This document shows, one piece after another, positions 1 through 64,000 of a stretch of 64,000 bases of DNA (positions are counted from its first letter, which is position 1; every line of letters begins with the position of its first letter). The position numbers and the translations under genes were made by a program. This DNA is from an uncultured Bacilli bacterium (GTDB lineage: Bacteria > Bacillota_I > Bacilli_A > RF39 > UBA660), in contig CANQYE010000002.1 of assembly GCA_947627995.1 (NCBI GenBank), positions 8,444 to 72,443 of the forward strand, in the 5' to 3' direction. Below the pieces are notes generated by a model, which had not been told where the DNA came from, did no database searches, and worked only from the letters and a program-made list of their open reading frames with translations.

Positions 1-980
1 TAGTTTCAGATGGGGCATTAACCGTATTTGAAGCAAATATATAAGGTGAAGAAGACTCTCCTTTCATATTAAAGTATTCTTTAATAAAATTACTATTAGC
101 AAATCTATCTTCTCCAACTGTAGACATATAATTAATTGAATTTAAGTTTATTTTACTTTCATCCGCATCTTCAAATAATCCAAGTGCAAGCCCTGCAAAA
201 TAATCTGCTGAACTTTTTTCCCAGAATGGATCATTTTTATTTCCTTGATCATATAAAATATTTGCTGCTACGTCTTCCAATAACTCAACTGCTTTATCAA
301 CATTACCTTCTTTATATAACTTATAAGGTAAAATTAAAGGATTCCAAGCGTTTCCTTTTTCTGGTTCACGAAAATTTAAAACAACGATTTTATATCCTTT
401 TTCCTTTAAACTATTAGCTGCTCCTTTATATAATTCTGCTTTTGGATCGGTAATAATCATTGATTCTCCATGTTTTCCTAGTAAATTAACCATTGGTTTT
501 ACTATAGTTTCAGATTTACCAGAACCAGTCGAACCAATAACTAAATTATGATATTCTCCATTATCAACATAAATATTAGTTCCATCGTTTATTAAAGGAA
601 TACCTGCAGCTGTTGTATTCTCAGATAACGGGCTAACAAGTTCTATATCTTTATCTTCTGTTATTTCTTTCTTTGTAGCCCATCTACTATATCCTTTTTC
701 ATCTTTTTCACCAAAAGATAAACCTATTCCTTTACCTTTTTCTTTATCAAAAATATAAGATGATACACTTGTAAAAATTACTATTAATGCCATTGTAAAA
801 AACGTCATTGTTGCAGCAAAATATTTTCTACCAAAAGCTGGAAAAGGATTTATACCATAAAATTCGCCATCAGAAGAAAATTTAGCAAAATTTAAAACAC
901 CTATTGCACATAAATACAACAAAAAAATACAAAAAATAATAAACATTATAAAATCTTTTTTTGATACCTTAAATTTCATG
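1..980 (-). CDS. Type IV secretion coupling protein (VirD4/TraG/PcfC family), N-terminal part; C-terminus lies beyond the window start
   Basis: Translated by hand from the reverse strand. ATG at 980 with GGAGG RBS at 982-992. N-terminal TM helices, then Walker A 'VIGSTGSGKSETIVKPMV' and 'ITDPKAELY', diagnostic of the TraG/VirD4 family. Absent from the ORF track because it is truncated. Confidence 0.75.
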
Positions 981-1016
981 GTATTTCCTCCAAAACTACT
1001 TAAATTATACTAAAAA

Positions 1017-1841
1017 TTAATCTAAAGTACAACTCTTTAATTCTTTAAATTCATTTCCAATATTTTGATATATATAATGACACGTTCCTATTAAACTATA
1101 GTAAGTGCAAGAAATAATATATTCATCATTACCATCCTCATCAAAATCTACAATCCCATGTAAACTTGGACTGCACATATTTAAAGACTCATCACCATCA
1201 TTAATATCTTCTAAAATATAAGAAATCTCGTTTTCATTATTTATTGTAAATATCAAATTAAAAGCATTAGTTTCGTTTTCTTCACTTAAAGCATTACTAA
1301 TTATATATATAATCTTATCATTATAAATATATTTTAATTTATTTATATTTTGACTATTAATATTTTTTTGTAAAAGTTCATCATTAATTATATTATTATC
1401 ATTTTCATTCAATTCACTTTGCTCAAATTGTTTTATTTTATAACTAATGTCGCCAGAAAACGCCATGATATTATTGTTAAAACTATAAAAATTATTATTA
1501 TCATCATAAAATTTATACTCGTCATTATACATAACTTGGTAATTATTAATAAATTTGTTATTTTCATACAAAGAAAATTTTAAATTAGAATAAGCCGTAT
1601 CGCCTTTTATATTATTAAAATAGCTATTTACATACTTTAATCTTGTGTGAGGATTTAGTAAAATTATTAATTTTTTTTCCTTTTCATTTTCCGTAGAGTT
1701 TTTATTTTCGCTATCAACACTTATATTTGTATTTAAATTATTTTTTGTATTTAAATAAATTAAAAATATACCACCATAAATAACTAAACTAATTACAACC
1801 ACTACAATAATTTTAATATTTTTTTTCATACGACCTCCCAC
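1017..1841 (-). CDS. N-terminally membrane-anchored Asn-rich protein, T4SS-associated (possible VirB8/PrgL-like)
   Basis: 274 aa with a single N-terminal TM helix and an Asn/Tyr-rich extracytoplasmic domain. It sits between the hydrolase and the T4CP, as PrgL does in pCF10-type loci. No motif recognised. Confidence 0.3.
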   Translation of the reverse strand: MGGRMKKNIKIIVVVVISLVIYGGIFLIYLNTKNNLNTNISVDSENKNSTENEKEKKLIILLNPHTRLKYVNSYFNNIKGDTAYSNLKFSLYENNKFINNYQVMYNDEYKFYDDNNNFYSFNNNIMAFSGDISYKIKQFEQSELNENDNNIINDELLQKNINSQNINKLKYIYNDKIIYIISNALSEENETNAFNLIFTINNENEISYILEDINDGDESLNMCSPSLHGIVDFDEDGNDEYIISCTYYSLIGTCHYIYQNIGNEFKELKSCTLD

Positions 1842-1846
1842 GTTTT

Positions 1847-3793
1847 TTAAGTACTACTTATATCTTCAATCCTATAGCAGAGAGCTTTTTTTATACCAGT
1901 ATATCGATCACTAAATTTAGTATAATTCGTTGCTGGATCCCACATATATATTTCTTTATCTGTTGTTCGATAATTATCAATCGCAACCCAGTGTTGATTA
2001 ACTTTATCCCCTCTTACACTTGCAACAATATAACATCCTTCATTTATCATCTCTTTAATACGCTTAGCATCCAATAGCACACCGAATTGTTCACTACGGC
2101 TAAGACTTTCATTATAAATAAAATTTGGTGCTACATATTTTGCATAGCTATAATCTTCTAATACTCCACCTTCTCCAAAAGAGCCTTTTTTTCTCATCAA
2201 CGCTATAGCTGTTTTAGGTGTCAAATCTCCCTCTAACTCGCTGCTCAGTTGCGCTTTACTATTTGCAATTTGGATTGTAATCGAAGTTGCCAAACATCCT
2301 TGATTTCCTATTGTACATTTGCTACATGTTCCAACTTTATCATTTGCCCACTTAGAATCATCTTGTCGCCAATATTGAAAATCACCTAAATTTATAGTTT
2401 GATCATTTACAGCATGATCACAAGAAAATGTCCTAACAGTACTTGCATTATCGCCATAAACATTTTTTAATATTTCTGTATAATCTTTCCCATTATCAGC
2501 TAAATTAATGAATTGATTTTGTGTATCAGATTTAAACCCAACATGAGGTATATTATTGCTATTATCAAGCATTACTTTACCAACAACTTCCATTGCAATA
2601 TTTGTATAAGTGTCAATAACTTCTTGACTTAAAGCATTTTTCCAAATAGTAGCTCCAGAAGTGTTAGAATTTATTTCTGGTGAGTATAAAGAAACATCGC
2701 CTCTATTAAAACGATATATATCTTTTGTATAATCCCAATATACTTGGTCATTTTCACAAGCCCGCATTCGAATTATACCGTCGTTTTTATTTAATCCATA
2801 AAAACAATTACTACTATCACCTGGACACATACTTTCATTTCTTGTTAATGTAAAATTTCTAATAGCAATAAGCTGGGCCTTTAAAGCTTCTTCATCCACA
2901 GTACCAATCTCCGCTAAAGCAACACCTAGTATATATTTTTCTAAAGGTATTTGTTCTAAAACTTTATAATTATCTTTCGTTGCATCACAATTAACTAATT
3001 CTACTTGCAAATTGTCATAATCGTAGCCATTAATATTATAAGAACATGCTGCTCCGGCTACCCCTGAGCTTCCCGACGTATTATCTTCTGAAGTATTTGA
3101 AGCCTCTCCACCTAAAGCAGGAATTATTAAAATAAGAGCTACAACAAAACAAGCCACTCCTAAGATTAAAAATAAAGGATGTCTAATTATTTTTATAATA
3201 TAAGATTTAAATTTAATAACTTTATTAATTTGTTTTTTTACATTATGATTTTCCTTTGATTTATTGGATTTCTTAGTATCCGAATCTCCATTTTTATCAT
3301 TTATACTTTCATTTGAAGCGATTTTATTTGATAGACTATGATTACTATTGCTATTTTTAGAACTAGCATTTTTTTGACTTAAATATTCTTTTTTTTCTAA
3401 ATTATCAGTATTTGGTTTAATGACTGAACTTTTAGAATTTATTATTTTACTTTTTAAGTTATTGCTGGGTGACAATATATTTTTACTATTTTTAGCAGCT
3501 TTATCTGCTATTGGTTTTGGTACCCCAACTGATTGTAATAAAGTTGATGAGATTTTTTTTTCTGCATCATTAGTAGTACTGGCTTTATATTTGTCATCAT
3601 TTAGAGTATTAACTTTTTTAAAATTATTATCATTTCTAACCCCATTATGTGACGAATTATAAAGCTCATCTGCTTCTGGACTATAAAATTCATTTTCTAA
3701 ATTTTTATATTTATTTTCACTGCCAAAAGAAGACACATTATGTCCTCCTTCATTATTATTGGAACTATGTTTATATTTTTCTTCTTCTGGCAT
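1847..3793 (-). CDS. T4SS-associated cell-wall hydrolase (VirB1/PrgK/CwlT functional analog), membrane-anchored
   Basis: 648 aa. Low-complexity N-terminus, one TM helix (LFLILGVACFVVALILIIPAL), a large extracellular domain, and a C-terminal Cys..His papain-like/CHAP-like segment (EGCYIV...NQHWVAID). Directly downstream of VirB4, as in Gram-positive conjugation loci. Confidence 0.45.
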   Translation of the reverse strand: MPEEEKYKHSSNNNEGGHNVSSFGSENKYKNLENEFYSPEADELYNSSHNGVRNDNNFKKVNTLNDDKYKASTTNDAEKKISSTLLQSVGVPKPIADKAAKNSKNILSPSNNLKSKIINSKSSVIKPNTDNLEKKEYLSQKNASSKNSNSNHSLSNKIASNESINDKNGDSDTKKSNKSKENHNVKKQINKVIKFKSYIIKIIRHPLFLILGVACFVVALILIIPALGGEASNTSEDNTSGSSGVAGAACSYNINGYDYDNLQVELVNCDATKDNYKVLEQIPLEKYILGVALAEIGTVDEEALKAQLIAIRNFTLTRNESMCPGDSSNCFYGLNKNDGIIRMRACENDQVYWDYTKDIYRFNRGDVSLYSPEINSNTSGATIWKNALSQEVIDTYTNIAMEVVGKVMLDNSNNIPHVGFKSDTQNQFINLADNGKDYTEILKNVYGDNASTVRTFSCDHAVNDQTINLGDFQYWRQDDSKWANDKVGTCSKCTIGNQGCLATSITIQIANSKAQLSSELEGDLTPKTAIALMRKKGSFGEGGVLEDYSYAKYVAPNFIYNESLSRSEQFGVLLDAKRIKEMINEGCYIVASVRGDKVNQHWVAIDNYRTTDKEIYMWDPATNYTKFSDRYTGIKKALCYRIEDISST

Positions 3794-3812
3794 ACATCAT
3801 CACCTATAATTT

Positions 3813-5597
3813 CTAAAATCCACCACCAGATCCAAAAGAATCTAATTCTTCTTGAGTTGCAATTACATTGATGCGCATACGTCTACTTCCACAGACAAAT
3901 AAGGCTTCTCCTTGATTAAAGTATTTAATATTTTCTTGTTCATTCTCATTTAAATCAATTAATCTCGCTAAATCGTCTATAGCTTGTTTACGCAAGCCCA
4001 TTACTAAGTAATAAGAAGCATTATCAAATATTGCTTTTCCATGTGTAATAATATTTGGAGCAGCAAAGTCAGTTGGTTGTTGAGTTATTATAATTGTTCC
4101 TGTATTGTATTTACGACTACGTCTTTGAATTTGTGCTAAAAATTCTGCACCTAATTCATTTCTACTGCTAAGTAAAACATGAGCTTCATCAACACACATT
4201 ATTGTATTAACATCTTTATCCAAACATAAACCCCAAGCATATTTCAAAATATTAAAAAATAATGCATTTCTAATTGATTCATCAGAATTCATAAGTTCTT
4301 TTATATTAAAAACAATAAAATCACTATTAAACTTAATTGTAGTATGGCCATTGAAATAGTATCTTAATTCTTTAATAAGAGGTCGAACTTTAAGTTCCAA
4401 TCTCTCCATTACATCTTTCTCTTGAGAATGTTCAGGCATAGATAACAATCTACCTTTAATAGTTGCATACACATCATCAAAAGTTGGATAATCTTCTGAT
4501 TTAAACTTTCTAAAGTCAGTATCAAAATCAATTCTATATCTTTTATATGTATCTTGAACAACCTCACTAAATAATGTTAAAACATCATCTTCAATACTTG
4601 GGGAATAATATTTCATAAAAGCTTTTAATTGTTGAATTGTTCTTGTTAAAACAGTATAGCCTAATCCTTGAGCCATTTCTTCTTCATCCGCATCTACAAC
4701 CACTTCTAAAGGATTTATCATTCCAAAGTCTCCACCTTTACCAAGGTCTATTGAATCTCCTCCAAGTATTCTTGTCATTTCCTTTAATTCATCCTCAGGA
4801 TCAATGGCTACAATTTTATATCCATTGCGAATATGACTACGAAGTAATAATTTAGCTACCGTAGATTTACCACTACCAGAAGTTCCTAATATTATCATGT
4901 TAGCATTATTTCTATTATGCTCTTTTTTAATTTGATATAAAAATTGATTGAATAATATTACCCCACCAGAAAAATCTTGACCAAGCAATGTAGATAAGCC
5001 CGGATCTTTGATGCTATCAAAAACAAAAGGATACATTGCAGCTAAAGTAACTGAAGGAATAGGTGTTCCAATACGTTCTTCGATATCTTGCTTTGGAAAA
5101 ATAGGAATAATAGATTTTAAGACTTTTTCTTGTTCAAACATTAAAGAGGTTGCACGTATTCCCATTGCATCAAGATAGCTTCTAACTTGCATTTTCTTTA
5201 AATCAAGTTCTTCTTTGGAATCAGCAGTAATCATTAAGTGCATTTGAAAATCAAATATTCGAGCTTGAGTAGAAGCTAACATTTGAACAAATTGTTCTAA
5301 TGATTCGTAATCTTGACGTATTCTTTCTTGAATTGTTATATCTCTTTCATTTTGGTACTTTTGCTTTAAATCAGCAATTTCTTTATTAATCATTCTTGAT
5401 AAAGATGAAAATGCAATAGGTATATGTTTAATAACCATTTTAACACCAGATATACTAGTGACATTAGATAAATAACCATGACTAATATATTTTGGATAGT
5501 TAATAACTGAAAGTATAGTAGCATGTTTATCACTTATTATAAAATCACTTGTTTTAAATTCTATGCCCTTAGGAGCAATTTCACTTTTTAATTTCAT
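3813..5597 (-). CDS. VirB4/TrbE/PrgJ-family conjugal transfer ATPase (C-terminal ATPase part)
   Basis: 594 aa. Walker A 'ILGTSGSGKST', Walker B 'IMCVDEAHVLL' and an FtsK/VirB4-like DUF87 architecture. The start overlaps the stop of the upstream ORF as ATGA. Confidence 0.7.
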   Translation of the reverse strand: MKLKSEIAPKGIEFKTSDFIISDKHATILSVINYPKYISHGYLSNVTSISGVKMVIKHIPIAFSSLSRMINKEIADLKQKYQNERDITIQERIRQDYESLEQFVQMLASTQARIFDFQMHLMITADSKEELDLKKMQVRSYLDAMGIRATSLMFEQEKVLKSIIPIFPKQDIEERIGTPIPSVTLAAMYPFVFDSIKDPGLSTLLGQDFSGGVILFNQFLYQIKKEHNRNNANMIILGTSGSGKSTVAKLLLRSHIRNGYKIVAIDPEDELKEMTRILGGDSIDLGKGGDFGMINPLEVVVDADEEEMAQGLGYTVLTRTIQQLKAFMKYYSPSIEDDVLTLFSEVVQDTYKRYRIDFDTDFRKFKSEDYPTFDDVYATIKGRLLSMPEHSQEKDVMERLELKVRPLIKELRYYFNGHTTIKFNSDFIVFNIKELMNSDESIRNALFFNILKYAWGLCLDKDVNTIMCVDEAHVLLSSRNELGAEFLAQIQRRSRKYNTGTIIITQQPTDFAAPNIITHGKAIFDNASYYLVMGLRKQAIDDLARLIDLNENEQENIKYFNQGEALFVCGSRRMRINVIATQEELDSFGSGGGF

Positions 5598-6163
5598 TGA
5601 CCAATCACCGTCCCAAAATTAGAACTTACACTTCCATTAAAGAAGTTGTCTAAAAGCATACGCATATCATTATTTGAAACTTGAGAAGAATTTAATCCAC
5701 AAGCTGCTAAATTACTAATAAGATTTTGAATACGTTTTTGAATAATTTCCATCCTCTTTTCTTTAAAAAGAATAAAATATTCAGTATCGACTACATTTAC
5801 TTGTGTACTCATAAATGTATTAGCTTTTTCAATATCTTGCATTATAATTTTACGAATAGGATTGCTAGTAGTATTATTATATAATACTTGCAATTGTGAT
5901 AAGTAAACATTGATATCTACTGGTCGATCAGCTACAATAAGCCAAAACTCATAATCAATTGAATTATAAAAATTACGAAAATTAAATATTACATTATTTT
6001 CAGTAGATTGATCTAAGATAAAAATATTTTTTGGTTCAACTTTGATTCCTGTTACATATTCGCCGCTATCTAATTGAATCATTCCATTCATTATTCCTTT
6101 AACCGGAACCCAGTCTTCACTATATTTAGAACTATTTGTTTTCTTTTTCTTCATAACTAGCAC
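5594..6163 (-). CDS. VirB4 N-terminal-domain-like protein (split VirB4?)
   Basis: 189 aa with no TM helix. Its stop overlaps the ATG of the VirB4 ATPase (ATGA). The two together total about 783 aa, the length of full-size Gram-positive VirB4s (PrgJ/TcpF). Confidence 0.4.
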   Translation of the reverse strand: MLVMKKKKTNSSKYSEDWVPVKGIMNGMIQLDSGEYVTGIKVEPKNIFILDQSTENNVIFNFRNFYNSIDYEFWLIVADRPVDINVYLSQLQVLYNNTTSNPIRKIIMQDIEKANTFMSTQVNVVDTEYFILFKEKRMEIIQKRIQNLISNLAACGLNSSQVSNNDMRMLLDNFFNGSVSSNFGTVIGQ

Positions 6164-6449
6164 ACCAACCTTTCCATATATATTTTCTTCTCGTCGTTAA
6201 ATACTTATATATAATAAATATTAAATTCATAATATTATGATAATTAGGTACAGGAAGAACTAAAAATCCTGTAATTAATGCTGGAGACAATATTCCTAAC
6301 ATAACCCAAATATTGTTATTTCCGGCAAAGAATAATAATATCATTGTCGTTACGCATCCTAAACCAAAAACTAGCAAATCAATTGGCCTAAAAAAACTTA
6401 ATATTAATTGTGACTTTTTCGAGTTTGCTGGAATTAAATAATTATTCAC
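6132..6449 (-). CDS. VirB3/PrgI-like small membrane protein
   Basis: 105 aa, two-TM hairpin, immediately upstream of VirB4 in the canonical VirB3-VirB4 order. Confidence 0.45.
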   Translation of the reverse strand: MNNYLIPANSKKSQLILSFFRPIDLLVFGLGCVTTMILLFFAGNNNIWVMLGILSPALITGFLVLPVPNYHNIMNLIFIIYKYLTTRRKYIWKGWCASYEEKENK

Positions 6450-6466
6450 CCTTTTATTCCTCCTTA

Positions 6467-9034
6467 TTATTTTTTATCTAAGCTTGATGAGCTACTACCC
6501 GAAGTTGGAGCTGACCCTCCTCCAGAACTTATTTTTGACATTGCTTCTGTCCACTTTTCATATTGTTTAACCATATTTTCTTCTTCTTCTGCTTTTCCAG
6601 TAGCTCTTTGTCTACTCATGGCTTTAAATAAATCGCTATTTTCATCCACAATAGATCCATACTCTTTTCTAATTTCATCTCTGTCTTCTTTAATACCATC
6701 AGCATATTTTTTAGAAATTCTTTCAATCTCTGAATCAACTTTTATATTAATTGCATCTCTATCATTAAGTTGATTTCGAACCTTTTGCAATTCACTAACA
6801 AGTTCATTATGACGTCTTTTATTCTCAACATATTCCATCAATTCTGGATTATTTTTTGCAAAAATAGGATCATTTTTCATGCTATCAATTTTTTCACGGG
6901 CATAAGCTTTTTCATAATTTGTACGAGTAGCATCAAATTGTTCAGGTGTAATATAACCACGTTCTAATTGATTAGCGGCCATATCATTAGCTCTTCTAAT
7001 AACATCAGGGTCATTCATAAAGTTTCTAAACATTTCAGATCCTTCAAAATTATTAATATTAGCATTTAAATTATCTATTTCAGGTTGAATTTGATTTTCC
7101 CTTAATCGAACTTCATTTTCAAGTGCATTCATTATTTTAGATCTAACTGTGTTTTCCAATGTCATATACTCTGCCTGTTTTTTCCACGCTGCAATTACTT
7201 TATCATTATTAAGGATTGCGTCATTTTTAATAGATTTATTTGTTTTGCCTGCTTCTTCTTGCATTTTACTTGCAAAAGATTGACCACCAAAAATACCTGG
7301 ACTTCCTTTATAATCATGTGGATTATAAGAATGATAAAGCTTATCTTTTTGTTTTTTAAATTGTCTTCCGCCACCGGCAGTTCCAGCCAAAAATCCACTT
7401 CTTAATCCTTTTTTGAAATCGCCATTTCTTAAACCAACTAATCCTCCGCCTAAAGCTCCTGAAACACCACCTTCTACAGCATCTATTCCTTTTCTTATTG
7501 GTTTTCCAACAAATGCAGCTTCAGATAATTTATCTTTAATTCCTTTAAAGCTTAGGCTTTCTAATCCAAACATTGTAGAAATTAATTTAGGTGCTTGTTT
7601 AATAAATGTTAATATTCCTAGAATAACTAAAACTCTAGCGAAACTTAATACACCAAATGAAGCTGAACCAACATAATTTGTACTAAATAAGTCACTATTT
7701 GTTCCCCAAACACTTAAATCTGGCAACATAATAATTATATATATTCCAAAAAATACTATAGCTATTTTTAAAAACACTTCAACAAATGTTGTAATAGTAG
7801 ATTTTAACCAGTTATTAAAAATTGTTTCTTTGCCCGGTATTAATCTAGTTAAAATTGGAATTGGAGCAATAATTTGATAAAATGCTATTTTAACACTTCT
7901 TACAGCCATATCTATAGCAAATGATATAAGAATATAAACAAGATATAATCCGGCAATTAGCGCCATAAACCAATGGAATTCCATCATCCCAGATTGAATC
8001 ACTGGAGCAAATCTATTATAGATAGAAAAATCTTGATTGATTAACGCATATGTATATGCCGTATCCAATGAATAAAAATTAGAATTTGTAAAATAGTCTT
8101 CTATTCCATTTCCAGCAATGAACCCAGCGACTGTTCCACCTGCTGTTAGCAAACCTGCGACTCCCAACGAAATTCCACCAGTTGGAACAGCAAGTGCTAT
8201 CGCTATAACAGTTCCAACTCCACCAACAATAGTTCCGAACCATGCCCCCCAACCAGTTGACGGTTCTTTAATCCTATAAAAGCATTGATTTTTATTTTGA
8301 GCATAGTCAGGAAGCATTTCTCCTTCTACTATTTCAAAGCTATCATCTGAAAAATCTTCTCCATCACCCGCATAATAGTAACATTTGGTATCATCATCCA
8401 TATCATCATAAGTTGCTGTTTGTAATCCATTTTCGTCAACTTCCCCTACATCTGCAGTCAAACCATATGTATCATTAAAAAAACTTGAAAAAACGTCTAA
8501 AGCCATTTTAGTGCCAGCTATTGATAAAACATTGTTAGCCGTAGTTTCGCTATTATTTTCTTCATCTAATTCTCCGGTAATTGCATTAGCTGTATCGGCA
8601 ATTTCAGAGTAATCATGACCACCTAAAACAATCTTCCCTATAATATTTCCTTCCAAAATTGCATTTTGAAAATCATACATGTAAGAAAAAACTGTATTAA
8701 ACAATGCTAACATTATAATAGTGGTTATTAGTTTTTTAAAAATATCAGAAGTGTTTTTTAATGCATCATTAGGATTTACAATAGCTTTTATAATAACAAA
8801 CGCAACAACAAATAAAGCGATTATCCCTATTATCGTTTCTATTCTTCTACAAAAAGTTTGAATTTGTTCATTGTTTAAAACTCGCGCAGAACATATAGCT
8901 AAAAAAACTTGATATATCCAATCAATTATACCAAATATTCCACGTACTAGCCACATTACTATATTTATGAATGCAATACCAATAGCATCACCAATTAAGC
9001 CTAATGTACTAATCATATTAAACACTCCTTGCAT
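6467..9034 (-). CDS. VirB6/TrbL/PrgH-TcpH-like polytopic membrane protein with long coiled-coil C-terminal extension
   Basis: 855 aa. At least 6 TM helices in the N-terminal half, a glycine-rich GxxG stretch, then a hydrophilic C-terminal half with heptad-like repeats and an S-rich tail. Sits upstream of VirB3/VirB4. Confidence 0.45.
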   Translation of the reverse strand: MQGVFNMISTLGLIGDAIGIAFINIVMWLVRGIFGIIDWIYQVFLAICSARVLNNEQIQTFCRRIETIIGIIALFVVAFVIIKAIVNPNDALKNTSDIFKKLITTIIMLALFNTVFSYMYDFQNAILEGNIIGKIVLGGHDYSEIADTANAITGELDEENNSETTANNVLSIAGTKMALDVFSSFFNDTYGLTADVGEVDENGLQTATYDDMDDDTKCYYYAGDGEDFSDDSFEIVEGEMLPDYAQNKNQCFYRIKEPSTGWGAWFGTIVGGVGTVIAIALAVPTGGISLGVAGLLTAGGTVAGFIAGNGIEDYFTNSNFYSLDTAYTYALINQDFSIYNRFAPVIQSGMMEFHWFMALIAGLYLVYILISFAIDMAVRSVKIAFYQIIAPIPILTRLIPGKETIFNNWLKSTITTFVEVFLKIAIVFFGIYIIIMLPDLSVWGTNSDLFSTNYVGSASFGVLSFARVLVILGILTFIKQAPKLISTMFGLESLSFKGIKDKLSEAAFVGKPIRKGIDAVEGGVSGALGGGLVGLRNGDFKKGLRSGFLAGTAGGGRQFKKQKDKLYHSYNPHDYKGSPGIFGGQSFASKMQEEAGKTNKSIKNDAILNNDKVIAAWKKQAEYMTLENTVRSKIMNALENEVRLRENQIQPEIDNLNANINNFEGSEMFRNFMNDPDVIRRANDMAANQLERGYITPEQFDATRTNYEKAYAREKIDSMKNDPIFAKNNPELMEYVENKRRHNELVSELQKVRNQLNDRDAINIKVDSEIERISKKYADGIKEDRDEIRKEYGSIVDENSDLFKAMSRQRATGKAEEEENMVKQYEKWTEAMSKISSGGGSAPTSGSSSSSLDKK

Positions 9035-9119
9035 TATAATAATTATAACATAAAAAAATTTAAATAAAATAGAAAAATTAATTAAAAAACATTATAATAA
9101 AAATTATAATATCTTTGTT

Positions 9120-10445
9120 TTAAAAAACACCACAAAATGGACTTGTTTGTCCTATTATATTAAGTAAAAATTGTAATACCATCGGCAACAAAAATAATGA
9201 TATAGCTAATATTAATCTTATCATAAAATTTTTACTTTCTTTTTTTAATGCATCATTATCTTGAGATAAAAGTGCCATTAAAAATCCCACTGCACTTAAT
9301 ACTATAACTAATATTGGAGCTGCAATTTTAAAAATATCAAATATTTTATTTAAAATATAAGCTACGGATCTTGACCCATCAGAATTTACAGATTTATTTA
9401 CATCGCCAAATAACCCTTCACACGATTCATCATATGCAAAATCAGCATTACCAGCTTTATGATTAGATTTTATAGTGAATTTTTCTGCCAATGATTCTAA
9501 ATTATTATTAACTTCTTTCTTAGATTCTGCAAGTGTATCTTTTAAGTTTTCTTTTTCATTTTTAGTCATGTTATTACTAGTATCAATCTTTTTATCACAT
9601 AGATCTTTATTTTTTTCTACATCCTGTTGTAAGCTTTCTATTTCATTTAAAAAAGTTGTGGATATTTTTTTGTTTTTGCTAAGAATGGTTTGAAATAAAG
9701 TATTATTTATATTATAACTATTAGTAAATGAAGATAATAATTTATCTGTATTAGATACTTCTTGCATTAGATTATTAAAACTTTTACAAAATACACTAGC
9801 ACCTTTTTCTAATACACTACTCAAATTTTTTTCAATAAAATTATTAAAAAATTCCTTAATATTATCCGCAACATCATCTTCATAATCATAATGTAACTGG
9901 TCATTATTTTCTTTAGAACGTTTATAACACCAGCTTCCTTCAAAATTTGCTGATTGTTGTATGTATGTTAAATTTTTGCATTCATCTTGATTTTCTGCTA
10001 TACACACAATTGGAGTGTCAGTAGAAATTCTTGCAAATTTTGGACACTGATAACTCTTAAGCTTTTTCTGAGCGCTTTCACTTATGAAATACGTACTACT
10101 TATTTCATTTTTAAAATTTAAATTATCAGATTTAGCATTACCAGTACCATAAGTAAAAGTATTCCACTCGGCACTTATTGCACCATCTTTATTTAAAAAT
10201 AAACTGACTGTCCCACAACGTGCAGATTCGTTTCCAGGACATGTCATTGAACTTACAATACCAACATCAGGTGTCCATATTGTTCTATATTCGCACATTT
10301 TTATACAATCACCATTTTTTTCACAATCTCTACTAATATATTTACATGATGTTGATGTAGTATCTGCATTAACTACATTAATATTAATTAACATTATAAT
10401 TAATGAAAAAAATATAAGACCAATATATTTTAATCTACTTTTCAT
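9120..10445 (-). CDS. Secreted cysteine-rich protein with C-terminal two-TM anchor (unknown function; T4SS operon member)
   Basis: 441 aa. Signal peptide (MKSRLKYIGLIFFSLIIMLININVVNA), more than 14 Cys in the first 180 aa, a coiled-coil middle and two C-terminal TM helices. Confidence 0.35.
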   Translation of the reverse strand: MKSRLKYIGLIFFSLIIMLININVVNADTTSTSCKYISRDCEKNGDCIKMCEYRTIWTPDVGIVSSMTCPGNESARCGTVSLFLNKDGAISAEWNTFTYGTGNAKSDNLNFKNEISSTYFISESAQKKLKSYQCPKFARISTDTPIVCIAENQDECKNLTYIQQSANFEGSWCYKRSKENNDQLHYDYEDDVADNIKEFFNNFIEKNLSSVLEKGASVFCKSFNNLMQEVSNTDKLLSSFTNSYNINNTLFQTILSKNKKISTTFLNEIESLQQDVEKNKDLCDKKIDTSNNMTKNEKENLKDTLAESKKEVNNNLESLAEKFTIKSNHKAGNADFAYDESCEGLFGDVNKSVNSDGSRSVAYILNKIFDIFKIAAPILVIVLSAVGFLMALLSQDNDALKKESKNFMIRLILAISLFLLPMVLQFLLNIIGQTSPFCGVF

Positions 10446-10453
10446 AAAATCAC

Positions 10454-19765: not shown

Positions 19766-21304
19766 CTATAAAATTATATTACTACCGATTCCTATCGGTA
19801 AACCTATTATATAAAATATAATGATAATTGCAAGTAAAATCAATCCAACTAAAAGGCTGAATGGTAAAATAAATTTTAATGATTTAAAGATACCAATAGG
19901 TGATTCTTCAGAATTATATTTTTGCATTAAAGCTAAATATATTACAAAATATGCAAGCAGTGGAGTAAGTCCCATTGTTACACATTCTCCAAATCTAAAT
20001 ACAATTTGAGTTATCTCAGGAGATAAGCCGGCTTTCATCATTACGGGCACTGCTGACCCAGATAGAATTGACCATTTTAAAATAGAAGATGGCACAAAAA
20101 TTGTAGAAATAGCAGATATAACAAACAAAGCAATAATTAATGGTATACTAGCAAAATCCATTTGAGATATTAAATTAGCAAATGAAGCGACTATTACTGT
20201 ACCGATTTCTGTTTTCTTAAAAATACTAATAAAAGTAGATGCGAAAAATATTAGTACTAGCGTTTTGCCAATTCCATCTAAAGAATGTCCAAAACAATCA
20301 CATACATCTTTATTATTTTTTATAGTCTTAGCTCCTATGCCATAGAAAAATCCTAAAATTACAAATAACATAGTTATTACAAAAACAAAACCATTACTAA
20401 AAAAAGAATTATAACTAAATAATTTATCTATATAATTTACTTGAGAATTATCAAGAAGCGCTCCAGAAAAAGGTAAACCAGGTATTATATTATAAACAAA
20501 AAATAAGAAATAAAGTATTGCTGCTCCAAGTCCAATTATTAAACCTCTTAAATGTCTTTTAGTTATTTTAAATTCTTTAATGTCTTTAGAATCATATGCT
20601 GCCATTTTTGGAGCAATAAAAGTTTCAGTTATAAAAGTTACTGCCAAAGAAACTAATATTATAGCAACTATCATTATAAATAAGAAAGCAAACGTATTTA
20701 TGTTATAACTCTTATCAAGTATTTTTGCCCCTAATATGGACGAACTTATTAATGAACTATCAATCGATGTAATAAATAAACTAAGGCCGCTTCCGCATGT
20801 TAAACCCGCAAAAGAAGCAATTAATCCAATTTGTGGATTTCTTTTACCATATAAGAAAAGCAAAGCGCTCAAAGGTAATATAACAACATATGCTATATCA
20901 CCTGCAATAGACGATAATACGCTTACCAATACGAGTAAAAAAGTAACAACATTTTTTCGACATAATTTAGTAATTAGCGTAAATGCAGTGCGTAGAAAAC
21001 CACTTTTTTCCATAATGCCAATTCCAATTAAAATAATAATTAAATAACTAAGTGGTGTAAAATTCACAAAATTAGATACAGTATTGCTAAAAATATATTT
21101 TAAACCACTAAGACTAAATAACGACTCAACGCTTACTAAAGTTTTTTCATAATCACCTGTTGTAGCATCGACAGTATTATAACTTGCTCCAACCCCAATT
21201 AGTGATAAAACTCCGCTTAACACAATAACAAAAAATATCATTACTAAAAACGACATTATTGGATGCAAAGTTATTTTCTCTTTTATTTTATTTATCTTTT
21301 TCAT
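19766..21304 (-). CDS. AbgT-family transporter (polytopic, ~12 TM)
   Basis: 512 aa. The N-terminus '...KITLHPIMSFLVMIFFVIVLSGVL' resembles the AbgT signature. A YfcC-like carrier is the alternative. Confidence 0.45.
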   Translation of the reverse strand: MKKINKIKEKITLHPIMSFLVMIFFVIVLSGVLSLIGVGASYNTVDATTGDYEKTLVSVESLFSLSGLKYIFSNTVSNFVNFTPLSYLIIILIGIGIMEKSGFLRTAFTLITKLCRKNVVTFLLVLVSVLSSIAGDIAYVVILPLSALLFLYGKRNPQIGLIASFAGLTCGSGLSLFITSIDSSLISSSILGAKILDKSYNINTFAFLFIMIVAIILVSLAVTFITETFIAPKMAAYDSKDIKEFKITKRHLRGLIIGLGAAILYFLFFVYNIIPGLPFSGALLDNSQVNYIDKLFSYNSFFSNGFVFVITMLFVILGFFYGIGAKTIKNNKDVCDCFGHSLDGIGKTLVLIFFASTFISIFKKTEIGTVIVASFANLISQMDFASIPLIIALFVISAISTIFVPSSILKWSILSGSAVPVMMKAGLSPEITQIVFRFGECVTMGLTPLLAYFVIYLALMQKYNSEESPIGIFKSLKFILPFSLLVGLILLAIIIIFYIIGLPIGIGSNIIL

Positions 21305-21500
21305 CTTGATTTATCACCTTTTTTAATTTTTTCATAAATTCTAAACGATCCATCATTATTTCTCTTCCACATTTTATACATCTTATTTTGATATCTGCAC
21401 CTGTTCTAGTAATAACAAATTCATTTGTTTGACAGGCATGTGGTTTCTTCATTATAACATAATCGCCTAGTTTAAAGCTATTTTGCATTATGCACCTCAA
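21288..21500 (-). CDS. DUF951 family protein (B. subtilis YyzM-like)
   Basis: 70 aa 'GDYVIMKKPHACQTNEFVITRTGADIKIRCIKCGREIMM', the DUF951 zinc-ribbon-like pattern. Confidence 0.6.
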   Translation of the reverse strand: MRCIMQNSFKLGDYVIMKKPHACQTNEFVITRTGADIKIRCIKCGREIMMDRLEFMKKLKKVINQDEKDK

Positions 21501-22269
21501 TTTGATTATATGGTATTTTTATTTTTTCTTTATCAAACTCGTGTTTTATTAAATAATTTATTAATCTTTTATATTGGAATGATTGTTGATAAGAGCAAGT
21601 AAGACTTAAACGAAATAACATTGCCGAAGAATCAAATTTTTCAATTCCTAAATATTCTAAATTGTTAATTTTCCAATTTTTATTTGTTTTAGCTCTTAAG
21701 ATAATCGTTTGAATTGTTTTTTCAACTTTTAAAACATCTTCTTCATAAGCAATAGGTATATCAATAAATGTTGTTGACTTCTCTTTAGAGTAATTAATTA
21801 TTTCAGTAACGCTTCGATTAGTAAATACTTTTATTTCTCCATTATAACTTTTAATTTTTGTACTTCTTAAACCAAATTCTATTACTTCACCAATAAAATT
21901 ATTATAATTTATATAATCACCTATTGAGTAATAATCATCAAATATTATGGTAATCCCACCAATAAAGTCTTTAATGGTATCCTGCAAAGCAAGGCCTAAA
22001 ACTAATGTCAATATCCCAAGACCAGCAATTAATGCTTTAACATTAATACCATATAAATCTAAGCAAATCAAAATAATTAAAACAAGCATTATATATTTTA
22101 TTATATTTTGTATTAGTCCAACTATTGTTGCTTTTCTTTTATTGTTAGAATGTCTATTATGTTTTAATATTTTATTTATAATAGACTTTAAAATAAAATA
22201 CAACAATATACCAATTATAACTATTACTATCGTTGCCCAAACTTCTCTTTTTAAGAAAAACGTCAACAT
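21478..22269 (-). CDS. Small-conductance mechanosensitive channel (MscS family)
   Basis: 263 aa. Three TM helices followed by an MscS beta-domain '...IGEVIEFGLRSTKIKSYNGEIKVFTNRSV'. Confidence 0.7.
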   Translation of the reverse strand: MLTFFLKREVWATIVIVIIGILLYFILKSIINKILKHNRHSNNKRKATIVGLIQNIIKYIMLVLIILICLDLYGINVKALIAGLGILTLVLGLALQDTIKDFIGGITIIFDDYYSIGDYINYNNFIGEVIEFGLRSTKIKSYNGEIKVFTNRSVTEIINYSKEKSTTFIDIPIAYEEDVLKVEKTIQTIILRAKTNKNWKINNLEYLGIEKFDSSAMLFRLSLTCSYQQSFQYKRLINYLIKHEFDKEKIKIPYNQIEVHNAK

Positions 22270-22273
22270 TTTA

Positions 22274-23170
22274 TCAATCCTTATCTAATTCAATATTTAA
22301 AATTTGTAAAATTCTTTCTAAATCTTTATCTGAATCAAATGGAATATCAATTTTTTTATTGCTAATCTTTACCTTTGTTCCAATTTTTTCTCTTAAAATT
22401 TTTTCGTAAATAGCATATTTTAGACTAGGTAACTCTTTTCTTTTTAATTTTACTCTTTTTGAAATATCTTCGCCACTTATTAATTTTTCAATATCTCTAA
22501 CAGATAAATGTTCTTTAATAACTTTACCTAAAATTTCTTCTTGTGTTTCATAACTTTCTATTTTGCTAATGGCACGAGCATGACTCATAGATATTTCGTT
22601 TTTTAAAATACTTTCTTGTACTTTATTGGATAAATTTAATAAGCCAAGCATATTAGTAATATAACTACGACTTTTGCCAAATTTTGTCGCTAACTCTTCT
22701 TGAGTAATACCATTTGTTTTAATTATAATATCATATGCTCGCGCTTCTTCTATAGCATTCAAATTTTCTCTTTGAATATTTTCAATTAAAGCAATTTCCA
22801 TCATTTGCTCATCATCAAAATCTCTTATGATTGCAGGAATTTTAGTAAAACCAGCAAGTTTAGCTGCCTTTGTTCTTCTCTCTCCAGCGACAAGTTCATA
22901 ACCTTTAATACTTTTTTTAACAATAATAGGTTCAATTATGCCGTGTTCTTTGATTGATAAAGAAAGTTCTTTTAATTTTTCTTCATCAAATGTTTTTCTT
23001 GGTTGGTATGGATTACTTCTAATTTCATTTAAAGGTATTTTTATAATATCTTGTTCCGTTGCATTTTTGACAATATTTTTTTCAAATTCATTAAAGTCTA
23101 AACGCTCATTAGTAAATAATTGTTCTAATCCTTTACCTAATGCTTTTCTTTTAGTTTCCACTTCTTTCAA
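22274..23170 (-). CDS. spo0J: Chromosome partitioning protein ParB/Spo0J
   Basis: 298 aa 'NPYQPRK...LVAGERR...IENIQRENL', with an HTH 'GKSRSYITNMLGLLNL'. Downstream of soj. Confidence 0.85.
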   Translation of the reverse strand: MKEVETKRKALGKGLEQLFTNERLDFNEFEKNIVKNATEQDIIKIPLNEIRSNPYQPRKTFDEEKLKELSLSIKEHGIIEPIIVKKSIKGYELVAGERRTKAAKLAGFTKIPAIIRDFDDEQMMEIALIENIQRENLNAIEEARAYDIIIKTNGITQEELATKFGKSRSYITNMLGLLNLSNKVQESILKNEISMSHARAISKIESYETQEEILGKVIKEHLSVRDIEKLISGEDISKRVKLKRKELPSLKYAIYEKILREKIGTKVKISNKKIDIPFDSDKDLERILQILNIELDKD

Positions 23171-23936
23171 TCACTTCCTTTGCTAAATTAAAGTAAGCTT
23201 CTGTAGCTTTACTTTTTGGATCATATTCACATATTGGTTTTCCATGGCTTGGAGCTTCTACTAGTCTTACGAGTCTTGGAATTATTGTATTAAAAACTTT
23301 ATCTTTAAAATATTTACGTACTTCTTCAACAACTTCTATTCCTAAATTAGTTCTTGCATCAAGCATTGTTAATAATACGCCACCTATCTTTAAATTAGGA
23401 TTTAATTCAGATTGAATCATTATAACTGAATTTAATAATTGTGTAATTCCCTCTAAAGCAAAAAATTCACATTGAACAGGAATAATAATGGAATCACTAG
23501 CAACCAGAGCATTATTAGTCAAAATACCTAATGTTGGCGGACAATCAATAATTATATAATCATAAAAATCTTTTATTCTTGAAAGTATATTTTTCAATTC
23601 TTCATATTGATTAAAATCATCATCAGTATAAAATTTTTTAATTAATTCAACGTCCAATCCGGCTAAAGATATTGTTGCAGGAATAACATCTAAATTTTTA
23701 AATTCCGTTTGAATAATAGCCTGTTCAATTTGACATTTTTCAGTTAAAACTTGATATATGTCATGTGGCATATCGCCTTTATTTAATCCAACACCAATAG
23801 AAGTATTACCTTGTGGATCTAAATCAATTAATAAAGTTTTCTTGTTCAATCTTCCTAAAGATGAAGCTAAATTTATACTTGTTGTCGTCTTGCCAACTCC
23901 ACCTTTTTGATTAACAAGAGAAATTATAGTTGCCAT
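23151..23936 (-). CDS. soj: ParA/Soj chromosome partitioning ATPase
   Basis: 261 aa with a deviant Walker A 'NQKGGVGKTTT'. Confidence 0.9.
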   Translation of the reverse strand: MATIISLVNQKGGVGKTTTSINLASSLGRLNKKTLLIDLDPQGNTSIGVGLNKGDMPHDIYQVLTEKCQIEQAIIQTEFKNLDVIPATISLAGLDVELIKKFYTDDDFNQYEELKNILSRIKDFYDYIIIDCPPTLGILTNNALVASDSIIIPVQCEFFALEGITQLLNSVIMIQSELNPNLKIGGVLLTMLDARTNLGIEVVEEVRKYFKDKVFNTIIPRLVRLVEAPSHGKPICEYDPKSKATEAYFNLAKEVIERSGN

Positions 23937-24017
23937 ACTACCACCTTTTTCATTTGTTTTCTACTATAATAGTTTATCATATTTCATCAAGTTTGTCTTT
24001 ATAAAATTAATGAAAAA

Positions 24018-24053
24018 AATGAAAATATAAAAAGGAGGATTAGTCCTCCTTTT
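24018..24053 (-). terminator. Intrinsic terminator of ftsH (stop codon lies in the hairpin loop)
   Basis: The minus strand reads AAAAGGAGGACUAAUCCUCCUUUU followed by UAUAUUUUC. Confidence 0.55.
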
Positions 24054-25917
24054 CAGTGTCATCTTCAATATTTTTAATGCTATTAATGTCTTTAGTTTCA
24101 ACTAATGCTTCTATTTGCTCTTTAGTAATTGTTTCATATTTCATTAAAGCTTCACTTATTAAAAGTACTAAATCTTTATTTTCTTTTAATATTGACTTTG
24201 CTTGAGCATAGCATTTATCAATTATTTTTCGTACTTCTTGATCTATTTCTAAAGCAACTTGATCAGAGAAATTTTTACTTTTTCCATAATCTCTACCTAA
24301 AAATACGCTTTCGCTAGGTGTTTCTAATTGCATTGGACCTAAATCACTCATACCATATTCCGTAACCATACTACGGGCTGTAGCAGTAGCACGTTTAAAG
24401 TCATCACTAGCCCCAGTTGTTGTTTCTTTCAAAAACATTTCTTCGCTAACTCTACCAGCTAATAATCCTGTAATACTTGATAACAATTCTTTTTTTGTCA
24501 TAATAGCAATTTTTTCTTCTTTTGGTAACATCATTGTATATCCGCCGGCCATACCTCTTGGAATAATTGTAATTTTATGAACCTCATTAGCATCTTCTAA
24601 TTTTAAACCAATTACTGCGTGTCCAGCTTCATGAATACTAACCAATTTTTTCTCTTTATCAGTAATTTTTCTACTTGTTTTAGCTGGCCCCAAAAGAACT
24701 CGATCTGTTGCCTCATCAATTTCTTCCATTGAAATTGCCTTTTTGTTTCTTCTAACCGCCAATAATGCAGCTTCATTTAATAAATTTTCTAAATCTGCTC
24801 CGCTAAATCCTGGCGTTCTACTTGCTACATTTGACAATTTAATATCGTCACTTAAAACTTTATTTTTTGCATGAACTTGTAAAATAGCTTCTCTTTCTTT
24901 TGAATCTGGTAAACTTACAGTAACTTGTCTATCGAAACGTCCAGGTCTTAATAAAGCTGGATCTAATACATCTGGTCTGTTAGTAGCAGCTATAATTATT
25001 ATACCTTCATTTTCACCAAAACCGTCCATTTCAGTTAATAATTGATTAAGAGTTTGTTCACGTTCATCATGGCCGCCGCCTAACCCTGTTCCACGTTGAC
25101 GTCCAACTGCATCAATTTCGTCAATAAATATTAAACATGGTGCACTTTGTTTTGCTTGTTTAAACATGTCTCTTACTCTACTAGCACCTACTCCAACGAA
25201 CAATTCAACAAAATCTGATCCAGAAATGTAATAGAAAGGAACGTTAGCTTCGCCTGCAACTGCTCTTGCTAATAAAGTTTTACCTGTTCCAGGAGGACCT
25301 ACTAATAAAACTCCTTTAGGGATTCTAGCACCTAACTTTTGGAATTTTTTAGGATTTTTTAAGAAGTCAATTAACTCTGCAACTTCTTCTTTTTCTTCTT
25401 TTAATCCAGCAACATTTTCAAACTTAACTTTTCCACCGCCATTTGAAAGTTTTGCTCGGCTGCGACCAAAATCCATTGATTTACTATTACCACCAGCAAC
25501 TTTAGAGAAAAACAAGAAACAAACTACAGCAAGTAATATTAATGGTAGTAAATTAATAATTAAATTAATAATCGAATTATTTTCCGGATTATTATCTGAT
25601 ACCACATCAAATCCTTGTTCATCTGCATAAACTAGTATTTTTTTCATTACAGTTTCTGAAAGTGGCACTTTTACTTTGAACATTTCTGTATCGCTATATT
25701 CTTTCAGTTTTCCTTCAATATAATAAATACCTGCATTTGATCTTTCAGAAATAGTTATTTTTTCAACTTGTTCATCGTTTAATTCATCCATTAATTCGTT
25801 ATATGTAAGCTCATTAACTTTATATCTAGATAAATTAAAGAAAAATAATGTCCCAATTATAACTATAGCTAATAATAAATATGGGAATACATTTTTATTA
25901 ATATTATTTTTTTTCAT
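24040..25917 (-). CDS. ftsH: ATP-dependent zinc metalloprotease FtsH
   Basis: 625 aa. AAA Walker A 'GPPGTGKT', SRH motif, zinc site 'HEAGHA', two N-terminal TM helices. Confidence 0.95.
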
Positions 25918-25931
25918 AAATATCTCTCCTT

Positions 25932-27266
25932 TTAATTATACTTTATTATTATATCATGTTTTTCGTTTTTTTCTTTATCAAATTTTGATTTTTTTACACC
26001 AGCTATCCATAATATCCTATTTTTGCTATCAGTAACAATAGGAATTGTATCTCTTTTATTTAATTCTATTTTATTATCTATAAAAATATCATTTATTTTT
26101 TTAGTGCCAGAAAGATTTTTTACAGCTATACGATCTCCATTTTGCCGATATCGAACTTTTAATGGCAACAATATTTCAGAAGAATCAAGTCTTAAAACAT
26201 AATTAGATTTTTCCTCACTTTTTTTTATTTTCTCTAATTTTTTACCATTATTTAATATTACCTTTTCTTGAAAAATAGTTATTGAATTGTTATGAAAAGT
26301 ATCAAATTTATTAAAATAAAGATTATTATAACTTTTAGTAATTACTAGACTTGGTAAATTTATTTTACTATTTTGCTTTTTGCTTTCAATTAATTTATAA
26401 ATTTCTTCAACATGTTTTTCATAAATAAGATAGATATTATCACCATATATATTATATAAAATTTCTTCAATTATGTATTGCTGCAATATTTTTTCTTGCA
26501 TTAGGAATTTATCTATTTTTAAAACACCATCTTTATAGACTTCTTCTAATTTTTGCATAGCCAATTTATAAATAAATTCGTAATGTTCATTTATAATATC
26601 ACTAAATTTTTTAAATTTCAAATGAACATTTTTATCTTCTTGCTTCAAAAAAGGCAAAATAGACTTCCGATAACGATTTCTTGTATACTTATTACTTGTA
26701 TTAGATTTATCTATAACATAAGGTATATCATTCTTTTTTAAATAATTTATTATTTCTTCTTTAGTTTTATTTATAAGAGGTCGATATAGTATATAATTGT
26801 CCCTTTTTGTTAGTTCCTTAAATCCTAAATATCCATAAAATCTACTGCCTCTTACCAACTTCATCAATATAGATTCTATTAAATCGTCTCCATGATGAGC
26901 AGTAAATAAAAAATTAGCATGGTATTTTTGAATTATTTTTTCAAAAAAATCATAACGAATATTTCTGGCTTCTTGATGAAAGTTATTTTCATTATATTTT
27001 TCAATTTTCAAATATTCATAAATTACGTTGTTTTCTTTGCAATATTTTTCAACAAATATGGCCTCTTCATCACTTTCTTTCCGAACATTATGATTAACAT
27101 GTGCAACAATTATTTTAATTGCTTTTGCTTTTCTAACTTGTATTAACAAATTAAGTAAGCACATAGAATCAGGCCCTCCTGAAACACAAGCAACTATTTT
27201 ATCATTATCATTTACTAAATTTATAATCTTTTTTATTATATTTTCCATATAAATCACCTTTTTCAT
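25932..27266 (-). CDS. tilS: tRNA(Ile)-lysidine synthetase
   Basis: 444 aa with the PP-loop 'ACVSGGPDSMCLL'. Located upstream of ftsH, as in B. subtilis. Confidence 0.85.
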   Translation of the reverse strand: MKKVIYMENIIKKIINLVNDNDKIVACVSGGPDSMCLLNLLIQVRKAKAIKIIVAHVNHNVRKESDEEAIFVEKYCKENNVIYEYLKIEKYNENNFHQEARNIRYDFFEKIIQKYHANFLFTAHHGDDLIESILMKLVRGSRFYGYLGFKELTKRDNYILYRPLINKTKEEIINYLKKNDIPYVIDKSNTSNKYTRNRYRKSILPFLKQEDKNVHLKFKKFSDIINEHYEFIYKLAMQKLEEVYKDGVLKIDKFLMQEKILQQYIIEEILYNIYGDNIYLIYEKHVEEIYKLIESKKQNSKINLPSLVITKSYNNLYFNKFDTFHNNSITIFQEKVILNNGKKLEKIKKSEEKSNYVLRLDSSEILLPLKVRYRQNGDRIAVKNLSGTKKINDIFIDNKIELNKRDTIPIVTDSKNRILWIAGVKKSKFDKEKNEKHDIIIKYN

Positions 27267-27981
27267 AAATAACTTTTTTTAGATACAGGCCTTCAGCGGG
27301 TGCTATTGAAGAAGAGATTTTTTTATTACAATTAATTAATTCTTCTATATATTTTAAATCTTTTTTATTTAATCCTACATCTACCAAGGCTCCGACTAAA
27401 TGCCTGACCATATATTTATAGAAACATTTGCCAACAAATATAATATTTATTTCTTCTTTTTTTCGAAATATTTTTATTTTATAAATTGCACTATTATAAT
27501 TATCTCTTTTTCCTGAAACAAAGTTTTGAAAATTATGATAACCAAGTAAAATTTTACTAGCTTTTTTCATCAATTTCAAATCCAGTTTATATGGAATATA
27601 CCATTTATAATCATCTGTAAATGCACTTCGCTTAGTTGTTATTTTATATAGGTATACTTTACTTCTTACATTAAATCTAGCGTGAAAATTATTTTTAACT
27701 TCTATACATCTAGTTATATAAATATGCTCAAGTCTTTTATTTAACATATATTTTAATTTATCAGCCGGAAGAAAAAAATTCAAATCAAAATGGGCAGCTT
27801 GATTTATTGCGTGAACTAATGCATCTGTTCTACCTGATCCTTTAATAAATGTTTTTTCTTTATTTATTTCACTTATTGCTTCTTCTAATTTCTGTTGGAC
27901 AGATGCTTTATCCTTTTGTCTTTGAAATCCGTTAAAATGACTTCCATCATACTCAAAAAAAATTAAATATCTATAAGACAT
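27208..27981 (-). CDS. truA: tRNA pseudouridine(38-40) synthase TruA
   Basis: 257 aa 'IFFEYDGSHFNGFQRQ...GSGRTDALVHA' with the catalytic Asp motif. Confidence 0.85.
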   Translation of the reverse strand: MSYRYLIFFEYDGSHFNGFQRQKDKASVQQKLEEAISEINKEKTFIKGSGRTDALVHAINQAAHFDLNFFLPADKLKYMLNKRLEHIYITRCIEVKNNFHARFNVRSKVYLYKITTKRSAFTDDYKWYIPYKLDLKLMKKASKILLGYHNFQNFVSGKRDNYNSAIYKIKIFRKKEEINIIFVGKCFYKYMVRHLVGALVDVGLNKKDLKYIEELINCNKKISSSIAPAEGLYLKKVIYEKGDLYGKYNKKDYKFSK

Positions 27982-28768
27982 CTCGATACACCGCTTTTAT
28001 TAAATCTAAAAGATTATCATAATAATTCATTTTAATACCTTTTTTTTGTAACAAATGGACAAATTCCACTATTTCAGGTATATCTATATACTTTGAAATA
28101 TTTTTGTCGTATATATAATTTTGATTTCTTTTTTTTATATTATCTTTTGATAATATGTATATATTATCAACAAAATTTAAAAGGAAATTACTATTATTAG
28201 TAATTATAATAAATGTTTTATTAAACTTATTTTTGAGTTTTTTTATAAGTAACTGTAAATTCTTTTTTTCTATTTCGTTAAAATGATTATCAAAATGATC
28301 AAAAACTATAATTTGAGGATTTAAAATTAAAGTTGATGCCAATAAAATTTTTTTTACTTCATTTAATGATATATCACTAAATTTTTGGGTTAAAATGTCT
28401 TCTCTCAAACCAACCATTTTTAAAGCATCTAATATCTTTTTTTCACTAACTGTTTTTCTAGAATTTTTTTTGCAGTATAATTTTAAAAATGTGTACACTG
28501 AATAGGAAAGGTTATACTTTGTAATATCATCAAATAATACACAAACTTTTTCATTTAACAAAGAATAGTCTGTTTTTATAGAGTCTTTATTTAATTGTAA
28601 ATCATCTATTAAAATCTCCCCTGATTCAATATTAATATTTCCTGCTAAAACATCTGCAATAATATTTGCTTTTTCACCAATTATTCCATTTATTTTATTA
28701 TCTTCAATTTCAAAGTTAAGCTCATTTTTATAATCACTTATTTTTAAACATTTAAATTTTATTTCCAT
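27971..28768 (-). CDS. Degenerate ABC/ECF-type ATPase-like protein (EcfA-like fold, all catalytic motifs lost)
   Basis: 265 aa aligning to the ABC NBD layout with substitutions. Walker A becomes 'GIIGEKANIIADVLAG', the signature becomes 'ISLNEVKK', Walker B/D-loop becomes 'IIVFDHFDNHFN' and the H-loop becomes 'IIITNNSNF'. The EcfA-like C-terminal tail is retained. Sits in the conserved ecfA-ecfA'-(ecfT)-truA position. Confidence 0.5.
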   Translation of the reverse strand: MEIKFKCLKISDYKNELNFEIEDNKINGIIGEKANIIADVLAGNINIESGEILIDDLQLNKDSIKTDYSLLNEKVCVLFDDITKYNLSYSVYTFLKLYCKKNSRKTVSEKKILDALKMVGLREDILTQKFSDISLNEVKKILLASTLILNPQIIVFDHFDNHFNEIEKKNLQLLIKKLKNKFNKTFIIITNNSNFLLNFVDNIYILSKDNIKKRNQNYIYDKNISKYIDIPEIVEFVHLLQKKGIKMNYYDNLLDLIKAVYRDVL

Positions 28769-29256
28769 AAAGTATTTATCAGCTCCTCACTATTAAGGTA
28801 TAATTTATCAATCAAGCCATAATAATTTAATTGAATTGATAAATCAATTATAAAAGGCAATTTAATTCCTAATCTTTTAAGTATCTTTTCTTCTTTTAAA
28901 ACTGATAGCGTAGGCCCTTCAATAGCGATTTTATTTTTATTTAATACAATTAAATAATCACTAAACATTATTTCTTCATTATTTGAAGATGTATAAACAA
29001 GTTTTTTCTTTTTTTGTTTTAAAGTGTTAAATAATATTTGCTTTTCTCGTTTATTCAAATAAAGTAGGCAATCATCAATAAAAAATCTATCATAATTCGC
29101 ACATAATTTTTTAAAATTGTTTAAATCAAAACTGAAATTATTAAAAAAGAAATAAGAATTTTTTTGAGTATAAAATTCATTAGATATAAATTCCTTTAAA
29201 TTAGAATCAGTACCAATAATACAAATAGATTTATATTCATTAAATATATTTGCCAT
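28759..29256 (-). CDS. Truncated, degenerate EcfA-like ATPase remnant
   Basis: 165 aa. A residual signature region 'LNKREKQ', an H-loop-like 'LVYTSS', and a C-terminal 'ILKRLGIKLPFIIDLSIQL' typical of the EcfA C-terminus. No Walker A and no RecA-like core. Overlaps the next gene by 10 nt. Confidence 0.4.
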   Translation of the reverse strand: MANIFNEYKSICIIGTDSNLKEFISNEFYTQKNSYFFFNNFSFDLNNFKKLCANYDRFFIDDCLLYLNKREKQILFNTLKQKKKKLVYTSSNNEEIMFSDYLIVLNKNKIAIEGPTLSVLKEEKILKRLGIKLPFIIDLSIQLNYYGLIDKLYLNSEELINTLWK

Positions 29257-29349
29257 AATATCACCCGTTTCATATTATTATACAAAAAATATAAAAAATA
29301 GCAATAAATATAAATAAAAATATTGATTCTTATAATCAATATTTTATTA

Positions 29350-29589
29350 TCAAACTAACCTTGTTGTTTTTCCCAATGATTTAACACTTTTTTGAGTTTT
29401 TTTATTTTGCTCTTTTCGAAATTCGATATAAGTGGAATTGTTTAGCACATCATCTTTTGAAATTAATCCCAATTTTAATTCATCGAGTAATATGCGTATT
29501 TCAATCATTTGCGCAGCTTTTTTTATAGCTAAAGTCGCAGAAGAAATCCTATCTCTTAAAGTTCCTAAATTCATATCAGAGTAATTCAT
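29350..29589 (-). CDS. Hypothetical small protein (79 aa)
   Basis: An ORF with RBS GGAGGAAAAT upstream. Predicted helical, no recognised motif. A palindromic terminator-like element lies downstream at about 29300-29335. Confidence 0.3.
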   Translation of the reverse strand: MNYSDMNLGTLRDRISSATLAIKKAAQMIEIRILLDELKLGLISKDDVLNNSTYIEFRKEQNKKTQKSVKSLGKTTRLV

Positions 29590-29650
29590 ATTTTCCTCCT
29601 TTGAAAAAATATTATAAATATAACAAAATTATTAGTCAACAAATATTTAA

Positions 29651-29683
29651 TTCAAATAAAAACCTAAACGTTAAATTTAGGTT
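29651..29683 (-). terminator. Intrinsic terminator after divIC
   Basis: The minus strand reads AACCUAAAUUUAACGUUUAGGUU followed by UUUAUUUG. Confidence 0.45.
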
Positions 29684-29690
29684 ATTAAAA

Positions 29691-29981
29691 TTATTCTACT
29701 ATTCTAATTATTTTTTCGCCATCCTTAGAAAAAAGATAATTTTCTTTTGCATATTTGGCAATATATTCAGGATCTTCAAGTTTATTTGCTTCAGCTTCTA
29801 AACTTTCCTCTTTTTGAATTAATTCGTGATACTCACTTGTCAATTTTTTAGTTTGCTTAATATTATCAAAGATTTGTGTCCAATAATTGAATAGTGATAT
29901 CGATAAAAAAGTTACTAAACTAAATAAAATAACAAAAACAAAAACCATACGCCGTTTTGCTTTTTTGCTAATGCTTTTCAT
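29691..29981 (-). CDS. divIC: Septum formation initiator (DivIC/FtsB family)
   Basis: 96 aa. N-terminal TM helix, coiled coil 'ESLEAEANKLEDPEYI', and the yabP-yabQ-divIC order as in B. subtilis. Confidence 0.55.
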   Translation of the reverse strand: MKSISKKAKRRMVFVFVILFSLVTFLSISLFNYWTQIFDNIKQTKKLTSEYHELIQKEESLEAEANKLEDPEYIAKYAKENYLFSKDGEKIIRIVE

Positions 29982-30007
29982 AATATCACCTACTATTAAT
30001 TAGTATA

Positions 30008-30322
30008 TCATTTTGATTTTTTTTTCGCAATAGATAGCTTTAATTTGACATTTTTTATTAACACTTTTACTTTTTTATATGAAAGCAAATAACCAATAAT
30101 CACCATAAAAATAAAGTAAATATGGAATATTCCTCCATTAATTTTTAAAATTAATAACATATAAAGTAAAACTATGTCAATTATAAAAATAAGATTAAAA
30201 AATATTTTATAAAAAACATTTTTACTAAAAATATATTTATAGTTCAAATTAGTTAATATGGAAAAAAATATACCAAATATAAAAGATGATATTAAAGATA
30301 AAAGCTGTATATATGTATGCAT
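30008..30322 (-). CDS. yabQ: Spore cortex biosynthesis protein YabQ-like membrane protein
   Basis: 104 aa, 3 TM helices, 'INGGIFHIYF' resembling the YabQ N-G-x-R-x-Y motif. Immediately downstream of yabP. Confidence 0.45.
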   Translation of the reverse strand: MHTYIQLLSLISSFIFGIFFSILTNLNYKYIFSKNVFYKIFFNLIFIIDIVLLYMLLILKINGGIFHIYFIFMVIIGYLLSYKKVKVLIKNVKLKLSIAKKKSK

Positions 30323-30609
30323 TATTTAAATAGTTTTGCAAAGAATCCGTTCTCTTTATTTTTTTGCTTCTCATCCATATATGTAAAAGAATTTATTGTT
30401 CCCTTAATTGACACATTCCCATCGTGTGTATCTAATTTTACAATTTCTAGACCTTCCCCTTTAAGTAAAATTGTTCCCATATTACTATCCATTAAAAATT
30501 CTTCATTATCAAAACTAACTATTTTCTTTACTCCTGTAATAATTATATTTTTACGCTCATTAATATTTACTTGATGATTAAAACCACTAGCTTCTATAAT
30601 TTTATCCAT
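30322..30609 (-). CDS. yabP: Sporulation protein YabP
   Basis: 95 aa 'HQVNINERKNIIITGVKKIVSFD...LLKGEGLEIVKLD...VSIKG', the YabP family. Confidence 0.75.
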   Translation of the reverse strand: MDKIIEASGFNHQVNINERKNIIITGVKKIVSFDNEEFLMDSNMGTILLKGEGLEIVKLDTHDGNVSIKGTINSFTYMDEKQKNKENGFFAKLFK

Positions 30610-30681
30610 ATTCGCCTCCTAAACAATTATATGCGCAAGATAAAATTTTAGAATTTAAAAAGTAAAATATTTCTATTTTAC

Positions 30682-30969
30682 TTATTCTTCAGTATTTTCA
30701 GTTTCAATTTTATTAAACTCTTCAATAATTTTTTCTTCAAACATCTTACGAACATCTGGATTAATAGGATGAGCTATGTCTCTATAATCACCACTGGCTG
30801 TTTTTCTACTTGGCATAGCGATAAATAAACCATTATCACCTTCAATAATTCTAATATCATGAACAGCAAATGAGTCGTCTAGCAAAACTGATGCAATCCC
30901 TTTCATGCGAGATCCTTCTTTTTCAATTTTACGTACATTAACTGATGTTATTTGCATATTAACACTCAC
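30682..30969 (-). CDS. spoVG: Septation protein SpoVG
   Basis: 95 aa '[52 protein letters not shown]', highly conserved SpoVG. Confidence 0.9.
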
Positions 30970-31033
30970 TTTCTAAAGTTTTATCAAACTTAATTATAGT
31001 TTAATTCATTTAAATTAAAAAATCAATAGAAAC

Positions 31034-31246
31034 TTATAAATATTCAATTGTTACTTCCTTAGTTATAACATCAGCATAACTAAAGCTTTTATTTTCGTTA
31101 GAAACTTGAATTGTAAAAATATAGGGATAAATTGAAGCTATTGTTCCAATGTACTCACTATTTTTATTTCGCATACCATAAACTCTTATTCTCACTTTCC
31201 TTCCAATATTTTTACTTATTTCATCACGAACTGAATTTATATTCAC
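31034..31246 (-). CDS. veg: Veg protein (biofilm/sporulation-associated small protein)
   Basis: 70 aa 'IRDEISKNIGRKVRIRVYGMRNK...GTIASIYPYIFTI', the Veg family. Sits between spoVG and ksgA, as in B. subtilis. Confidence 0.8.
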   Translation of the reverse strand: MNINSVRDEISKNIGRKVRIRVYGMRNKNSEYIGTIASIYPYIFTIQVSNENKSFSYADVITKEVTIEYL

Positions 31247-31256
31247 AAAATCCCCC

Positions 31257-32021
31257 TTATCTTGGAAAACCTACATACATCAACCCATTGCTTTTTATTC
31301 CACCCATTCCATTACTACCATATTTTGTTTTACTTAATATATCTATTAAATCTATTTCTTTGTTTCTTTCGGTTAATGCAATATTAACCGCAATTATTGC
31401 AGGGTCCAATGCATGAATATTTATTCTTTTAGGACTTGAAGCAAAATTTGCACCTGCCTTTATTAATTCTTCATAATTACTCTGACATGCTCCTGCTATA
31501 ATAACTAATTTTTCATGAGATTTTTCATAATTTCGAGCTACCTTAACCGCTTTTATAAAATTTATAGAATTTTTATAGTTATGTATATTTTTTTCATCGC
31601 CCTTTTTATGATAATATGCATCATGCCCTGTAATTATTACTATATCAGGCTGATAATCTTTTAATAATCTTTCCATATTCATGGCTAGCTCAGACTCATT
31701 AATTTTTTTCCCAACTGCCATAACTCCTGCTTCTTGATAATATTTCAAACATCTTTTCAAATAGTCATTATCACCATCAAGATGAAGAATTCTTGCAGGC
31801 ATATAAAAGTAATCTCCACGATCTAGTGGTATATCTGGTTTTACATCTACGTGTTTGGTCATATTATCTACTTTTATTAAATCATTTTCCGGACTATCTG
31901 CATATAATCTTACATCAAATCCTTTTAAATAATATATATTATCTCTAATATTAATAACTTTAAAAATTGTATCATTATTATAACTATTTCTTGTAACCAA
32001 ATCCCCTTTATTAATTCGCAT
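31257..32021 (-). CDS. yabG: Sporulation-specific protease YabG (peptidase U57)
   Basis: 254 aa '...DVRLYADSPENDL...ILHLDGDNDYLKRCL...PDIVIITGHD', the YabG signature. Adjacent to ksgA. Confidence 0.7.
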   Translation of the reverse strand: MRINKGDLVTRNSYNNDTIFKVINIRDNIYYLKGFDVRLYADSPENDLIKVDNMTKHVDVKPDIPLDRGDYFYMPARILHLDGDNDYLKRCLKYYQEAGVMAVGKKINESELAMNMERLLKDYQPDIVIITGHDAYYHKKGDEKNIHNYKNSINFIKAVKVARNYEKSHEKLVIIAGACQSNYEELIKAGANFASSPKRINIHALDPAIIAVNIALTERNKEIDLIDILSKTKYGSNGMGGIKSNGLMYVGFPR

Positions 32022-32057
32022 AAAATCACCTATTTTATTTTATGCGAAATTTATAAG

Positions 32058-32843
32058 TTAGCTCAAAATATTAGCTATTTTAACAAATATTTCTAAACTA
32101 ATCTCCTCCGCACGTGCATTCTCATTTAAATTATTAGATTTTAATACTTCTAAAACTTTACTAAAATCATAATTTTTTAAATTGTTTTTTAAAGTTTTTC
32201 TTTTTTGGGCAAAAGCATCTTTTATTAATTCAAAAAACAACTTTTCGTTTTTTAAAAAAAGCTTTTCTTTTTTGGGAACTAATTTGATTACTGCACTATC
32301 AACTTTTGGTTCTGGCTTAAAATTTTTTCTTGATACAGTAAATAATTTTTCTGTATTAAAATAATAGTTTAAATAAACGGTAAAAGATCCATATGTTTTA
32401 TTATTAACCGATGAGGTCAGACGATTAGCAACTTCTTCTTGTACCATTAATACTATTTCCTTAATAGGTATAGTCATATTCATAATTTTTTTTATAATAG
32501 GTGTAGTAATATAATAAGGGATATTTGCAATAAATGAAACATTAGAAAACTTAGTTAAATCTATATCCTTTTCTAACTCTGAATTTAAAAAATCTTGGTA
32601 AATTATAGTAGTTTTTTCATTTTCTAACCTATTTAAAAATAATTTAGCTTCTTTATCTATTTCATAACAAATAATTTGATTATTTAAGCTTTGTAACTTT
32701 TTAGTTAAAATTCCTGCGCCTGGCCCTATTTCAACTATTAAAGTATTATTATCTACATTACAATTATTTATAATTTTACTTATTATTTCTTCATTCGTTA
32801 TAAAATTTTGTCCATAATATTTTTTAAATTTAAATTTTTCCAT
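32058..32843 (-). CDS. rsmA: 16S rRNA (adenine1518/1519-N6)-dimethyltransferase RsmA/KsgA
   Basis: 261 aa 'KKYYGQNFI...EIGPGAGILT', SAM MTase motifs. Confidence 0.85.
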   Translation of the reverse strand: MEKFKFKKYYGQNFITNEEIISKIINNCNVDNNTLIVEIGPGAGILTKKLQSLNNQIICYEIDKEAKLFLNRLENEKTTIIYQDFLNSELEKDIDLTKFSNVSFIANIPYYITTPIIKKIMNMTIPIKEIVLMVQEEVANRLTSSVNNKTYGSFTVYLNYYFNTEKLFTVSRKNFKPEPKVDSAVIKLVPKKEKLFLKNEKLFFELIKDAFAQKRKTLKNNLKNYDFSKVLEVLKSNNLNENARAEEISLEIFVKIANILS

Positions 32844-32873
32844 AATTATGTAAAAAAGTGAGCTTCCTCACTT

Positions 32874-33452
32874 TTATTCCCATCCTTTTCTAATTACATT
32901 ATATGTTATTTTACTTCTACCAATCCTATTATAAGCAGTTGCATTACTATCTACTAATAAATCAATTGTATTACCAGATACACCTCTGTCTAAAACAATT
33001 GCTACAACGGGTTCAGATGAAATGCTATCTTTTTCAAAAGTTATTATTGAACCGCAAGGAAGATTGTTAGAAGAAGCTACTATCCTAACATTTCCATAAG
33101 TTTCGTCATAATAAAACACATTACCATTTGATAAATCTAATGAGCTTGTACAAGCAAGCTTTCCACTACATTTAGGACAATTATAAACATATCCCGTTAA
33201 ATTTCCACTTAAAGTAGTTATTATATTATCCAATTTTTTGTTCTTTTCTTCAATCATTTGCTGAGCATTTTGATTATCAATATTATCAACGAATGCAGCC
33301 ATTGCACCTAAATCTAAAGATTTATTTAAATTTTCGTTTTCAACTTTATTTTCTAAAGTCTTCGTTCCAACTTCTAAACAACATATAGCTAATAAAATTA
33401 TTAACACTCGACTGCCTTTAATAATCCATTTTGCTATTTTCATTATGTTCAC
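32874..33452 (-). CDS. 3D-domain protein (YabE/YuiC-like, MltA-type fold), N-anchored
   Basis: 192 aa. Signal/TM segment, a Cys-rich segment 'CPKCSGKLACTS', and a C-terminal 3D-like domain with 'DRGVSGNTIDLLVDSNATAYNRIG'. Position matches B. subtilis yabE between tatD and ksgA. Confidence 0.45.
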   Translation of the reverse strand: MNIMKIAKWIIKGSRVLIILLAICCLEVGTKTLENKVENENLNKSLDLGAMAAFVDNIDNQNAQQMIEEKNKKLDNIITTLSGNLTGYVYNCPKCSGKLACTSSLDLSNGNVFYYDETYGNVRIVASSNNLPCGSIITFEKDSISSEPVVAIVLDRGVSGNTIDLLVDSNATAYNRIGRSKITYNVIRKGWE

Positions 33453-33488
33453 CTCAATTTTGTAATATTTATTTTACCATAATTATAG

Positions 33489-34247
33489 TTAAATGTCAAA
33501 AACTGACTTAATATTTGCATTGGTAAATTTTGATAATTGATCAACATCTATTTTCTGATTTTCGCAAATGAATTTAACAATATTCATTATATAAGCTGGC
33601 TCATTTCTTTGACCTCTATAAGGGACTGGAGTTAAGTAAGGAGAGTCAGTTTCTAAAATTATATTTTTAATATCTATTTCATCTAATATATTTATAAGCT
33701 TACAATTTTTAAAAGTTATTACTCCACTTATACCTAATATAAAACCTTTTTTAATATATTCATTGGCTAGTTCTAAACTGCCTGAAAAAGAATGGATAAC
33801 TCCTTTAATATTATATTTTTTTATAATATCAAGAACATCCATCCCAGCATCTCGGCTATGGATAACAACTGGTAGATTGAGTTTTTCAGCTAATGAAAGC
33901 TGCAAATTAAAATATTTTTTTTGAATTTCTTTATTAGTATTTTCATAATGATAGTCTAATCCTATTTCACCAATTCCTAAAATCTTTGGATTATCTAACA
34001 TTTCTTGCAAATCCAATATATCTTTTTCCGTAATATCATATGTCTCCGTCGGATGATAACCAATTACTCCATAAAATTCATCAAATTCATTAACAAGCTG
34101 CAATACTTCTTTATTAGTTTTTTTATTATACCCACTTAATATTATTCTATTTATATTATTTTCCTTAGCATTCTGAATTATTTGTTCAATATTTTCATAG
34201 TCACAATGAAAAATATGAGCATGAGTGTCTGTAAACATTATAATCAC
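33489..34247 (-). CDS. tatD: TatD family metal-dependent DNase/hydrolase
   Basis: 252 aa 'FTDTHAHI', with conserved His/Glu/Asp positions of the TIM-barrel TatD family. Confidence 0.8.
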   Translation of the reverse strand: MIIMFTDTHAHIFHCDYENIEQIIQNAKENNINRIILSGYNKKTNKEVLQLVNEFDEFYGVIGYHPTETYDITEKDILDLQEMLDNPKILGIGEIGLDYHYENTNKEIQKKYFNLQLSLAEKLNLPVVIHSRDAGMDVLDIIKKYNIKGVIHSFSGSLELANEYIKKGFILGISGVITFKNCKLINILDEIDIKNIILETDSPYLTPVPYRGQRNEPAYIMNIVKFICENQKIDVDQLSKFTNANIKSVFDI

Positions 34248-34289
34248 CTTATTTTAATTATAAATTAAAATAAATAGTATTTCTACTAT

Positions 34290-34817
34290 TTATTCCAAAG
34301 TTATTTGATTACTTATTAAAAGCGCTGCAAATTTTATTAATAAAATACTAGATTGATCAATTTTTTTATCACTAATAAATATAATAAGCCCAATACTATC
34401 CCCATTACTAATAATAGGGTACATTAAATTATAGCCGCTTAACACAATATTTTCGGATATAACAAAATTTTCACTAAATTCAGACATTCTTATTTTTCTT
34501 TCTTCGATTATTTCCATCATATTATTAGTTAAAATTTCTTTTTTATCCGAAGTTAGTCCATCAGATTGAGAAATAATGTGTTCTCTATCCGTCACTAATA
34601 CTTTATTTCCAGTTAAACTTGATAATATATTAACAATTTTATTAGCAAAATTTATTGAATCTTCCATTAAAGAAAATTTTTTTAATATTATTGAATGATT
34701 TTCTATAAAAATTTCAATACTTTCCCCATCTCTAATTTTTAAATTTCTTCTTATTTCTTTTGGAATCACAATTCTTCCTAATTCATCAATTCTCCTAATT
34801 ACTCCGGTAGATTTCAT
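34290..34817 (-). CDS. spoVT: Stage V sporulation protein T (AbrB-type N-domain + GAF-like domain)
   Basis: 175 aa 'GVIRRIDELGRIVIPKEIRRNLKIRDGESIEIF', an AbrB/MazE swapped-hairpin, followed by a C-terminal sensor domain. Next to mfd, as in B. subtilis. Confidence 0.7.
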   Translation of the reverse strand: MKSTGVIRRIDELGRIVIPKEIRRNLKIRDGESIEIFIENHSIILKKFSLMEDSINFANKIVNILSSLTGNKVLVTDREHIISQSDGLTSDKKEILTNNMMEIIEERKIRMSEFSENFVISENIVLSGYNLMYPIISNGDSIGLIIFISDKKIDQSSILLIKFAALLISNQITLE

Positions 34818-34934
34818 AAAACACTTCCATTTCTTTTTATATTTTGTAAAATTAAGTTAAAATTATACTTAATTTATTGACTATTTTCATTTATATTTTT
34901 ATACTATAATTATTAAATGATAGGAGATTTAAAA

Positions 34935-35420
34935 ATGAAAGTTGATGCTGTAATAGAAATTCCAATGGGCACAAGAAATAAATATGAAATTGATAAAAAA
35001 AACGGAAAGATTAAATTAGATCGTGTTTTGTTTTCCTCAGTAACTTATCCGACAGAATATGGATATATTGATAAAACGCTTGCGGATGATGGAGATGCTT
35101 TAGATATATTAGTAATTTCTACTTGTCCTACTTTTCCTGGCTGTGAAGTTGAAGCTAGAGTTTTGGGTTATTTAGATATAACTGATAACGGATTTAAAGA
35201 TGAAAAAGTTATTGCTGTTGTTGATAAAGATCCGCGTTTTGACAATTATCAAACACTTGCCGATATACCAAATCATACAAAAGAAGAAATAAGAGAATTT
35301 TTTAAAACTTATAAAAAGTTACAAAAAATTAAAGTAGAAACTTTTGATTTTCACGATTTAGATGAAACAATTAAACTAATTGAAAAATGCAAAATTAATT
35401 ATAACAATAGCAATTATTAA
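34935..35420 (+). CDS. ppa: Inorganic pyrophosphatase (family I)
   Basis: Start chosen at the ATG at 34935 (RBS AGGAGA at 34922). 'EIPMGTRNKYEIDK...YPTEYGYI...DGDALD', the family I PPase signature. Confidence 0.85.
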   Translation: MKVDAVIEIPMGTRNKYEIDKKNGKIKLDRVLFSSVTYPTEYGYIDKTLADDGDALDILVISTCPTFPGCEVEARVLGYLDITDNGFKDEKVIAVVDKDPRFDNYQTLADIPNHTKEEIREFFKTYKKLQKIKVETFDFHDLDETIKLIEKCKINYNNSNY

Positions 35421-35430
35421 TGAGTGTGAT

Positions 35431-35460
35431 AAAAGATCTAAGTTAAATGCTTAGATCTTT
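35431..35460. terminator. Bidirectional terminator between ppa and mfd (convergent)
   Basis: AAAGATCTAAG-TTAAATG-CTTAGATCTTT hairpin followed by TTT. Confidence 0.6.
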
Positions 35461-35466
35461 TTAAAA

Positions 35467-38400
35467 TTATTTCCCGGGAAATAATTCATCTAATAATTTT
35501 GTTATATAAAATATAAAATGTTTCTCACAATTTTTATAATATAATTTAATAAAAAATGAATTGTTAAAATATTTTATATTAAAATAAGGATTTATATTAT
35601 TTGCAATTAATAATAGTTTATCTCCTGGAATTGTTGAACTTAGTGCTTTGGGTATGACTATTTGAATAAAAATATCATTTTGAGTTATCTGCTCTATTTT
35701 CAATCTTGTAGCTAATTTTTCAAACCATTCTTCATACATATATACTAGCATGTCGTTATTTATTTTACCAAATCTATCTTCTATTTCCTGTTTAATTTCC
35801 ATTAATGATTTATAGTCTTTAATAGTATTAATTAATTTATGTATTTCTATTTTTATTGATTCATCATTTATATAATCGTCACTAATATGAGTAGCGACAT
35901 CTATTAATGAATTATCCTCTTCATTTTCTTCTACTTCGTCGCCGCGTTGTTTTTTTAATTCAACATCAATCATTTTCATATATAGTTCTAAGCCAACACT
36001 ATCAACAAATCCAGCTTGCTCACTACCTAATATATCTCCTGATCCCCTTATAGCTATATCTCGCATTGCTATTTTGTATCCGCTACCTAATTCAGTAAAT
36101 TCTGATATTGCTTTTAATCTTTTAATTGCAATTTCATTTAATATTTTATTTTTATTATAAAGTAAATAAGCATAAGCGATTTTATCACTTCTTCCTACTC
36201 GTCCTCGCAGTTGATACAATTGCGATAATCCAAAGCAGTCTGCATCATAAATAATTAATGTATTAACATTTTGTATATCAATTCCGGTCTCAATAATTGT
36301 AGTACAAATTAATACATCATATTTATAATTAATAAAATCATCCATTATTTTTTCGAGATCATTTTTATTCATTTGACCATGCGCAAATATAATTCTGGCT
36401 TCTGGAACTAATTTATTTATCATTTTAACTTTACTTTCAATAGAAGCAACTTTATTATAGAGAATAAAAACCTGCCCTTTTCTAGCCAATTCTTTATATA
36501 TTGCATCTTTAATTAAAAGATCATTTTCATTAACTACATAAGTTTGAACAGGATATCTATTAATTGGAGGAGTATCAATTATAGATAAGTCTCTTAATCC
36601 GGATAATGCTAATTTTAAAGTACGGGGTATAGGCGTCGCAGATAAAGTTAAAACATTAACATTGTTTTTTAATTTTTTAATTTTTTCTTTATGAGTAACC
36701 CCAAATCTTTGTTCTTCATCAACTATAAGCATACCTAATGATTTAAATTTAATATCATCACTGAGAATTCGATGTGTACCAAAAACTAAATCAATTTTCC
36801 CATCTTTTATTTTTTGAATTATTTCTTTTTGCTTAGATGCTGATATAAATCTATTTAATAGTGCAACATTAACTCCATATTTTTCAAATCTATTTTTAGC
36901 AAGTTCGAATTGTTGACGAGATAAAATGGTAGTAGGACATAAATATGCCACCTGATATCCATTTAAAATAGTTTTAAAAATACCTCTAAAGGCCACTTCA
37001 GTCTTACCAAATCCTACGTCGCCACATAATAATCGATCCATTGGAATATCAGATTTTAAATCATTAAAAATATCATTTATTGCTCGGATTTGATCTTCAG
37101 TTTCATCATATAAAAAATCTGCAGCAAACAAATCTTCTTCAGGGTAATCTTTAAATTTTGGTGATTTAATTTGTGATCTTTTAGCATAAAGTTTCAATAG
37201 TTCTTCTGAAATATCTTTAATTTTATTTTTTAAATTTTGTTTAGTTTTTTGCCAATTTGTCGAATTTAAAGAATTTATTTTTGGCTTTTTTCCTTCTTCA
37301 CTAGCATATTTATAAATTGAATCTATTTTTTCAACTGGAACATATATTTTATCTTCATCCTTATATAAAATTTGCAAATAATCTTTTTTTAAACCTTTTT
37401 TACATAAAGTTACTACGCCATTATAAAGGCCTATCCCATAAGTATAGTGCACAACATAATCTCCGGGATTTAATTCAGCATAATCTTTAATTTTACGTCC
37501 TATTTTAAAATTATTTCTATATACTGTTTTTTTGGTTTTTACTTCTTCAATATCATTTTCTGATATTATTACTAAGTCTTCAAATAAAAAACCATGATTT
37601 ATTTCTCTATTTATAATATTAATAGCATTTTTTTTAATATTTGATTCATTTGTTAAAAAAACATTATCCTTAAAAATATTAGTAATTTTATTTATTTGTT
37701 CACTCTTCGATAAATAAAATATAACTTTTTTCTTATTTAAATGTTTTTTTACTACTTTTTCAAGTAACTGAAAATCTCCATTAAAATTTATAATGTTTTT
37801 AGCATTATAAGAAAATGTTTCATTACCAAAAGAATTGTTAGAAAAAGAATTTAATAATATTTGATTTTTAGGGATTATTTTTGAAAATTCATGCATAAAT
37901 TTATGATCTAAATTAAGAGCTTCTTTTTTTTTATAAAGAATTATCTCCTCTTCTAATTGTAAATTGTTAGAAAGTATTTGGTCATAATCAATATATACAA
38001 CTATTGGATTGTTTAAATAATCATATAAAGAGCTTGCATTTTCCTCATTTATGTTTTCACCAAATGAACTTATAGTTACTTTATTAATTTTTTCCAAAGA
38101 TCTTTGCGTTTGTATATCAAAATACCTAATAGATTCTACTTGGTCTCCAAATAATTCAATTCTAACTGGATTATTTAAAAGAGGAATAAAAATATCAATT
38201 ATAAATCCACGTAATGCATATTCACCCGTTGTTGTAACAAGAGTTTCTTTTTTAAATCCTTTTTGTTCTAAATAATTTTCTAAATCTGTCCGATTAATAT
38301 TTTCATTGACGCTTACTACAAATTCTTTTTCGTGATAAGGTGGTAAAAACTTCAAATACCCCATTAAATTAGTTACTATAATAGCCTTGTTATTTTTTTT

Positions 38401-38682
38401 TATAGCCTCTAAAGTTTCTAATCTTTTAATTTTTAATTCTGGAGAAACTGCTAAAGCCACAGATGTTAAAAAATCATCCATAGGAAATAAAAAAGCATTT
38501 GCGTTTATTTTTTTTAAATTTTCATAAAATTGATTTGCTTCATATAAAGTAGATGTTACAATTAAAATTGACTTATCTTTATTTTTAAATAAACGATCCA
38601 CATAAAAAACATTTAACTCTCCAGTTAAACCATTTATACAAATATTATTTTTAAATTCAAAATATTTGTCTAAAAATTCCAT
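35467..38682 (-). CDS. mfd: Transcription-repair coupling factor Mfd
   Basis: 1071 aa. UvrB-homology N-terminus, RNAP-interaction domain, SF2 helicase motifs 'GDVGFGKTEVA...DEEQRFG', TRG motif. Confidence 0.9.
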   Translation of the reverse strand: MEFLDKYFEFKNNICINGLTGELNVFYVDRLFKNKDKSILIVTSTLYEANQFYENLKKINANAFLFPMDDFLTSVALAVSPELKIKRLETLEAIKKNNKAIIVTNLMGYLKFLPPYHEKEFVVSVNENINRTDLENYLEQKGFKKETLVTTTGEYALRGFIIDIFIPLLNNPVRIELFGDQVESIRYFDIQTQRSLEKINKVTISSFGENINEENASSLYDYLNNPIVVYIDYDQILSNNLQLEEEIILYKKKEALNLDHKFMHEFSKIIPKNQILLNSFSNNSFGNETFSYNAKNIINFNGDFQLLEKVVKKHLNKKKVIFYLSKSEQINKITNIFKDNVFLTNESNIKKNAINIINREINHGFLFEDLVIISENDIEEVKTKKTVYRNNFKIGRKIKDYAELNPGDYVVHYTYGIGLYNGVVTLCKKGLKKDYLQILYKDEDKIYVPVEKIDSIYKYASEEGKKPKINSLNSTNWQKTKQNLKNKIKDISEELLKLYAKRSQIKSPKFKDYPEEDLFAADFLYDETEDQIRAINDIFNDLKSDIPMDRLLCGDVGFGKTEVAFRGIFKTILNGYQVAYLCPTTILSRQQFELAKNRFEKYGVNVALLNRFISASKQKEIIQKIKDGKIDLVFGTHRILSDDIKFKSLGMLIVDEEQRFGVTHKEKIKKLKNNVNVLTLSATPIPRTLKLALSGLRDLSIIDTPPINRYPVQTYVVNENDLLIKDAIYKELARKGQVFILYNKVASIESKVKMINKLVPEARIIFAHGQMNKNDLEKIMDDFINYKYDVLICTTIIETGIDIQNVNTLIIYDADCFGLSQLYQLRGRVGRSDKIAYAYLLYNKNKILNEIAIKRLKAISEFTELGSGYKIAMRDIAIRGSGDILGSEQAGFVDSVGLELYMKMIDVELKKQRGDEVEENEEDNSLIDVATHISDDYINDESIKIEIHKLINTIKDYKSLMEIKQEIEDRFGKINNDMLVYMYEEWFEKLATRLKIEQITQNDIFIQIVIPKALSSTIPGDKLLLIANNINPYFNIKYFNNSFFIKLYYKNCEKHFIFYITKLLDELFPGK
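35469..35482. promoter_or_regulatory. Noc-binding site (NBS) ATTTCCCGGGAAAT, perfect consensus, overlapping mfd stop codon
   Basis: Exact 14-bp palindrome identical to the B. subtilis NBS consensus. The extended 23-bp palindrome AAATTATTTCCCGGGAAATAATT recurs at 42436-42458. Confidence 0.7.
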
Positions 38683-38694
38683 GAATCCTCCAGT

Positions 38695-39228
38695 TTAAAT
38701 ATTTTCTTTAGTTTTTTCAAAACCATAAGTTAAATAATTGTCTATAATTTTATTATAACAAGGAAAATTTAGCTTTTCAAATTCCTCTTTCGAAAATTTT
38801 CCTAAAACAAAATCAATAACATCTTTATTTTTAGGTCCTATTCCTATTTTTAAACGAGAAAAATTTTTTGATGATAAATTTTCAATTATTGATTTAATTC
38901 CATTATGTCCTCCAGATCTACTATTTATTTTTAATCTAGGAACACCTATATTCAAATCTAAGTCATCATGAATTATTAATATATCTTCTAATTTTATATT
39001 ATAATAATTAACAAATTTTATAATAGCCCAACCTGAATTATTCATATATGTTTGAGGCTTTACAAACAAAACTTGTTTTCCATTGATGATTTTAATACAA
39101 TATAATGAATTAAATTTTTTTAACCATTTTTCATTTGGCAAATAATAATCTAAAACCATAAAACCAATATTATGTCTTGTATTTATATATTTTTTTTCTG
39201 GATTACCTAATCCTGCAATTAATATCAT
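38695..39228 (-). CDS. pth: Peptidyl-tRNA hydrolase
   Basis: 177 aa 'MILIAGLGNPEKKYINTRHNIGFMVLD', the Pth family. Confidence 0.9.
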   Translation of the reverse strand: MILIAGLGNPEKKYINTRHNIGFMVLDYYLPNEKWLKKFNSLYCIKIINGKQVLFVKPQTYMNNSGWAIIKFVNYYNIKLEDILIIHDDLDLNIGVPRLKINSRSGGHNGIKSIIENLSSKNFSRLKIGIGPKNKDVIDFVLGKFSKEEFEKLNFPCYNKIIDNYLTYGFEKTKENI

Positions 39229-39239
39229 TAAATCACCTT

Positions 39240-40010
39240 CTAAAAATTTTTTTCTTTTATTCCACTTTCCATTTCTATTTTACATTTCTTATTTAATATA
39301 TCAACGCTTTTTACTTTGCCTTTTTCATTATCAAGTAAAATTTCATCTCCAACATTTGGTAATCCTTTGCGACACTCAGTATATTCATTATCTTCATAAG
39401 CTAAACAACACAATAATCTGCCACAATTCCCATTAATTTTATTTGGATTTAAAGAAATATTTTGATTTTTTGCCATCCCCATAGAAACAGAATCAAGATG
39501 ATTAAGAAAATTATTGCAACATAACTTCATACCACAAATGCCTATTCCACCTATTTCTCGAGCTTTATCTCTTACACCTATTTGTCTTAATTCAATCCTT
39601 GTTTTATATATAAATGCTAATTTCTTTGCAAGATTTCTAAAATCAATTCGTTCATCAGCTAAAAAATTAAATAATAATTGTTTTCTATCAAATGTATAAT
39701 TTGCATCAATTATATTCATATCTAAATCTAGTTCTTCAGCAACTTCTCTCGCTTTATTTAAAGCTTTTTTTGCTTCTTTTAAATTATCCATATATATATC
39801 ATAATCTTCAGTAGTGGCTTTACGTAGCACAGGCTTTAAAGTGGTTATTTCAATACTTTCATCATTAACTACAGAAACTATTTTACCAAATTGAATCCCT
39901 TTTTCTGTTTCAACAATAACATTATCTTTAAGAGCTACTTCTATATTATTACTATTAAAGTTATATATTTTACCACCATTATTAAATACTACACCATAAA
40001 TTTTATCCAT
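39240..40010 (-). CDS. yaaT: PSP1-domain stage 0 sporulation protein YaaT/RicT
   Basis: 256 aa, conserved PSP1 C-terminal region '...RIELRQIGVRDKAREIGGIGICGMKLCCNNFL'. Follows holB, as in B. subtilis. Confidence 0.75.
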   Translation of the reverse strand: MDKIYGVVFNNGGKIYNFNSNNIEVALKDNVIVETEKGIQFGKIVSVVNDESIEITTLKPVLRKATTEDYDIYMDNLKEAKKALNKAREVAEELDLDMNIIDANYTFDRKQLLFNFLADERIDFRNLAKKLAFIYKTRIELRQIGVRDKAREIGGIGICGMKLCCNNFLNHLDSVSMGMAKNQNISLNPNKINGNCGRLLCCLAYEDNEYTECRKGLPNVGDEILLDNEKGKVKSVDILNKKCKIEMESGIKEKNF

Positions 40011-40851
40011 TTAACTTCCCCATCTCTATTATAAATTTATCCATTAATAACTCTATATTAACATTAAAAGATAATTTTTGCATAGTATCATTAATAATTT
40101 TTATTTTACTTAATAAGTTGTTTATATCATTATTTGTAAGAAAAGAAAATGATTTATAATTTTCTAATTTATCAATAAGACCTATATTATACTTATAGAT
40201 ACTCTTATAAATTTCTAACATATTTTCAAAAAAAATATACATTTCATTTTTATTTTCGATAATATTTTGTAAAATTTCTTTATACATAATAAATTTATAA
40301 TCTTTTTTTTCAATATAATTTAGTATTGTTAATAATTCCTGTTCATAATTTAATTTATCACTTTTTTCATTATAGAAACATTTAATTATTTGGCATCTAC
40401 TTTTTATTGTAGGCATTATATTTAAAATATTATTACTAATTAAAAAACATATGGTTGATGAATCAGGCTCTTCAATAAATTTAAGCATTGCATTTGCTGC
40501 TGAATCATTAAGTTTATCAGATTCTACTATTATATAAATATTATATTTGCATATTATAGGATTTTTATTAAATTTATTTTTGATATTTATTACTTGTTCT
40601 TTTTTTATATTTTTTCCATCTGGTCTGACAATTATTAAATTAGGAAAATTATCTTTATCAATTAATTCACAATTATTACATTGGTAACTACAATTTTCAT
40701 CATATTTATTTAAACATATTATTTTTTTTATAAAATTTTTTAAATCGGCTAAACAATCTTCAAGACTATCTGTTTCAAGCAAAAAAGAATGAGCTAATTT
40801 ATTCTCATTATATTTTAATTCTAAATTTTTAATCCATTGTTTATTTACCAC
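40003..40851 (-). CDS. holB: DNA polymerase III delta' subunit
   Basis: 282 aa. Degenerate P-loop, Cys zinc cluster 'CSYQCNNCELI', the 'SRCQ' sensor motif. Synteny with yaaT. Confidence 0.65.
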   Translation of the reverse strand: MVNKQWIKNLELKYNENKLAHSFLLETDSLEDCLADLKNFIKKIICLNKYDENCSYQCNNCELIDKDNFPNLIIVRPDGKNIKKEQVINIKNKFNKNPIICKYNIYIIVESDKLNDSAANAMLKFIEEPDSSTICFLISNNILNIMPTIKSRCQIIKCFYNEKSDKLNYEQELLTILNYIEKKDYKFIMYKEILQNIIENKNEMYIFFENMLEIYKSIYKYNIGLIDKLENYKSFSFLTNNDINNLLSKIKIINDTMQKLSFNVNIELLMDKFIIEMGKLNG

Positions 40852-40864
40852 ATAATCACCTTTT

Positions 40865-41059
40865 TTATAAGAAAAAAGAAATCACAAATAAAGATAAGAG
40901 TCCTGGAGCACCTAATAAACTTATAATTGTCAAAGTTGGAATATTAATAGGTATAAATACATTCAAAGAATTCATTATCAAATTTATTCCATATAACAAA
41001 ACAAATGCAAAACTAATCTTTTTAATAACATTTATTATAAATTTTAACATTTTGTCCAC
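40865..41059 (-). CDS. bofA: Pro-sigmaK processing inhibitor BofA
   Basis: 64 aa, two TM helices, '...VFIPINIPTLTIISLLGAPGLLSLFVI' matching the BofA C-terminal motif. Position after recR, as in B. subtilis. Confidence 0.55.
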   Translation of the reverse strand: MDKMLKFIINVIKKISFAFVLLYGINLIMNSLNVFIPINIPTLTIISLLGAPGLLSLFVISFFL

Positions 41060-41089
41060 CCAGTTTATAATATGATGTTTAAAATAATT

Positions 41090-41686
41090 TTATGAAATAG
41101 TTTTTCTATCCTCTATAGCCTTATTTAATGTTAAAGAATCTAAATAATCTATTTCTGCTCCCATTGGGATACCATAAGATAGTCTAGAAACTATAACATT
41201 CTTTTTTTCTAATATTTTTTTAATATATAAAGTAGTTGTTTCACCCTCAATGTTTGACTTTAAAGCTAAAATAATCTCACAATTTTCATTTTCATCGATT
41301 CTTTTTAATAGACTATTTATATTAATATCCTCGGGTGTTATATTTTCTATTGGTGATATTAATCCATTTAATACATGATAAGTTCCATTATAATTGCCAT
41401 TTTTTTCAAAATTAAATACACTTTTATAATCCTCTAAAACACATATTAGTGATTTATCCCTATTATCATCTGAACATATATTACATATTTCTTGATCAGT
41501 TAAATGTCCACAAATCTTACATGGCTTTAATACTTTTTTACATTCTGATAAGTTTTTGGATAAATCTTCAATTATTTCATCATCTAATTCTAATAAAGAT
41601 AGAACCATTCTTTCCGCTGTTTTTTCACCAATACTTGGTAGTAGCTTTAAATAATCTATTGTTTTTTGTAATACTAACGGATACAT
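41090..41686 (-). CDS. recR: Recombination protein RecR
   Basis: 198 aa with an HhH N-terminus 'LPSIGEKTAERMV', C4 zinc finger 'CKICGHLTDQEICNIC' and a Toprim domain. Confidence 0.9.
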   Translation of the reverse strand: MYPLVLQKTIDYLKLLPSIGEKTAERMVLSLLELDDEIIEDLSKNLSECKKVLKPCKICGHLTDQEICNICSDDNRDKSLICVLEDYKSVFNFEKNGNYNGTYHVLNGLISPIENITPEDININSLLKRIDENENCEIILALKSNIEGETTTLYIKKILEKKNVIVSRLSYGIPMGAEIDYLDSLTLNKAIEDRKTIS

Positions 41687-41985
41687 TAGAATAATCCATT
41701 AAATGATTGACCATACATGCCTAAAGCTTTTTCTGTCTCTTCGTCTATTTTATTTAGGGCATCTTTTATTGCAATTCCAATCATATCTTCAAGCATAACA
41801 ATATCATCTTTTTCTATATTATTGTTTTTATCAATTGTAATTGATATTAATTCTTTATTACCATTAAATTTAATTTCAACTAATTGCGATTTACCAACGA
41901 ATTCTTTTTTATTTATTTCTTCCTTTTTTTGCATTATATCTTTTTGCATTTTTTGAGCTTGCGCCATTAAATTTTGCATATTCAT
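41686..41985 (-). CDS. ybaB: Nucleoid-associated protein YbaB/EbfC
   Basis: 99 aa 'MNMQNLMAQAQKMQKDIMQ...', YbaB family. Conserved dnaX-ybaB-recR order. Confidence 0.85.
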   Translation of the reverse strand: MNMQNLMAQAQKMQKDIMQKKEEINKKEFVGKSQLVEIKFNGNKELISITIDKNNNIEKDDIVMLEDMIGIAIKDALNKIDEETEKALGMYGQSFNGLF

Positions 41986-42000
41986 ATATTTTCCTCTTTT

Positions 42001-43641
42001 CTATTTTATAACAATTTTTTCATTTTTAAATATATCCAAAACGGTATTTTCAATAGCCGTTTTTTCTTTGTTTATTTTAATTTCTTCTAACATTTTATAT
42101 TCCACTTTTTTCTTTTTGTTATTAATATATTCGTTTTTTATTTTTTTCCATTCTAAATCAGTTACAGCGACAAATTTATAATTTACTTTATTTTTATTAT
42201 TAAAATAAGTTTCTATTTTATCAACGTTTTTATTAAATAAAATACATTGACTCTCATCATCCATTTTTATAATCGCATATTCGTTTGATGCAGCAACAAT
42301 CTCAGTATCAATTAATAACGATATCAAATCTTTCTTGTTTTCATTAATTTCAAATAGAAATTCTGCCCATATTTTTTTTAATTTTTGTAATATTTCTTTT
42401 GAAGCTTTACAAAAACAATTATTAATTCTTATTGAAATTATTTCCCGGGAAATAATTTCTATATCTTTTTTTTCTATACTATCGGTTTTAAAATCATTTT
42501 CTTCATCTAATTCAGTTTTTAGTTCTTCATCAGCTCTTTTTTCAGTGTTTGCTGGCGTTTTATTACTTTCAACATCTACTTTAATTACATCATCTTTTTC
42601 AATATTAGCGCTTTCATCTGTTATTTTTATAAAATCTGCTAATATAATCATAATTATTAAATATGGATTTGAAGTGTTTTTCAAATCATTTAAACCTTTG
42701 ACAAGAGAATCTATTAATGCTTTTAATTTTTCAAACATATTTAAGTCAAATTTTGTAAATTTATAATATATGGCCATATCAACTAGCTTTTTTATCAATT
42801 TTTCGACTGTTAATTTCGCATCAATACCTTTATTTTTTAATGAATCTAGAATTTCATTTATTTGTTTTAAATTATTATTAATCAATGCCTCTGTTAAATT
42901 ATCAATAGTGATATTTGAAACATTTCCAACAATATTATTAATATCATCTAAAGTTATAATATCAGTACCATTATACACCTGATCTAAAATACTAAGTGCA
43001 TCTCTCATTCCACCATCACATATAATTGAAATTTCTTTTAAAGCATCATTCTCAATTTTAATGTTTTCTTTATCACAAATTTGTTTCAAATAATTTTCTA
43101 TAGTCTCAGATTTAATTCTTTTAAAATCAAACCTTTGACACCTAGACAATATAGTTAATGGTACCTTTTGGATATCTGTAGTTGCAAGTATAAATATTAC
43201 ATGTTGTGGAGGCTCTTCTAAAGTTTTTAATAATGCGTTAAAAGCTTCTGTTGAAAGCATATGAACTTCATCGATAATATATATTTTATATTTGGAATTT
43301 GAAGGGGCTAGTTTAACATTATTACGTAATTCTCTTATTTCATCAACACCATTATTAGAAGCCGCATCGATTTCTATTATATCTTGACTTTCATTAAAAG
43401 TTTTACAATGTATACAATTTTCACATGGCATACCATCATTAATGTTTTCACAATTAATAGTTTTAGCAAATACTTTTGCCGTACTTGTTTTCCCGGTACC
43501 GCGTGGTCCAGTAAAAATATAAGCATGAGAAATTTTACCACTTTTTATTGAATTTTTTAAAGTAGTAACCAGATATTCTTGACCAATAATATTATCAAAA
43601 TTGTCTGGCCTATATTTTCTATATAAAACTTTATAATTCAT
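42001..43641 (-). CDS. dnaX: DNA polymerase III subunit gamma/tau
   Basis: 546 aa. AAA+ 'GPRGTGKTSTAKVFAKTINC', zinc module CxxC-CxxC, sensor 'SRCQRF'. Confidence 0.9.
   Translation of the reverse strand: MNYKVLYRKYRPDNFDNIIGQEYLVTTLKNSIKSGKISHAYIFTGPRGTGKTSTAKVFAKTINCENINDGMPCENCIHCKTFNESQDIIEIDAASNNGVDEIRELRNNVKLAPSNSKYKIYIIDEVHMLSTEAFNALLKTLEEPPQHVIFILATTDIQKVPLTILSRCQRFDFKRIKSETIENYLKQICDKENIKIENDALKEISIICDGGMRDALSILDQVYNGTDIITLDDINNIVGNVSNITIDNLTEALINNNLKQINEILDSLKNKGIDAKLTVEKLIKKLVDMAIYYKFTKFDLNMFEKLKALIDSLVKGLNDLKNTSNPYLIIMIILADFIKITDESANIEKDDVIKVDVESNKTPANTEKRADEELKTELDEENDFKTDSIEKKDIEIISREIISIRINNCFCKASKEILQKLKKIWAEFLFEINENKKDLISLLIDTEIVAASNEYAIIKMDDESQCILFNKNVDKIETYFNNKNKVNYKFVAVTDLEWKKIKNEYINNKKKKVEYKMLEEIKINKEKTAIENTVLDIFKNEKIVIK
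42440..42453. promoter_or_regulatory. Noc-binding site (NBS) ATTTCCCGGGAAAT inside dnaX coding sequence
   Basis: Exact 14-bp NBS consensus. The flanks extend the palindrome to 23 bp, identical to the copy at 35467-35489. Encodes 'IISREII' in dnaX. Confidence 0.7.
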
Positions 43642-43682
43642 ATTAAAATCTCCCCATTTAATTATATCATAGTTATAATATT

Positions 43683-44099
43683 TTATCTTATATTTTTAAA
43701 AAAATTTTTCATTAATTTTTTTAATTTTATTTTGATATTATTTGAACACTTTTCTGAATATTTAGTTTTACTATATGTATTACTATCTTCATTTTTTGTT
43801 AACATATAGTAAACATTTCTTATCCTAGATTCATTAATAATTTTTGCACACATTTCGCATGGTTTTAAAGTAACATATAAATCACAATTGTTTAATCTCC
43901 AGTCTTTTAATTTTTTGTTAGCCTTTAATATGCATAATACTTCTGCATGGGATAAAACAAGATTATTTTTTATTCTTTTATTATGAGCTTTTGATATTAT
44001 ACGATCATTTTTAACAATAACTGCTCCAACTGGAACTTCATTTAATCTATAACCTTTTTTTGCTTCTTTATAAGCCATCTCAAAATAATACTCACTCAT
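43683..44099 (-). CDS. tadA: tRNA-specific adenosine deaminase TadA
   Basis: CDA fold 'HAEVLCIL...PCEMCAKII'. Start moved to the Met at 44099 (RBS AGGAA). The longer track ORF would overlap the predicted ffs RNA. Confidence 0.8.
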   Translation of the reverse strand: MSEYYFEMAYKEAKKGYRLNEVPVGAVIVKNDRIISKAHNKRIKNNLVLSHAEVLCILKANKKLKDWRLNNCDLYVTLKPCEMCAKIINESRIRNVYYMLTKNEDSNTYSKTKYSEKCSNNIKIKLKKLMKNFFKNIR

Positions 44100-44119
44100 T
44101 ATTTTAATTCCTTTCAAAT

Positions 44120-44196
44120 AAAAAGTGCACACAAATAGTGATTGTTATGGCTGCTGTATTCCTACTCTGACCAGGTTTCAATATATTTGTTGCACA
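44120..44196 (-). ncRNA. ffs: Probable signal recognition particle RNA (small 4.5S-type ffs), unannotated
   Basis: The minus strand reads GUGCAACAAAUAUAUUGAAACCUGGUCAGAGUAGGAAUACAGCAGCCAUAACAAUCACUAUUUGUGUGCAC. It contains ACCUGGUCAG...GGAA tetraloop...CAGCAGCCA, matching the conserved domain IV (E. coli ACCAGGUCAGGUCCGGAAGGAAGCAGCCA). A 12-bp closing helix and a U-run follow. A sigma-A promoter sits at the correct distance. Confidence 0.55.
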
Positions 44197-44201
44197 ATTA
44201 A

Positions 44202-44229
44202 ATTATAACATACTAAAATTATTTTTCAA
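44202..44229 (-). promoter_or_regulatory. Sigma-A promoter of the ffs-like RNA (TTGAAA-N16-TGTTATAAT)
   Basis: Reverse strand has the -35 TTGAAA (44224-44229) and an extended -10 TGTTATAAT (44202-44210). The predicted TSS coincides with the 5' end of the RNA closing helix. Confidence 0.5.
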
Positions 44230-44234
44230 GTTAA

Positions 44235-44250
44235 TGTTTCACGTGAAACA
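44235..44250. promoter_or_regulatory. parS: parS site (TGTTTCACGTGAAACA), perfect consensus
   Basis: Exact 16-bp palindrome identical to the Firmicute parS consensus. Directly abuts the -35 of the ffs promoter. Confidence 0.75.
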
Positions 44251-44291
44251 TATATGTTTTATTTAAAATAACTGATTTTTAAAATAAATTA

Positions 44292-44321
44292 AAAACAATG
44301 TTTCACGTGAAACATTGTTTT
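44292..44321 (-). terminator. gyrA intrinsic terminator (30-bp perfect palindrome containing parS)
   Basis: Perfect inverted repeat followed on the minus strand by UUAAUUUAUUUU. Confidence 0.5.
44299..44314. promoter_or_regulatory. parS: parS site (TGTTTCACGTGAAACA), perfect consensus, embedded in gyrA terminator
   Basis: Exact 16-bp parS. The extended 30-bp palindrome AAAACAATGTTTCACGTGAAACATTGTTTT spans the gyrA stop codon. Confidence 0.75.
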
Positions 44322-46758
44322 AGTCTTCTTGTTCATTATCAACAATTTCATTTTTATCTACAATACTTATAGTAGATACTTTTTGATTATCTTTTAAATT
44401 GATTAATTTAACACCTTGTGTAACTCTTCCAAGTTGTGAAATTTGATCTAGAGGTGTCCTAATAAGCATTCCAGAATTAGTTATAATCATTACATCTTTG
44501 TTTTCTGTAACTATTTTAAACGAAGCAATATTTCCATTTTTTTCAGTAATACTTAAAGCTTTTATTCCTTTACTGCCTCTTTTTGTTTGACGATATTCGC
44601 TGATTAATGTTTTCTTTCCATATCCTTTTTCTGTAACTATTAAAATGTTTTGATTATCGTTAGCTATTTCAGCTCCTATACAATTATTTCCGTCTAAATT
44701 AATTCCTTTAACACCGCTAGCTGTTCTTCCCATTTCTCTTATTTCGTTTTCATCAAATTTTACCAATCTTCCAGAAGAAGATCCTAATAAAACTAAATCG
44801 TGGCCTGTAGTTTTTCTTACTGCAATTAACTCATCTGTTTCTTTTAATTTAATAGCAATTTTGCCCGTAGATCTGATATTATCAAAATCTTTTATATTAG
44901 TTTTTTTAATTAATCCTTTTTTCGTAACAAAAACTAAATATTTATATAATTCATTTTTGTCTAATCTTATGATTGAATTTACTGACTCATCTTTGGAGAT
45001 TTGTAATAAGTTAATAATAGGTAATCCTTTAGATTGACGGCTAAATTCGGGTATTTCATAGCCTTTTAATCTATATACTTTTCCCTTGTTGGTGAAAAAC
45101 AAAATATAGTCATGTGTTGATAAATTTATTAATTCTTCGACAAAATCTTCTTCATTTGTTGACATTCCCTTTACACCAACTCCGCCTCTGTGTTGTGTTT
45201 TATACGTGTCTGACGTCATTCTTTTTATATAACCTTTATTTGTTAAAGTTATTATAATATTTTCTTCTGGAATTAAAGATTCATCTTCTATAAAATCAAT
45301 AGCTGTCATATCTATTTTTGTTCTTCTTTCATCACCATATTTATTTTTTATTTCAGTTAATTCATCTTTAATAATCTCTAAAACTTTCTTTTCGCTAGCT
45401 AGTATTTCTTTTAAATTTTTAATTAATGCAATTAAATCATCATATTCTTTTTCTATTTTGTTTCTTTCTAAACCAGTTAATCTACGTAATTTTAGTTCTA
45501 GAATTGCATCTGATTGTATCTCTGTTAATCCAAAACGTTTAATTAATTCTTCCTTAGCTATTTGGTCGCTCTCAGCTTCACGAATAAGCTTTATTACTGC
45601 ATCTAAATTATCTAGTGCGATTTTATAGCCTTCTAATATATGTACCCTTTTTTCAGCCTTATCTAAATCAAATTGTGTCCTTCTAATTATTACTTCTTTT
45701 TGATGATCAATATATTTTGATATAATTGACTTTAAACCAAGAGTTTTAGGAAATTTTCCATCTAACATTAAAAAATTAATTCCAAAATTTGTTTGAAAAG
45801 AAGTATGTCTATACAAATTATTTAATACAACTTGAGGATTAGCATCTCTTTTTAATGTGATAGTAATTTTAACTCCATCTTTTAAATCAGTATGATAATC
45901 AGAAATGCCATCAATAATTTTATTGTGTACTAAATCTGCAACTTTATTTTTTAATTCTAAAGTGCTAACACCATATGGTACTTCATCAATAATTATATAA
46001 TTTTTACCATTTTTTTCAATAATTTCAGCTTTACTACGTATAGTTAAAGTTCCTTTACCAGTTTCATAAGCTTTTTTTATTCCTGAATTACCTAAAATTA
46101 TTCCACCTGTAGGAAAATCTGGCCCTTTAATAAATTTCATTAAACCATCTGTGTCAATATCGGGATTATCAATATAAGCAATGCAACCATCAATAACTTC
46201 AGATAAATTATGTGGAGGAATATTTGTCGCCATACCAACCGCAATTCCCATAGTTCCATTAACTAAAATGTTAGGAAATCTTGAAGGTAAAACTTCCGGT
46301 TCTTCAGTTGATTCATCATAATTAGGTTTAAAATCAACAGTGTTTTTATTTATATCTCTTAATAATTCCATAGAAATTTTAGAAAGTTTTGCTTCAGTAT
46401 AACGATATGCTGCTGCACCATAACCTTCAATATTTCCGAAATTTCCATGACCATCAACTAACATATATCTATATTGAAAATCTTGAGCCATACGAACCAT
46501 TGCTTCATAAATTGAAGAATCACCATGTGGATGATATTTACCCATAACATCTCCAACTATTGTAGCGGATTTTCTATGTTGTTTATCAGGAGTTAATCCA
46601 TTTTCTAACATATCATACAAGATTCTACGATGAACTGGTTTTAAACCATCTCTTAAATCTGGTAATGCTCTAGACACAATAACACTCATTGAATAGTCAA
46701 GAAAGGAATTTTCTACTTCTTTTACAATATTATTTTCTTCTAATCTATCTGTATTCAT
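44320..46758 (-). CDS. gyrA: DNA gyrase subunit A
   Basis: 812 aa. '[21 protein letters not shown]', the active-site Tyr region, a C-terminal beta-pinwheel. Adjacent to gyrB near oriC. Confidence 0.9.
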
Positions 46759-46770
46759 AATTAAAACCTC

Positions 46771-49784
<3,014 letters not shown>

Positions 49785-49800
49785 GCCTCTTTTACGTCAT

Positions 49801-49841
49801 ATAATAAAAATAATAGGTATGCTAGTACTCCTATACCTATT
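49801..49841 (-). terminator. Intrinsic terminator after comK
   Basis: The minus strand reads AAUAGGUAUAGGAGUACUAGCAUACCUAUU followed by AUUUUUAUUAU. Confidence 0.5.
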
Positions 49842-49880
49842 ATTAATTATATCACAAAAAATTAGTTTTTTAAATAAAAT

Positions 49881-50336
49881 TCATTTATTTTTTCGTTGTC
49901 TTAATACGGATTCTAATCTTGTTGCTCTTAATATTTGATTATCTAAAATACCATAAGAAATATTAAATTTTATTTTTTGATTGTTTTTAAATTCAACGAC
50001 CATTTTTTCATCTTCTTTATAATAATTTATAATATTTTTTAAACTAATCCAATTACATTTTACTAAACGATTTGAATGTGTAGGAAAAAATATTATTTCT
50101 TTTGTTTCTTCTATTATTATTGGAACCTTATGTGTTACTCCTATGAGATTATATGTTCCTTTTTGTCTTCCTTTTAAACTACTACCAAAATATTGGCAAC
50201 TATCTTCCATAATTTTATTAGCAGATTTATTTATTTCAAAAGTATTATTTAATTCATAAACCATGCTATTTTTTTCATCGATTGGAATTATTGCTAATGT
50301 TTCTTCATTTATTTCATAATCAACCAAAAAACCCAT
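49881..50336 (-). CDS. comK: Competence transcription factor ComK homolog
   Basis: 151 aa. 'CQYFGSSLKGRQKGTYNLIGVTHKVPIII...IFFPTHS...CNWISL...ISYGILDNQILRATRLES' aligns with B. subtilis ComK ('CRFFGSSYAGRKAGTYEVTKISHKPPIMV...LFPTLS...CGWISH...ISYNSFENQVYRTAWLRT'). Confidence 0.75.
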   Translation of the reverse strand: MGFLVDYEINEETLAIIPIDEKNSMVYELNNTFEINKSANKIMEDSCQYFGSSLKGRQKGTYNLIGVTHKVPIIIEETKEIIFFPTHSNRLVKCNWISLKNIINYYKEDEKMVVEFKNNQKIKFNISYGILDNQILRATRLESVLRQRKNK

Positions 50337-50348
50337 CCTCCTTTCAAA

Positions 50349-50380
50349 AAAAGTATAGTATTCTTATAACACTATACTTT
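50349..50380 (-). terminator. Hairpin downstream of dnaN (weak U-tract)
   Basis: AAAGTATAGT-N11-ACTATACTTT inverted repeat, immediately before the comK RBS GAAAGGAGG. Confidence 0.35.
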
Positions 50381-50401
50381 TAAAAAAATTGTCGAAAAAA
50401 A

Positions 50402-51523
50402 TTAATAAGTTTTAATTGGTAACAAAAGTTGAATTAAAGTTTCATCTTTAACAGATTTAATAATAATAGGTTTATTATCAGCATTCATCATAATTAAAAT
50501 ATCTTTATCTTTTATTGTTTTAAGTGCTTCTAACATATATTTAGCACTATATGAAATATCCATTGTTTCACTATTATTTTTATTAATATATAAAGTTTCT
50601 TCAACTTTTCCTATTTCTACTGAAAATGAACTTATTTTTAAACTTTTTTCTAATACTTCCATTTTAATTATATTACGATCTTTATTTTGAGTAAGTAATG
50701 CAGCTCTATCAATTGCATTATAAAATTCATCTTTTGTAGTATTAATAATAAAATTAAAATCTTTTGGAATTAAAGTAGAAGTATTTGGATAAGTTCCAGA
50801 CAACAAATTTGTTTGAAATAATATATTTTCATATTTAAATAATATTTTATTATTAAATATATGTAATTCTACTTTTTTATCATTATCACCTAAAATATGT
50901 TCAAATTCTATAATATTTTTACCTGGTATTACTATATTAACTTCCTCATTAATAGATTCTTTTAATGTTAATACTTTTTTCGCTAAACGATAAGAATCAG
51001 TAGCAACACATTCTAATATATTTCCATTTATTTTTATATTTATTCCAGTTAATAATGGTCTAGATTCTTGATTTGAAACAGCAAAGCTAGTTTGATTTAT
51101 TAATTGTTTTATTAACTTACTTTCAAGTATTATAGGCTTTTTACTTTCTTCTAATTTTAAATTTGGGTAATCTTTTACTTCTAAACAATTTAAATCATAA
51201 AAATTATTTTCGGTAAATATTCTAATTTTTATATTATCAATTAATTCTATATTAATTATATCATTAGGCATTTTTCTAATAATATCTAAAATATATTTGC
51301 TTTGTATTACACAATTTCCTTCTTTTTCAATATTTTTAATTTTTTTATTTTCAATTATTGCTTTAATTGTTAATTCAGAATCACTAGCTGTTAAAAATAA
51401 ACCTTCTTTTGTTAATTCAAGTTTTATACCATTTAATATAGGTATGATATTTTTAGTAGATATTGCCTTTAATACATAGTTTAAACTTTCTAATAAAATA
51501 TTTTTTTCAATTGTAAATTTCAT
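50402..51523 (-). CDS. dnaN: DNA polymerase III beta sliding clamp
   Basis: 373 aa, three-domain clamp length, follows dnaA. Confidence 0.85.
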   Translation of the reverse strand: MKFTIEKNILLESLNYVLKAISTKNIIPILNGIKLELTKEGLFLTASDSELTIKAIIENKKIKNIEKEGNCVIQSKYILDIIRKMPNDIINIELIDNIKIRIFTENNFYDLNCLEVKDYPNLKLEESKKPIILESKLIKQLINQTSFAVSNQESRPLLTGINIKINGNILECVATDSYRLAKKVLTLKESINEEVNIVIPGKNIIEFEHILGDNDKKVELHIFNNKILFKYENILFQTNLLSGTYPNTSTLIPKDFNFIINTTKDEFYNAIDRAALLTQNKDRNIIKMEVLEKSLKISSFSVEIGKVEETLYINKNNSETMDISYSAKYMLEALKTIKDKDILIMMNADNKPIIIKSVKDETLIQLLLPIKTY

Positions 51524-51646
51524 ATTATTTCCTTCTTTCTTAATTTATAATAATAACAATGTTAATAGTTGTTAATAACTTTATTTTTTCTAATATTAAC
51601 TTAATAAATTTATTCTTTTTATTAACATTTATTTAACTTTAATTAC
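51524..51646. promoter_or_regulatory. dnaA-dnaN intergenic DnaA-box-like cluster (TGTTAATAG/TGTTAATAA/TTATTAACA)
   Basis: At least four copies of the degenerate 9-mer TTATTAACA or its complement within 120 bp. Analogous to B. subtilis incC. Confidence 0.4.
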
Positions 51647-52993
51647 CTATCCTAAATTGTTTTTAATATTTTGAATATTTTCTTTTAATTGTTTATTATT
51701 TATTAAATCTTGTTTAATTTTTTCATAAGCATATATAACAGTTGAATGATCTCTACCTCCAAACTCTAATCCAATCTTAATTAATGATTCTTCAGTTAAT
51801 AGCCGACATAAATACATAGCTATTTGACGTGGATAATTAATATTATTTGTCCTTTTCTTACTTTTTAAATCATTTATAGTAATATTATAATAATCTGCAA
51901 CACATTTTTGGATTTTGGTAATATTATTTTGTTGATACATATTAGTAGAAGTATAATCTCTTAAAGCTTCATTTGCAAATTCTAAATTTATATTTGAAAT
52001 TCCCATAATAGCAGCATAAGCATATAATCTAGTAATAGCACCCTCTAAGTGGCGAACATCATTTTGACAAGAATTTGCAATAAAATCTATAACATCTTGA
52101 TCAATATTTTTGGCTACTTCGTGTCCTTTTATTTTATTTTTGATAATTTTAGTTTTAAGTTCAACATCTGGAGGTAAGATATCAACACTTAGACCCCAAG
52201 CAAATCTTGTACGTAATCGATCTTCTAATAATTTTAAATCATCAGGGGATCTATCAGAACTTATAATAATTTGTCTATCACTGGAATGTAAAATATTAAA
52301 AGTATTAAAAAATTCTTGTTGAGTTTTTTCTGCACCCGCTAAAAATTGAATATCATCAATAATTAAAACATCTACATTTCTATATTTATTCTTAAAAAAA
52401 TTAACATAATCACTATTATTACCAACAACATTTCTGATACCAATAAAGTCAGTAGTAAATTCATCACTGGTAACATATAAAACATTTTTATTACTATTTT
52501 TATTAATATAATTTCCAATAGCATGCATTAAATGAGTTTTACCAACACCACTTTTACCATATATAAATAATGGATTATATATTTTACCAGGATTTTCTGC
52601 TACAGCTAACGCAGCAGTCTGAGCAAAACGATTAGAAGTTCCTACTAAAAAATTTTCGAAAGTATATTTAGGATTTAAATTAGTATTAAACTTTTTTATA
52701 TCAGTATCATTTTCAATAATATTATTTTGAATATTATCATTTTTTAATACAAATTCTATATCATAATTATTACCTGTTAAATTAACAAGTGTTTCTTCGA
52801 TTAAATCATAATAATTTTTAGCAAGTAAATTTTTTTGTAATACCATCGGAACTTCTATAGTAGCTTTATTATTTTCGAGATTTATAAGTGATGTATCTTT
52901 AAACCAAGTATTAAAAGAAATAGGATTAACTTTGTTATTAATAATATTTAAAAAATTATTCCAAAGATCACTTAAGTTCAAAACCATCACCAC
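51647..52993 (-). CDS. dnaA: Chromosomal replication initiator DnaA
   Basis: 448 aa. AAA+ 'GKSGVGKTHL', Walker B 'DDIQFL', C-terminal HTH DNA-binding domain. Confidence 0.95.
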   Translation of the reverse strand: MVMVLNLSDLWNNFLNIINNKVNPISFNTWFKDTSLINLENNKATIEVPMVLQKNLLAKNYYDLIEETLVNLTGNNYDIEFVLKNDNIQNNIIENDTDIKKFNTNLNPKYTFENFLVGTSNRFAQTAALAVAENPGKIYNPLFIYGKSGVGKTHLMHAIGNYINKNSNKNVLYVTSDEFTTDFIGIRNVVGNNSDYVNFFKNKYRNVDVLIIDDIQFLAGAEKTQQEFFNTFNILHSSDRQIIISSDRSPDDLKLLEDRLRTRFAWGLSVDILPPDVELKTKIIKNKIKGHEVAKNIDQDVIDFIANSCQNDVRHLEGAITRLYAYAAIMGISNINLEFANEALRDYTSTNMYQQNNITKIQKCVADYYNITINDLKSKKRTNNINYPRQIAMYLCRLLTEESLIKIGLEFGGRDHSTVIYAYEKIKQDLINNKQLKENIQNIKNNLG

Positions 52994-53305
52994 CTTATTT
53001 TCTAACTAATATAATTTTAACTTAATATTTTTTAAATTTAAAGTAAAAAATATTAGTGTTAGGATTTATTAACAAAAATTGTTAATAAATTTTTAAATTT
53101 AAATACTATAATAACTTAAATTTATCAAGTTATCAACATTTTCAACAAATTTAGTTAATTTAGTTTTCACAAATGTTAAAAAAAATATTAACAATTAACA
53201 AAAAATGTTAATATTATAAAACATATAAATTGATTAAAATCTATTTTCTTGACTTTTAATAACATATATAATATAATGAAAAAGCTTAACAAATGGAGGT
53301 GTATT
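52994..53305. promoter_or_regulatory. oriC: Probable oriC region: AT-rich dnaA-rpmH spacer with degenerate DnaA boxes
   Basis: TTATCAACA at 53130-53138 (one mismatch to TTATCCACA). Inverted pairs TTATTAACA/TGTTAATAA at 53067-53088 and ATATTAACA/TGTTAATAT at 53195-53214. Divergent rpmH and dnaA transcription. Confidence 0.55.
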
Positions 53306-53431
53306 ATGAGTAAAAGAACATATCAACCAAATAAACTAAAGAAAAAAAAGAAGCATGGATTTTTTGCTAGAAAAAATTCTAAAATTTTAAAATTAAGAAT
53401 GAAAAAAGGAAGAAAAAATTTATCTAAATAA
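53306..53431 (+). CDS. rpmH: 50S ribosomal protein L34
   Basis: Start chosen at 'MSKRTYQPNKLKKKKKHGFFARKNSK', the L34 family. RBS GGAGG at 53294. Confidence 0.85.
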   Translation: MSKRTYQPNKLKKKKKHGFFARKNSKILKLRMKKGRKNLSK

Positions 53432-53455
53432 ACCACAATTTTGTGGTTTTTATTC
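53430..53455 (+). terminator. Intrinsic terminator/attenuator after rpmH
   Basis: AAACCACAATTTTGTGGTTT followed by TTATT. Confidence 0.6.
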
Positions 53456-53468
53456 TAGAGGTGCCAAA

Positions 53469-53798
53469 ATGAAAAAAAAATATGTTGTTAAAGAAAAATT
53501 AGAATTTAATAAAATAATAAAAAATGGAAAAAAAATTCAAAATGAAATATTTATAATTTTTTGTCAAGATAACAAGAATAATTTTTCTCGTTTTGGTATA
53601 GCAGTTTCAAAAAAACTTGGAAATGCAGTAATTAGAAATAAAATAAAAAGAAGGATACGTAATATTATAGATAATAACAAATTTTTATTTAAAAAAAACA
53701 AAAATTATATTATAATGATTAAAAGAAGTGTTGCATCTTTTGATTATAATATATTAAATGAAAAATTAATAGAATTAATAAAAAAGGAGAAAAAATGA
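53469..53798 (+). CDS. rnpA: Ribonuclease P protein component
   Basis: 109 aa, basic, 'FGIAVSKKLGNAVIRNKIKRRIRNI', the RnpA motif. Confidence 0.85.
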   Translation: MKKKYVVKEKLEFNKIIKNGKKIQNEIFIIFCQDNKNNFSRFGIAVSKKLGNAVIRNKIKRRIRNIIDNNKFLFKKNKNYIIMIKRSVASFDYNILNEKLIELIKKEKK

Positions 53799-54751
53799 AA
53801 AATAAAAGAAAAATCTTAATAATAGTCTTACTTTTCATGATTTTTTTTACAACAGGTTGTACAAAATACATGCGAAAAGAAGATAAAAGTGGAAAAAAGA
53901 GTGTAGTAATAAATGAAAAAACAGGGCAAAGTTTAACAGCTAATATTTTATGTAAGCCTACTGAAAAAGAAGTAACAAAATTATATGAAAAAAATGAAAA
54001 ATTGATGATGGTTAAATTAAAAAATTTACCAACATGTAACAAATTTAAACCTAGTGATTTAAAGTATACAAGTTTATGGGAATCGTTCTTTATTAAGCCT
54101 TTAGCATTTATCATATTAAAAATTGGAAATTTAGTAAAAAGCTACGGTATAGCAGTAATGATTGTTGGTTTATTAATAAGAGTACTTTTAATGCCACTTT
54201 CTAAGAAAGCAATTTTACAATCTGAGAATATGAAAAAAGCACAGCCAGAACTGAATCGAATTGAAAAAAAATATAAAAATAAAACAGATAATGAGTCCAT
54301 GATGGCAAAAAGTCAAGAAATGATGATAGTATATAAAAAATATGGAATGAATCCTATCTCTGGTTGTTTAGTTTCTTTTTTGCAACTTCCATTGTTCTTT
54401 GCATTTTTAGAAACAATTAATAGAATTCCAGCTGTTTTTGAAGAAACATTATTAGGATTACAACTAGGAACTACTCCATTAAAAGGAATTTCTGGACATA
54501 ATTATCTATATTTGATATTAATTATATTAATAATTTTAACAACATATTTTTCTTTTAAAACATCAATGGGTACTGTAGCAGATGATAAAGATAATCCAGC
54601 AATTAAACAAACACAATTTATGACTAAATTTATGCTTGTATTTATCGCTATAGCTTCATTAAGTTTACCAGCTGCTATAGCATTATATTGGATTGTGACT
54701 AATGCATTTGCAGTCATTCAAACTAAAATATTAAAAAGAAAGAAGAAGTAA
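53795..54751 (+). CDS. yidC: YidC/Oxa1/SpoIIIJ membrane insertase (lipoprotein)
   Basis: 318 aa. Lipobox 'FFTTGC', five TM helices, conserved 'AILQSENMKKAQPELNRI...YKKYGMNP' region. Confidence 0.85.
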   Translation: MKNKRKILIIVLLFMIFFTTGCTKYMRKEDKSGKKSVVINEKTGQSLTANILCKPTEKEVTKLYEKNEKLMMVKLKNLPTCNKFKPSDLKYTSLWESFFIKPLAFIILKIGNLVKSYGIAVMIVGLLIRVLLMPLSKKAILQSENMKKAQPELNRIEKKYKNKTDNESMMAKSQEMMIVYKKYGMNPISGCLVSFLQLPLFFAFLETINRIPAVFEETLLGLQLGTTPLKGISGHNYLYLILIILIILTTYFSFKTSMGTVADDKDNPAIKQTQFMTKFMLVFIAIASLSLPAAIALYWIVTNAFAVIQTKILKRKKK

Positions 54752-54754
54752 AAA

Positions 54755-55363
54755 ATGAAACATTTAGAATATATTGATAAAAGTCTTGATAAAGCATTAA
54801 ATCAAGCAATAGATAACTTAGAAATTGAAAAAGAAAATTTATTGTATACCAAAGAAGAAATAAGGGGAGGATTATTTAAAGGAAATAATATTAAAATAAA
54901 GGTTTATAAAATAGAAGATATTTTAGATTTTTGTATTAATTATTTACAAAATTTAATATCTAATTTAGGATTAGAAGTAAAATTCGAAAAAAAGATAAGA
55001 ACAAATGAAATTTTTATTAAAATGTTTTCTAATAATAATTCAGTCCTAATTGGAAAAAATGGCGAAATGTTAAAATCTTTACAAAATATTTTAAGACAAG
55101 TTATAAAAAAACAATCAAATTTAAATATCAAAGTTATTCTAGATGTTGAAAATTATAAAGATAAACAAAAATATTATATTGAAAAGTTAGCTAAAAAAGT
55201 TGCAAAAGAAGTACAAAAAACAAATATGGCAATAGAACTTGATAATATGAATTCATATGAAAGAAGAATAGTACATAATATTTTATCTAATTTTAATGGA
55301 ATTAAAACTGAAAGTACTGGACAAGAACCTAATCGTCACGTTGTAATTAAACCTAACAAATAA
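54755..55363 (+). CDS. khpB: RNA-binding protein Jag/KhpB (Jag_N, KH, R3H)
   Basis: 202 aa. KH 'LIGKNGEMLKSLQNILRQVI' and R3H 'ERRIVHNILSNFNGIKTESTG'. Confidence 0.8.
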   Translation: MKHLEYIDKSLDKALNQAIDNLEIEKENLLYTKEEIRGGLFKGNNIKIKVYKIEDILDFCINYLQNLISNLGLEVKFEKKIRTNEIFIKMFSNNNSVLIGKNGEMLKSLQNILRQVIKKQSNLNIKVILDVENYKDKQKYYIEKLAKKVAKEVQKTNMAIELDNMNSYERRIVHNILSNFNGIKTESTGQEPNRHVVIKPNK

Positions 55364-55364
55364 G

Positions 55365-55394
55365 AAGATTTAATATTTAAATCTTTTTATTTTT
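55365..55394 (+). terminator. Intrinsic terminator after jag
   Basis: AAGATTTAA-TAT-TTAAATCTT followed by TTTATTTTT. Confidence 0.5.
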
Positions 55395-55425
55395 GTAGTA
55401 TAATACCGCAAGAAGGAGAATTTCT

Positions 55426-56769
55426 ATGGAAGATACAATTTGCGCTTTGGCTACAACTTTAGGTGAAAGCAGTATTAATATTATAAGGATTAGTGGTAGT
55501 GATGCTATTAGTATTGTTTCAACTATTTTTACAGGGAAAGATTTAAAAAAAGTTTCTAGTCACACAATCAATTATGGCCATATAAAATTTAATGATGAAA
55601 TAATCGATGAAGTATTAGTATCTGTCATGAGAGCTCCAAAAACATTTACTAAAGAAGATATTGTAGAAATTAATTGTCATGGTGGATATTTATCAGCAAA
55701 AAAAATAATTGAAATTTTAAATCGATTAAATATTCGTAGCGCATATAATGGTGAATTTACAAAAAGAGCTTTTTTAAATGGAAGAATTGATTTAACAAAA
55801 TCGGAGGCAATAAATGATATAATTACTTCAAAAACTGAGCAAGAAAGAATTGTAGCTTTAAAACAATTAAATGGTTCATTATTCGAAGAAATTGAAAGAT
55901 TGCGTAGTTATATTATGGAAATTATGGCTAATATTGAAGTAAATATAGATTATCCAGAATATGAAGATGAACTAGTAGTAACTCATAAATTATTAAAAGA
56001 TAGAATAAATAAAATAAAAGAAAAATTAACAGAAATATTAAAAAATAGTGAAAATGGAAAAATTTTAAAAAACGGAATTAATGTATTACTTTTAGGGCGT
56101 CCAAATGTAGGAAAAAGTAGTATTTTAAATCATTTAATAGAAGAAAATAAAGCAATTGTAACAAAGGTCGCAGGGACAACTAGAGATATTGTGGAAGGAT
56201 CTTTTATTTTAAATGGAGTAGTTTTTAATTTATTAGATACAGCGGGAATTCATAACACAAATAATATAGTTGAAAAAATAGGAATTGAAAAATCTTTAAA
56301 TTTAATAAATAAAGCAGACATAATTATTCTTGTATTAAATAACAATGAATGTCTTAATGAAGAAGATAAAAATATTTTAGAAAAAATAAAAGAAAAAAAA
56401 CATATAATTTTTGTTAATAAAAATGATTTAAATAAAAAAATTACTATTGATAGAGATGTAGTTTATGGTAATACATTAAAAAAAGATGGACTAGATGCTT
56501 TAAAACAAAAATTACTAGATGTTTTTAATTTAGAAAATAATGAAATATTTAATAGTTCTTATTTAGCAAATGATAGACATATAACTATTTTAAAAAAAAG
56601 TTTAGATATTATTATGTCAATAGAAAAACAAATTAGTGAAGAAGTACCAATAGATATTATTAGTATAGATTTAAAAGAATGTTATGAAGCTTTAGGAGAA
56701 ATAATAGGAAAAACTTATAAAAATGATTTAATTAACGAAATTTTTAGTAAATTTTGTTTAGGAAAATAG
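55426..56769 (+). CDS. mnmE: tRNA modification GTPase MnmE
   Basis: 447 aa. G-domain 'GRPNVGKSS', 'DTAG', C-terminal 'CLGK'. Confidence 0.9.
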   Translation: MEDTICALATTLGESSINIIRISGSDAISIVSTIFTGKDLKKVSSHTINYGHIKFNDEIIDEVLVSVMRAPKTFTKEDIVEINCHGGYLSAKKIIEILNRLNIRSAYNGEFTKRAFLNGRIDLTKSEAINDIITSKTEQERIVALKQLNGSLFEEIERLRSYIMEIMANIEVNIDYPEYEDELVVTHKLLKDRINKIKEKLTEILKNSENGKILKNGINVLLLGRPNVGKSSILNHLIEENKAIVTKVAGTTRDIVEGSFILNGVVFNLLDTAGIHNTNNIVEKIGIEKSLNLINKADIIILVLNNNECLNEEDKNILEKIKEKKHIIFVNKNDLNKKITIDRDVVYGNTLKKDGLDALKQKLLDVFNLENNEIFNSSYLANDRHITILKKSLDIIMSIEKQISEEVPIDIISIDLKECYEALGEIIGKTYKNDLINEIFSKFCLGK

Positions 56770-56780
56770 GTGTTTAAAAT

Positions 56781-58610
56781 ATGAATTATGATGTAATTGT
56801 AGTTGGAGCTGGGCATGCAGGATGCGAAGCTGCTTATGCAACCAGCAAACTTGGCAAAAAAACATTATTAATTACTATAAATATGAATAATATAGCTGAT
56901 ATGCCTTGTAATCCATCAATTGGAGGAACAGCAAAAGGAATAGTTGTTAGAGAAATTGATGCATTAGGTGGCTTAATGGGAAAAGTAGCTGATAAATCCC
57001 ATTTTCAAATAAAAATGTTAAACAATGCTAAAGGCCCAGCTGTGAGATCGTTAAGAGCGCAAGCAGATAAGAAAATATATCCAAAAGTAATGTTGGAATA
57101 CTTAACAAAAGAGAAAAATTTAACAATAAAAGAAGGAATTGTAAGTAATCTAATTGTTGAAAACAATTATGTAAAAGGAGTTATCTTAGAAAATAAAGAA
57201 GAGTATTATTCTAAAGTAGTAATTTTAACTACAGGAACGTATTTAAAATCAAATATTTTAATTGGATCAACAAAAAAACAAGAAGGTCCACATGGAGAAA
57301 AAACATCTTTATTTTTAAGTAAAAATTTAAAAGATTTAGGATTTAATATTCAAAGATTAAAAACGGGAACTCCCCCTAGAATAAAAAAAGATTCAATAGA
57401 ATTTTCCAAAATGCAAGAAGAAGATGGAGATAGAAAACTTTATACTTTCAGTTTTGATTTAGAACCATCATATAAAATAGATAATCAAGAAAAATGCTAT
57501 TTACTTTATACAAATGAAAATACACATAATATTATTAAAAATAATTTAGATAAATCTAGTATGTATGGTGGATTTGTAGAAGGAATAGGTCCACGCTATT
57601 GTCCATCTATTGAAGATAAAATTGTAAGATTTAGTGATAAAAAACGTCATCAGTTATTTTTAGAACCAGAAAGTAAATATTATGATGAATGGTATTTACA
57701 AGGATTTTCTACAAGTATGCCAACTTTTATTCAAGAACAAATGGTTCACTCGCTAAAAGGTTTAGAAAAAGCAAAAATTACTAAATATGCTTATGCTATA
57801 GAATATGATGCAATCGATCCTTTGCAAATCAACAATAATTTAGAAACAAAAATAATTAATAACTTATTTACTGCTGGGCAAATTAATGGAACAAGTGGCT
57901 ATGAAGAAGCAGCCGCTCAGGGATTAATTGCTGGAATTAATGCTAGTTTAAAACTAGATAAAAAAAATCCGCTTGTTTTAAAAAGAAGTGAAGCATATAT
58001 TGGCGTTTTAATAGACGATTTAATAACCAAAGGAACTAATGAGCCATATCGCTTATTAACTTCTAGAGCAGAGTTTAGATTAATTCTCCGTCATGATAAT
58101 GCGGATTTAAGATTAAGAAAAATTGGATATAAAGTAGGCTTGATAAATGAGCAGCAATATCAAAAAGTATTAAAAAAAGAACAAGATATTAACAATTTAT
58201 TAATTTATTTAAAAAATAATACAACTGAAAATATAAATAAAAAAATAAATTCTAAAAGTGGAAAAAATTCATTATATCAAGTTTTGAAAAGACCAGAAAT
58301 CAATATATATGAATTAATACCTAACGATTTGTATGAAAACGATGTGATAGAACAAGTTTCTCTTTATGTAAAATATGAAGGATACATAAATAAAATGTTA
58401 AAAGAGGTAGAAAAATTAAACAAATTAGAAAAAAAACAAATACCTAGCGATATTGATTATGATAATGTTTTAAATCTGGCTTCAGAAGCAAGAGAAAAAC
58501 TGAAAAAAATAAGACCTTCAACAATTGCTCAAGCTTCAAGAATAAGTGGTGTTAATCCAACTGATATTTCTATTTTGGCAATTTATTTAAAAAAGGAATA
58601 TAACAAATGA
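56781..58610 (+). CDS. mnmG: tRNA uridine 5-carboxymethylaminomethyl modification enzyme MnmG
   Basis: 609 aa. FAD-binding 'YDVIVVGAGHAGCEAA', the GidA family. Confidence 0.9.
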   Translation: MNYDVIVVGAGHAGCEAAYATSKLGKKTLLITINMNNIADMPCNPSIGGTAKGIVVREIDALGGLMGKVADKSHFQIKMLNNAKGPAVRSLRAQADKKIYPKVMLEYLTKEKNLTIKEGIVSNLIVENNYVKGVILENKEEYYSKVVILTTGTYLKSNILIGSTKKQEGPHGEKTSLFLSKNLKDLGFNIQRLKTGTPPRIKKDSIEFSKMQEEDGDRKLYTFSFDLEPSYKIDNQEKCYLLYTNENTHNIIKNNLDKSSMYGGFVEGIGPRYCPSIEDKIVRFSDKKRHQLFLEPESKYYDEWYLQGFSTSMPTFIQEQMVHSLKGLEKAKITKYAYAIEYDAIDPLQINNNLETKIINNLFTAGQINGTSGYEEAAAQGLIAGINASLKLDKKNPLVLKRSEAYIGVLIDDLITKGTNEPYRLLTSRAEFRLILRHDNADLRLRKIGYKVGLINEQQYQKVLKKEQDINNLLIYLKNNTTENINKKINSKSGKNSLYQVLKRPEINIYELIPNDLYENDVIEQVSLYVKYEGYINKMLKEVEKLNKLEKKQIPSDIDYDNVLNLASEAREKLKKIRPSTIAQASRISGVNPTDISILAIYLKKEYNK

Positions 58611-59326
58611 CAAAAGAAGAATTTTATGAAAAAATAAGAATATTTAATATAAATATAACTGAAGAACAAAAAGAACAATTAGAAAAATATGCAAAATTGT
58701 TAATTGCAGAAAATAAATTATATAATTTAACAGCAATAGTTAATTTAGAAGATATATATTTAAAACATTTTTATGATTCTTTAACAATTTTAAATAGTAT
58801 AGATTTAAAAGATGTAAAAAATCTTTTAGATATTGGTAGTGGAGCGGGGTTTCCTGGCTTAGTATTAAAAATATTTTTCCCCCATTTAAAGGTTTTTCTA
58901 TTAGATGCAAATAATAAAAAGATAAAATTTCTTAGTAAAGTTATAAATGAATTACATTTAAAAGATGTTAGTTTAATTTATCAAAGAGCAGAAACTTTTG
59001 CTAAAAATGCTTATCAAAAGTTTGATGTTGTAACAAATAGAGCAGTTGCATCTTTTGATATCTTACTTGAAATTTCTTTGCCAATGGTTAAAAAAAATGG
59101 GTTTTACATAGCCCTTAAAGGAAAAAATATTTCTGAATTAAATGAAAACATTGAAGTTATAAAATATTTGGGCGGAGAAATAATTCAAAAGATTAATTTC
59201 ACTTTGAATGATGATTATGGAGAAAGAAACATAATTAAAATTCAAAAAATAAAAAATACCGATAAAAAATATCCAAGAAACTATGAAAAAATATTAAAAT
59301 GTCCCTTGAAAAATATAATAAAATAA
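58607..59326 (+). CDS. rsmG: 16S rRNA (guanine527-N7)-methyltransferase RsmG
   Basis: 239 aa. SAM motif 'LDIGSGAGFPGL', the GidB family. Confidence 0.85.
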   Translation: MTKEEFYEKIRIFNINITEEQKEQLEKYAKLLIAENKLYNLTAIVNLEDIYLKHFYDSLTILNSIDLKDVKNLLDIGSGAGFPGLVLKIFFPHLKVFLLDANNKKIKFLSKVINELHLKDVSLIYQRAETFAKNAYQKFDVVTNRAVASFDILLEISLPMVKKNGFYIALKGKNISELNENIEVIKYLGGEIIQKINFTLNDDYGERNIIKIQKIKNTDKKYPRNYEKILKCPLKNIIK

Positions 59327-59364
59327 GTTAAAATTATGATAGAATAGAAAAAGGGGCTGTAAGC

Positions 59365-60666
59365 ATGAATCTTGAAAGCGAAATTTATCAAGTAAATATT
59401 AATGATATAATTCCTAATCGTTTTCAACCACGATTAACATTTGATGAAGCTGCTTTAAATGAGTTAGCTTCTTCAATCAAAGAACATGGGATAATTCAAC
59501 CTTTAGTTTTAAGAAAACTTGGTGATAAATATGAAATAATTGCTGGCGAAAGACGATATAAAGCATCAATAATTGCCGGCTTAACTACAGTTCCAGCTAT
59601 TATATCAAATATGGATGATAATAAAAGTGCTGAAATAGCTATTGTAGAAAACGTTCAGAGAAAAGATTTAACTGCTATAGAAGAAGCGCGTTCTTATAAA
59701 AAATTATTAGATAAAGGCTACTTAACACAAGAACAACTTGCAGAAAAAATGGGAGTTTCTCAATCTTCTGTTGCAAATAAATTAAGACTTTTAAATCTTG
59801 ATGAAAAAGTGCAAGATGCCTTATTAAATGGGAAGATATCAGAGCGTCATGCTAGAAGCTTATTATCCTTAAAAGAAAAAGAAGAACAAGTAAAAATGCT
59901 TGATCGAATTCTTAATGAAAGATTAACTGTAAGACAACTTGATTCAGAAATAAAAAAACTTCTTCCTGATTCAGAAGAAGATTCTGAAGATATTCCAATT
60001 ATTGATCCTATTCCATCAATTGATGAAATAAAAAATAAAGCAGTGGATATTAATCCACAAGAAACAAAACCAAAATTATCATTGGAAGAATTATTAAAAC
60101 CTCAAACAACTGAAACCCAAGAAAAAGAACAAACTAACGAAAAACCATTGATTGAACCTTCAAAAAACAAATTTTTTAATTTTTTGGAAGATGAAGAAGT
60201 TAATATGAATGTTACAGAAGAAACTCCTTCTTTATCACCTTTTAATCAACCATTATCAATACCAAAAACAGAAAGTAATGATTCAGATGTAGAAGTTTTA
60301 GATATTAATCCAACTAACATAACATCTATAGAAGAAGCGCCTTCACCAACTGAAGATAATATTTTTGATATTCCAAATATATTTGATAATCCTTCTGCTT
60401 CTACAAAAGAAGAACCTGTTGAGCAATTATTTATTTCTCAAAGTCCTACTCCAACGAATAATAATATTTTTGATCCAATTTCTATTATTGATAAAGTAGC
60501 TCAACAAAAGGAAGAAGAAAAAAATCAAAAAACAATAGAATTAAAAGATGCAATAAATGATATTAGAAATTTAACTAGTAGTTTAGAACAAAAAGGTTTT
60601 GTGATAAATTTAGAAGAACTTGATTTGGATAAATCTTATCAAATAAATATTAAAATTGATAAATAA
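59365..60666 (+). CDS. noc: Nucleoid occlusion protein Noc-like ParB paralog with long Pro/acidic C-terminal extension
   Basis: 433 aa. 'IIPNRFQPR', 'IIAGERRYKA', 'IVENVQRKDL', HTH 'GVSQSSVANKLRLLNL' (Noc-type QSS-ANKLRLL), 'ISERHARSL'. Downstream of rsmG, as in B. subtilis. An extra ~230-aa tail carries repeated NIFD motifs. Confidence 0.7.
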   Translation: MNLESEIYQVNINDIIPNRFQPRLTFDEAALNELASSIKEHGIIQPLVLRKLGDKYEIIAGERRYKASIIAGLTTVPAIISNMDDNKSAEIAIVENVQRKDLTAIEEARSYKKLLDKGYLTQEQLAEKMGVSQSSVANKLRLLNLDEKVQDALLNGKISERHARSLLSLKEKEEQVKMLDRILNERLTVRQLDSEIKKLLPDSEEDSEDIPIIDPIPSIDEIKNKAVDINPQETKPKLSLEELLKPQTTETQEKEQTNEKPLIEPSKNKFFNFLEDEEVNMNVTEETPSLSPFNQPLSIPKTESNDSDVEVLDINPTNITSIEEAPSPTEDNIFDIPNIFDNPSASTKEEPVEQLFISQSPTPTNNNIFDPISIIDKVAQQKEEEKNQKTIELKDAINDIRNLTSSLEQKGFVINLEELDLDKSYQINIKIDK

Positions 60667-60669
60667 TAA

Positions 60670-62592
60670 TTAATTAGCAATGTTATTATTAGCATTTTCA
60701 CTACCTTTAATAAAATAAAATAAAACATTGCTTGTATTACTTTCTTTGCCTGTTATAGGATCTAATTGTTTTCCAATAACATTATCTGGTACTTCATACC
60801 AGTTTTTTTCTTTATCTTTAACATAACCTTCCGAAGTTTCAGCCCAAATTTTTTTAGAAATTGTTGCATATTTTGTATCAACAACTTTAGAATTATCAAG
60901 ACCATTCCAAACTATTGTTAAAACATTAGGATTATAACCCACAATCCAAAAATCTGTTCCAGTAGAACCACTTTTAACCGAATATTTTCTAGAAATAAGC
61001 GGAGCAATAGATAATGCAGTTGGCTTATTATAATTTACAAATGAATAATTATAAGTTGATGTTAGTAGTTCGTTTAAGATAAAAACATTGTCAGGATTTA
61101 AAACTAAGTTATTTTCATTTTTACTTTTATATAAAATATTCCCTTTTTCATCTTCTATTTTTTTAATAAATTTTAAATTTCTTTTATAGCCTCCGCTAGC
61201 AAGAGTATTATACATTCTAGCAAAGTCATACATGCTTATTTCGCTTGTGCCTAAAGCTAAAGATGCATTTGGTTCTAACTTTCCTTTTAATCCCATTTTT
61301 TTTGCCATATTAACTAATGCTTCTTCGCCTAAAAATAGATGTGTTTTAACAGCATAAATATTATCTGAATATGCTATAGCTGCTGCCATAGTTATGGGCT
61401 TATTCCCATAAATATTATTATAATTATTTGGCTCATATGTTTGATTTTTGCCAAAAACAAATGTTGTTTTTTCACTAGTAAAAGTTGATGACGAAGTAAA
61501 TCCATTTTCTAATGCGGCATAGTATAAAATAGGCTTCATAGTAGATCCAACTTGTCTTTTAGCTTGAGTGACACGATTAAACTGACTAGCAGCATAATTT
61601 TTTCCACCACTTAAAGCTAAAACACCTCCATTTTTAGGATTTACGACGATACTTGCAACTTGAGTATCATCGTTAAGCATATTGGCTTTAATTGAGTTTT
61701 CCATAGCTGTTTGAGTTTCTAAATCTAAGTATGTATAAATTTTAAGACTACCGGTTTCTATTAAAGAAGCAGGAATTTTTTTAATAGACTCTAATTCTTT
61801 GATAACACTATCTTGATAATACATTAGAGTATCTAAATTATTTGAAGTTCTTTTTCCATAAATTTTTACTTTATCAAAATTTAATTTATTATAATCTTTT
61901 TGAGATATGACTTTGTTTTTTAACATACCTTTAGCAACTATTTTTGCCCTTTTTTTAGCAATTGATAAATTAGAAACCGGATTATAATTGGATGGACTTT
62001 TGGGAATCCCAGTAAGCATAATTGCCTCTTCGGTAGTTAAATCTTTAGCTTTTTTATTAAAATAGTATAAACTAGCATCTTCAACACCATAATTTCCTTG
62101 CCCAAAATTAATTGTATTTAGGTAACCTTCTAAAATATCATCTTTATCATAATGTACTTCTAAATTTAAAGTCAACAAAGCTTCCTCAATTTTTCTAGAC
62201 CAAGTTTTATCAAAATCTAAATATAAATTTTTAATGTATTGCTGTGAAATTGTTGAAGCTCCTTGAACAATTTTTCCATTTTTGACATTTAAAAATAATG
62301 CTTTAATAATTCTTTTGAAATCAAAGCCTTGATGATTATAAAAATTTTTATCTTCAGTACTTAAAATCGCATTTATCAAATCAGAAGAAATATTTTTAAG
62401 ATCAACCCATTTGCTACTCCCTGACCCTTGATATATAATATTTTCTTTATTATCATAAATATATAATTGATTAGTCTTTTTTAGCCCAATCTTAGGAGTG
62501 AAATAAGCATAAGTATATAATCCAATTATAATAATAGATACAAAAATTATAAAAAATATAAAAGCTTTTGCTGTAAAAGTTAACTTTTTCAT
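60670..62592 (-). CDS. Class A penicillin-binding protein (glycosyltransferase GT51 + transpeptidase)
   Basis: GT51 motifs 'EDKNFYNHQGFD', 'GASTISQQ'. Transpeptidase 'STMKP' (SxxK) and 'SDN'. N-terminal TM anchor. Start set at the ATG at 62592 (MKKLTF); the track start is a TTG. Confidence 0.8.
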   Translation of the reverse strand: MKKLTFTAKAFIFFIIFVSIIIIGLYTYAYFTPKIGLKKTNQLYIYDNKENIIYQGSGSSKWVDLKNISSDLINAILSTEDKNFYNHQGFDFKRIIKALFLNVKNGKIVQGASTISQQYIKNLYLDFDKTWSRKIEEALLTLNLEVHYDKDDILEGYLNTINFGQGNYGVEDASLYYFNKKAKDLTTEEAIMLTGIPKSPSNYNPVSNLSIAKKRAKIVAKGMLKNKVISQKDYNKLNFDKVKIYGKRTSNNLDTLMYYQDSVIKELESIKKIPASLIETGSLKIYTYLDLETQTAMENSIKANMLNDDTQVASIVVNPKNGGVLALSGGKNYAASQFNRVTQAKRQVGSTMKPILYYAALENGFTSSSTFTSEKTTFVFGKNQTYEPNNYNNIYGNKPITMAAAIAYSDNIYAVKTHLFLGEEALVNMAKKMGLKGKLEPNASLALGTSEISMYDFARMYNTLASGGYKRNLKFIKKIEDEKGNILYKSKNENNLVLNPDNVFILNELLTSTYNYSFVNYNKPTALSIAPLISRKYSVKSGSTGTDFWIVGYNPNVLTIVWNGLDNSKVVDTKYATISKKIWAETSEGYVKDKEKNWYEVPDNVIGKQLDPITGKESNTSNVLFYFIKGSENANNNIAN

Positions 62593-62691
62593 ATTTACAC
62601 CCAAATTTAGTATGAATCAATTTATTAAAAATATAAGTGCAAATCTATATATCTTATGTTATAATGAACTATAAGTTTTGGAAGTGATGTT

Positions 62692-63057
62692 TTGAAGTTA
62701 AAAATCAATACTAAATTATATCTTGGAAAAGAACAAGTAAGTCATTTTGAAAACCTTAAAGCCATCTATAATGAAAAACATGAATTAATATTTAATGAAA
62801 ATAAAAATAAAATGAAAATACGAATTAATGGAAGACAATTGAGAAGGGAAAACCAAGAATTTATTTTTACAATTAATGAAAATGAAGTATCTCTTTATAT
62901 AAAAGAATTACAAAATTATGTAAATATAAAATTAGAAAAGTTTAAATTTATAAAAGAAGGAAGAAAAATAAGTATAGCTTATAAAATTAACACTGAAAAT
63001 AAGATGTTTAAATACTTAATAATGATGGAGGAATATAATGAAAGAAAAAATTGCTAA
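62692..63057 (+). CDS. DUF1934 (YwiB-like) protein upstream of argS
   Basis: 121 aa, TTG start. Beta-rich repeats 'KIRINGRQLR...EVSLYIKEL'. The ywiB-argS operon order matches B. subtilis. Confidence 0.45.
   Translation: MKLKINTKLYLGKEQVSHFENLKAIYNEKHELIFNENKNKMKIRINGRQLRRENQEFIFTINENEVSLYIKELQNYVNIKLEKFKFIKEGRKISIAYKINTENKMFKYLIMMEEYNERKNC

Positions 63058-64000: not shown

Follow-up and report, generated by a model that had tools for sequence, protein, structure and literature searches.

Two overlapping reading frames upstream of truA

The window analysed here is a 64-kb stretch of DNA, to whose positions all coordinates refer. Its minus strand carries two adjacent open reading frames, an EcfA1-like frame of 165 aa (28759..29256 in the ORF list), which encodes a remnant of a miniature nucleotide-binding domain followed by an intact EcfA-type C-terminal domain, and an EcfA2-like frame of 265 aa (27971..28768), which encodes a full-length ABC nucleotide-binding fold with degenerate catalytic motifs. 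The original prediction had described two overlapping frames, and its coordinates were exact: both frames lie on the minus strand and share the 10 nt ATGGAAATAA (28759..28768), within which the A1-like protein ends in W-K-stop and the A2-like protein starts with M-E-I. An overlap of this kind is predicted to couple the translation of the two genes. The stop codon of the A2-like gene in turn overlaps the start of truA by 11 nt (27971..27981, minus strand, read from the sequence), which leaves no room for ecfT, and the claim that no ecfT lies ahead of truA holds. The truA gene (tRNA pseudouridine38-40 synthase; 27208..27981, minus strand) is intact, with 169.6 bits against TIGR00071 (cutoff 142.85) and the GRTD motif of the catalytic Asp, and lies downstream of the A2-like gene, apparently in the same operon. 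The order A1-A2-(T)-truA agrees with the canonical arrangement, exemplified by MMSYN1_0643-0640, which encode EcfA, EcfA', EcfT, and TruA (PMC4993169). The pair had been assigned to the conserved ecfA-ecfA'-ecfT-truA position, which is right for the gene order but not for the chromosomal neighbourhood, as the window pair lies in the context divIC ... tilS-ftsH, near the replication origin, rather than rplQ ... rplM.

Pfam scans served to annotate the window from 39 to 64 kb. A neighbourhood census of relatives of the pair (ORFs of at least 70 aa) gave only ordinary genes, with divIC upstream and truA-rplM-rpsI downstream, and no partner candidate. An upstream ORF of 79 aa was considered as a conserved partner and rejected: it is missing from the relatives L005 and L006, the neighbourhood census gave no such family, and the ORF itself has no family match. 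A defence role was likewise rejected: PADLOC gives the 265-aa protein only a weak, generic ABC-like match (mad3, 26 bits), and no match for the 165-aa protein or the 79-aa ORF. A weak promoter-like sequence (TTGCTA-16-TATAAT, 29277..29304, minus strand, 10/12 match) precedes the A1-like start by 20 nt; such sites are common by chance in AT-rich DNA (34 found in a scan, 25.6 expected), and given this composition the promoter and terminator scan is uninformative.

Fold, catalytic motifs, and C-terminal domains

The A2-like protein is matched nearly end to end by the NCBIfam model TIGR04521, ECF_ATPase_2 (positions 23-264 of 279, E 2.2e-21), with a score of 76.2 bits that falls below the curated cutoff of 330 for EcfA2 membership; Pfam ABC_tran gives 33 bits. 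Its AlphaFold2 model is confident (pLDDT 83.4), and the top Foldseek matches of this model are the EcfA2 chains 5d3m_B, 5jsz_B, 8bms_B, and 7nnt_B (E 2e-18 to 2e-17, TM 0.86-0.88), which identifies the fold as that of EcfA2/EcfA'. By phmmer, the best PDB match is EcfA2 4mki_B. The catalytic motifs, all on the minus strand, have fared differently. The Walker-A position reads GIIGEKANII (28658..28687) with no GxxGxGK[ST], the Gln is lost from the Q-loop position VCVLFDDITKY (28514..28546), and the signature remnant reads ISLNEVKK (28349..28372), where the clade consensus is LSxxExKK and the canonical motif LSGGQ. The Walker-B remnant IIVFDHFD (28289..28312) keeps the Asp and has His in place of the catalytic Glu, and the H-loop position IITNN (28193..28207) has Asn in place of His.

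For the A1-like protein, the match to TIGR04520 (ECF_ATPase_1) covers positions 179-269 only, that is the C-terminal third (E 1.7e-10), and its 40.8 bits are below the curated cutoff of 315 for EcfA1 membership. The AlphaFold2 model is again confident (pLDDT 86.6), its best PDB matches by Foldseek are CbiO/EcfA chains (E 5e-8), and the family profile matches the EcfA1 chain 8bmr_A (E 1.9e-32). The comparison of model structures bears out the predicted retention of an ABC/EcfA-type fold, ECF ATPases being the best matches of both proteins. Alignment with intact EcfA1 leaves a gap from just past the P-loop to the late helical subdomain. Going by the standard layout of ABC domains, we take this gap to comprise the antiparallel-beta subdomain and the Q-loop as well as the greater part of the helical subdomain. 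The assertion that this first frame lacks most of the RecA-like core is incorrect, since the P-loop, Walker-B, and H-loop strands are all kept. Residues 11-23, ICIIGTDSNLKEF (29188..29226, minus strand), form the P-loop strand with Walker A destroyed: the P-loop position reads GTDSNLKEF where the aligned relatives, both intact and short, read GxxGSGKT. The same alignment shows the signature to be absent and the Q-loop region deleted. The Walker-B remnant RFFIDDC (29068..29088, minus strand) keeps the Asp, with Asp also replacing the catalytic Glu (FFIDD), and the H-loop position YTSSN (28981..28995, minus strand) has Ser in place of His.

Every catalytic motif had been called lost, which is correct in both proteins for Walker A, the Q-loop, the signature, the catalytic Glu, and the H-loop His; alignment to intact relatives confirms that no Walker A was misread in either. 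For Walker B the call was too strong, because both proteins keep the Asp along with the hydrophobic strand and are without the catalytic Glu only. Neither composite site of the window pair has a P-loop, and there is no consensus ATP site. Because Walker A, Gln, signature, Glu, and His are absent and both composite sites are destroyed, the pair is, on the evidence of its motifs, predicted to be incapable of ATP hydrolysis, and very probably it is unable to bind ATP either.

The EcfA-type C-terminal tail is kept in both proteins, as had been proposed, and each AlphaFold2 model ends in two helices. In the A1-like protein the domain comprises residues 118-165 (SVLKEEKILKRLGIKLPFIIDLSIQL..YGLI....LWK; 28762..28905, minus strand), with helices predicted at 135-145 and 156-164. 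It aligns with MLKRIGLDIPF...LVQSLW of canonical EcfA1 (8bmr_A), reaching the terminal LW, and by this alignment and the predicted helices it has the two-helix C-terminal element of the EcfA type. The A2-like counterpart comprises residues 230-265 (IPEIVEF...LLDLIKAVYRDVL; 27974..28081, minus strand), with helices predicted at 232-242 and 253-264. Across the 85 related loci described below, column conservation identifies A1-like residues 118-165 as the best-conserved segment of the family, with invariant columns, and the A2-like tail shows the pattern P.I..F ... Y.D.KEL.KAIYR. In most pairs compared, evolution of the A1 C-terminal domain is slower than that of the remainder of the protein, and while the A1 Walker A and the sequence N-terminal to the Walker-B strand have been lost several times independently, the C-terminal half is always kept. 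In canonical EcfA and EcfA', two C-terminal helices from each protein form a four-helix bundle (PMC4245157). As the C-terminal part is the best conserved and the genes are coupled 1:1, the A1-like and A2-like proteins probably still pair via such a bundle.

Relatives of the pair, selection, and the fate of EcfT

A contig scan with a nine-sequence alignment found the related loci, which number 85; 80 of these represent one species each and derive from MAGs of uncultured gut "Bacilli/Tenericutes." All 85 have the A1-like gene followed by the A2-like gene, with a junction of -10 nt in 67, including the intact module L007, the only one found and present in a single metagenome contig. The A2 Walker A is present in one locus and lost in 84, and the canonical signature is likewise present in 1/85. 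Of the 85 loci, 61 have the A1 Walker A, and 49 of these are EcfT-less. In many relatives the A1 Walker A and Walker-B Asp stand opposite the LSxxE remnant of A2, and only a single, non-consensus ATP site is left. Some lineages have both proteins shrunk to about 150-190 aa. The closest short relatives of the window protein (P0244, P0248, P0356, and P0100) retain Walker A in A1, which makes the window A1-like protein the most eroded form known; it could be on its way out.

Throughout a large clade of uncultured gut Bacilli, purifying selection acts on the pair as strongly as on truA. The NG86 estimates of dN/dS, obtained for about 90 pairs and then for 23 chosen pairs and rough where dS > 1, range from 0.02 to 0.50 for A1/A2, similar to TruA, and the median omega in close species pairs is 0.19 for A1, 0.20 for A2, and 0.15 for truA. 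Low values also occur in EcfT-less and miniaturised lineages, for example 0.02 and 0.07 in the EcfT-less pair L068/L073, 0.15 and 0.09 in the miniature EcfT-less pair L070/L086 (161 + 184 aa), and 0.11 and 0.08 in the EcfT-less pair L019/L026 (149 + 189 aa). Within the window's own species the two genes differ by 9 substitutions in total, of which 7 are synonymous and 2 are nonsynonymous (P = 1.7e-4 under neutrality).

The original prediction had offered very recent decay as one explanation, by which the frames would be pseudogenes of a recently inactivated ECF module that are open only for lack of time. The loss of the catalytic motifs, the deletion of part of A1, and the erosion of the window A1-like protein beyond that of its closest short relatives would fit such decay, as would one frameshifted variant (P0241, on a 5.4-kb contig, with the A2-like gene frameshifted at an A8 run), which may be an assembly error. 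However, the degenerate state must be ancient, because it is common to 84/85 loci, whose identity to the window protein is only 40-55%. An omega of about 0.2, the 7:2 ratio of synonymous to nonsynonymous polymorphisms, and the occurrence of the identical 165-aa sequence on 15 contigs also speak against decay. That the open frames persist beyond chance was correctly anticipated: at the local composition the probability of encountering no stop is about 1.5e-8 for 165 aa and 4.6e-14 for 265 aa, and there are 14-42 stops in the remaining two frames of this strand. Apart from P0241, the relatives have intact ORFs with a median dN/dS of about 0.2, and not frameshifted or interrupted versions with a dN/dS near 1. 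Decay is thus very improbable. Of the proposed new non-catalytic role, what stands is a functional protein under selection, at that level only.

It is, if anything, even less probable that the frames are kept as translated leaders, which serve only for translational coupling to truA and the downstream genes and whose products are irrelevant. The stop/start overlaps at both boundaries and the ATGA-type truA overlaps in most relatives suit such a role. The amino acid sequence of a leader would be irrelevant, yet omega is low and the C-terminal domains hardly vary across the clade, and many loci have small positive gaps instead of overlaps before truA. Moreover, among the loci that extend far enough, truA follows the pair in all but two. 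In L072, as read directly from the ORFs, the pair is followed by rplM-rpsI without truA; nor was any truA-like ORF detected behind the pair of L062, a relative of L072.

EcfT is gone from the operon in 68/85 loci, where truA or rplM directly follows the A2-like gene; in a further 5/85 the contig ends too early to judge. An EcfT-derived gene is kept in one subclade only (11 loci), beside an equally dead A1/A2 pair. Its product is a full-length, diverged EcfT homologue of 248 aa that matches EcfT with an hhalign probability of 99.7% (E 7e-27), has an omega of 0.16-0.29 in three close species pairs (median 0.16), and lacks the first Arg of the coupling helix. Dead motors with a T component thus do occur, which favours a membrane complex of the ECF type, with EcfT or a T-like protein and the S-components encoded elsewhere in the genome. 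In such a complex the dead pair would cap, on the cytoplasmic side, a facilitator-type system that takes up vitamins without being energised, or would act alongside another, active ATPase. Even the miniature A2 forms keep a short segment that aligns to the part just past the Q-loop and the DALKMVGL helix of the helical subdomain, a region that we take to line the groove where canonical EcfA' holds the coupling helix of EcfT, and this too is in favour. Reduced genomes imply nutrient import, and organisms of this kind must import many nutrients, vitamins probably included. Those of the present group have reduced genomes without several amino acid biosynthesis pathways (PMC7301438). Against a membrane complex, relocation of EcfT in as many lineages as have lost it from the operon is unlikely, the region of A1 that matches this A2 segment is deleted in the short forms, the window's included, and the T-like proteins lack the coupling-helix Arg. 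Pfam scans of the 64-kb window found no CbiQ or S-component family, and hence no co-encoded EcfT, and about 1 Mb of flanks, read on the gene strand, contained no further EcfT-like ORF; the absence of EcfT as such applies to the window locus and the 64-kb window only. Taken together, a membrane complex seems unlikely.

Proposed function and known systems

We consider it likely, with a probability of roughly 0.7, that the A1-like and A2-like proteins form a heterodimer without catalytic activity, derived from the EcfA1/EcfA2 motor of ECF transporters. This heterodimer would no longer energise transport and may serve some partner as a nucleotide-independent scaffold or adaptor, that is, as a pseudo-ATPase. 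In the Walker-A-positive relatives the pair is probably a switch or glue that binds ATP but does not hydrolyse it; since the window species is without even the A1 Walker A, the selected function that they share would reside in nucleotide-independent surfaces. A first guess for the partner would be a membrane protein that either is no relative of EcfT or has diverged far from it, and a second would be the co-transcribed machinery of translation and tRNA modification (TruA, L13/S9). More tentative, and something that may well prove wrong, is an exaptation throughout this clade of abundant gut Bacilli to a soluble, transport-independent pseudo-ATPase heterodimer, mostly an ATP-binding, non-hydrolysing switch and in the window species a nucleotide-free scaffold. 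Possible exapted roles would include growth-rate-linked processes encoded nearby, for example the modification of tRNA or the expression of ribosomal proteins.

Firmicutes import vitamins mainly through ECF transporters, which are being pursued as targets for antibiotics and whose ATPases are regarded as obligate motors. Here, a genome-reduced gut radiation retains the motor subunits with their ATP sites destroyed and the coupling subunit mostly off the operon. The labels "ECF transporter ATPase" and "ABC transporter ATP-binding protein" that automated annotation assigns consequently mis-predict vitamin uptake in these organisms, while the smallest forms are missed by Pfam and annotated as hypothetical. 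From the natural series of deletions (about 270 to 210 to 150 aa) one can read the smallest core of an ABC nucleotide-binding-domain dimer that is still under selection. If the exaptation is true, no earlier pair of ABC nucleotide-binding domains would have been shown to stay under selection once both ATP sites and the membrane partner had been lost. A second, transport-independent activity of EcfA/EcfA' becomes testable, and such an activity could also explain the long-noted linkage of ecfAA'T to truA and ribosomal protein genes. Searches of the available literature library found no description of a motif-less ABC nucleotide-binding-domain pair or of a degenerate EcfA/EcfA', which is not proof of novelty.

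The closest known systems are the EcfA1/EcfA2 (CbiO-type) ATPases of group II ECF transporters, such as those of Lactobacillus delbrueckii (5D3M/5JSZ) and Thermotoga maritima (4HLU). The pair shares with these the fold, the two-helix C-terminal dimerisation element, and the order A1-A2-(T)-truA; unlike them, the window pair lacks Walker A, the Q-loop Gln, LSGGQ, the catalytic Glu, and the H-loop His in both subunits, and it has an internally deleted A1 and no EcfT in the operon. A second point of reference is provided by those heterodimeric ABC transporters in which one of the nucleotide-binding sites is degenerate, such as TM287/288, TAP1/2, CFTR, and MRP1 (PMC7756269). Many relatives, though not the window pair, resemble these in that one composite site retains Walker A together with the Walker-B Asp but has no catalytic base, no His, and no proper signature. 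In TM287/288, TAP1/2, CFTR, and MRP1, the degenerate site binds ATP and does not hydrolyse it. Unlike the pair described here, transporters of the TM287/288 type always keep one consensus, hydrolysing site together with their membrane domains, whereas in 84/85 of the present loci the second site is wholly gone and there is mostly no adjoining gene for a membrane partner. Like pseudoenzymes and pseudo-ATPases generally, catalytically dead paralogues that are retained as scaffolds or regulators, the pair has kept its fold and lost its catalytic residues under strong purifying selection.

Locus layout and genomic setting

The 165-aa EcfA1-derived ORF (A1-like; 28759-29256, minus strand) and the 265-aa EcfA2-derived ORF (A2-like; 27971-28768, minus strand) lie head to tail and overlap by 10 nt, ATGGAAATAA, which carries W-K-stop of A1-like and M-E-I of A2-like. 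The end of A2-like and the start of truA (27208-27981, minus strand) overlap by 11 nt, so that no ecfT can fit between them, as the original prediction had stated. The gene order on this strand is mfd, spoVT, tatD, rsmA, yabG, veg, spoVG, yabP, yabQ, divIC, a 79-aa ORF, the pair, truA, tilS, ftsH, and parAB. The longest tilS ORF (first ATG at 27266) shares 59 nt with the truA end (27208-27266, minus strand), while with the database's start call for tilS the two genes share 41 nt. With their overlapping neighbours, A1-like, A2-like, truA, tilS, and ftsH look like a single tightly packed transcription unit. This gene set, together with dnaA and the GC-skew switch about 24 kb away, identifies the window as the origin-proximal part of a Bacillus-like genome of about 25% GC with sporulation-gene homologues.

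Several other features of the region were recorded. The 79-aa ORF between divIC and the A1-like gene (29350-29589, minus strand) has no match in Pfam, NCBIfam, or PADLOC and is not present in relatives such as locus L005; a strong promoter-like site of its own precedes it (TTGACT-17-TATAAT, 29639-29611), and its stop is followed by an AT-rich inverted repeat. The origin region also encodes, between dnaN and recF, a ComK homologue (Pfam ComK, E 5e-42; 49881-50336, minus strand); competence regulators are not usually placed there. Two genes of the ParB family are present (59365-60666, plus strand; 22274-23936, minus strand): a 433-aa ParB/HTH protein is encoded to the right of the origin, besides the parA-parB pair 3' of ftsH. 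Positions 1-10445 (minus strand) hold a cluster of conjugation/type-IV-secretion-like genes. The window start cuts into the gene for a VirD4/TraG-type coupling protein; the cluster also encodes TraG/VirB4-like (P-loop; 3813-5597) and TraC-like (5594-6163) proteins and large ones without Pfam match (6467-9034 and 9120-10445), all on the minus strand. This is probably an integrative conjugative element adjoining rpsF-ssb-rpsR.

Ancestry, fold, and catalytic motifs of the pair

The pair is descended from EcfA1/EcfA2. Nearly all of A2-like aligns with NCBIfam ECF_ATPase_2 (E 2.2e-21, 76 bits against a cutoff of 330), and it matches Pfam ABC_tran with 33 bits; A1-like has no Pfam match, and its match to NCBIfam ECF_ATPase_1 is confined to the last third (positions 179-269, E 1.7e-10). 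The AlphaFold2 models, for which family alignments served as input, have high confidence (pLDDT 86.6 for A1-like and 83.4 for A2-like). In Foldseek searches of the PDB, the top matches of the A2-like model are the EcfA2/EcfA' chains 5d3m_B, 5jsz_B, and 7nnt_B (E 2e-18, TM 0.86-0.88), and those of the A1-like model the CbiO/EcfA chains 5x3x_A, 4mki_A, and 8bms_A (E about 5e-8). The A1-like family profile finds Lactobacillus delbrueckii EcfA1 (8bmr_A) best, with E 1.9e-32, in an alignment that reaches the extreme C-terminus (MLKRIGLDIPF...LVQSLW vs ILKRLGIKLPF...LINTLWK). These profile and structural matches bear out the EcfA/EcfA'-like identity first proposed for the pair. In canonical ECF ATPases two C-terminal helices per subunit build a four-helix bundle upon dimerisation (PMC4245157). 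Both predicted models end in two helices.

Motif positions were read off alignments with intact relatives and, for A2-like, a solved EcfA2. In A2-like, Walker A reads GIIGEKANII, the Q-loop LFDDITKY, the signature ISLNE, Walker B IIVFDH, and the H-loop IITNN. In A1-like, GTDSNLKEF stands at the P-loop position, the Q-loop is deleted, there is no signature, Walker B reads FFIDD, and the H-loop YTSSN. The original prediction that every catalytic motif is lost thus holds for Walker A, Q-loop, signature, and H-loop, but the Walker-B strand and its Asp are kept in both proteins; the remaining catalytic residues are all gone. Judged from these motifs, the pair should be unable to hydrolyse ATP. A1-like had also been described as lacking most of the RecA-like core, which is not so: against intact EcfA1 it has a single long internal gap, from just past the P-loop to the late helical subdomain, and it retains the three core strands, those of the P-loop, Walker B, and the H-loop, as well as the entire C-terminal domain. 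On the standard ABC layout, the gap takes out the Q-loop along with the antiparallel-beta subdomain and the bulk of the helical subdomain.

The open state of both ORFs cannot be chance. The probability of meeting no stop is about 1.5e-8 and 4.6e-14 for the two ORFs, and the other two coding-strand frames contain 14-42 stops.

Distribution, erosion, and selection across the clade

The window's species was found in ENA, Logan, and NCBI assemblies (longest contig 283,879 bp). It is absent from the 80 best-matching loci of a collection of species-representative genomes, in which the top match to A1-like has 55% identity, and among 1.84 billion cluster representatives, searched exhaustively, A1-like stands alone (next match 48% identical). 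Word-indexed searches revealed a graded series of homologues among uncultured "Bacilli" MAGs, from intact EcfA1/EcfA2 through Walker-A-only forms to motif-less forms of about 214 aa and forms of about 149 aa. When a single genome from each species was scanned for the conserved C-terminal peptides, 118 loci were confirmed. The analysis used the 80 that were retrieved plus five found by exact look-up, 85 non-redundant loci altogether. All 80 come from gut MAGs, which carry the labels uncultured Bacilli, Tenericutes, or Erysipelotrichaceae and include "Mycoplasma sp. CAG:956," "Coprobacillus sp. CAG:605," "Clostridium sp. CAG:609," and Candidatus Coprovivens, which we take to belong to the GTDB orders RFN20 and RF39.

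A1-like is followed by A2-like in 85/85 loci, with the 10-nt overlap in 67/85, and truA comes after the pair in 74, mostly by an ATGA overlap or few-base gap, or beyond a T-like gene. All motifs and a Pfam-recognisable CbiQ EcfT occur together in one metagenome contig only (L007). In the other 84 loci A2 is without Walker A, catalytic Glu, and His while retaining LSxxExKK; A1 has lost signature and His in all of them and the catalytic Glu in all but a few (at the aligned Walker-B position, L012, L013, L015, and L048 are exceptions), and keeps GxxxxGK[ST] in 60, 49 of these without EcfT. Fifteen A1 and 17 A2 proteins are shorter than 200 aa; the pair of Clostridium sp. CAG:609 (L086), the two small forms tested, is not recognised by Pfam. 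The degenerate pair is therefore a clade-wide state and no local accident.

Purifying selection was estimated by Nei-Gojobori dN/dS (omega) in 23 close species pairs and about 90 pairs in a wider run, with medians restricted to pairs with dS <1.5. The original prediction had named a dN/dS near 1, with frameshifted or stop-containing versions, as counter-evidence; instead, median omega is 0.19 for A1 (n=21) and 0.20 for A2 (n=20), next to 0.15 for truA (n=19), and 85 loci carry the pair. EcfT-less pairs of all sizes show low values for A1 and A2, respectively: 0.02 and 0.07 in L068/L073 (269 + 262 aa), 0.11 and 0.08 in L066/L074 (232 + 214 aa), 0.15 and 0.09 in L070/L086 (161 + 184 aa), and 0.11 and 0.08 in L019/L026 (149 + 189 aa). 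In most species pairs, evolution is slower over the final 57 codons of A1 than over the remainder. Across the columns of the 85 loci, conservation has three peaks: VLKEEK.LKRLG..LPF.VDLSIQL..YGLI...LWK in A1; LK.V.L, LS..E..K..LA, and YFKKLF.KL in A2; and P.I..F ... Y.D.KEL.KAIYR, also in A2. The pair thus consists of functional, selected proteins across a large clade.

Of the two outcomes proposed at the outset, very recent decay or a new non-catalytic role, the first is essentially excluded for the clade, and what stands is a retained pair under selection. For the window's own species, with strain-level data only, recent decay is disfavoured: its contig L001 and a 99.45%-identical contig (L002) differ in the pair genes by 7 synonymous and 2 nonsynonymous codon changes, and since only 18% of sites are synonymous, this gives a binomial P of 1.7e-4. 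Caveats are the small size of this polymorphism sample, the extreme erosion of A1-like, and one frameshifted A2 variant, P0241, a 246-aa form on a single 5.4-kb ENA contig that shifts frame at an A8 run (about 28035-28045) and misses the last helices; either an assembly error or a genuine loss-of-function allele could explain it.

The course of erosion can be read from the relatives. In 11 degenerate loci, all in one subclade of a rough NJ tree (truA plus conserved A1/A2 parts), a 248-aa membrane protein is encoded between A2 and truA (L008, L025, L027, L038, L039, L061, L071, L085, and L088 among them; e.g., L025 5969-6715). Pfam (CbiQ) misses the two members tested (L008, L025), but profile-profile comparison with EcfT (hhalign probability 99.7%, E 7e-27, 21% identity) shows a full-length, far-diverged EcfT homologue (T-like). 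In its coupling helices, the first Arg (ALRF motif) has been replaced and the ASRG one has mostly become Lys or a different residue, and the protein is under purifying selection beside ATPase-dead partners (omega 0.16-0.29; median 0.16, n=3). In all other loci long enough to judge, ecfT is cleanly missing, including L037 inside the T-bearing subclade. ATPase death therefore came before the loss of T, which probably occurred more than once, and repeated A1/A2 shortening came afterwards. Walker-A-less A1 forms occupy at least six separate places in the tree. Short A1 proteins with the window architecture and an intact P-loop (e.g., GNSGSGKT) exist in the exhaustive search, namely P0244 (165 aa), P0248 (178 aa), P0356 (169 aa), and P0100 (170 aa), and hence the internal deletion came before P-loop loss in the window lineage, whose A1-like is the most eroded member known. 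Never lost are, in A1, the Walker-B strand, H-loop strand, next beta-hairpin, and C-terminal helices, and, in A2, the first strands, a short post-Q-loop segment, the DALKMVGL helix, signature helix, Walker-B strand, and C-terminal helices.

Possible role and relation to known ABC proteins

Because one-to-one coupling is strict and no part is better conserved than the dimerisation element, A1-like and A2-like would still form an EcfA-EcfA' type heterodimer through the C-terminal bundle. In Walker-A-positive species the sole composite site left has the A1 P-loop and Asp and the A2 LSxxE but no catalytic base or His. It would bind ATP without turning it over, resembling the degenerate, ATP-binding but non-hydrolysing site found in ABC exporters that are heterodimers. 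The complex of the window's species would have to act nucleotide-free, and we infer a pseudo-ATPase scaffold or adaptor. That the pair associates with a T or S component encoded elsewhere in the genome is unlikely, and neither a CbiQ nor an S-component family occurs in the 64-kb window. Recurrent neighbours are limited to divIC upstream (57/85 loci) and truA, rplM, and rpsI downstream. An obligate link to TruA and a "translated leader for truA" are both unlikely, since in L072 (7689-10095), whose ORFs were read directly, rplM-rpsI come straight after the pair and truA is missing from the cluster, and in the related L062 no truA-like ORF was detected after the pair. A defence-system role found no support.

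Full-text literature searches found neither an account of EcfA/EcfA' pairs that are degenerate or inactive nor one of ECF modules in genomes of RFN20/RF39. To our knowledge, ABC proteins in non-transport roles retain their active sites. In our assessment, what is new is an ABC nucleotide-binding-domain pair maintained by selection after loss of both sites and, mostly, of its membrane partner. A single degenerate site is well documented among ABC transporters (PMC7756269); this pair has lost both.

Follow-up and report, generated by a model that had tools for sequence, protein, structure and literature searches.

The spacer between gyrA and tadA carries on its minus strand what is almost certainly the ffs gene of this organism, encoding the RNA component of the signal recognition particle (SRP) of bacteria in its small, 4.5S-type form. 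SRP RNA occurs universally as a housekeeping RNA and assists the delivery of membrane proteins. Within the 64 kb of genomic DNA analyzed here (the window), positions 44229–44116 of the minus strand form a complete small transcription unit made of a promoter, a 71-nt hairpin (GUGCAACAAAUAUAUUGAAACCUGGUCAGAGUAGGAAUACAGCAGCCAUAACAAUCACUAUUUGUGUGCAC) and a U-tract (Table 1). A sequence-only reading of the same DNA had pointed to an SRP RNA at this place, and the string that it described, AACCUGGUCAGAGUAGGAAUACAGCAGCCAUAAC, is found on the minus strand at the locus. The RNA belongs to an ordinary, already-known family that a standard covariance-model scan detects, and nothing in the finding challenges current knowledge. 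The gain is one of annotation, as the genome acquires an essential SRP RNA gene and the predicted start of tadA is corrected to ATG 44099. The locus also offers a clean example of a minimal SRP RNA, with a 71-nt hairpin of fixed length across a clade of uncultured gut Bacilli.

The check named in the sequence-only reading, a covariance-model search of the minus strand, came out in its favor. RF00169 (Bacteria_small_SRP) matched the locus across the full model (positions 1-97 of 97) with 55.3 bits, where the gathering score is 40 (E = 2.3e-9), and this was the sole gathering-level match when the whole 64-kb window was compared with all 4227 Rfam families. No tRNA or tmRNA was found in the 64-kb window, and no plus-strand ORF of at least 50 aa lies across the stretch of the gyrA-tadA spacer. 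The RF00169 alignment spans 44204-44109 on the minus strand and thus exceeds the hairpin by 9-11 nt per side. These extra nucleotides stay unpaired in the fold. The outer pairing proposed by the model (44204-44196 with 44119-44109) was rejected as a part of the RNA: it is AU-rich and absent from the minimum free energy (MFE) structure, it overlaps both the -10 box and the tadA ribosome-binding site, and the conserved geometry of the locus puts the transcription start at the helix. As the outer flanks of the Rfam alignment coincide with these two elements, we take the real SRP RNA to run from 44195 to about 44117.

Table 1. Features of the ffs-tadA locus, together with other genes and parS arrays mentioned in the text. 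L numbers denote loci from other genomes.
Feature	Positions	Strand	Sequence	Basis
-35 hexamer TTGAAA, ffs promoter	44224..44229	-	window	consensus scan
Extended -10 TGtTATAAT (hexamer 44207-44202)	44202..44210	-	window	consensus scan
Predicted SRP RNA (ffs, 4.5S type) hairpin, four helices	44125..44195	-	window	RF00169; MFE structure equal to RNAalifold consensus; covariation
5' motif GCAAC, hairpin base, pairs with GUGUGC	44189..44193	-	window	conservation; Rfam consensus capitals
Domain IV (helix 8) core, expected Ffh M-domain binding site	44149..44176	-	window	conserved columns; RF00169 consensus
Domain IV, 5' loop ACC		-	window	
Domain IV, GGUCAG	44172-44167	-	window	
Domain IV, GGAA GNRA tetraloop	44162-44159	-	window	
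Domain IV, AGCAGCC	44155-44149	-	window	
3' motif GUGUGC with bulged G (44130)	44127..44132	-	window	conservation; spacing
U-tract UUUUUAUUU, directly 3' of the GC-rich helix base	44116..44124	-	window	17-locus geometry
tadA ribosome-binding site GAAAGGA, 9 nt upstream of ATG 44099	44109..44115	-	window	read from sequence
TadA-like tRNA adenosine deaminase, 138 aa, ATG 44099	43683..44099	-	window	ENA gene calls; NCBIfam profile
BofA-family ORF, after recR	40865-41059	-	window	Pfam PF07441; gene calls on L081/L082
ParB/Noc-family protein, 433 aa, after rsmG, noc position	59365-60666	+	window	
ParB/Noc-family protein, 298 aa	22274-23170	-	window	
parS array	2459-3382		L002	
parS array	2660-3353		L006	
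parS array	65-591		L009	
parS array	19-408		L016	
parS array	2617-3258		L020	
parS array	3149-5206		L022	
parS array	3296-5146		L015	

The MFE structure of the RNA is one hairpin with helices of 12, 4, 4 and 3 bp (-16.8 kcal/mol). It is closed by the 12-bp terminal helix that had been proposed beforehand, which is present with one bulged G (5 + 7 bp). The folding energy of the single sequence is not exceptional (z = -1.48 for the 79-mer; z = -0.83 for the 96-mer covered by the Rfam alignment). It is uninformative for an RNA with a GC content of 32% and was not used as evidence, so that the significance of the match comes from the covariance model and from covariation.

The structural hallmarks of a small SRP RNA are all found in the hairpin. 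Helix 8 is a GNRA-capped stem with the symmetric loop (…CAG(G/A) / AGCA…) and the asymmetric loop (5' ACC-N / 3' A), and the positions of this domain IV agree with the capitalized consensus of RF00169, whose score over the full model exceeds the gathering threshold. The extended hairpin is held by compensatory changes, and a distal helix 5 motif of the GCAAC/GUGUGC type, also conserved in the Rfam consensus, lies at the right distance from the tetraloop. The RNA does not qualify as a large SRP RNA (RF01854), a type defined by the Alu domain helices 2-4 and a length of about 260-270 nt, since the promoter and the U-tract leave just 71 nt plus a tail and the best-scoring member of the clan is RF00169.

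The locus is conserved among relatives. A search with the adjacent DnaX gave uncultured gut 'Bacilli' MAGs from rabbit, Brazilian and Hadza samples as the closest species-level genomes, with a DnaX identity of only 41-48%. In tblastn searches with the window proteins, the arrangement gyrB-gyrA-ffs-tadA-dnaX-ybaB-recR was seen throughout the clade, with GyrA proteins 67-75% identical; the gene order in the window is ffs-tadA-dnaX-ybaB-recR-bofA. Matches to RF00169 were obtained at 15 of 17 loci from uncultured Bacilli, located 450-710 bp upstream of dnaX on the same strand and scoring 49.9-60.2 bits. The two loci without a match were L004, which has only 162 nt upstream of dnaX, and the Anaeroplasma locus L032, in which no match was found over the 4 kb upstream. 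The arrangement recurs in an Erysipelotrichia MAG (L055), with a score of 65.8 bits, and the 55.3 bits of the window are mid-range among the orthologues (49.9-65.8 bits). Within the species, four contigs from the ENA assemblies ERZ27249283, ERZ27249530, ERZ27249519 and ERZ27249541 all carry the hairpin and U-tract without a single base change, and three of these contigs share the full gyrA-tadA spacer unchanged.

In Bacillaceae and Staphylococcus, a large SRP RNA (RF01854, 200-250 bits; 235-250 bits in the Bacillaceae loci) lies directly before dnaX. In a Priestia locus (Bacillaceae), tadA (2987-3487) is followed by an SRP RNA of 265 nt (3582-3846) and by dnaX (3995), that is, tadA-SRP RNA-dnaX as against ffs-tadA-dnaX in the window. 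A Bacillus subtilis-like neighborhood in a different order was just what the sequence-only reading had noticed, and the swap of ffs and tadA relative to Bacillaceae is a lineage trait.

Evidence for selection on the structure came from an alignment of 17 orthologous SRP RNA sequences. RNAalifold, given no hint, returned exactly the MFE structure of the window RNA. Compensatory double changes were found in 17 of the 23 pairs; 97.7% of the 391 pair cells were standard and 91 cells held double changes. The covariation score was 0.67 compared with 0.21 ± 0.02 for column shuffles, and none of 500 shuffles reached the observed value on any of five measures. When the 3' partners were slid by 1-3 columns, pairing fell to 32-47% and the score to 0.07-0.10. 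Meanwhile GGUCAG, the G and A of the tetraloop, AGCA-CC, the CAA of GCAAC and the UGUG of GUGUGC are invariant across the 17 sequences, and variation in the tetraloop stays within GNRA (GGAA/GAGA/GAAA). This combination of variable stems and invariant loops marks a functional SRP RNA and not a mere terminator. The proposed identity as an SRP RNA is borne out by the RF00169 match, by the conserved position in 16 related loci and by the strong covariation.

To place the RNA among known SRP RNAs, we compared it with E. coli 4.5S RNA, using a 114-nt sequence that was checked against 5,426 complete genomes. A full-length match was found in 5,425 of them, with at least 99% identity in 5,421 and once per genome; the records listed were 100% identical and annotated 'ffs: signal recognition particle sRNA small type'. 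Both RNAs are single hairpins with the same domain IV loops and the GGAA tetraloop, although the window hairpin measures 71 nt and the E. coli RNA 114 nt. The spacing of the motifs is the same in the two from GCAAC to GGUCAG (21 nt), from GGUCAG to GGAA (10 nt) and from GGAA to AGCAGCC (7 nt). From AGCAGCC to GUGUGC it is 23 nt in the window RNA and 21 nt in E. coli, and the distance from the distal motif to the tetraloop is 30 nt versus 28 nt. Only 2 nucleotides precede GCAAC in the window RNA, compared with 21 in E. coli, and the outer ~20 bp of the E. coli helix are missing. Judged from this alignment of motifs, the window RNA corresponds roughly to nucleotides 20-88 of E. coli 4.5S RNA, a functional core without the outer helix, and the minimal gene keeps exactly the stretch from the tetraloop to the distal motif.

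This small size is not new, since the small SRP RNAs of Mycoplasma (Mollicutes), of ~77-80 nt, are likewise minimal AT-rich hairpins with a helix 8/helix 5 core. The window lineage differs from the Mollicutes: it consists of uncultured low-GC Bacilli from the gut, and these have kept a gene for a PBP1A-type cell-wall enzyme. The scRNA of B. subtilis (scr; RF01854) shares the S-domain core, whereas the window RNA lacks the Alu domain and has 71 nt against about 265-271 nt. The two genes also share a neighborhood near oriC that includes tadA/yaaJ, dnaX, yaaK/ybaB, recR and bofA (PMC10454642), with ffs-tadA-dnaX in the window and tadA-scr-dnaX in B. subtilis, and the window locus comes directly after gyrA.

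Could this locus be a decaying or redundant extra copy, with the working SRP RNA gene elsewhere in the genome? The scan, including that for a second ffs copy, covered 64 kb of the genome, which leaves some room for such a reading, yet we consider it very unlikely. The locus lies where ffs is conserved throughout the clade, domain IV is intact and invariant at every position, the compensatory changes show ongoing selection on the structure, and the RF00169 score is in the middle of the range of its orthologues; E. coli genomes, moreover, have a single ffs each, with both the median and the maximum at 1 place per genome. A mere cis-acting terminator or attenuator hairpin in the tadA-dnaX leader, resembling SRP RNA by chance in AT-rich DNA, would suit the unremarkable folding energy and the hairpin and U-tract directly upstream of the tadA ribosome-binding site, but it can be dismissed with near certainty, given a full-length match at a chance E-value of 2e-9, loops with an invariant GGUCAG...GGAA...AGCAGCC where a mere terminator has no sequence constraint, a spacing of GGUCAG, GGAA and AGCAGCC identical to that of E. 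coli 4.5S RNA, and a homologous Bacillaceae locus that holds an undoubted 265-nt SRP RNA.

For the ffs RNA, homology suggests how the parts of the hairpin would work. The apical domain IV, with its 5' ACC loop, GGUCAG/AGCAGCC and GGAA tetraloop, would bind the M domain of Ffh, and the tetraloop would recruit the receptor FtsY. The GCAAC/GUGUGC pair at the base of the hairpin would form the distal site, where the Ffh-FtsY GTPase pair is expected to dock for GTP hydrolysis and cargo hand-over. We take the GUGUGC motif to be the counterpart of E. coli G81-C86, the distal site (G83, C86, C87). FtsY docks first at the tetraloop, and the distal part of the hairpin is the docking place of the Ffh-FtsY NG dimer for GTPase activation (PMC4737761, PMC5454536). 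Neither ffh nor ftsY was found among the 25 window ORFs scanned.

The hairpin has its own promoter. As the sequence-only reading had claimed for the reverse strand of this spacer, the sigma-A promoter is near-consensus (TTGAAA, a 16-nt spacer and TGtTATAAT; 11 of 12 positions match, with the TG element, at 44229-44202). It is the top promoter-like site within 43500-44800. As a class, such sites are no more frequent in this AT-rich interval than in shuffled sequence, with 10 found versus 10.5 expected. On the minus strand, the stop codon of gyrA (44320) is followed by a terminator-like palindrome, a second copy of the palindrome core, the promoter, 6 nt and the hairpin, and after the hairpin come the U-tract, GAAAGGA, 9 nt and ATG 44099.

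Both the promoter and the U-tract are kept in the relatives, in support of the earlier suggestion that the RNA has a promoter of its own and a U-tract. In 14 of 17 loci, 6 nt separate the -10 hexamer of the best -35/-10 pair from the first paired base, and a TTGnnn hexamer has an equivalent relative position in most of them. The hairpin is 71 nt long in 16 loci and 72 nt in one. The 9 nt past the helix hold 6-8 T in every one of the 17, columns T77-T81 of the alignment being (nearly) invariant, and a Shine-Dalgarno (SD) sequence and tadA start codon follow 17-31 nt past the helix in 14 of 17 loci.

Since the -10 hexamer ends 6 nt before the helix, the transcription start is predicted at G44195, the first base of the hairpin, which would leave no 5' leader to remove. 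In this the RNA would differ from E. coli 4.5S RNA, which RNase P releases from a longer precursor. The GC-rich base of the helix and the U-tract would jointly act as an intrinsic terminator and set the 3' end of the RNA. In the model that we favor, sigma-A RNA polymerase would start at or adjoining G44195, transcribe the 71-nt hairpin and terminate in the U-tract directly past its GC-rich base. The geometry of this unit, ~115 bp from promoter to terminator, predicts an RNA of ~75-80 nt with little or no end processing.

For tadA, the ORF as delimited mechanically begins at GTG 44132 and encodes 149 aa, and its start codon falls within the RNA, where it supplies the GUG of the GUGUGC motif. 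The sequence-only reading had remarked on this overlap and preferred an internal Met, a choice that agrees with the gene calls on four same-species ENA contigs (a 138-aa protein from ATG 44099), with the GAAAGGA ribosome-binding site and with the NCBIfam TadA profile, which aligns from residue 11 of the 149-aa ORF. The start of tadA is therefore placed at ATG 44099, outside the RNA and 26 nt from the end of the hairpin, with no overlap between the two genes. The profile score of 84.9 bits is below the equivalog cut-off of 150, for which reason the product is more carefully called a TadA-like deaminase encoded at the position of tadA.

The stretch from the U-tract to the ribosome-binding site of tadA leaves no room for a promoter, so that tadA-dnaX is probably transcribed at least in part by read-through of the ffs terminator, as far as the geometry indicates. 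One could go further and imagine a double duty for the SRP RNA hairpin, as a leaky terminator through which tadA-dnaX-ybaB-recR would be expressed mainly from the strong ffs promoter. This idea is tentative and we regard it as rather doubtful; if true, ffs would set the ratio of an abundant RNA to replication and tRNA-editing proteins made at a low level. For B. subtilis, separate promoters are reported for the downstream genes (PMC10454642).

The spacer also contains a palindrome, TGTTTCACGTGAAACA, present in exactly two copies in the 64 kb (44235-44250 and 44299-44314), whereas chance would predict 0.03. It agrees without mismatch with TGTTNCACGTGAAACA, the consensus of the chromosomal parS site bound by ParB/Spo0J (PMC7022226). 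Both sites sit in the 124-bp spacer between gyrA and ffs, ~8 kb from dnaA. The site at 44299-44314 is the core of the 30-nt terminator-like palindrome of gyrA (44292-44321). The other ends about 3-5 nt upstream of the -35 hexamer of ffs, and L001, L005 and L008 have a parS site that stops 3-4 nt short of theirs. The ffs unit would thus adjoin the chromosomal centromere of the clade, and in a reading as tentative as that of the leaky terminator, loading of ParB could influence the ffs promoter as well. A fixed spacing between parS and promoter was considered as a sign of regulation and rejected, the gap between the nearest upstream parS and the helix varying from 38 to 108 nt within the clade.

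Related loci carry 2-8 copies of parS in the gyrA-ffs spacer. In L015 and L022, 3-4 copies lie between ffs and tadA and more are found downstream, around dnaX. Besides the arrays listed in Table 1, parS arrays also lie beside ffs in L001, L008 and L021. Some fall within regular tandem repeats, with a unit of 167 bp in L006 (3.3 copies), of 44 bp in L022 (3.6 copies, 99% identity), of about 62 bp in L016 and of about 125 bp in L020. No parS was detected upstream of ffs in three loci, one of which, L007, has only 49 nt of upstream sequence, and the nearest parS in L055 is 973 nt away, inside a coding sequence. Linkage of a centromere-like parS array to ffs-tadA-dnaX seems to characterize the clade.

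The window encodes two ParB/Noc-family proteins (Table 1), both below the Noc cut-off of 315, with 285.6 and 247.7 bits. The protein of 433 aa is unusually long, and only its first ~200 residues match profiles. The gene for the protein of 298 aa is preceded by a 261-aa ORF (23151-23936) that may encode ParA/Soj.

In its wider context the locus lies close to the replication origin, which the window spans. The GC skew changes sign at ~52000-53800; dnaA (51647-52993, minus strand), dnaN, recF, gyrB and gyrA run leftwards, and yidC (53795, plus strand), jag, mnmE, mnmG, rsmG and the gene for the 433-aa ParB/Noc-family protein run rightwards. The gap of ~800 bp between dnaA and yidC, where rpmH and rnpA would be expected, is likely oriC. 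A 151-aa ORF between dnaN and recF (49881-50336, minus strand) had no NCBIfam match at E <= 1e-10; the B. subtilis gene in this position presumably encodes the small S4-like protein YaaA. Another ORF, of ~256 aa (39240-40010, minus strand), lies downstream of a holB-like gene.

In one relative, L002, the sequence CGAACAAATGTTTG (3383-3396) directly follows the proximal parS, upstream of the ffs promoter. It resembles the Firmicute LexA (Cheo) box, CGAACnnnnGTTCG, and among the relatives it was seen only there, with a possibly degenerate copy in L013. Finally, the BofA-family ORF after recR extends the match to the dnaX-yaaK-recR-yaaL-bofA cluster of B. subtilis; BofA is sporulation-associated in Bacillus, and its presence is unexpected for a genome of 25% GC.

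Follow-up and report, generated by a model that had tools for sequence, protein, structure and literature searches.

In the 64-kb stretch of DNA analysed here, which we refer to as the window, the gene between dnaN and recF encodes a real and strongly conserved member of the ComK family, and the product corresponds to the folded core of Bacillus subtilis ComK with no counterpart of the C-terminal tail. The gene is preceded by its own conserved promoter, in which an extended -10 element is combined with TTCGACA, the reverse complement of the core of the 0A box recognised by Spo0A. The knowledge of ComK available for comparison comes almost entirely from B. subtilis, where the behaviour of the protein depends on its tail, on MecA/ClpCP/ComS proteolysis and on activation of its own gene. 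[quoted passage not shown] Membership of the family is not new, and public pipelines already call the homologs 'competence protein ComK'. In the literature we came across no account of the dnaN-comK-recF arrangement, the promoter with its 0A box or the prevalence of the tail-less form, and the search returned no paper linking ComK to dnaN/recF, RF39 or RFN20.

A ComK core that ends before the C-terminal tail

The first-pass annotation had described a 151-aa ORF with a strong ribosome-binding site and a product homologous to B. subtilis ComK. The minus-strand ORF is indeed present at 49881-50336, with 151 aa from the ATG selected there, and a strong Shine-Dalgarno sequence precedes the gene; the part of the description that needs revision is the start codon. 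The ATG at 50334-50336 is abutted by GGAGG (50337-50341) with zero spacing, and 9 nt separate the same GGAGG from the TTG at 50325-50327. The start falls at the position equivalent to the TTG in 27 of 27 aligned homologs, a database protein that is 99% identical (P0001) is called at 148 aa, and a G-rich Shine-Dalgarno sequence (GGGGG or GGAGG) is found at the equivalent position in related loci. Because of the Shine-Dalgarno spacing, the starts of the homologs and the length of P0001, translation most likely begins with the TTG at 50327, which would give a product of 148 aa. Starting at the ATG would add three residues, and in the AlphaFold (AF2) model of the 151-aa form no residues but these have a pLDDT below 50.

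The assignment to the ComK family is supported by several comparisons. The product scores 143.7 bits with the Pfam ComK profile (PF06338; E=4.7e-42), for which the cut-off is 22.3, and the alignment is full-length, joining residues 6-149 of the product to positions 3-151 of the 152 in the profile. Comparison with B. subtilis ComK by BLASTP, using the reference COMK_BACSU verified by exact look-up, gives 34% identity over 149 aa (E=1e-30; B. subtilis residues 9-157), and hhalign of a 28-member family profile against the same protein gives a probability of 99.7%. The homology proposed in the first pass is thus confirmed, and the profile search suggested there recovers ComK. The AF2 model, with pLDDT 91.7, is a compact structure in which beta strands are mixed with helices, a long one being at the C-terminus, and the PDB contains no sequence relative of the product. 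LytTR domains of ComE and AgrA are the top Foldseek matches to this model, and they are weak (probability 0.96-0.99, E 0.03-0.13, TM from 0.4 for the query to 0.6 for the target); a Pfam scan of the product returned no LytTR match and, at E<=1, no S4 domain.

The BLASTP and hhalign alignments both end at residue 157 of B. subtilis ComK. The product has no counterpart of residues 158-192 and terminates instead in a short basic sequence, RQRKNK. In B. subtilis ComK the tail comprising 158-192 is disordered; without it, dimers still bind to a single box but cooperativity between the two boxes is lost, and ComK lacking the 35 C-terminal residues has no activity in vivo (bioRxiv 10.64898/2026.03.17.710445). 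B. subtilis ComK lacking 25 residues retains DNA binding and no longer activates comG, and ComK2 of B. cereus, which naturally lacks the C-terminal 22 aa, lowers comG expression (PMC3128618). The degron for MecA/ClpC, FMLYPK...GERY, also lies within the B. subtilis tail (PMC8138137). The window protein is in effect a natural 'ComK-delta', and its role as an activator must be considered uncertain given the behaviour of tail-less B. subtilis ComK and of ComK2 at comG.

Metagenome searches recovered over 1000 homologs, 146-177 aa in length, and a homolog is encoded in 464 species-representative genomes. There are 43 invariant columns among 28 aligned sequences with ~60-70% identity, and the median dN/dS is 0.10 for 42 moderately diverged pairs; the gene is under purifying selection. 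The degree of conservation of the protein (55-70% identity) is about that of DnaA and DnaN and greater than that of RecF. An exhaustive search yielded 1006 clusters at 50% identity, and most of the 150 nearest of them are 140-160 aa in length. In a rough neighbour-joining tree the 185-216-aa forms, including B. subtilis ComK, make up a single clade, although the sample used for the clusters and the tree is biased toward the query. These observations suggest that the tail-less form of ~150 aa is very diverse. An origin in a mobile element was considered and rejected: phage and plasmid collections yield only distant ComK proteins from Listeria, Staphylococcus and Bacillus, at 25-35% identity.

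An insulated gene beside the replication origin

The genes on the same strand are ordered dnaA-dnaN-comK-recF-gyrB-gyrA (Table 1), and rpmH, rnpA, yidC, jag and mnmE are divergent on the other side. The sign of the GC skew changes at ~53 kb, which places the comK-like gene beside oriC. The assignment of the origin is based on this skew and on gene order; a scan for DnaA boxes (TTATCCACA, with at most 1 mismatch) found 31 against 21.8 expected, with no clear cluster.

Table 1. Features at and around the comK-like gene (positions are those of the window)
Feature	Position	Strand	Remarks
dnaA	51647-52993	-	oriC marked by the rpmH-dnaA spacer and the GC-skew switch (~53 kb)
dnaN, upstream neighbour	50402-51523	-	Identical gene in L001 has Pfam DNA_pol3_beta domains
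TTCGACA, reverse complement of the Spo0A 0A-box core TGTCGAA	50390-50396	-	21 nt 5' of the -10 hexamer
AT-rich hairpin and U-run, likely terminator of dnaN read-through	50346-50381	-	Arms 50368-50381 and 50349-50362
Extended -10 TGTTATAAG of the comK-like gene promoter	50363-50371	-	TGnTAnnnT conserved
Shine-Dalgarno sequence AAGGAGG	50337-50343	-	9 nt 5' of the TTG; read from the sequence
comK-like CDS, probable TTG start	49881-50327	-	148 aa from the TTG, stop codon included; Pfam ComK, B. subtilis ComK alignment and homolog starts
Extended -10 TGATATAAT of the recF-gyrB-gyrA promoter	49846-49854	-	Directly 3' of the comK stop; also found by promoter scan
Hairpin and U-run 3' of the comK stop	49809-49844	-	Arms 49833-49844 and 49809-49820
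Conserved motif TAGGTATAGGAGTAC within the downstream hairpin	49825-49839		
recF, downstream neighbour	48693-49778	-	SMC_N/AAA_23 matches; 361 aa in L001; ORF spans 48693-49784, likely start ATG 49776-49778, Shine-Dalgarno AAGAGG 49786-49791

This location is shared by most of the related genomes examined. Among the best 80 species genomes, all of them uncultured gut, rumen or caecal MAGs, the comK-like gene adjoins dnaN, recF or both, in the same orientation, in 72, with both flanks present in 68 of the 72. The other eight have the gene between ligA and gatCAB, where it is still conserved. Cluster representatives that are only 38-44% identical (P0147, P0181, P0196 and P0190) are again flanked by dnaN/recF. 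The synteny in 72 of 80 genomes, together with its persistence at 38-44% identity, argues that the arrangement is old and clade-wide. The 80 genomes carry the labels Bacilli, Mollicutes, Tenericutes, Erysipelotrichaceae, Candidatus Ventrenecus and, for some, Muribaculaceae, the last of which is probably wrong. Candidatus Ventrenecus is itself listed in the NCBI taxonomy only under Bacteria incertae sedis.

The usual occupant of the slot between dnaN and recF in Bacillus and many Firmicutes is the S4-domain gene yaaA/rlbA; none of the related loci has a yaaA-like ORF with an S4 domain in this slot. Any extra genes present between dnaN and comK encode dCMP deaminase or membrane proteins. The deaminase, which is ComEB-like and is found in L034, L038 and L052, was considered as a possible link to comE and rejected: most of its nearest matches, and all of the named ones, are from Clostridia/Oscillospiraceae at ~73%, and a few close relatives are found at 76-78% identity. 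This pattern suggests lateral acquisition of the deaminase with no link to comE.

The comK-like gene is bounded on each side by an AT-rich hairpin followed by a U-run. The upstream hairpin has a folding energy of -16.3 kcal/mol (z=-4.87), and 0 of 200 shuffled sequences were as stable. The -10 element of comK sits in the loop and 5' arm of this hairpin, and comK transcripts would start within its 3' arm; the hairpin can therefore terminate only read-through from dnaN. In most related loci a separate hairpin with a T-run is found directly 3' of dnaN. The downstream hairpin folds with z=-3.0 to -3.9 and encompasses a conserved motif, for which TAGGTAT is present in 56 of the 71 loci and ATAGGAGTA in 37, with stem sequences that differ in some loci. 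This hairpin may be the terminator of comK, the 5' leader of recF-gyrBA, or both. A search of Rfam with positions 49700-50450, at the gathering threshold and at relaxed E-values, returned nothing relevant. Both hairpins were identified by direct folding, having been missed by a terminator scanner that needs at least 3 G-C pairs.

Downstream of the gene, the recF-gyrB-gyrA unit has an extended -10 of its own. Its consensus, TGnTAnAAT, is present in 63 of 71 loci and in nearly all of them is 65-69 nt from the start of recF, the stop codon of which overlaps the start of gyrB. The first-pass annotation had placed the gene in the dnaN-recF slot near the origin, between terminators and as part of a replication operon. 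The slot and its proximity to the origin are borne out by the same-strand neighbours and the GC skew, and the terminators by hairpins that are terminator-like (z=-4.9 upstream and -3.0 to -3.9 downstream). Membership of a replication operon does not stand, because the gene has its own conserved promoter and recF-gyrB-gyrA has a separate extended -10. The presence of a dedicated promoter, of hairpins on both sides and of the recF promoter argues instead for a single-gene unit, and the comK-like gene is, as judged from its sequence, insulated between two essential operons.

A conserved promoter with Spo0A-type boxes

The promoter was defined by aligning the dnaN-comK spacers of 71 non-redundant loci, which are phylogenetically linked such that the counts given below overstate their independence. 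The layout common to these spacers is a T-run, TTCGACA, ~18 nt, TGnTAnnnT, CAATTTT, GGGGG or GGAGG, and the start codon. The TGnTAnnnT element is at a fixed distance from both the box and the start codon in 47 anchored loci, and there is no -35 hexamer at the normal 17-nt spacing from the comK -10. TTCGACA is present as an exact match in 47 of 71 spacers and with at most one mismatch in 59 of 71, and no exact copy in the opposite orientation was found among the 71. Its density is 4.5 per kb in the spacers compared to 0.01-0.16 per kb in the neighbouring genes. The distance from box to start codon is 67±3 nt in most loci, and that from box to -10 hexamer is modally 21 nt, with further copies at 11 or 31 nt that result in tandem arrays with a 10-bp period; two to three copies at 10-bp steps are seen in L018, L021, L035, L055, L070, L072, L081, L083, L091 and L092. 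The window spacer contains a single TTCGACA box (about -40 to -34, counted from the predicted transcription start) and is the only intergenic site in the 64 kb with the combined architecture of box and -10. Arrays resembling 0A boxes also precede the comK-like gene in several of the eight genomes in which it is sited between ligA and gatCAB, and the boxes therefore belong to the gene and not to the origin region. Ten of 70 loci also have copies of TTCGACA between dnaA and dnaN.

The arrangement of these elements is informative with respect to the factor that may act on them. In promoters that Spo0A~P activates directly, such as that of spoIIG, a 0A box overlaps a displaced -35 region ~21-22 bp from the -10, and the tandem boxes bound by Spo0A are spaced by 10 bp. 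The promoter of the comK-like gene matches this layout in the position of its box, consistent with direct control by Spo0A. The 0A-box core TGTCGAA is common to the Spo0A proteins of Bacillus and Clostridioides and is recognised through its G and C positions (PMC3485338), and the G and C positions read by Spo0A are those conserved in the boxes described here. A link from Spo0A to comK also has precedent in the direct binding of Spo0A~P to PcomK of B. subtilis (PMC3297582). Genes for sporulation are found in the window (SpoVT, YabG, YabP, SpoVG and, as a weak match, YabQ) and in L001 (BofA); from the presence of these genes a Spo0A regulon is expected in the host organism. The sequence covered, 64 kb of this genome and ~10 kb of each relative, contains no spo0A. 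TTCGACA and the -35 sequence TTGACA are one inserted base apart. It is therefore possible that another factor acts at TTCGACA, or that it makes an unusual contact with sigma-A.

Regulatory role and comparison with known systems

The mechanism we favour begins with the folded core of ComK, without a tail, being made from an independent single-gene unit between dnaA-dnaN and recF-gyrB-gyrA, in a position conserved within a deep clade of gut Bacilli, uncultured and bearing sporulation genes. By means of a promoter with an extended -10, no normal -35 and at least one Spo0A-type 0A box centred near -37/-40, phosphorylated Spo0A would induce the gene as cells enter stationary phase or sporulation. 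[quoted passage not shown] Presumably such a circuit would act as a simple, graded output of Spo0A, unlike the bistable, proteolysis-gated and self-activating switch of B. subtilis, since the tail, the MecA degron and the cooperativity element are missing and the spacer of the gene itself contains no pair of AT boxes.

The position of the gene brings in a different reading, which we consider unlikely, in which a Spo0A-induced protein of the ComK fold has been repurposed to act near oriC or at the promoter or leader of recF-gyrB-gyrA, and adjusts replication initiation, gyrase expression or chromosome state when sporulation begins, with no control over DNA uptake. Such a role would be in keeping with a location held from 70% down to 38% protein identity, with conservation similar to that of DnaA and DnaN and above that of RecF, and with the ability of tail-less ComK forms to bind DNA without activating. 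The unexplained conserved motif that opens the next transcription unit and the TTCGACA copies in some dnaA-dnaN spacers also point in this direction. However, the motif in the recF leader does not resemble the A/T boxes known for ComK, the gene is still conserved in the eight species that have it between ligA and gatCAB, and the synteny may simply be frozen between essential operons.

The product could alternatively be a canonical regulator of the B. subtilis type, that is, a master regulator of competence that activates itself and the late operons via paired boxes in a transformable lineage, possibly with an input from gene dosage at the origin as for comCDE. The clear homology to ComK and the name given to the homologs by public pipelines favour such a role, as does a prepilin-type protein adjoining the homolog in one relative (L073). 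There is also precedent for an origin-proximal location in comCDE of Streptococcus pneumoniae, which is next to oriC and the dosage of which is raised by replication stress (PMC8394987). We nevertheless regard this explanation as doubtful, because the tail required for activation, cooperativity and control by MecA is absent and because late competence genes are not apparent, and ComK-type boxes not enriched, in the 64 kb of the window. No late com genes were found in the 64 kb among ORFs of at least 95 aa at 1-44.2 kb, among the origin ORFs or by Pfam analysis of ten unclear ORFs, and a six-frame search of the 64 kb for the prepilin motif G[FMY][TS][LM][ILVT]E gave no match. Single AAAA-N5-TTTT boxes number 42 in the 64 kb against 48.8 expected, in a scan that is uninformative at 25% GC, and the sole pair at spacers of 8, 18 or 31 is inside rsmA. 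The 65-nt dnaN-comK spacer of the window has no AAAA-N5-TTTT box, and 21 of the 71 related spacers have one, mostly at terminator flanks. The first-pass annotation had taken the gene to suggest natural transformation and had proposed to look for com genes and ComK boxes; within the window, that check yields a match to the ComK profile, no late com genes and no box enrichment. The absence of enrichment for B. subtilis-type K-boxes in the window also weighs against our main reading. In sum, the function of a competence master switch is a plausible one for the tail-less ComK rather than an established one.

A further proposal, for which we see only a small likelihood, is that tail-less ComK is a Spo0A-triggered, origin-anchored protein unrelated to competence that couples sporulation entry to replication or supercoiling via oriC and/or the recF-gyrB-gyrA promoter and its conserved TAGGTATAGGAGTAC leader, with the Bacillus switch being a later derivative that gained the tail. 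A chance ORF, a decaying pseudogene or a recent mobile-element insertion, as might be imagined from a very AT-rich genome with many spurious ORFs and from a conjugation-like block elsewhere in the window, is already refuted by the conservation data, that is, by the full-length profile match, the more than 1000 homologs and 464 species genomes, the dN/dS of 0.10 and the confident model (pLDDT 91.7).

If confirmed, the Spo0A-induced ComK core would provide a simpler and perhaps ancestral ComK circuit to set against the Bacillus switch, and a natural test of what the disordered tail contributes. It would also provide a testable prediction regarding stationary-phase control, and possibly DNA uptake, in gut bacteria that are uncultivated. 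The origin-proximal site raises the question of replication-linked gene dosage, by analogy with pneumococcal comCDE. The significance would be greater still if the origin region were a target of the protein, or if the clade were transformable under direct control by Spo0A.

The closest point of reference is B. subtilis ComK (192 aa), with which the window protein shares its Pfam family and 34% identity over the folded core, and Spo0A boxes are present in the promoter regions of both genes. However, the B. subtilis protein has a tail for activation and cooperativity that bears the degron, and its gene has a K-box pair for self-activation, both of which are missing from the window gene. The two genes differ also in location, the B. 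subtilis comK being at a distant locus and the window gene between dnaN and recF at oriC, and in promoter design, in that the window gene has an extended -10 promoter with a 0A box lying across its -35 region. Two other systems resemble the window gene in location. S. pneumoniae comCDE likewise places a gene for a competence-family regulator adjoining oriC, but ComE is a LytTR response regulator unrelated in sequence to ComK, and the Foldseek likeness to LytTR is weak (E 0.03-0.13). The yaaA/rlbA gene shares the chromosomal slot between dnaN and recF, whereas the comK-like product has neither an S4 domain nor homology to its product. A parallel for the missing tail is ComK2 of B. cereus, also a natural ComK without the C-terminal region. 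ComK2 coexists with a full-length ComK1, whereas the window form is the only ComK in the available sequence; and where ComK2 has lost 22 aa, the window protein lacks ~35 aa and appears typical of a very large and diverse radiation.

The spacer between comK and recF

The spacer separating comK from recF holds an extended -10 element (TGnTAnAAT) that is kept in 63 of the 71 loci of the non-redundant set of related genomes, and in nearly all of these 63 it lies 65–69 nt from the recF start. Directly 3′ of it stands a hairpin followed by a U-run and bearing the conserved motif TAGGTATAGGAGTAC; in some loci (L007, L009, L019 and L033) the stem differs while the loop is similar. Comparison of the spacer hairpin with Rfam gave no family match. 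Possible identities of the element are an overlapping terminator and promoter, a 5′ leader carrying a stabilizer that resembles a Shine-Dalgarno sequence, or a supercoiling-sensitive element of the gyrase promoter. For both flanking genes the mechanical ORF call is most likely too early: comK most likely begins at the TTG at 50327 (-; region 50325–50336), giving a product of 148 aa, and recF at the ATG at 49778 (-; region 49776–49784), giving 361 aa. The recF gene of the related locus L001 is likewise called at 361 aa.

Origin motifs and inserted genes

Consensus DnaA boxes (TTATCCACA, ≤1 mismatch) number 31 in the whole window vs 21.8 expected, a mild excess, and at the same stringency no cluster of them was found in the rpmH-dnaA spacer (52994–53305). 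The clade may use a variant DnaA box. TTCGACA, the reverse complement of the Spo0A 0A-box core, occurs in the dnaA-dnaN spacer of 10/70 related loci, in the same orientation and at 0.95 per kb; the B. subtilis oriC contains Spo0A boxes. Between dnaN and comK, three loci (L034, L038 and L052) carry an inserted gene for a ComEB-like dCMP deaminase and three others (L022, L055 and L067) carry genes for predicted membrane proteins, and the 0A box stays directly upstream of comK even where an extra gene intervenes. Beyond a small number of close relatives, most of the deaminase's nearest matches are from Clostridia/Oscillospiraceae at ~73% identity (all of the named ones are proteins of this group), and this distribution of sequence matches suggests that the gene was acquired laterally.

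Neighboring genes and sporulation

Sporulation-associated genes cluster on the minus strand at 29691–34817, and this uncultured organism of low GC (~25%) probably sporulates. Large proteins, secreted or membrane-bound, are encoded in a block at ~1–14300 (-), among them the VirB4/TraG-type P-loop ATPase and the protein with a SpoIID-like domain listed in the table; the block appears to belong to a conjugative type IV secretion element. In L073, one of the genomes that carry the ComK-like gene between ligA and gatCAB, the adjoining gene (5754–7522, +) has a product of >589 aa that combines Y_Y_Y/PKD-like domains with an N-terminal methylation motif of the prepilin type.

Features located in the window
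Feature	Position	Strand	Remark
VirB4/TraG-type P-loop ATPase	3813–5597	-	
648-aa protein with SpoIID-like domain	1847–3793	-	
divIC-like	29691–29981	-	
yabQ	30008–30322	-	weak
yabP	30322–30609	-	
spoVG	30682–30969	-	
yabG peptidase	31257–32021	-	
spoVT	34290–34817	-	
Bacterial small SRP RNA	44109–44204	-	between tadA and gyrA; Rfam RF00169, 55.3 bits
Extended -10, then hairpin and U-run	49809–49854	-	equivalent position in L004–L092

The fold of the ComK core

The closest solved folds to the predicted ComK core (model m4f0aabf7a5f6, window 49881–50327) are the LytTR DNA-binding domains of S. pneumoniae ComE and S. aureus AgrA, which Foldseek matched with probability 0.96–0.99, yet with E of 0.03–0.13 and TM of 0.4–0.6. 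As judged from this model, the DNA-binding domains of the two kinds of competence regulator, ComK and LytTR, may be distant fold relatives.
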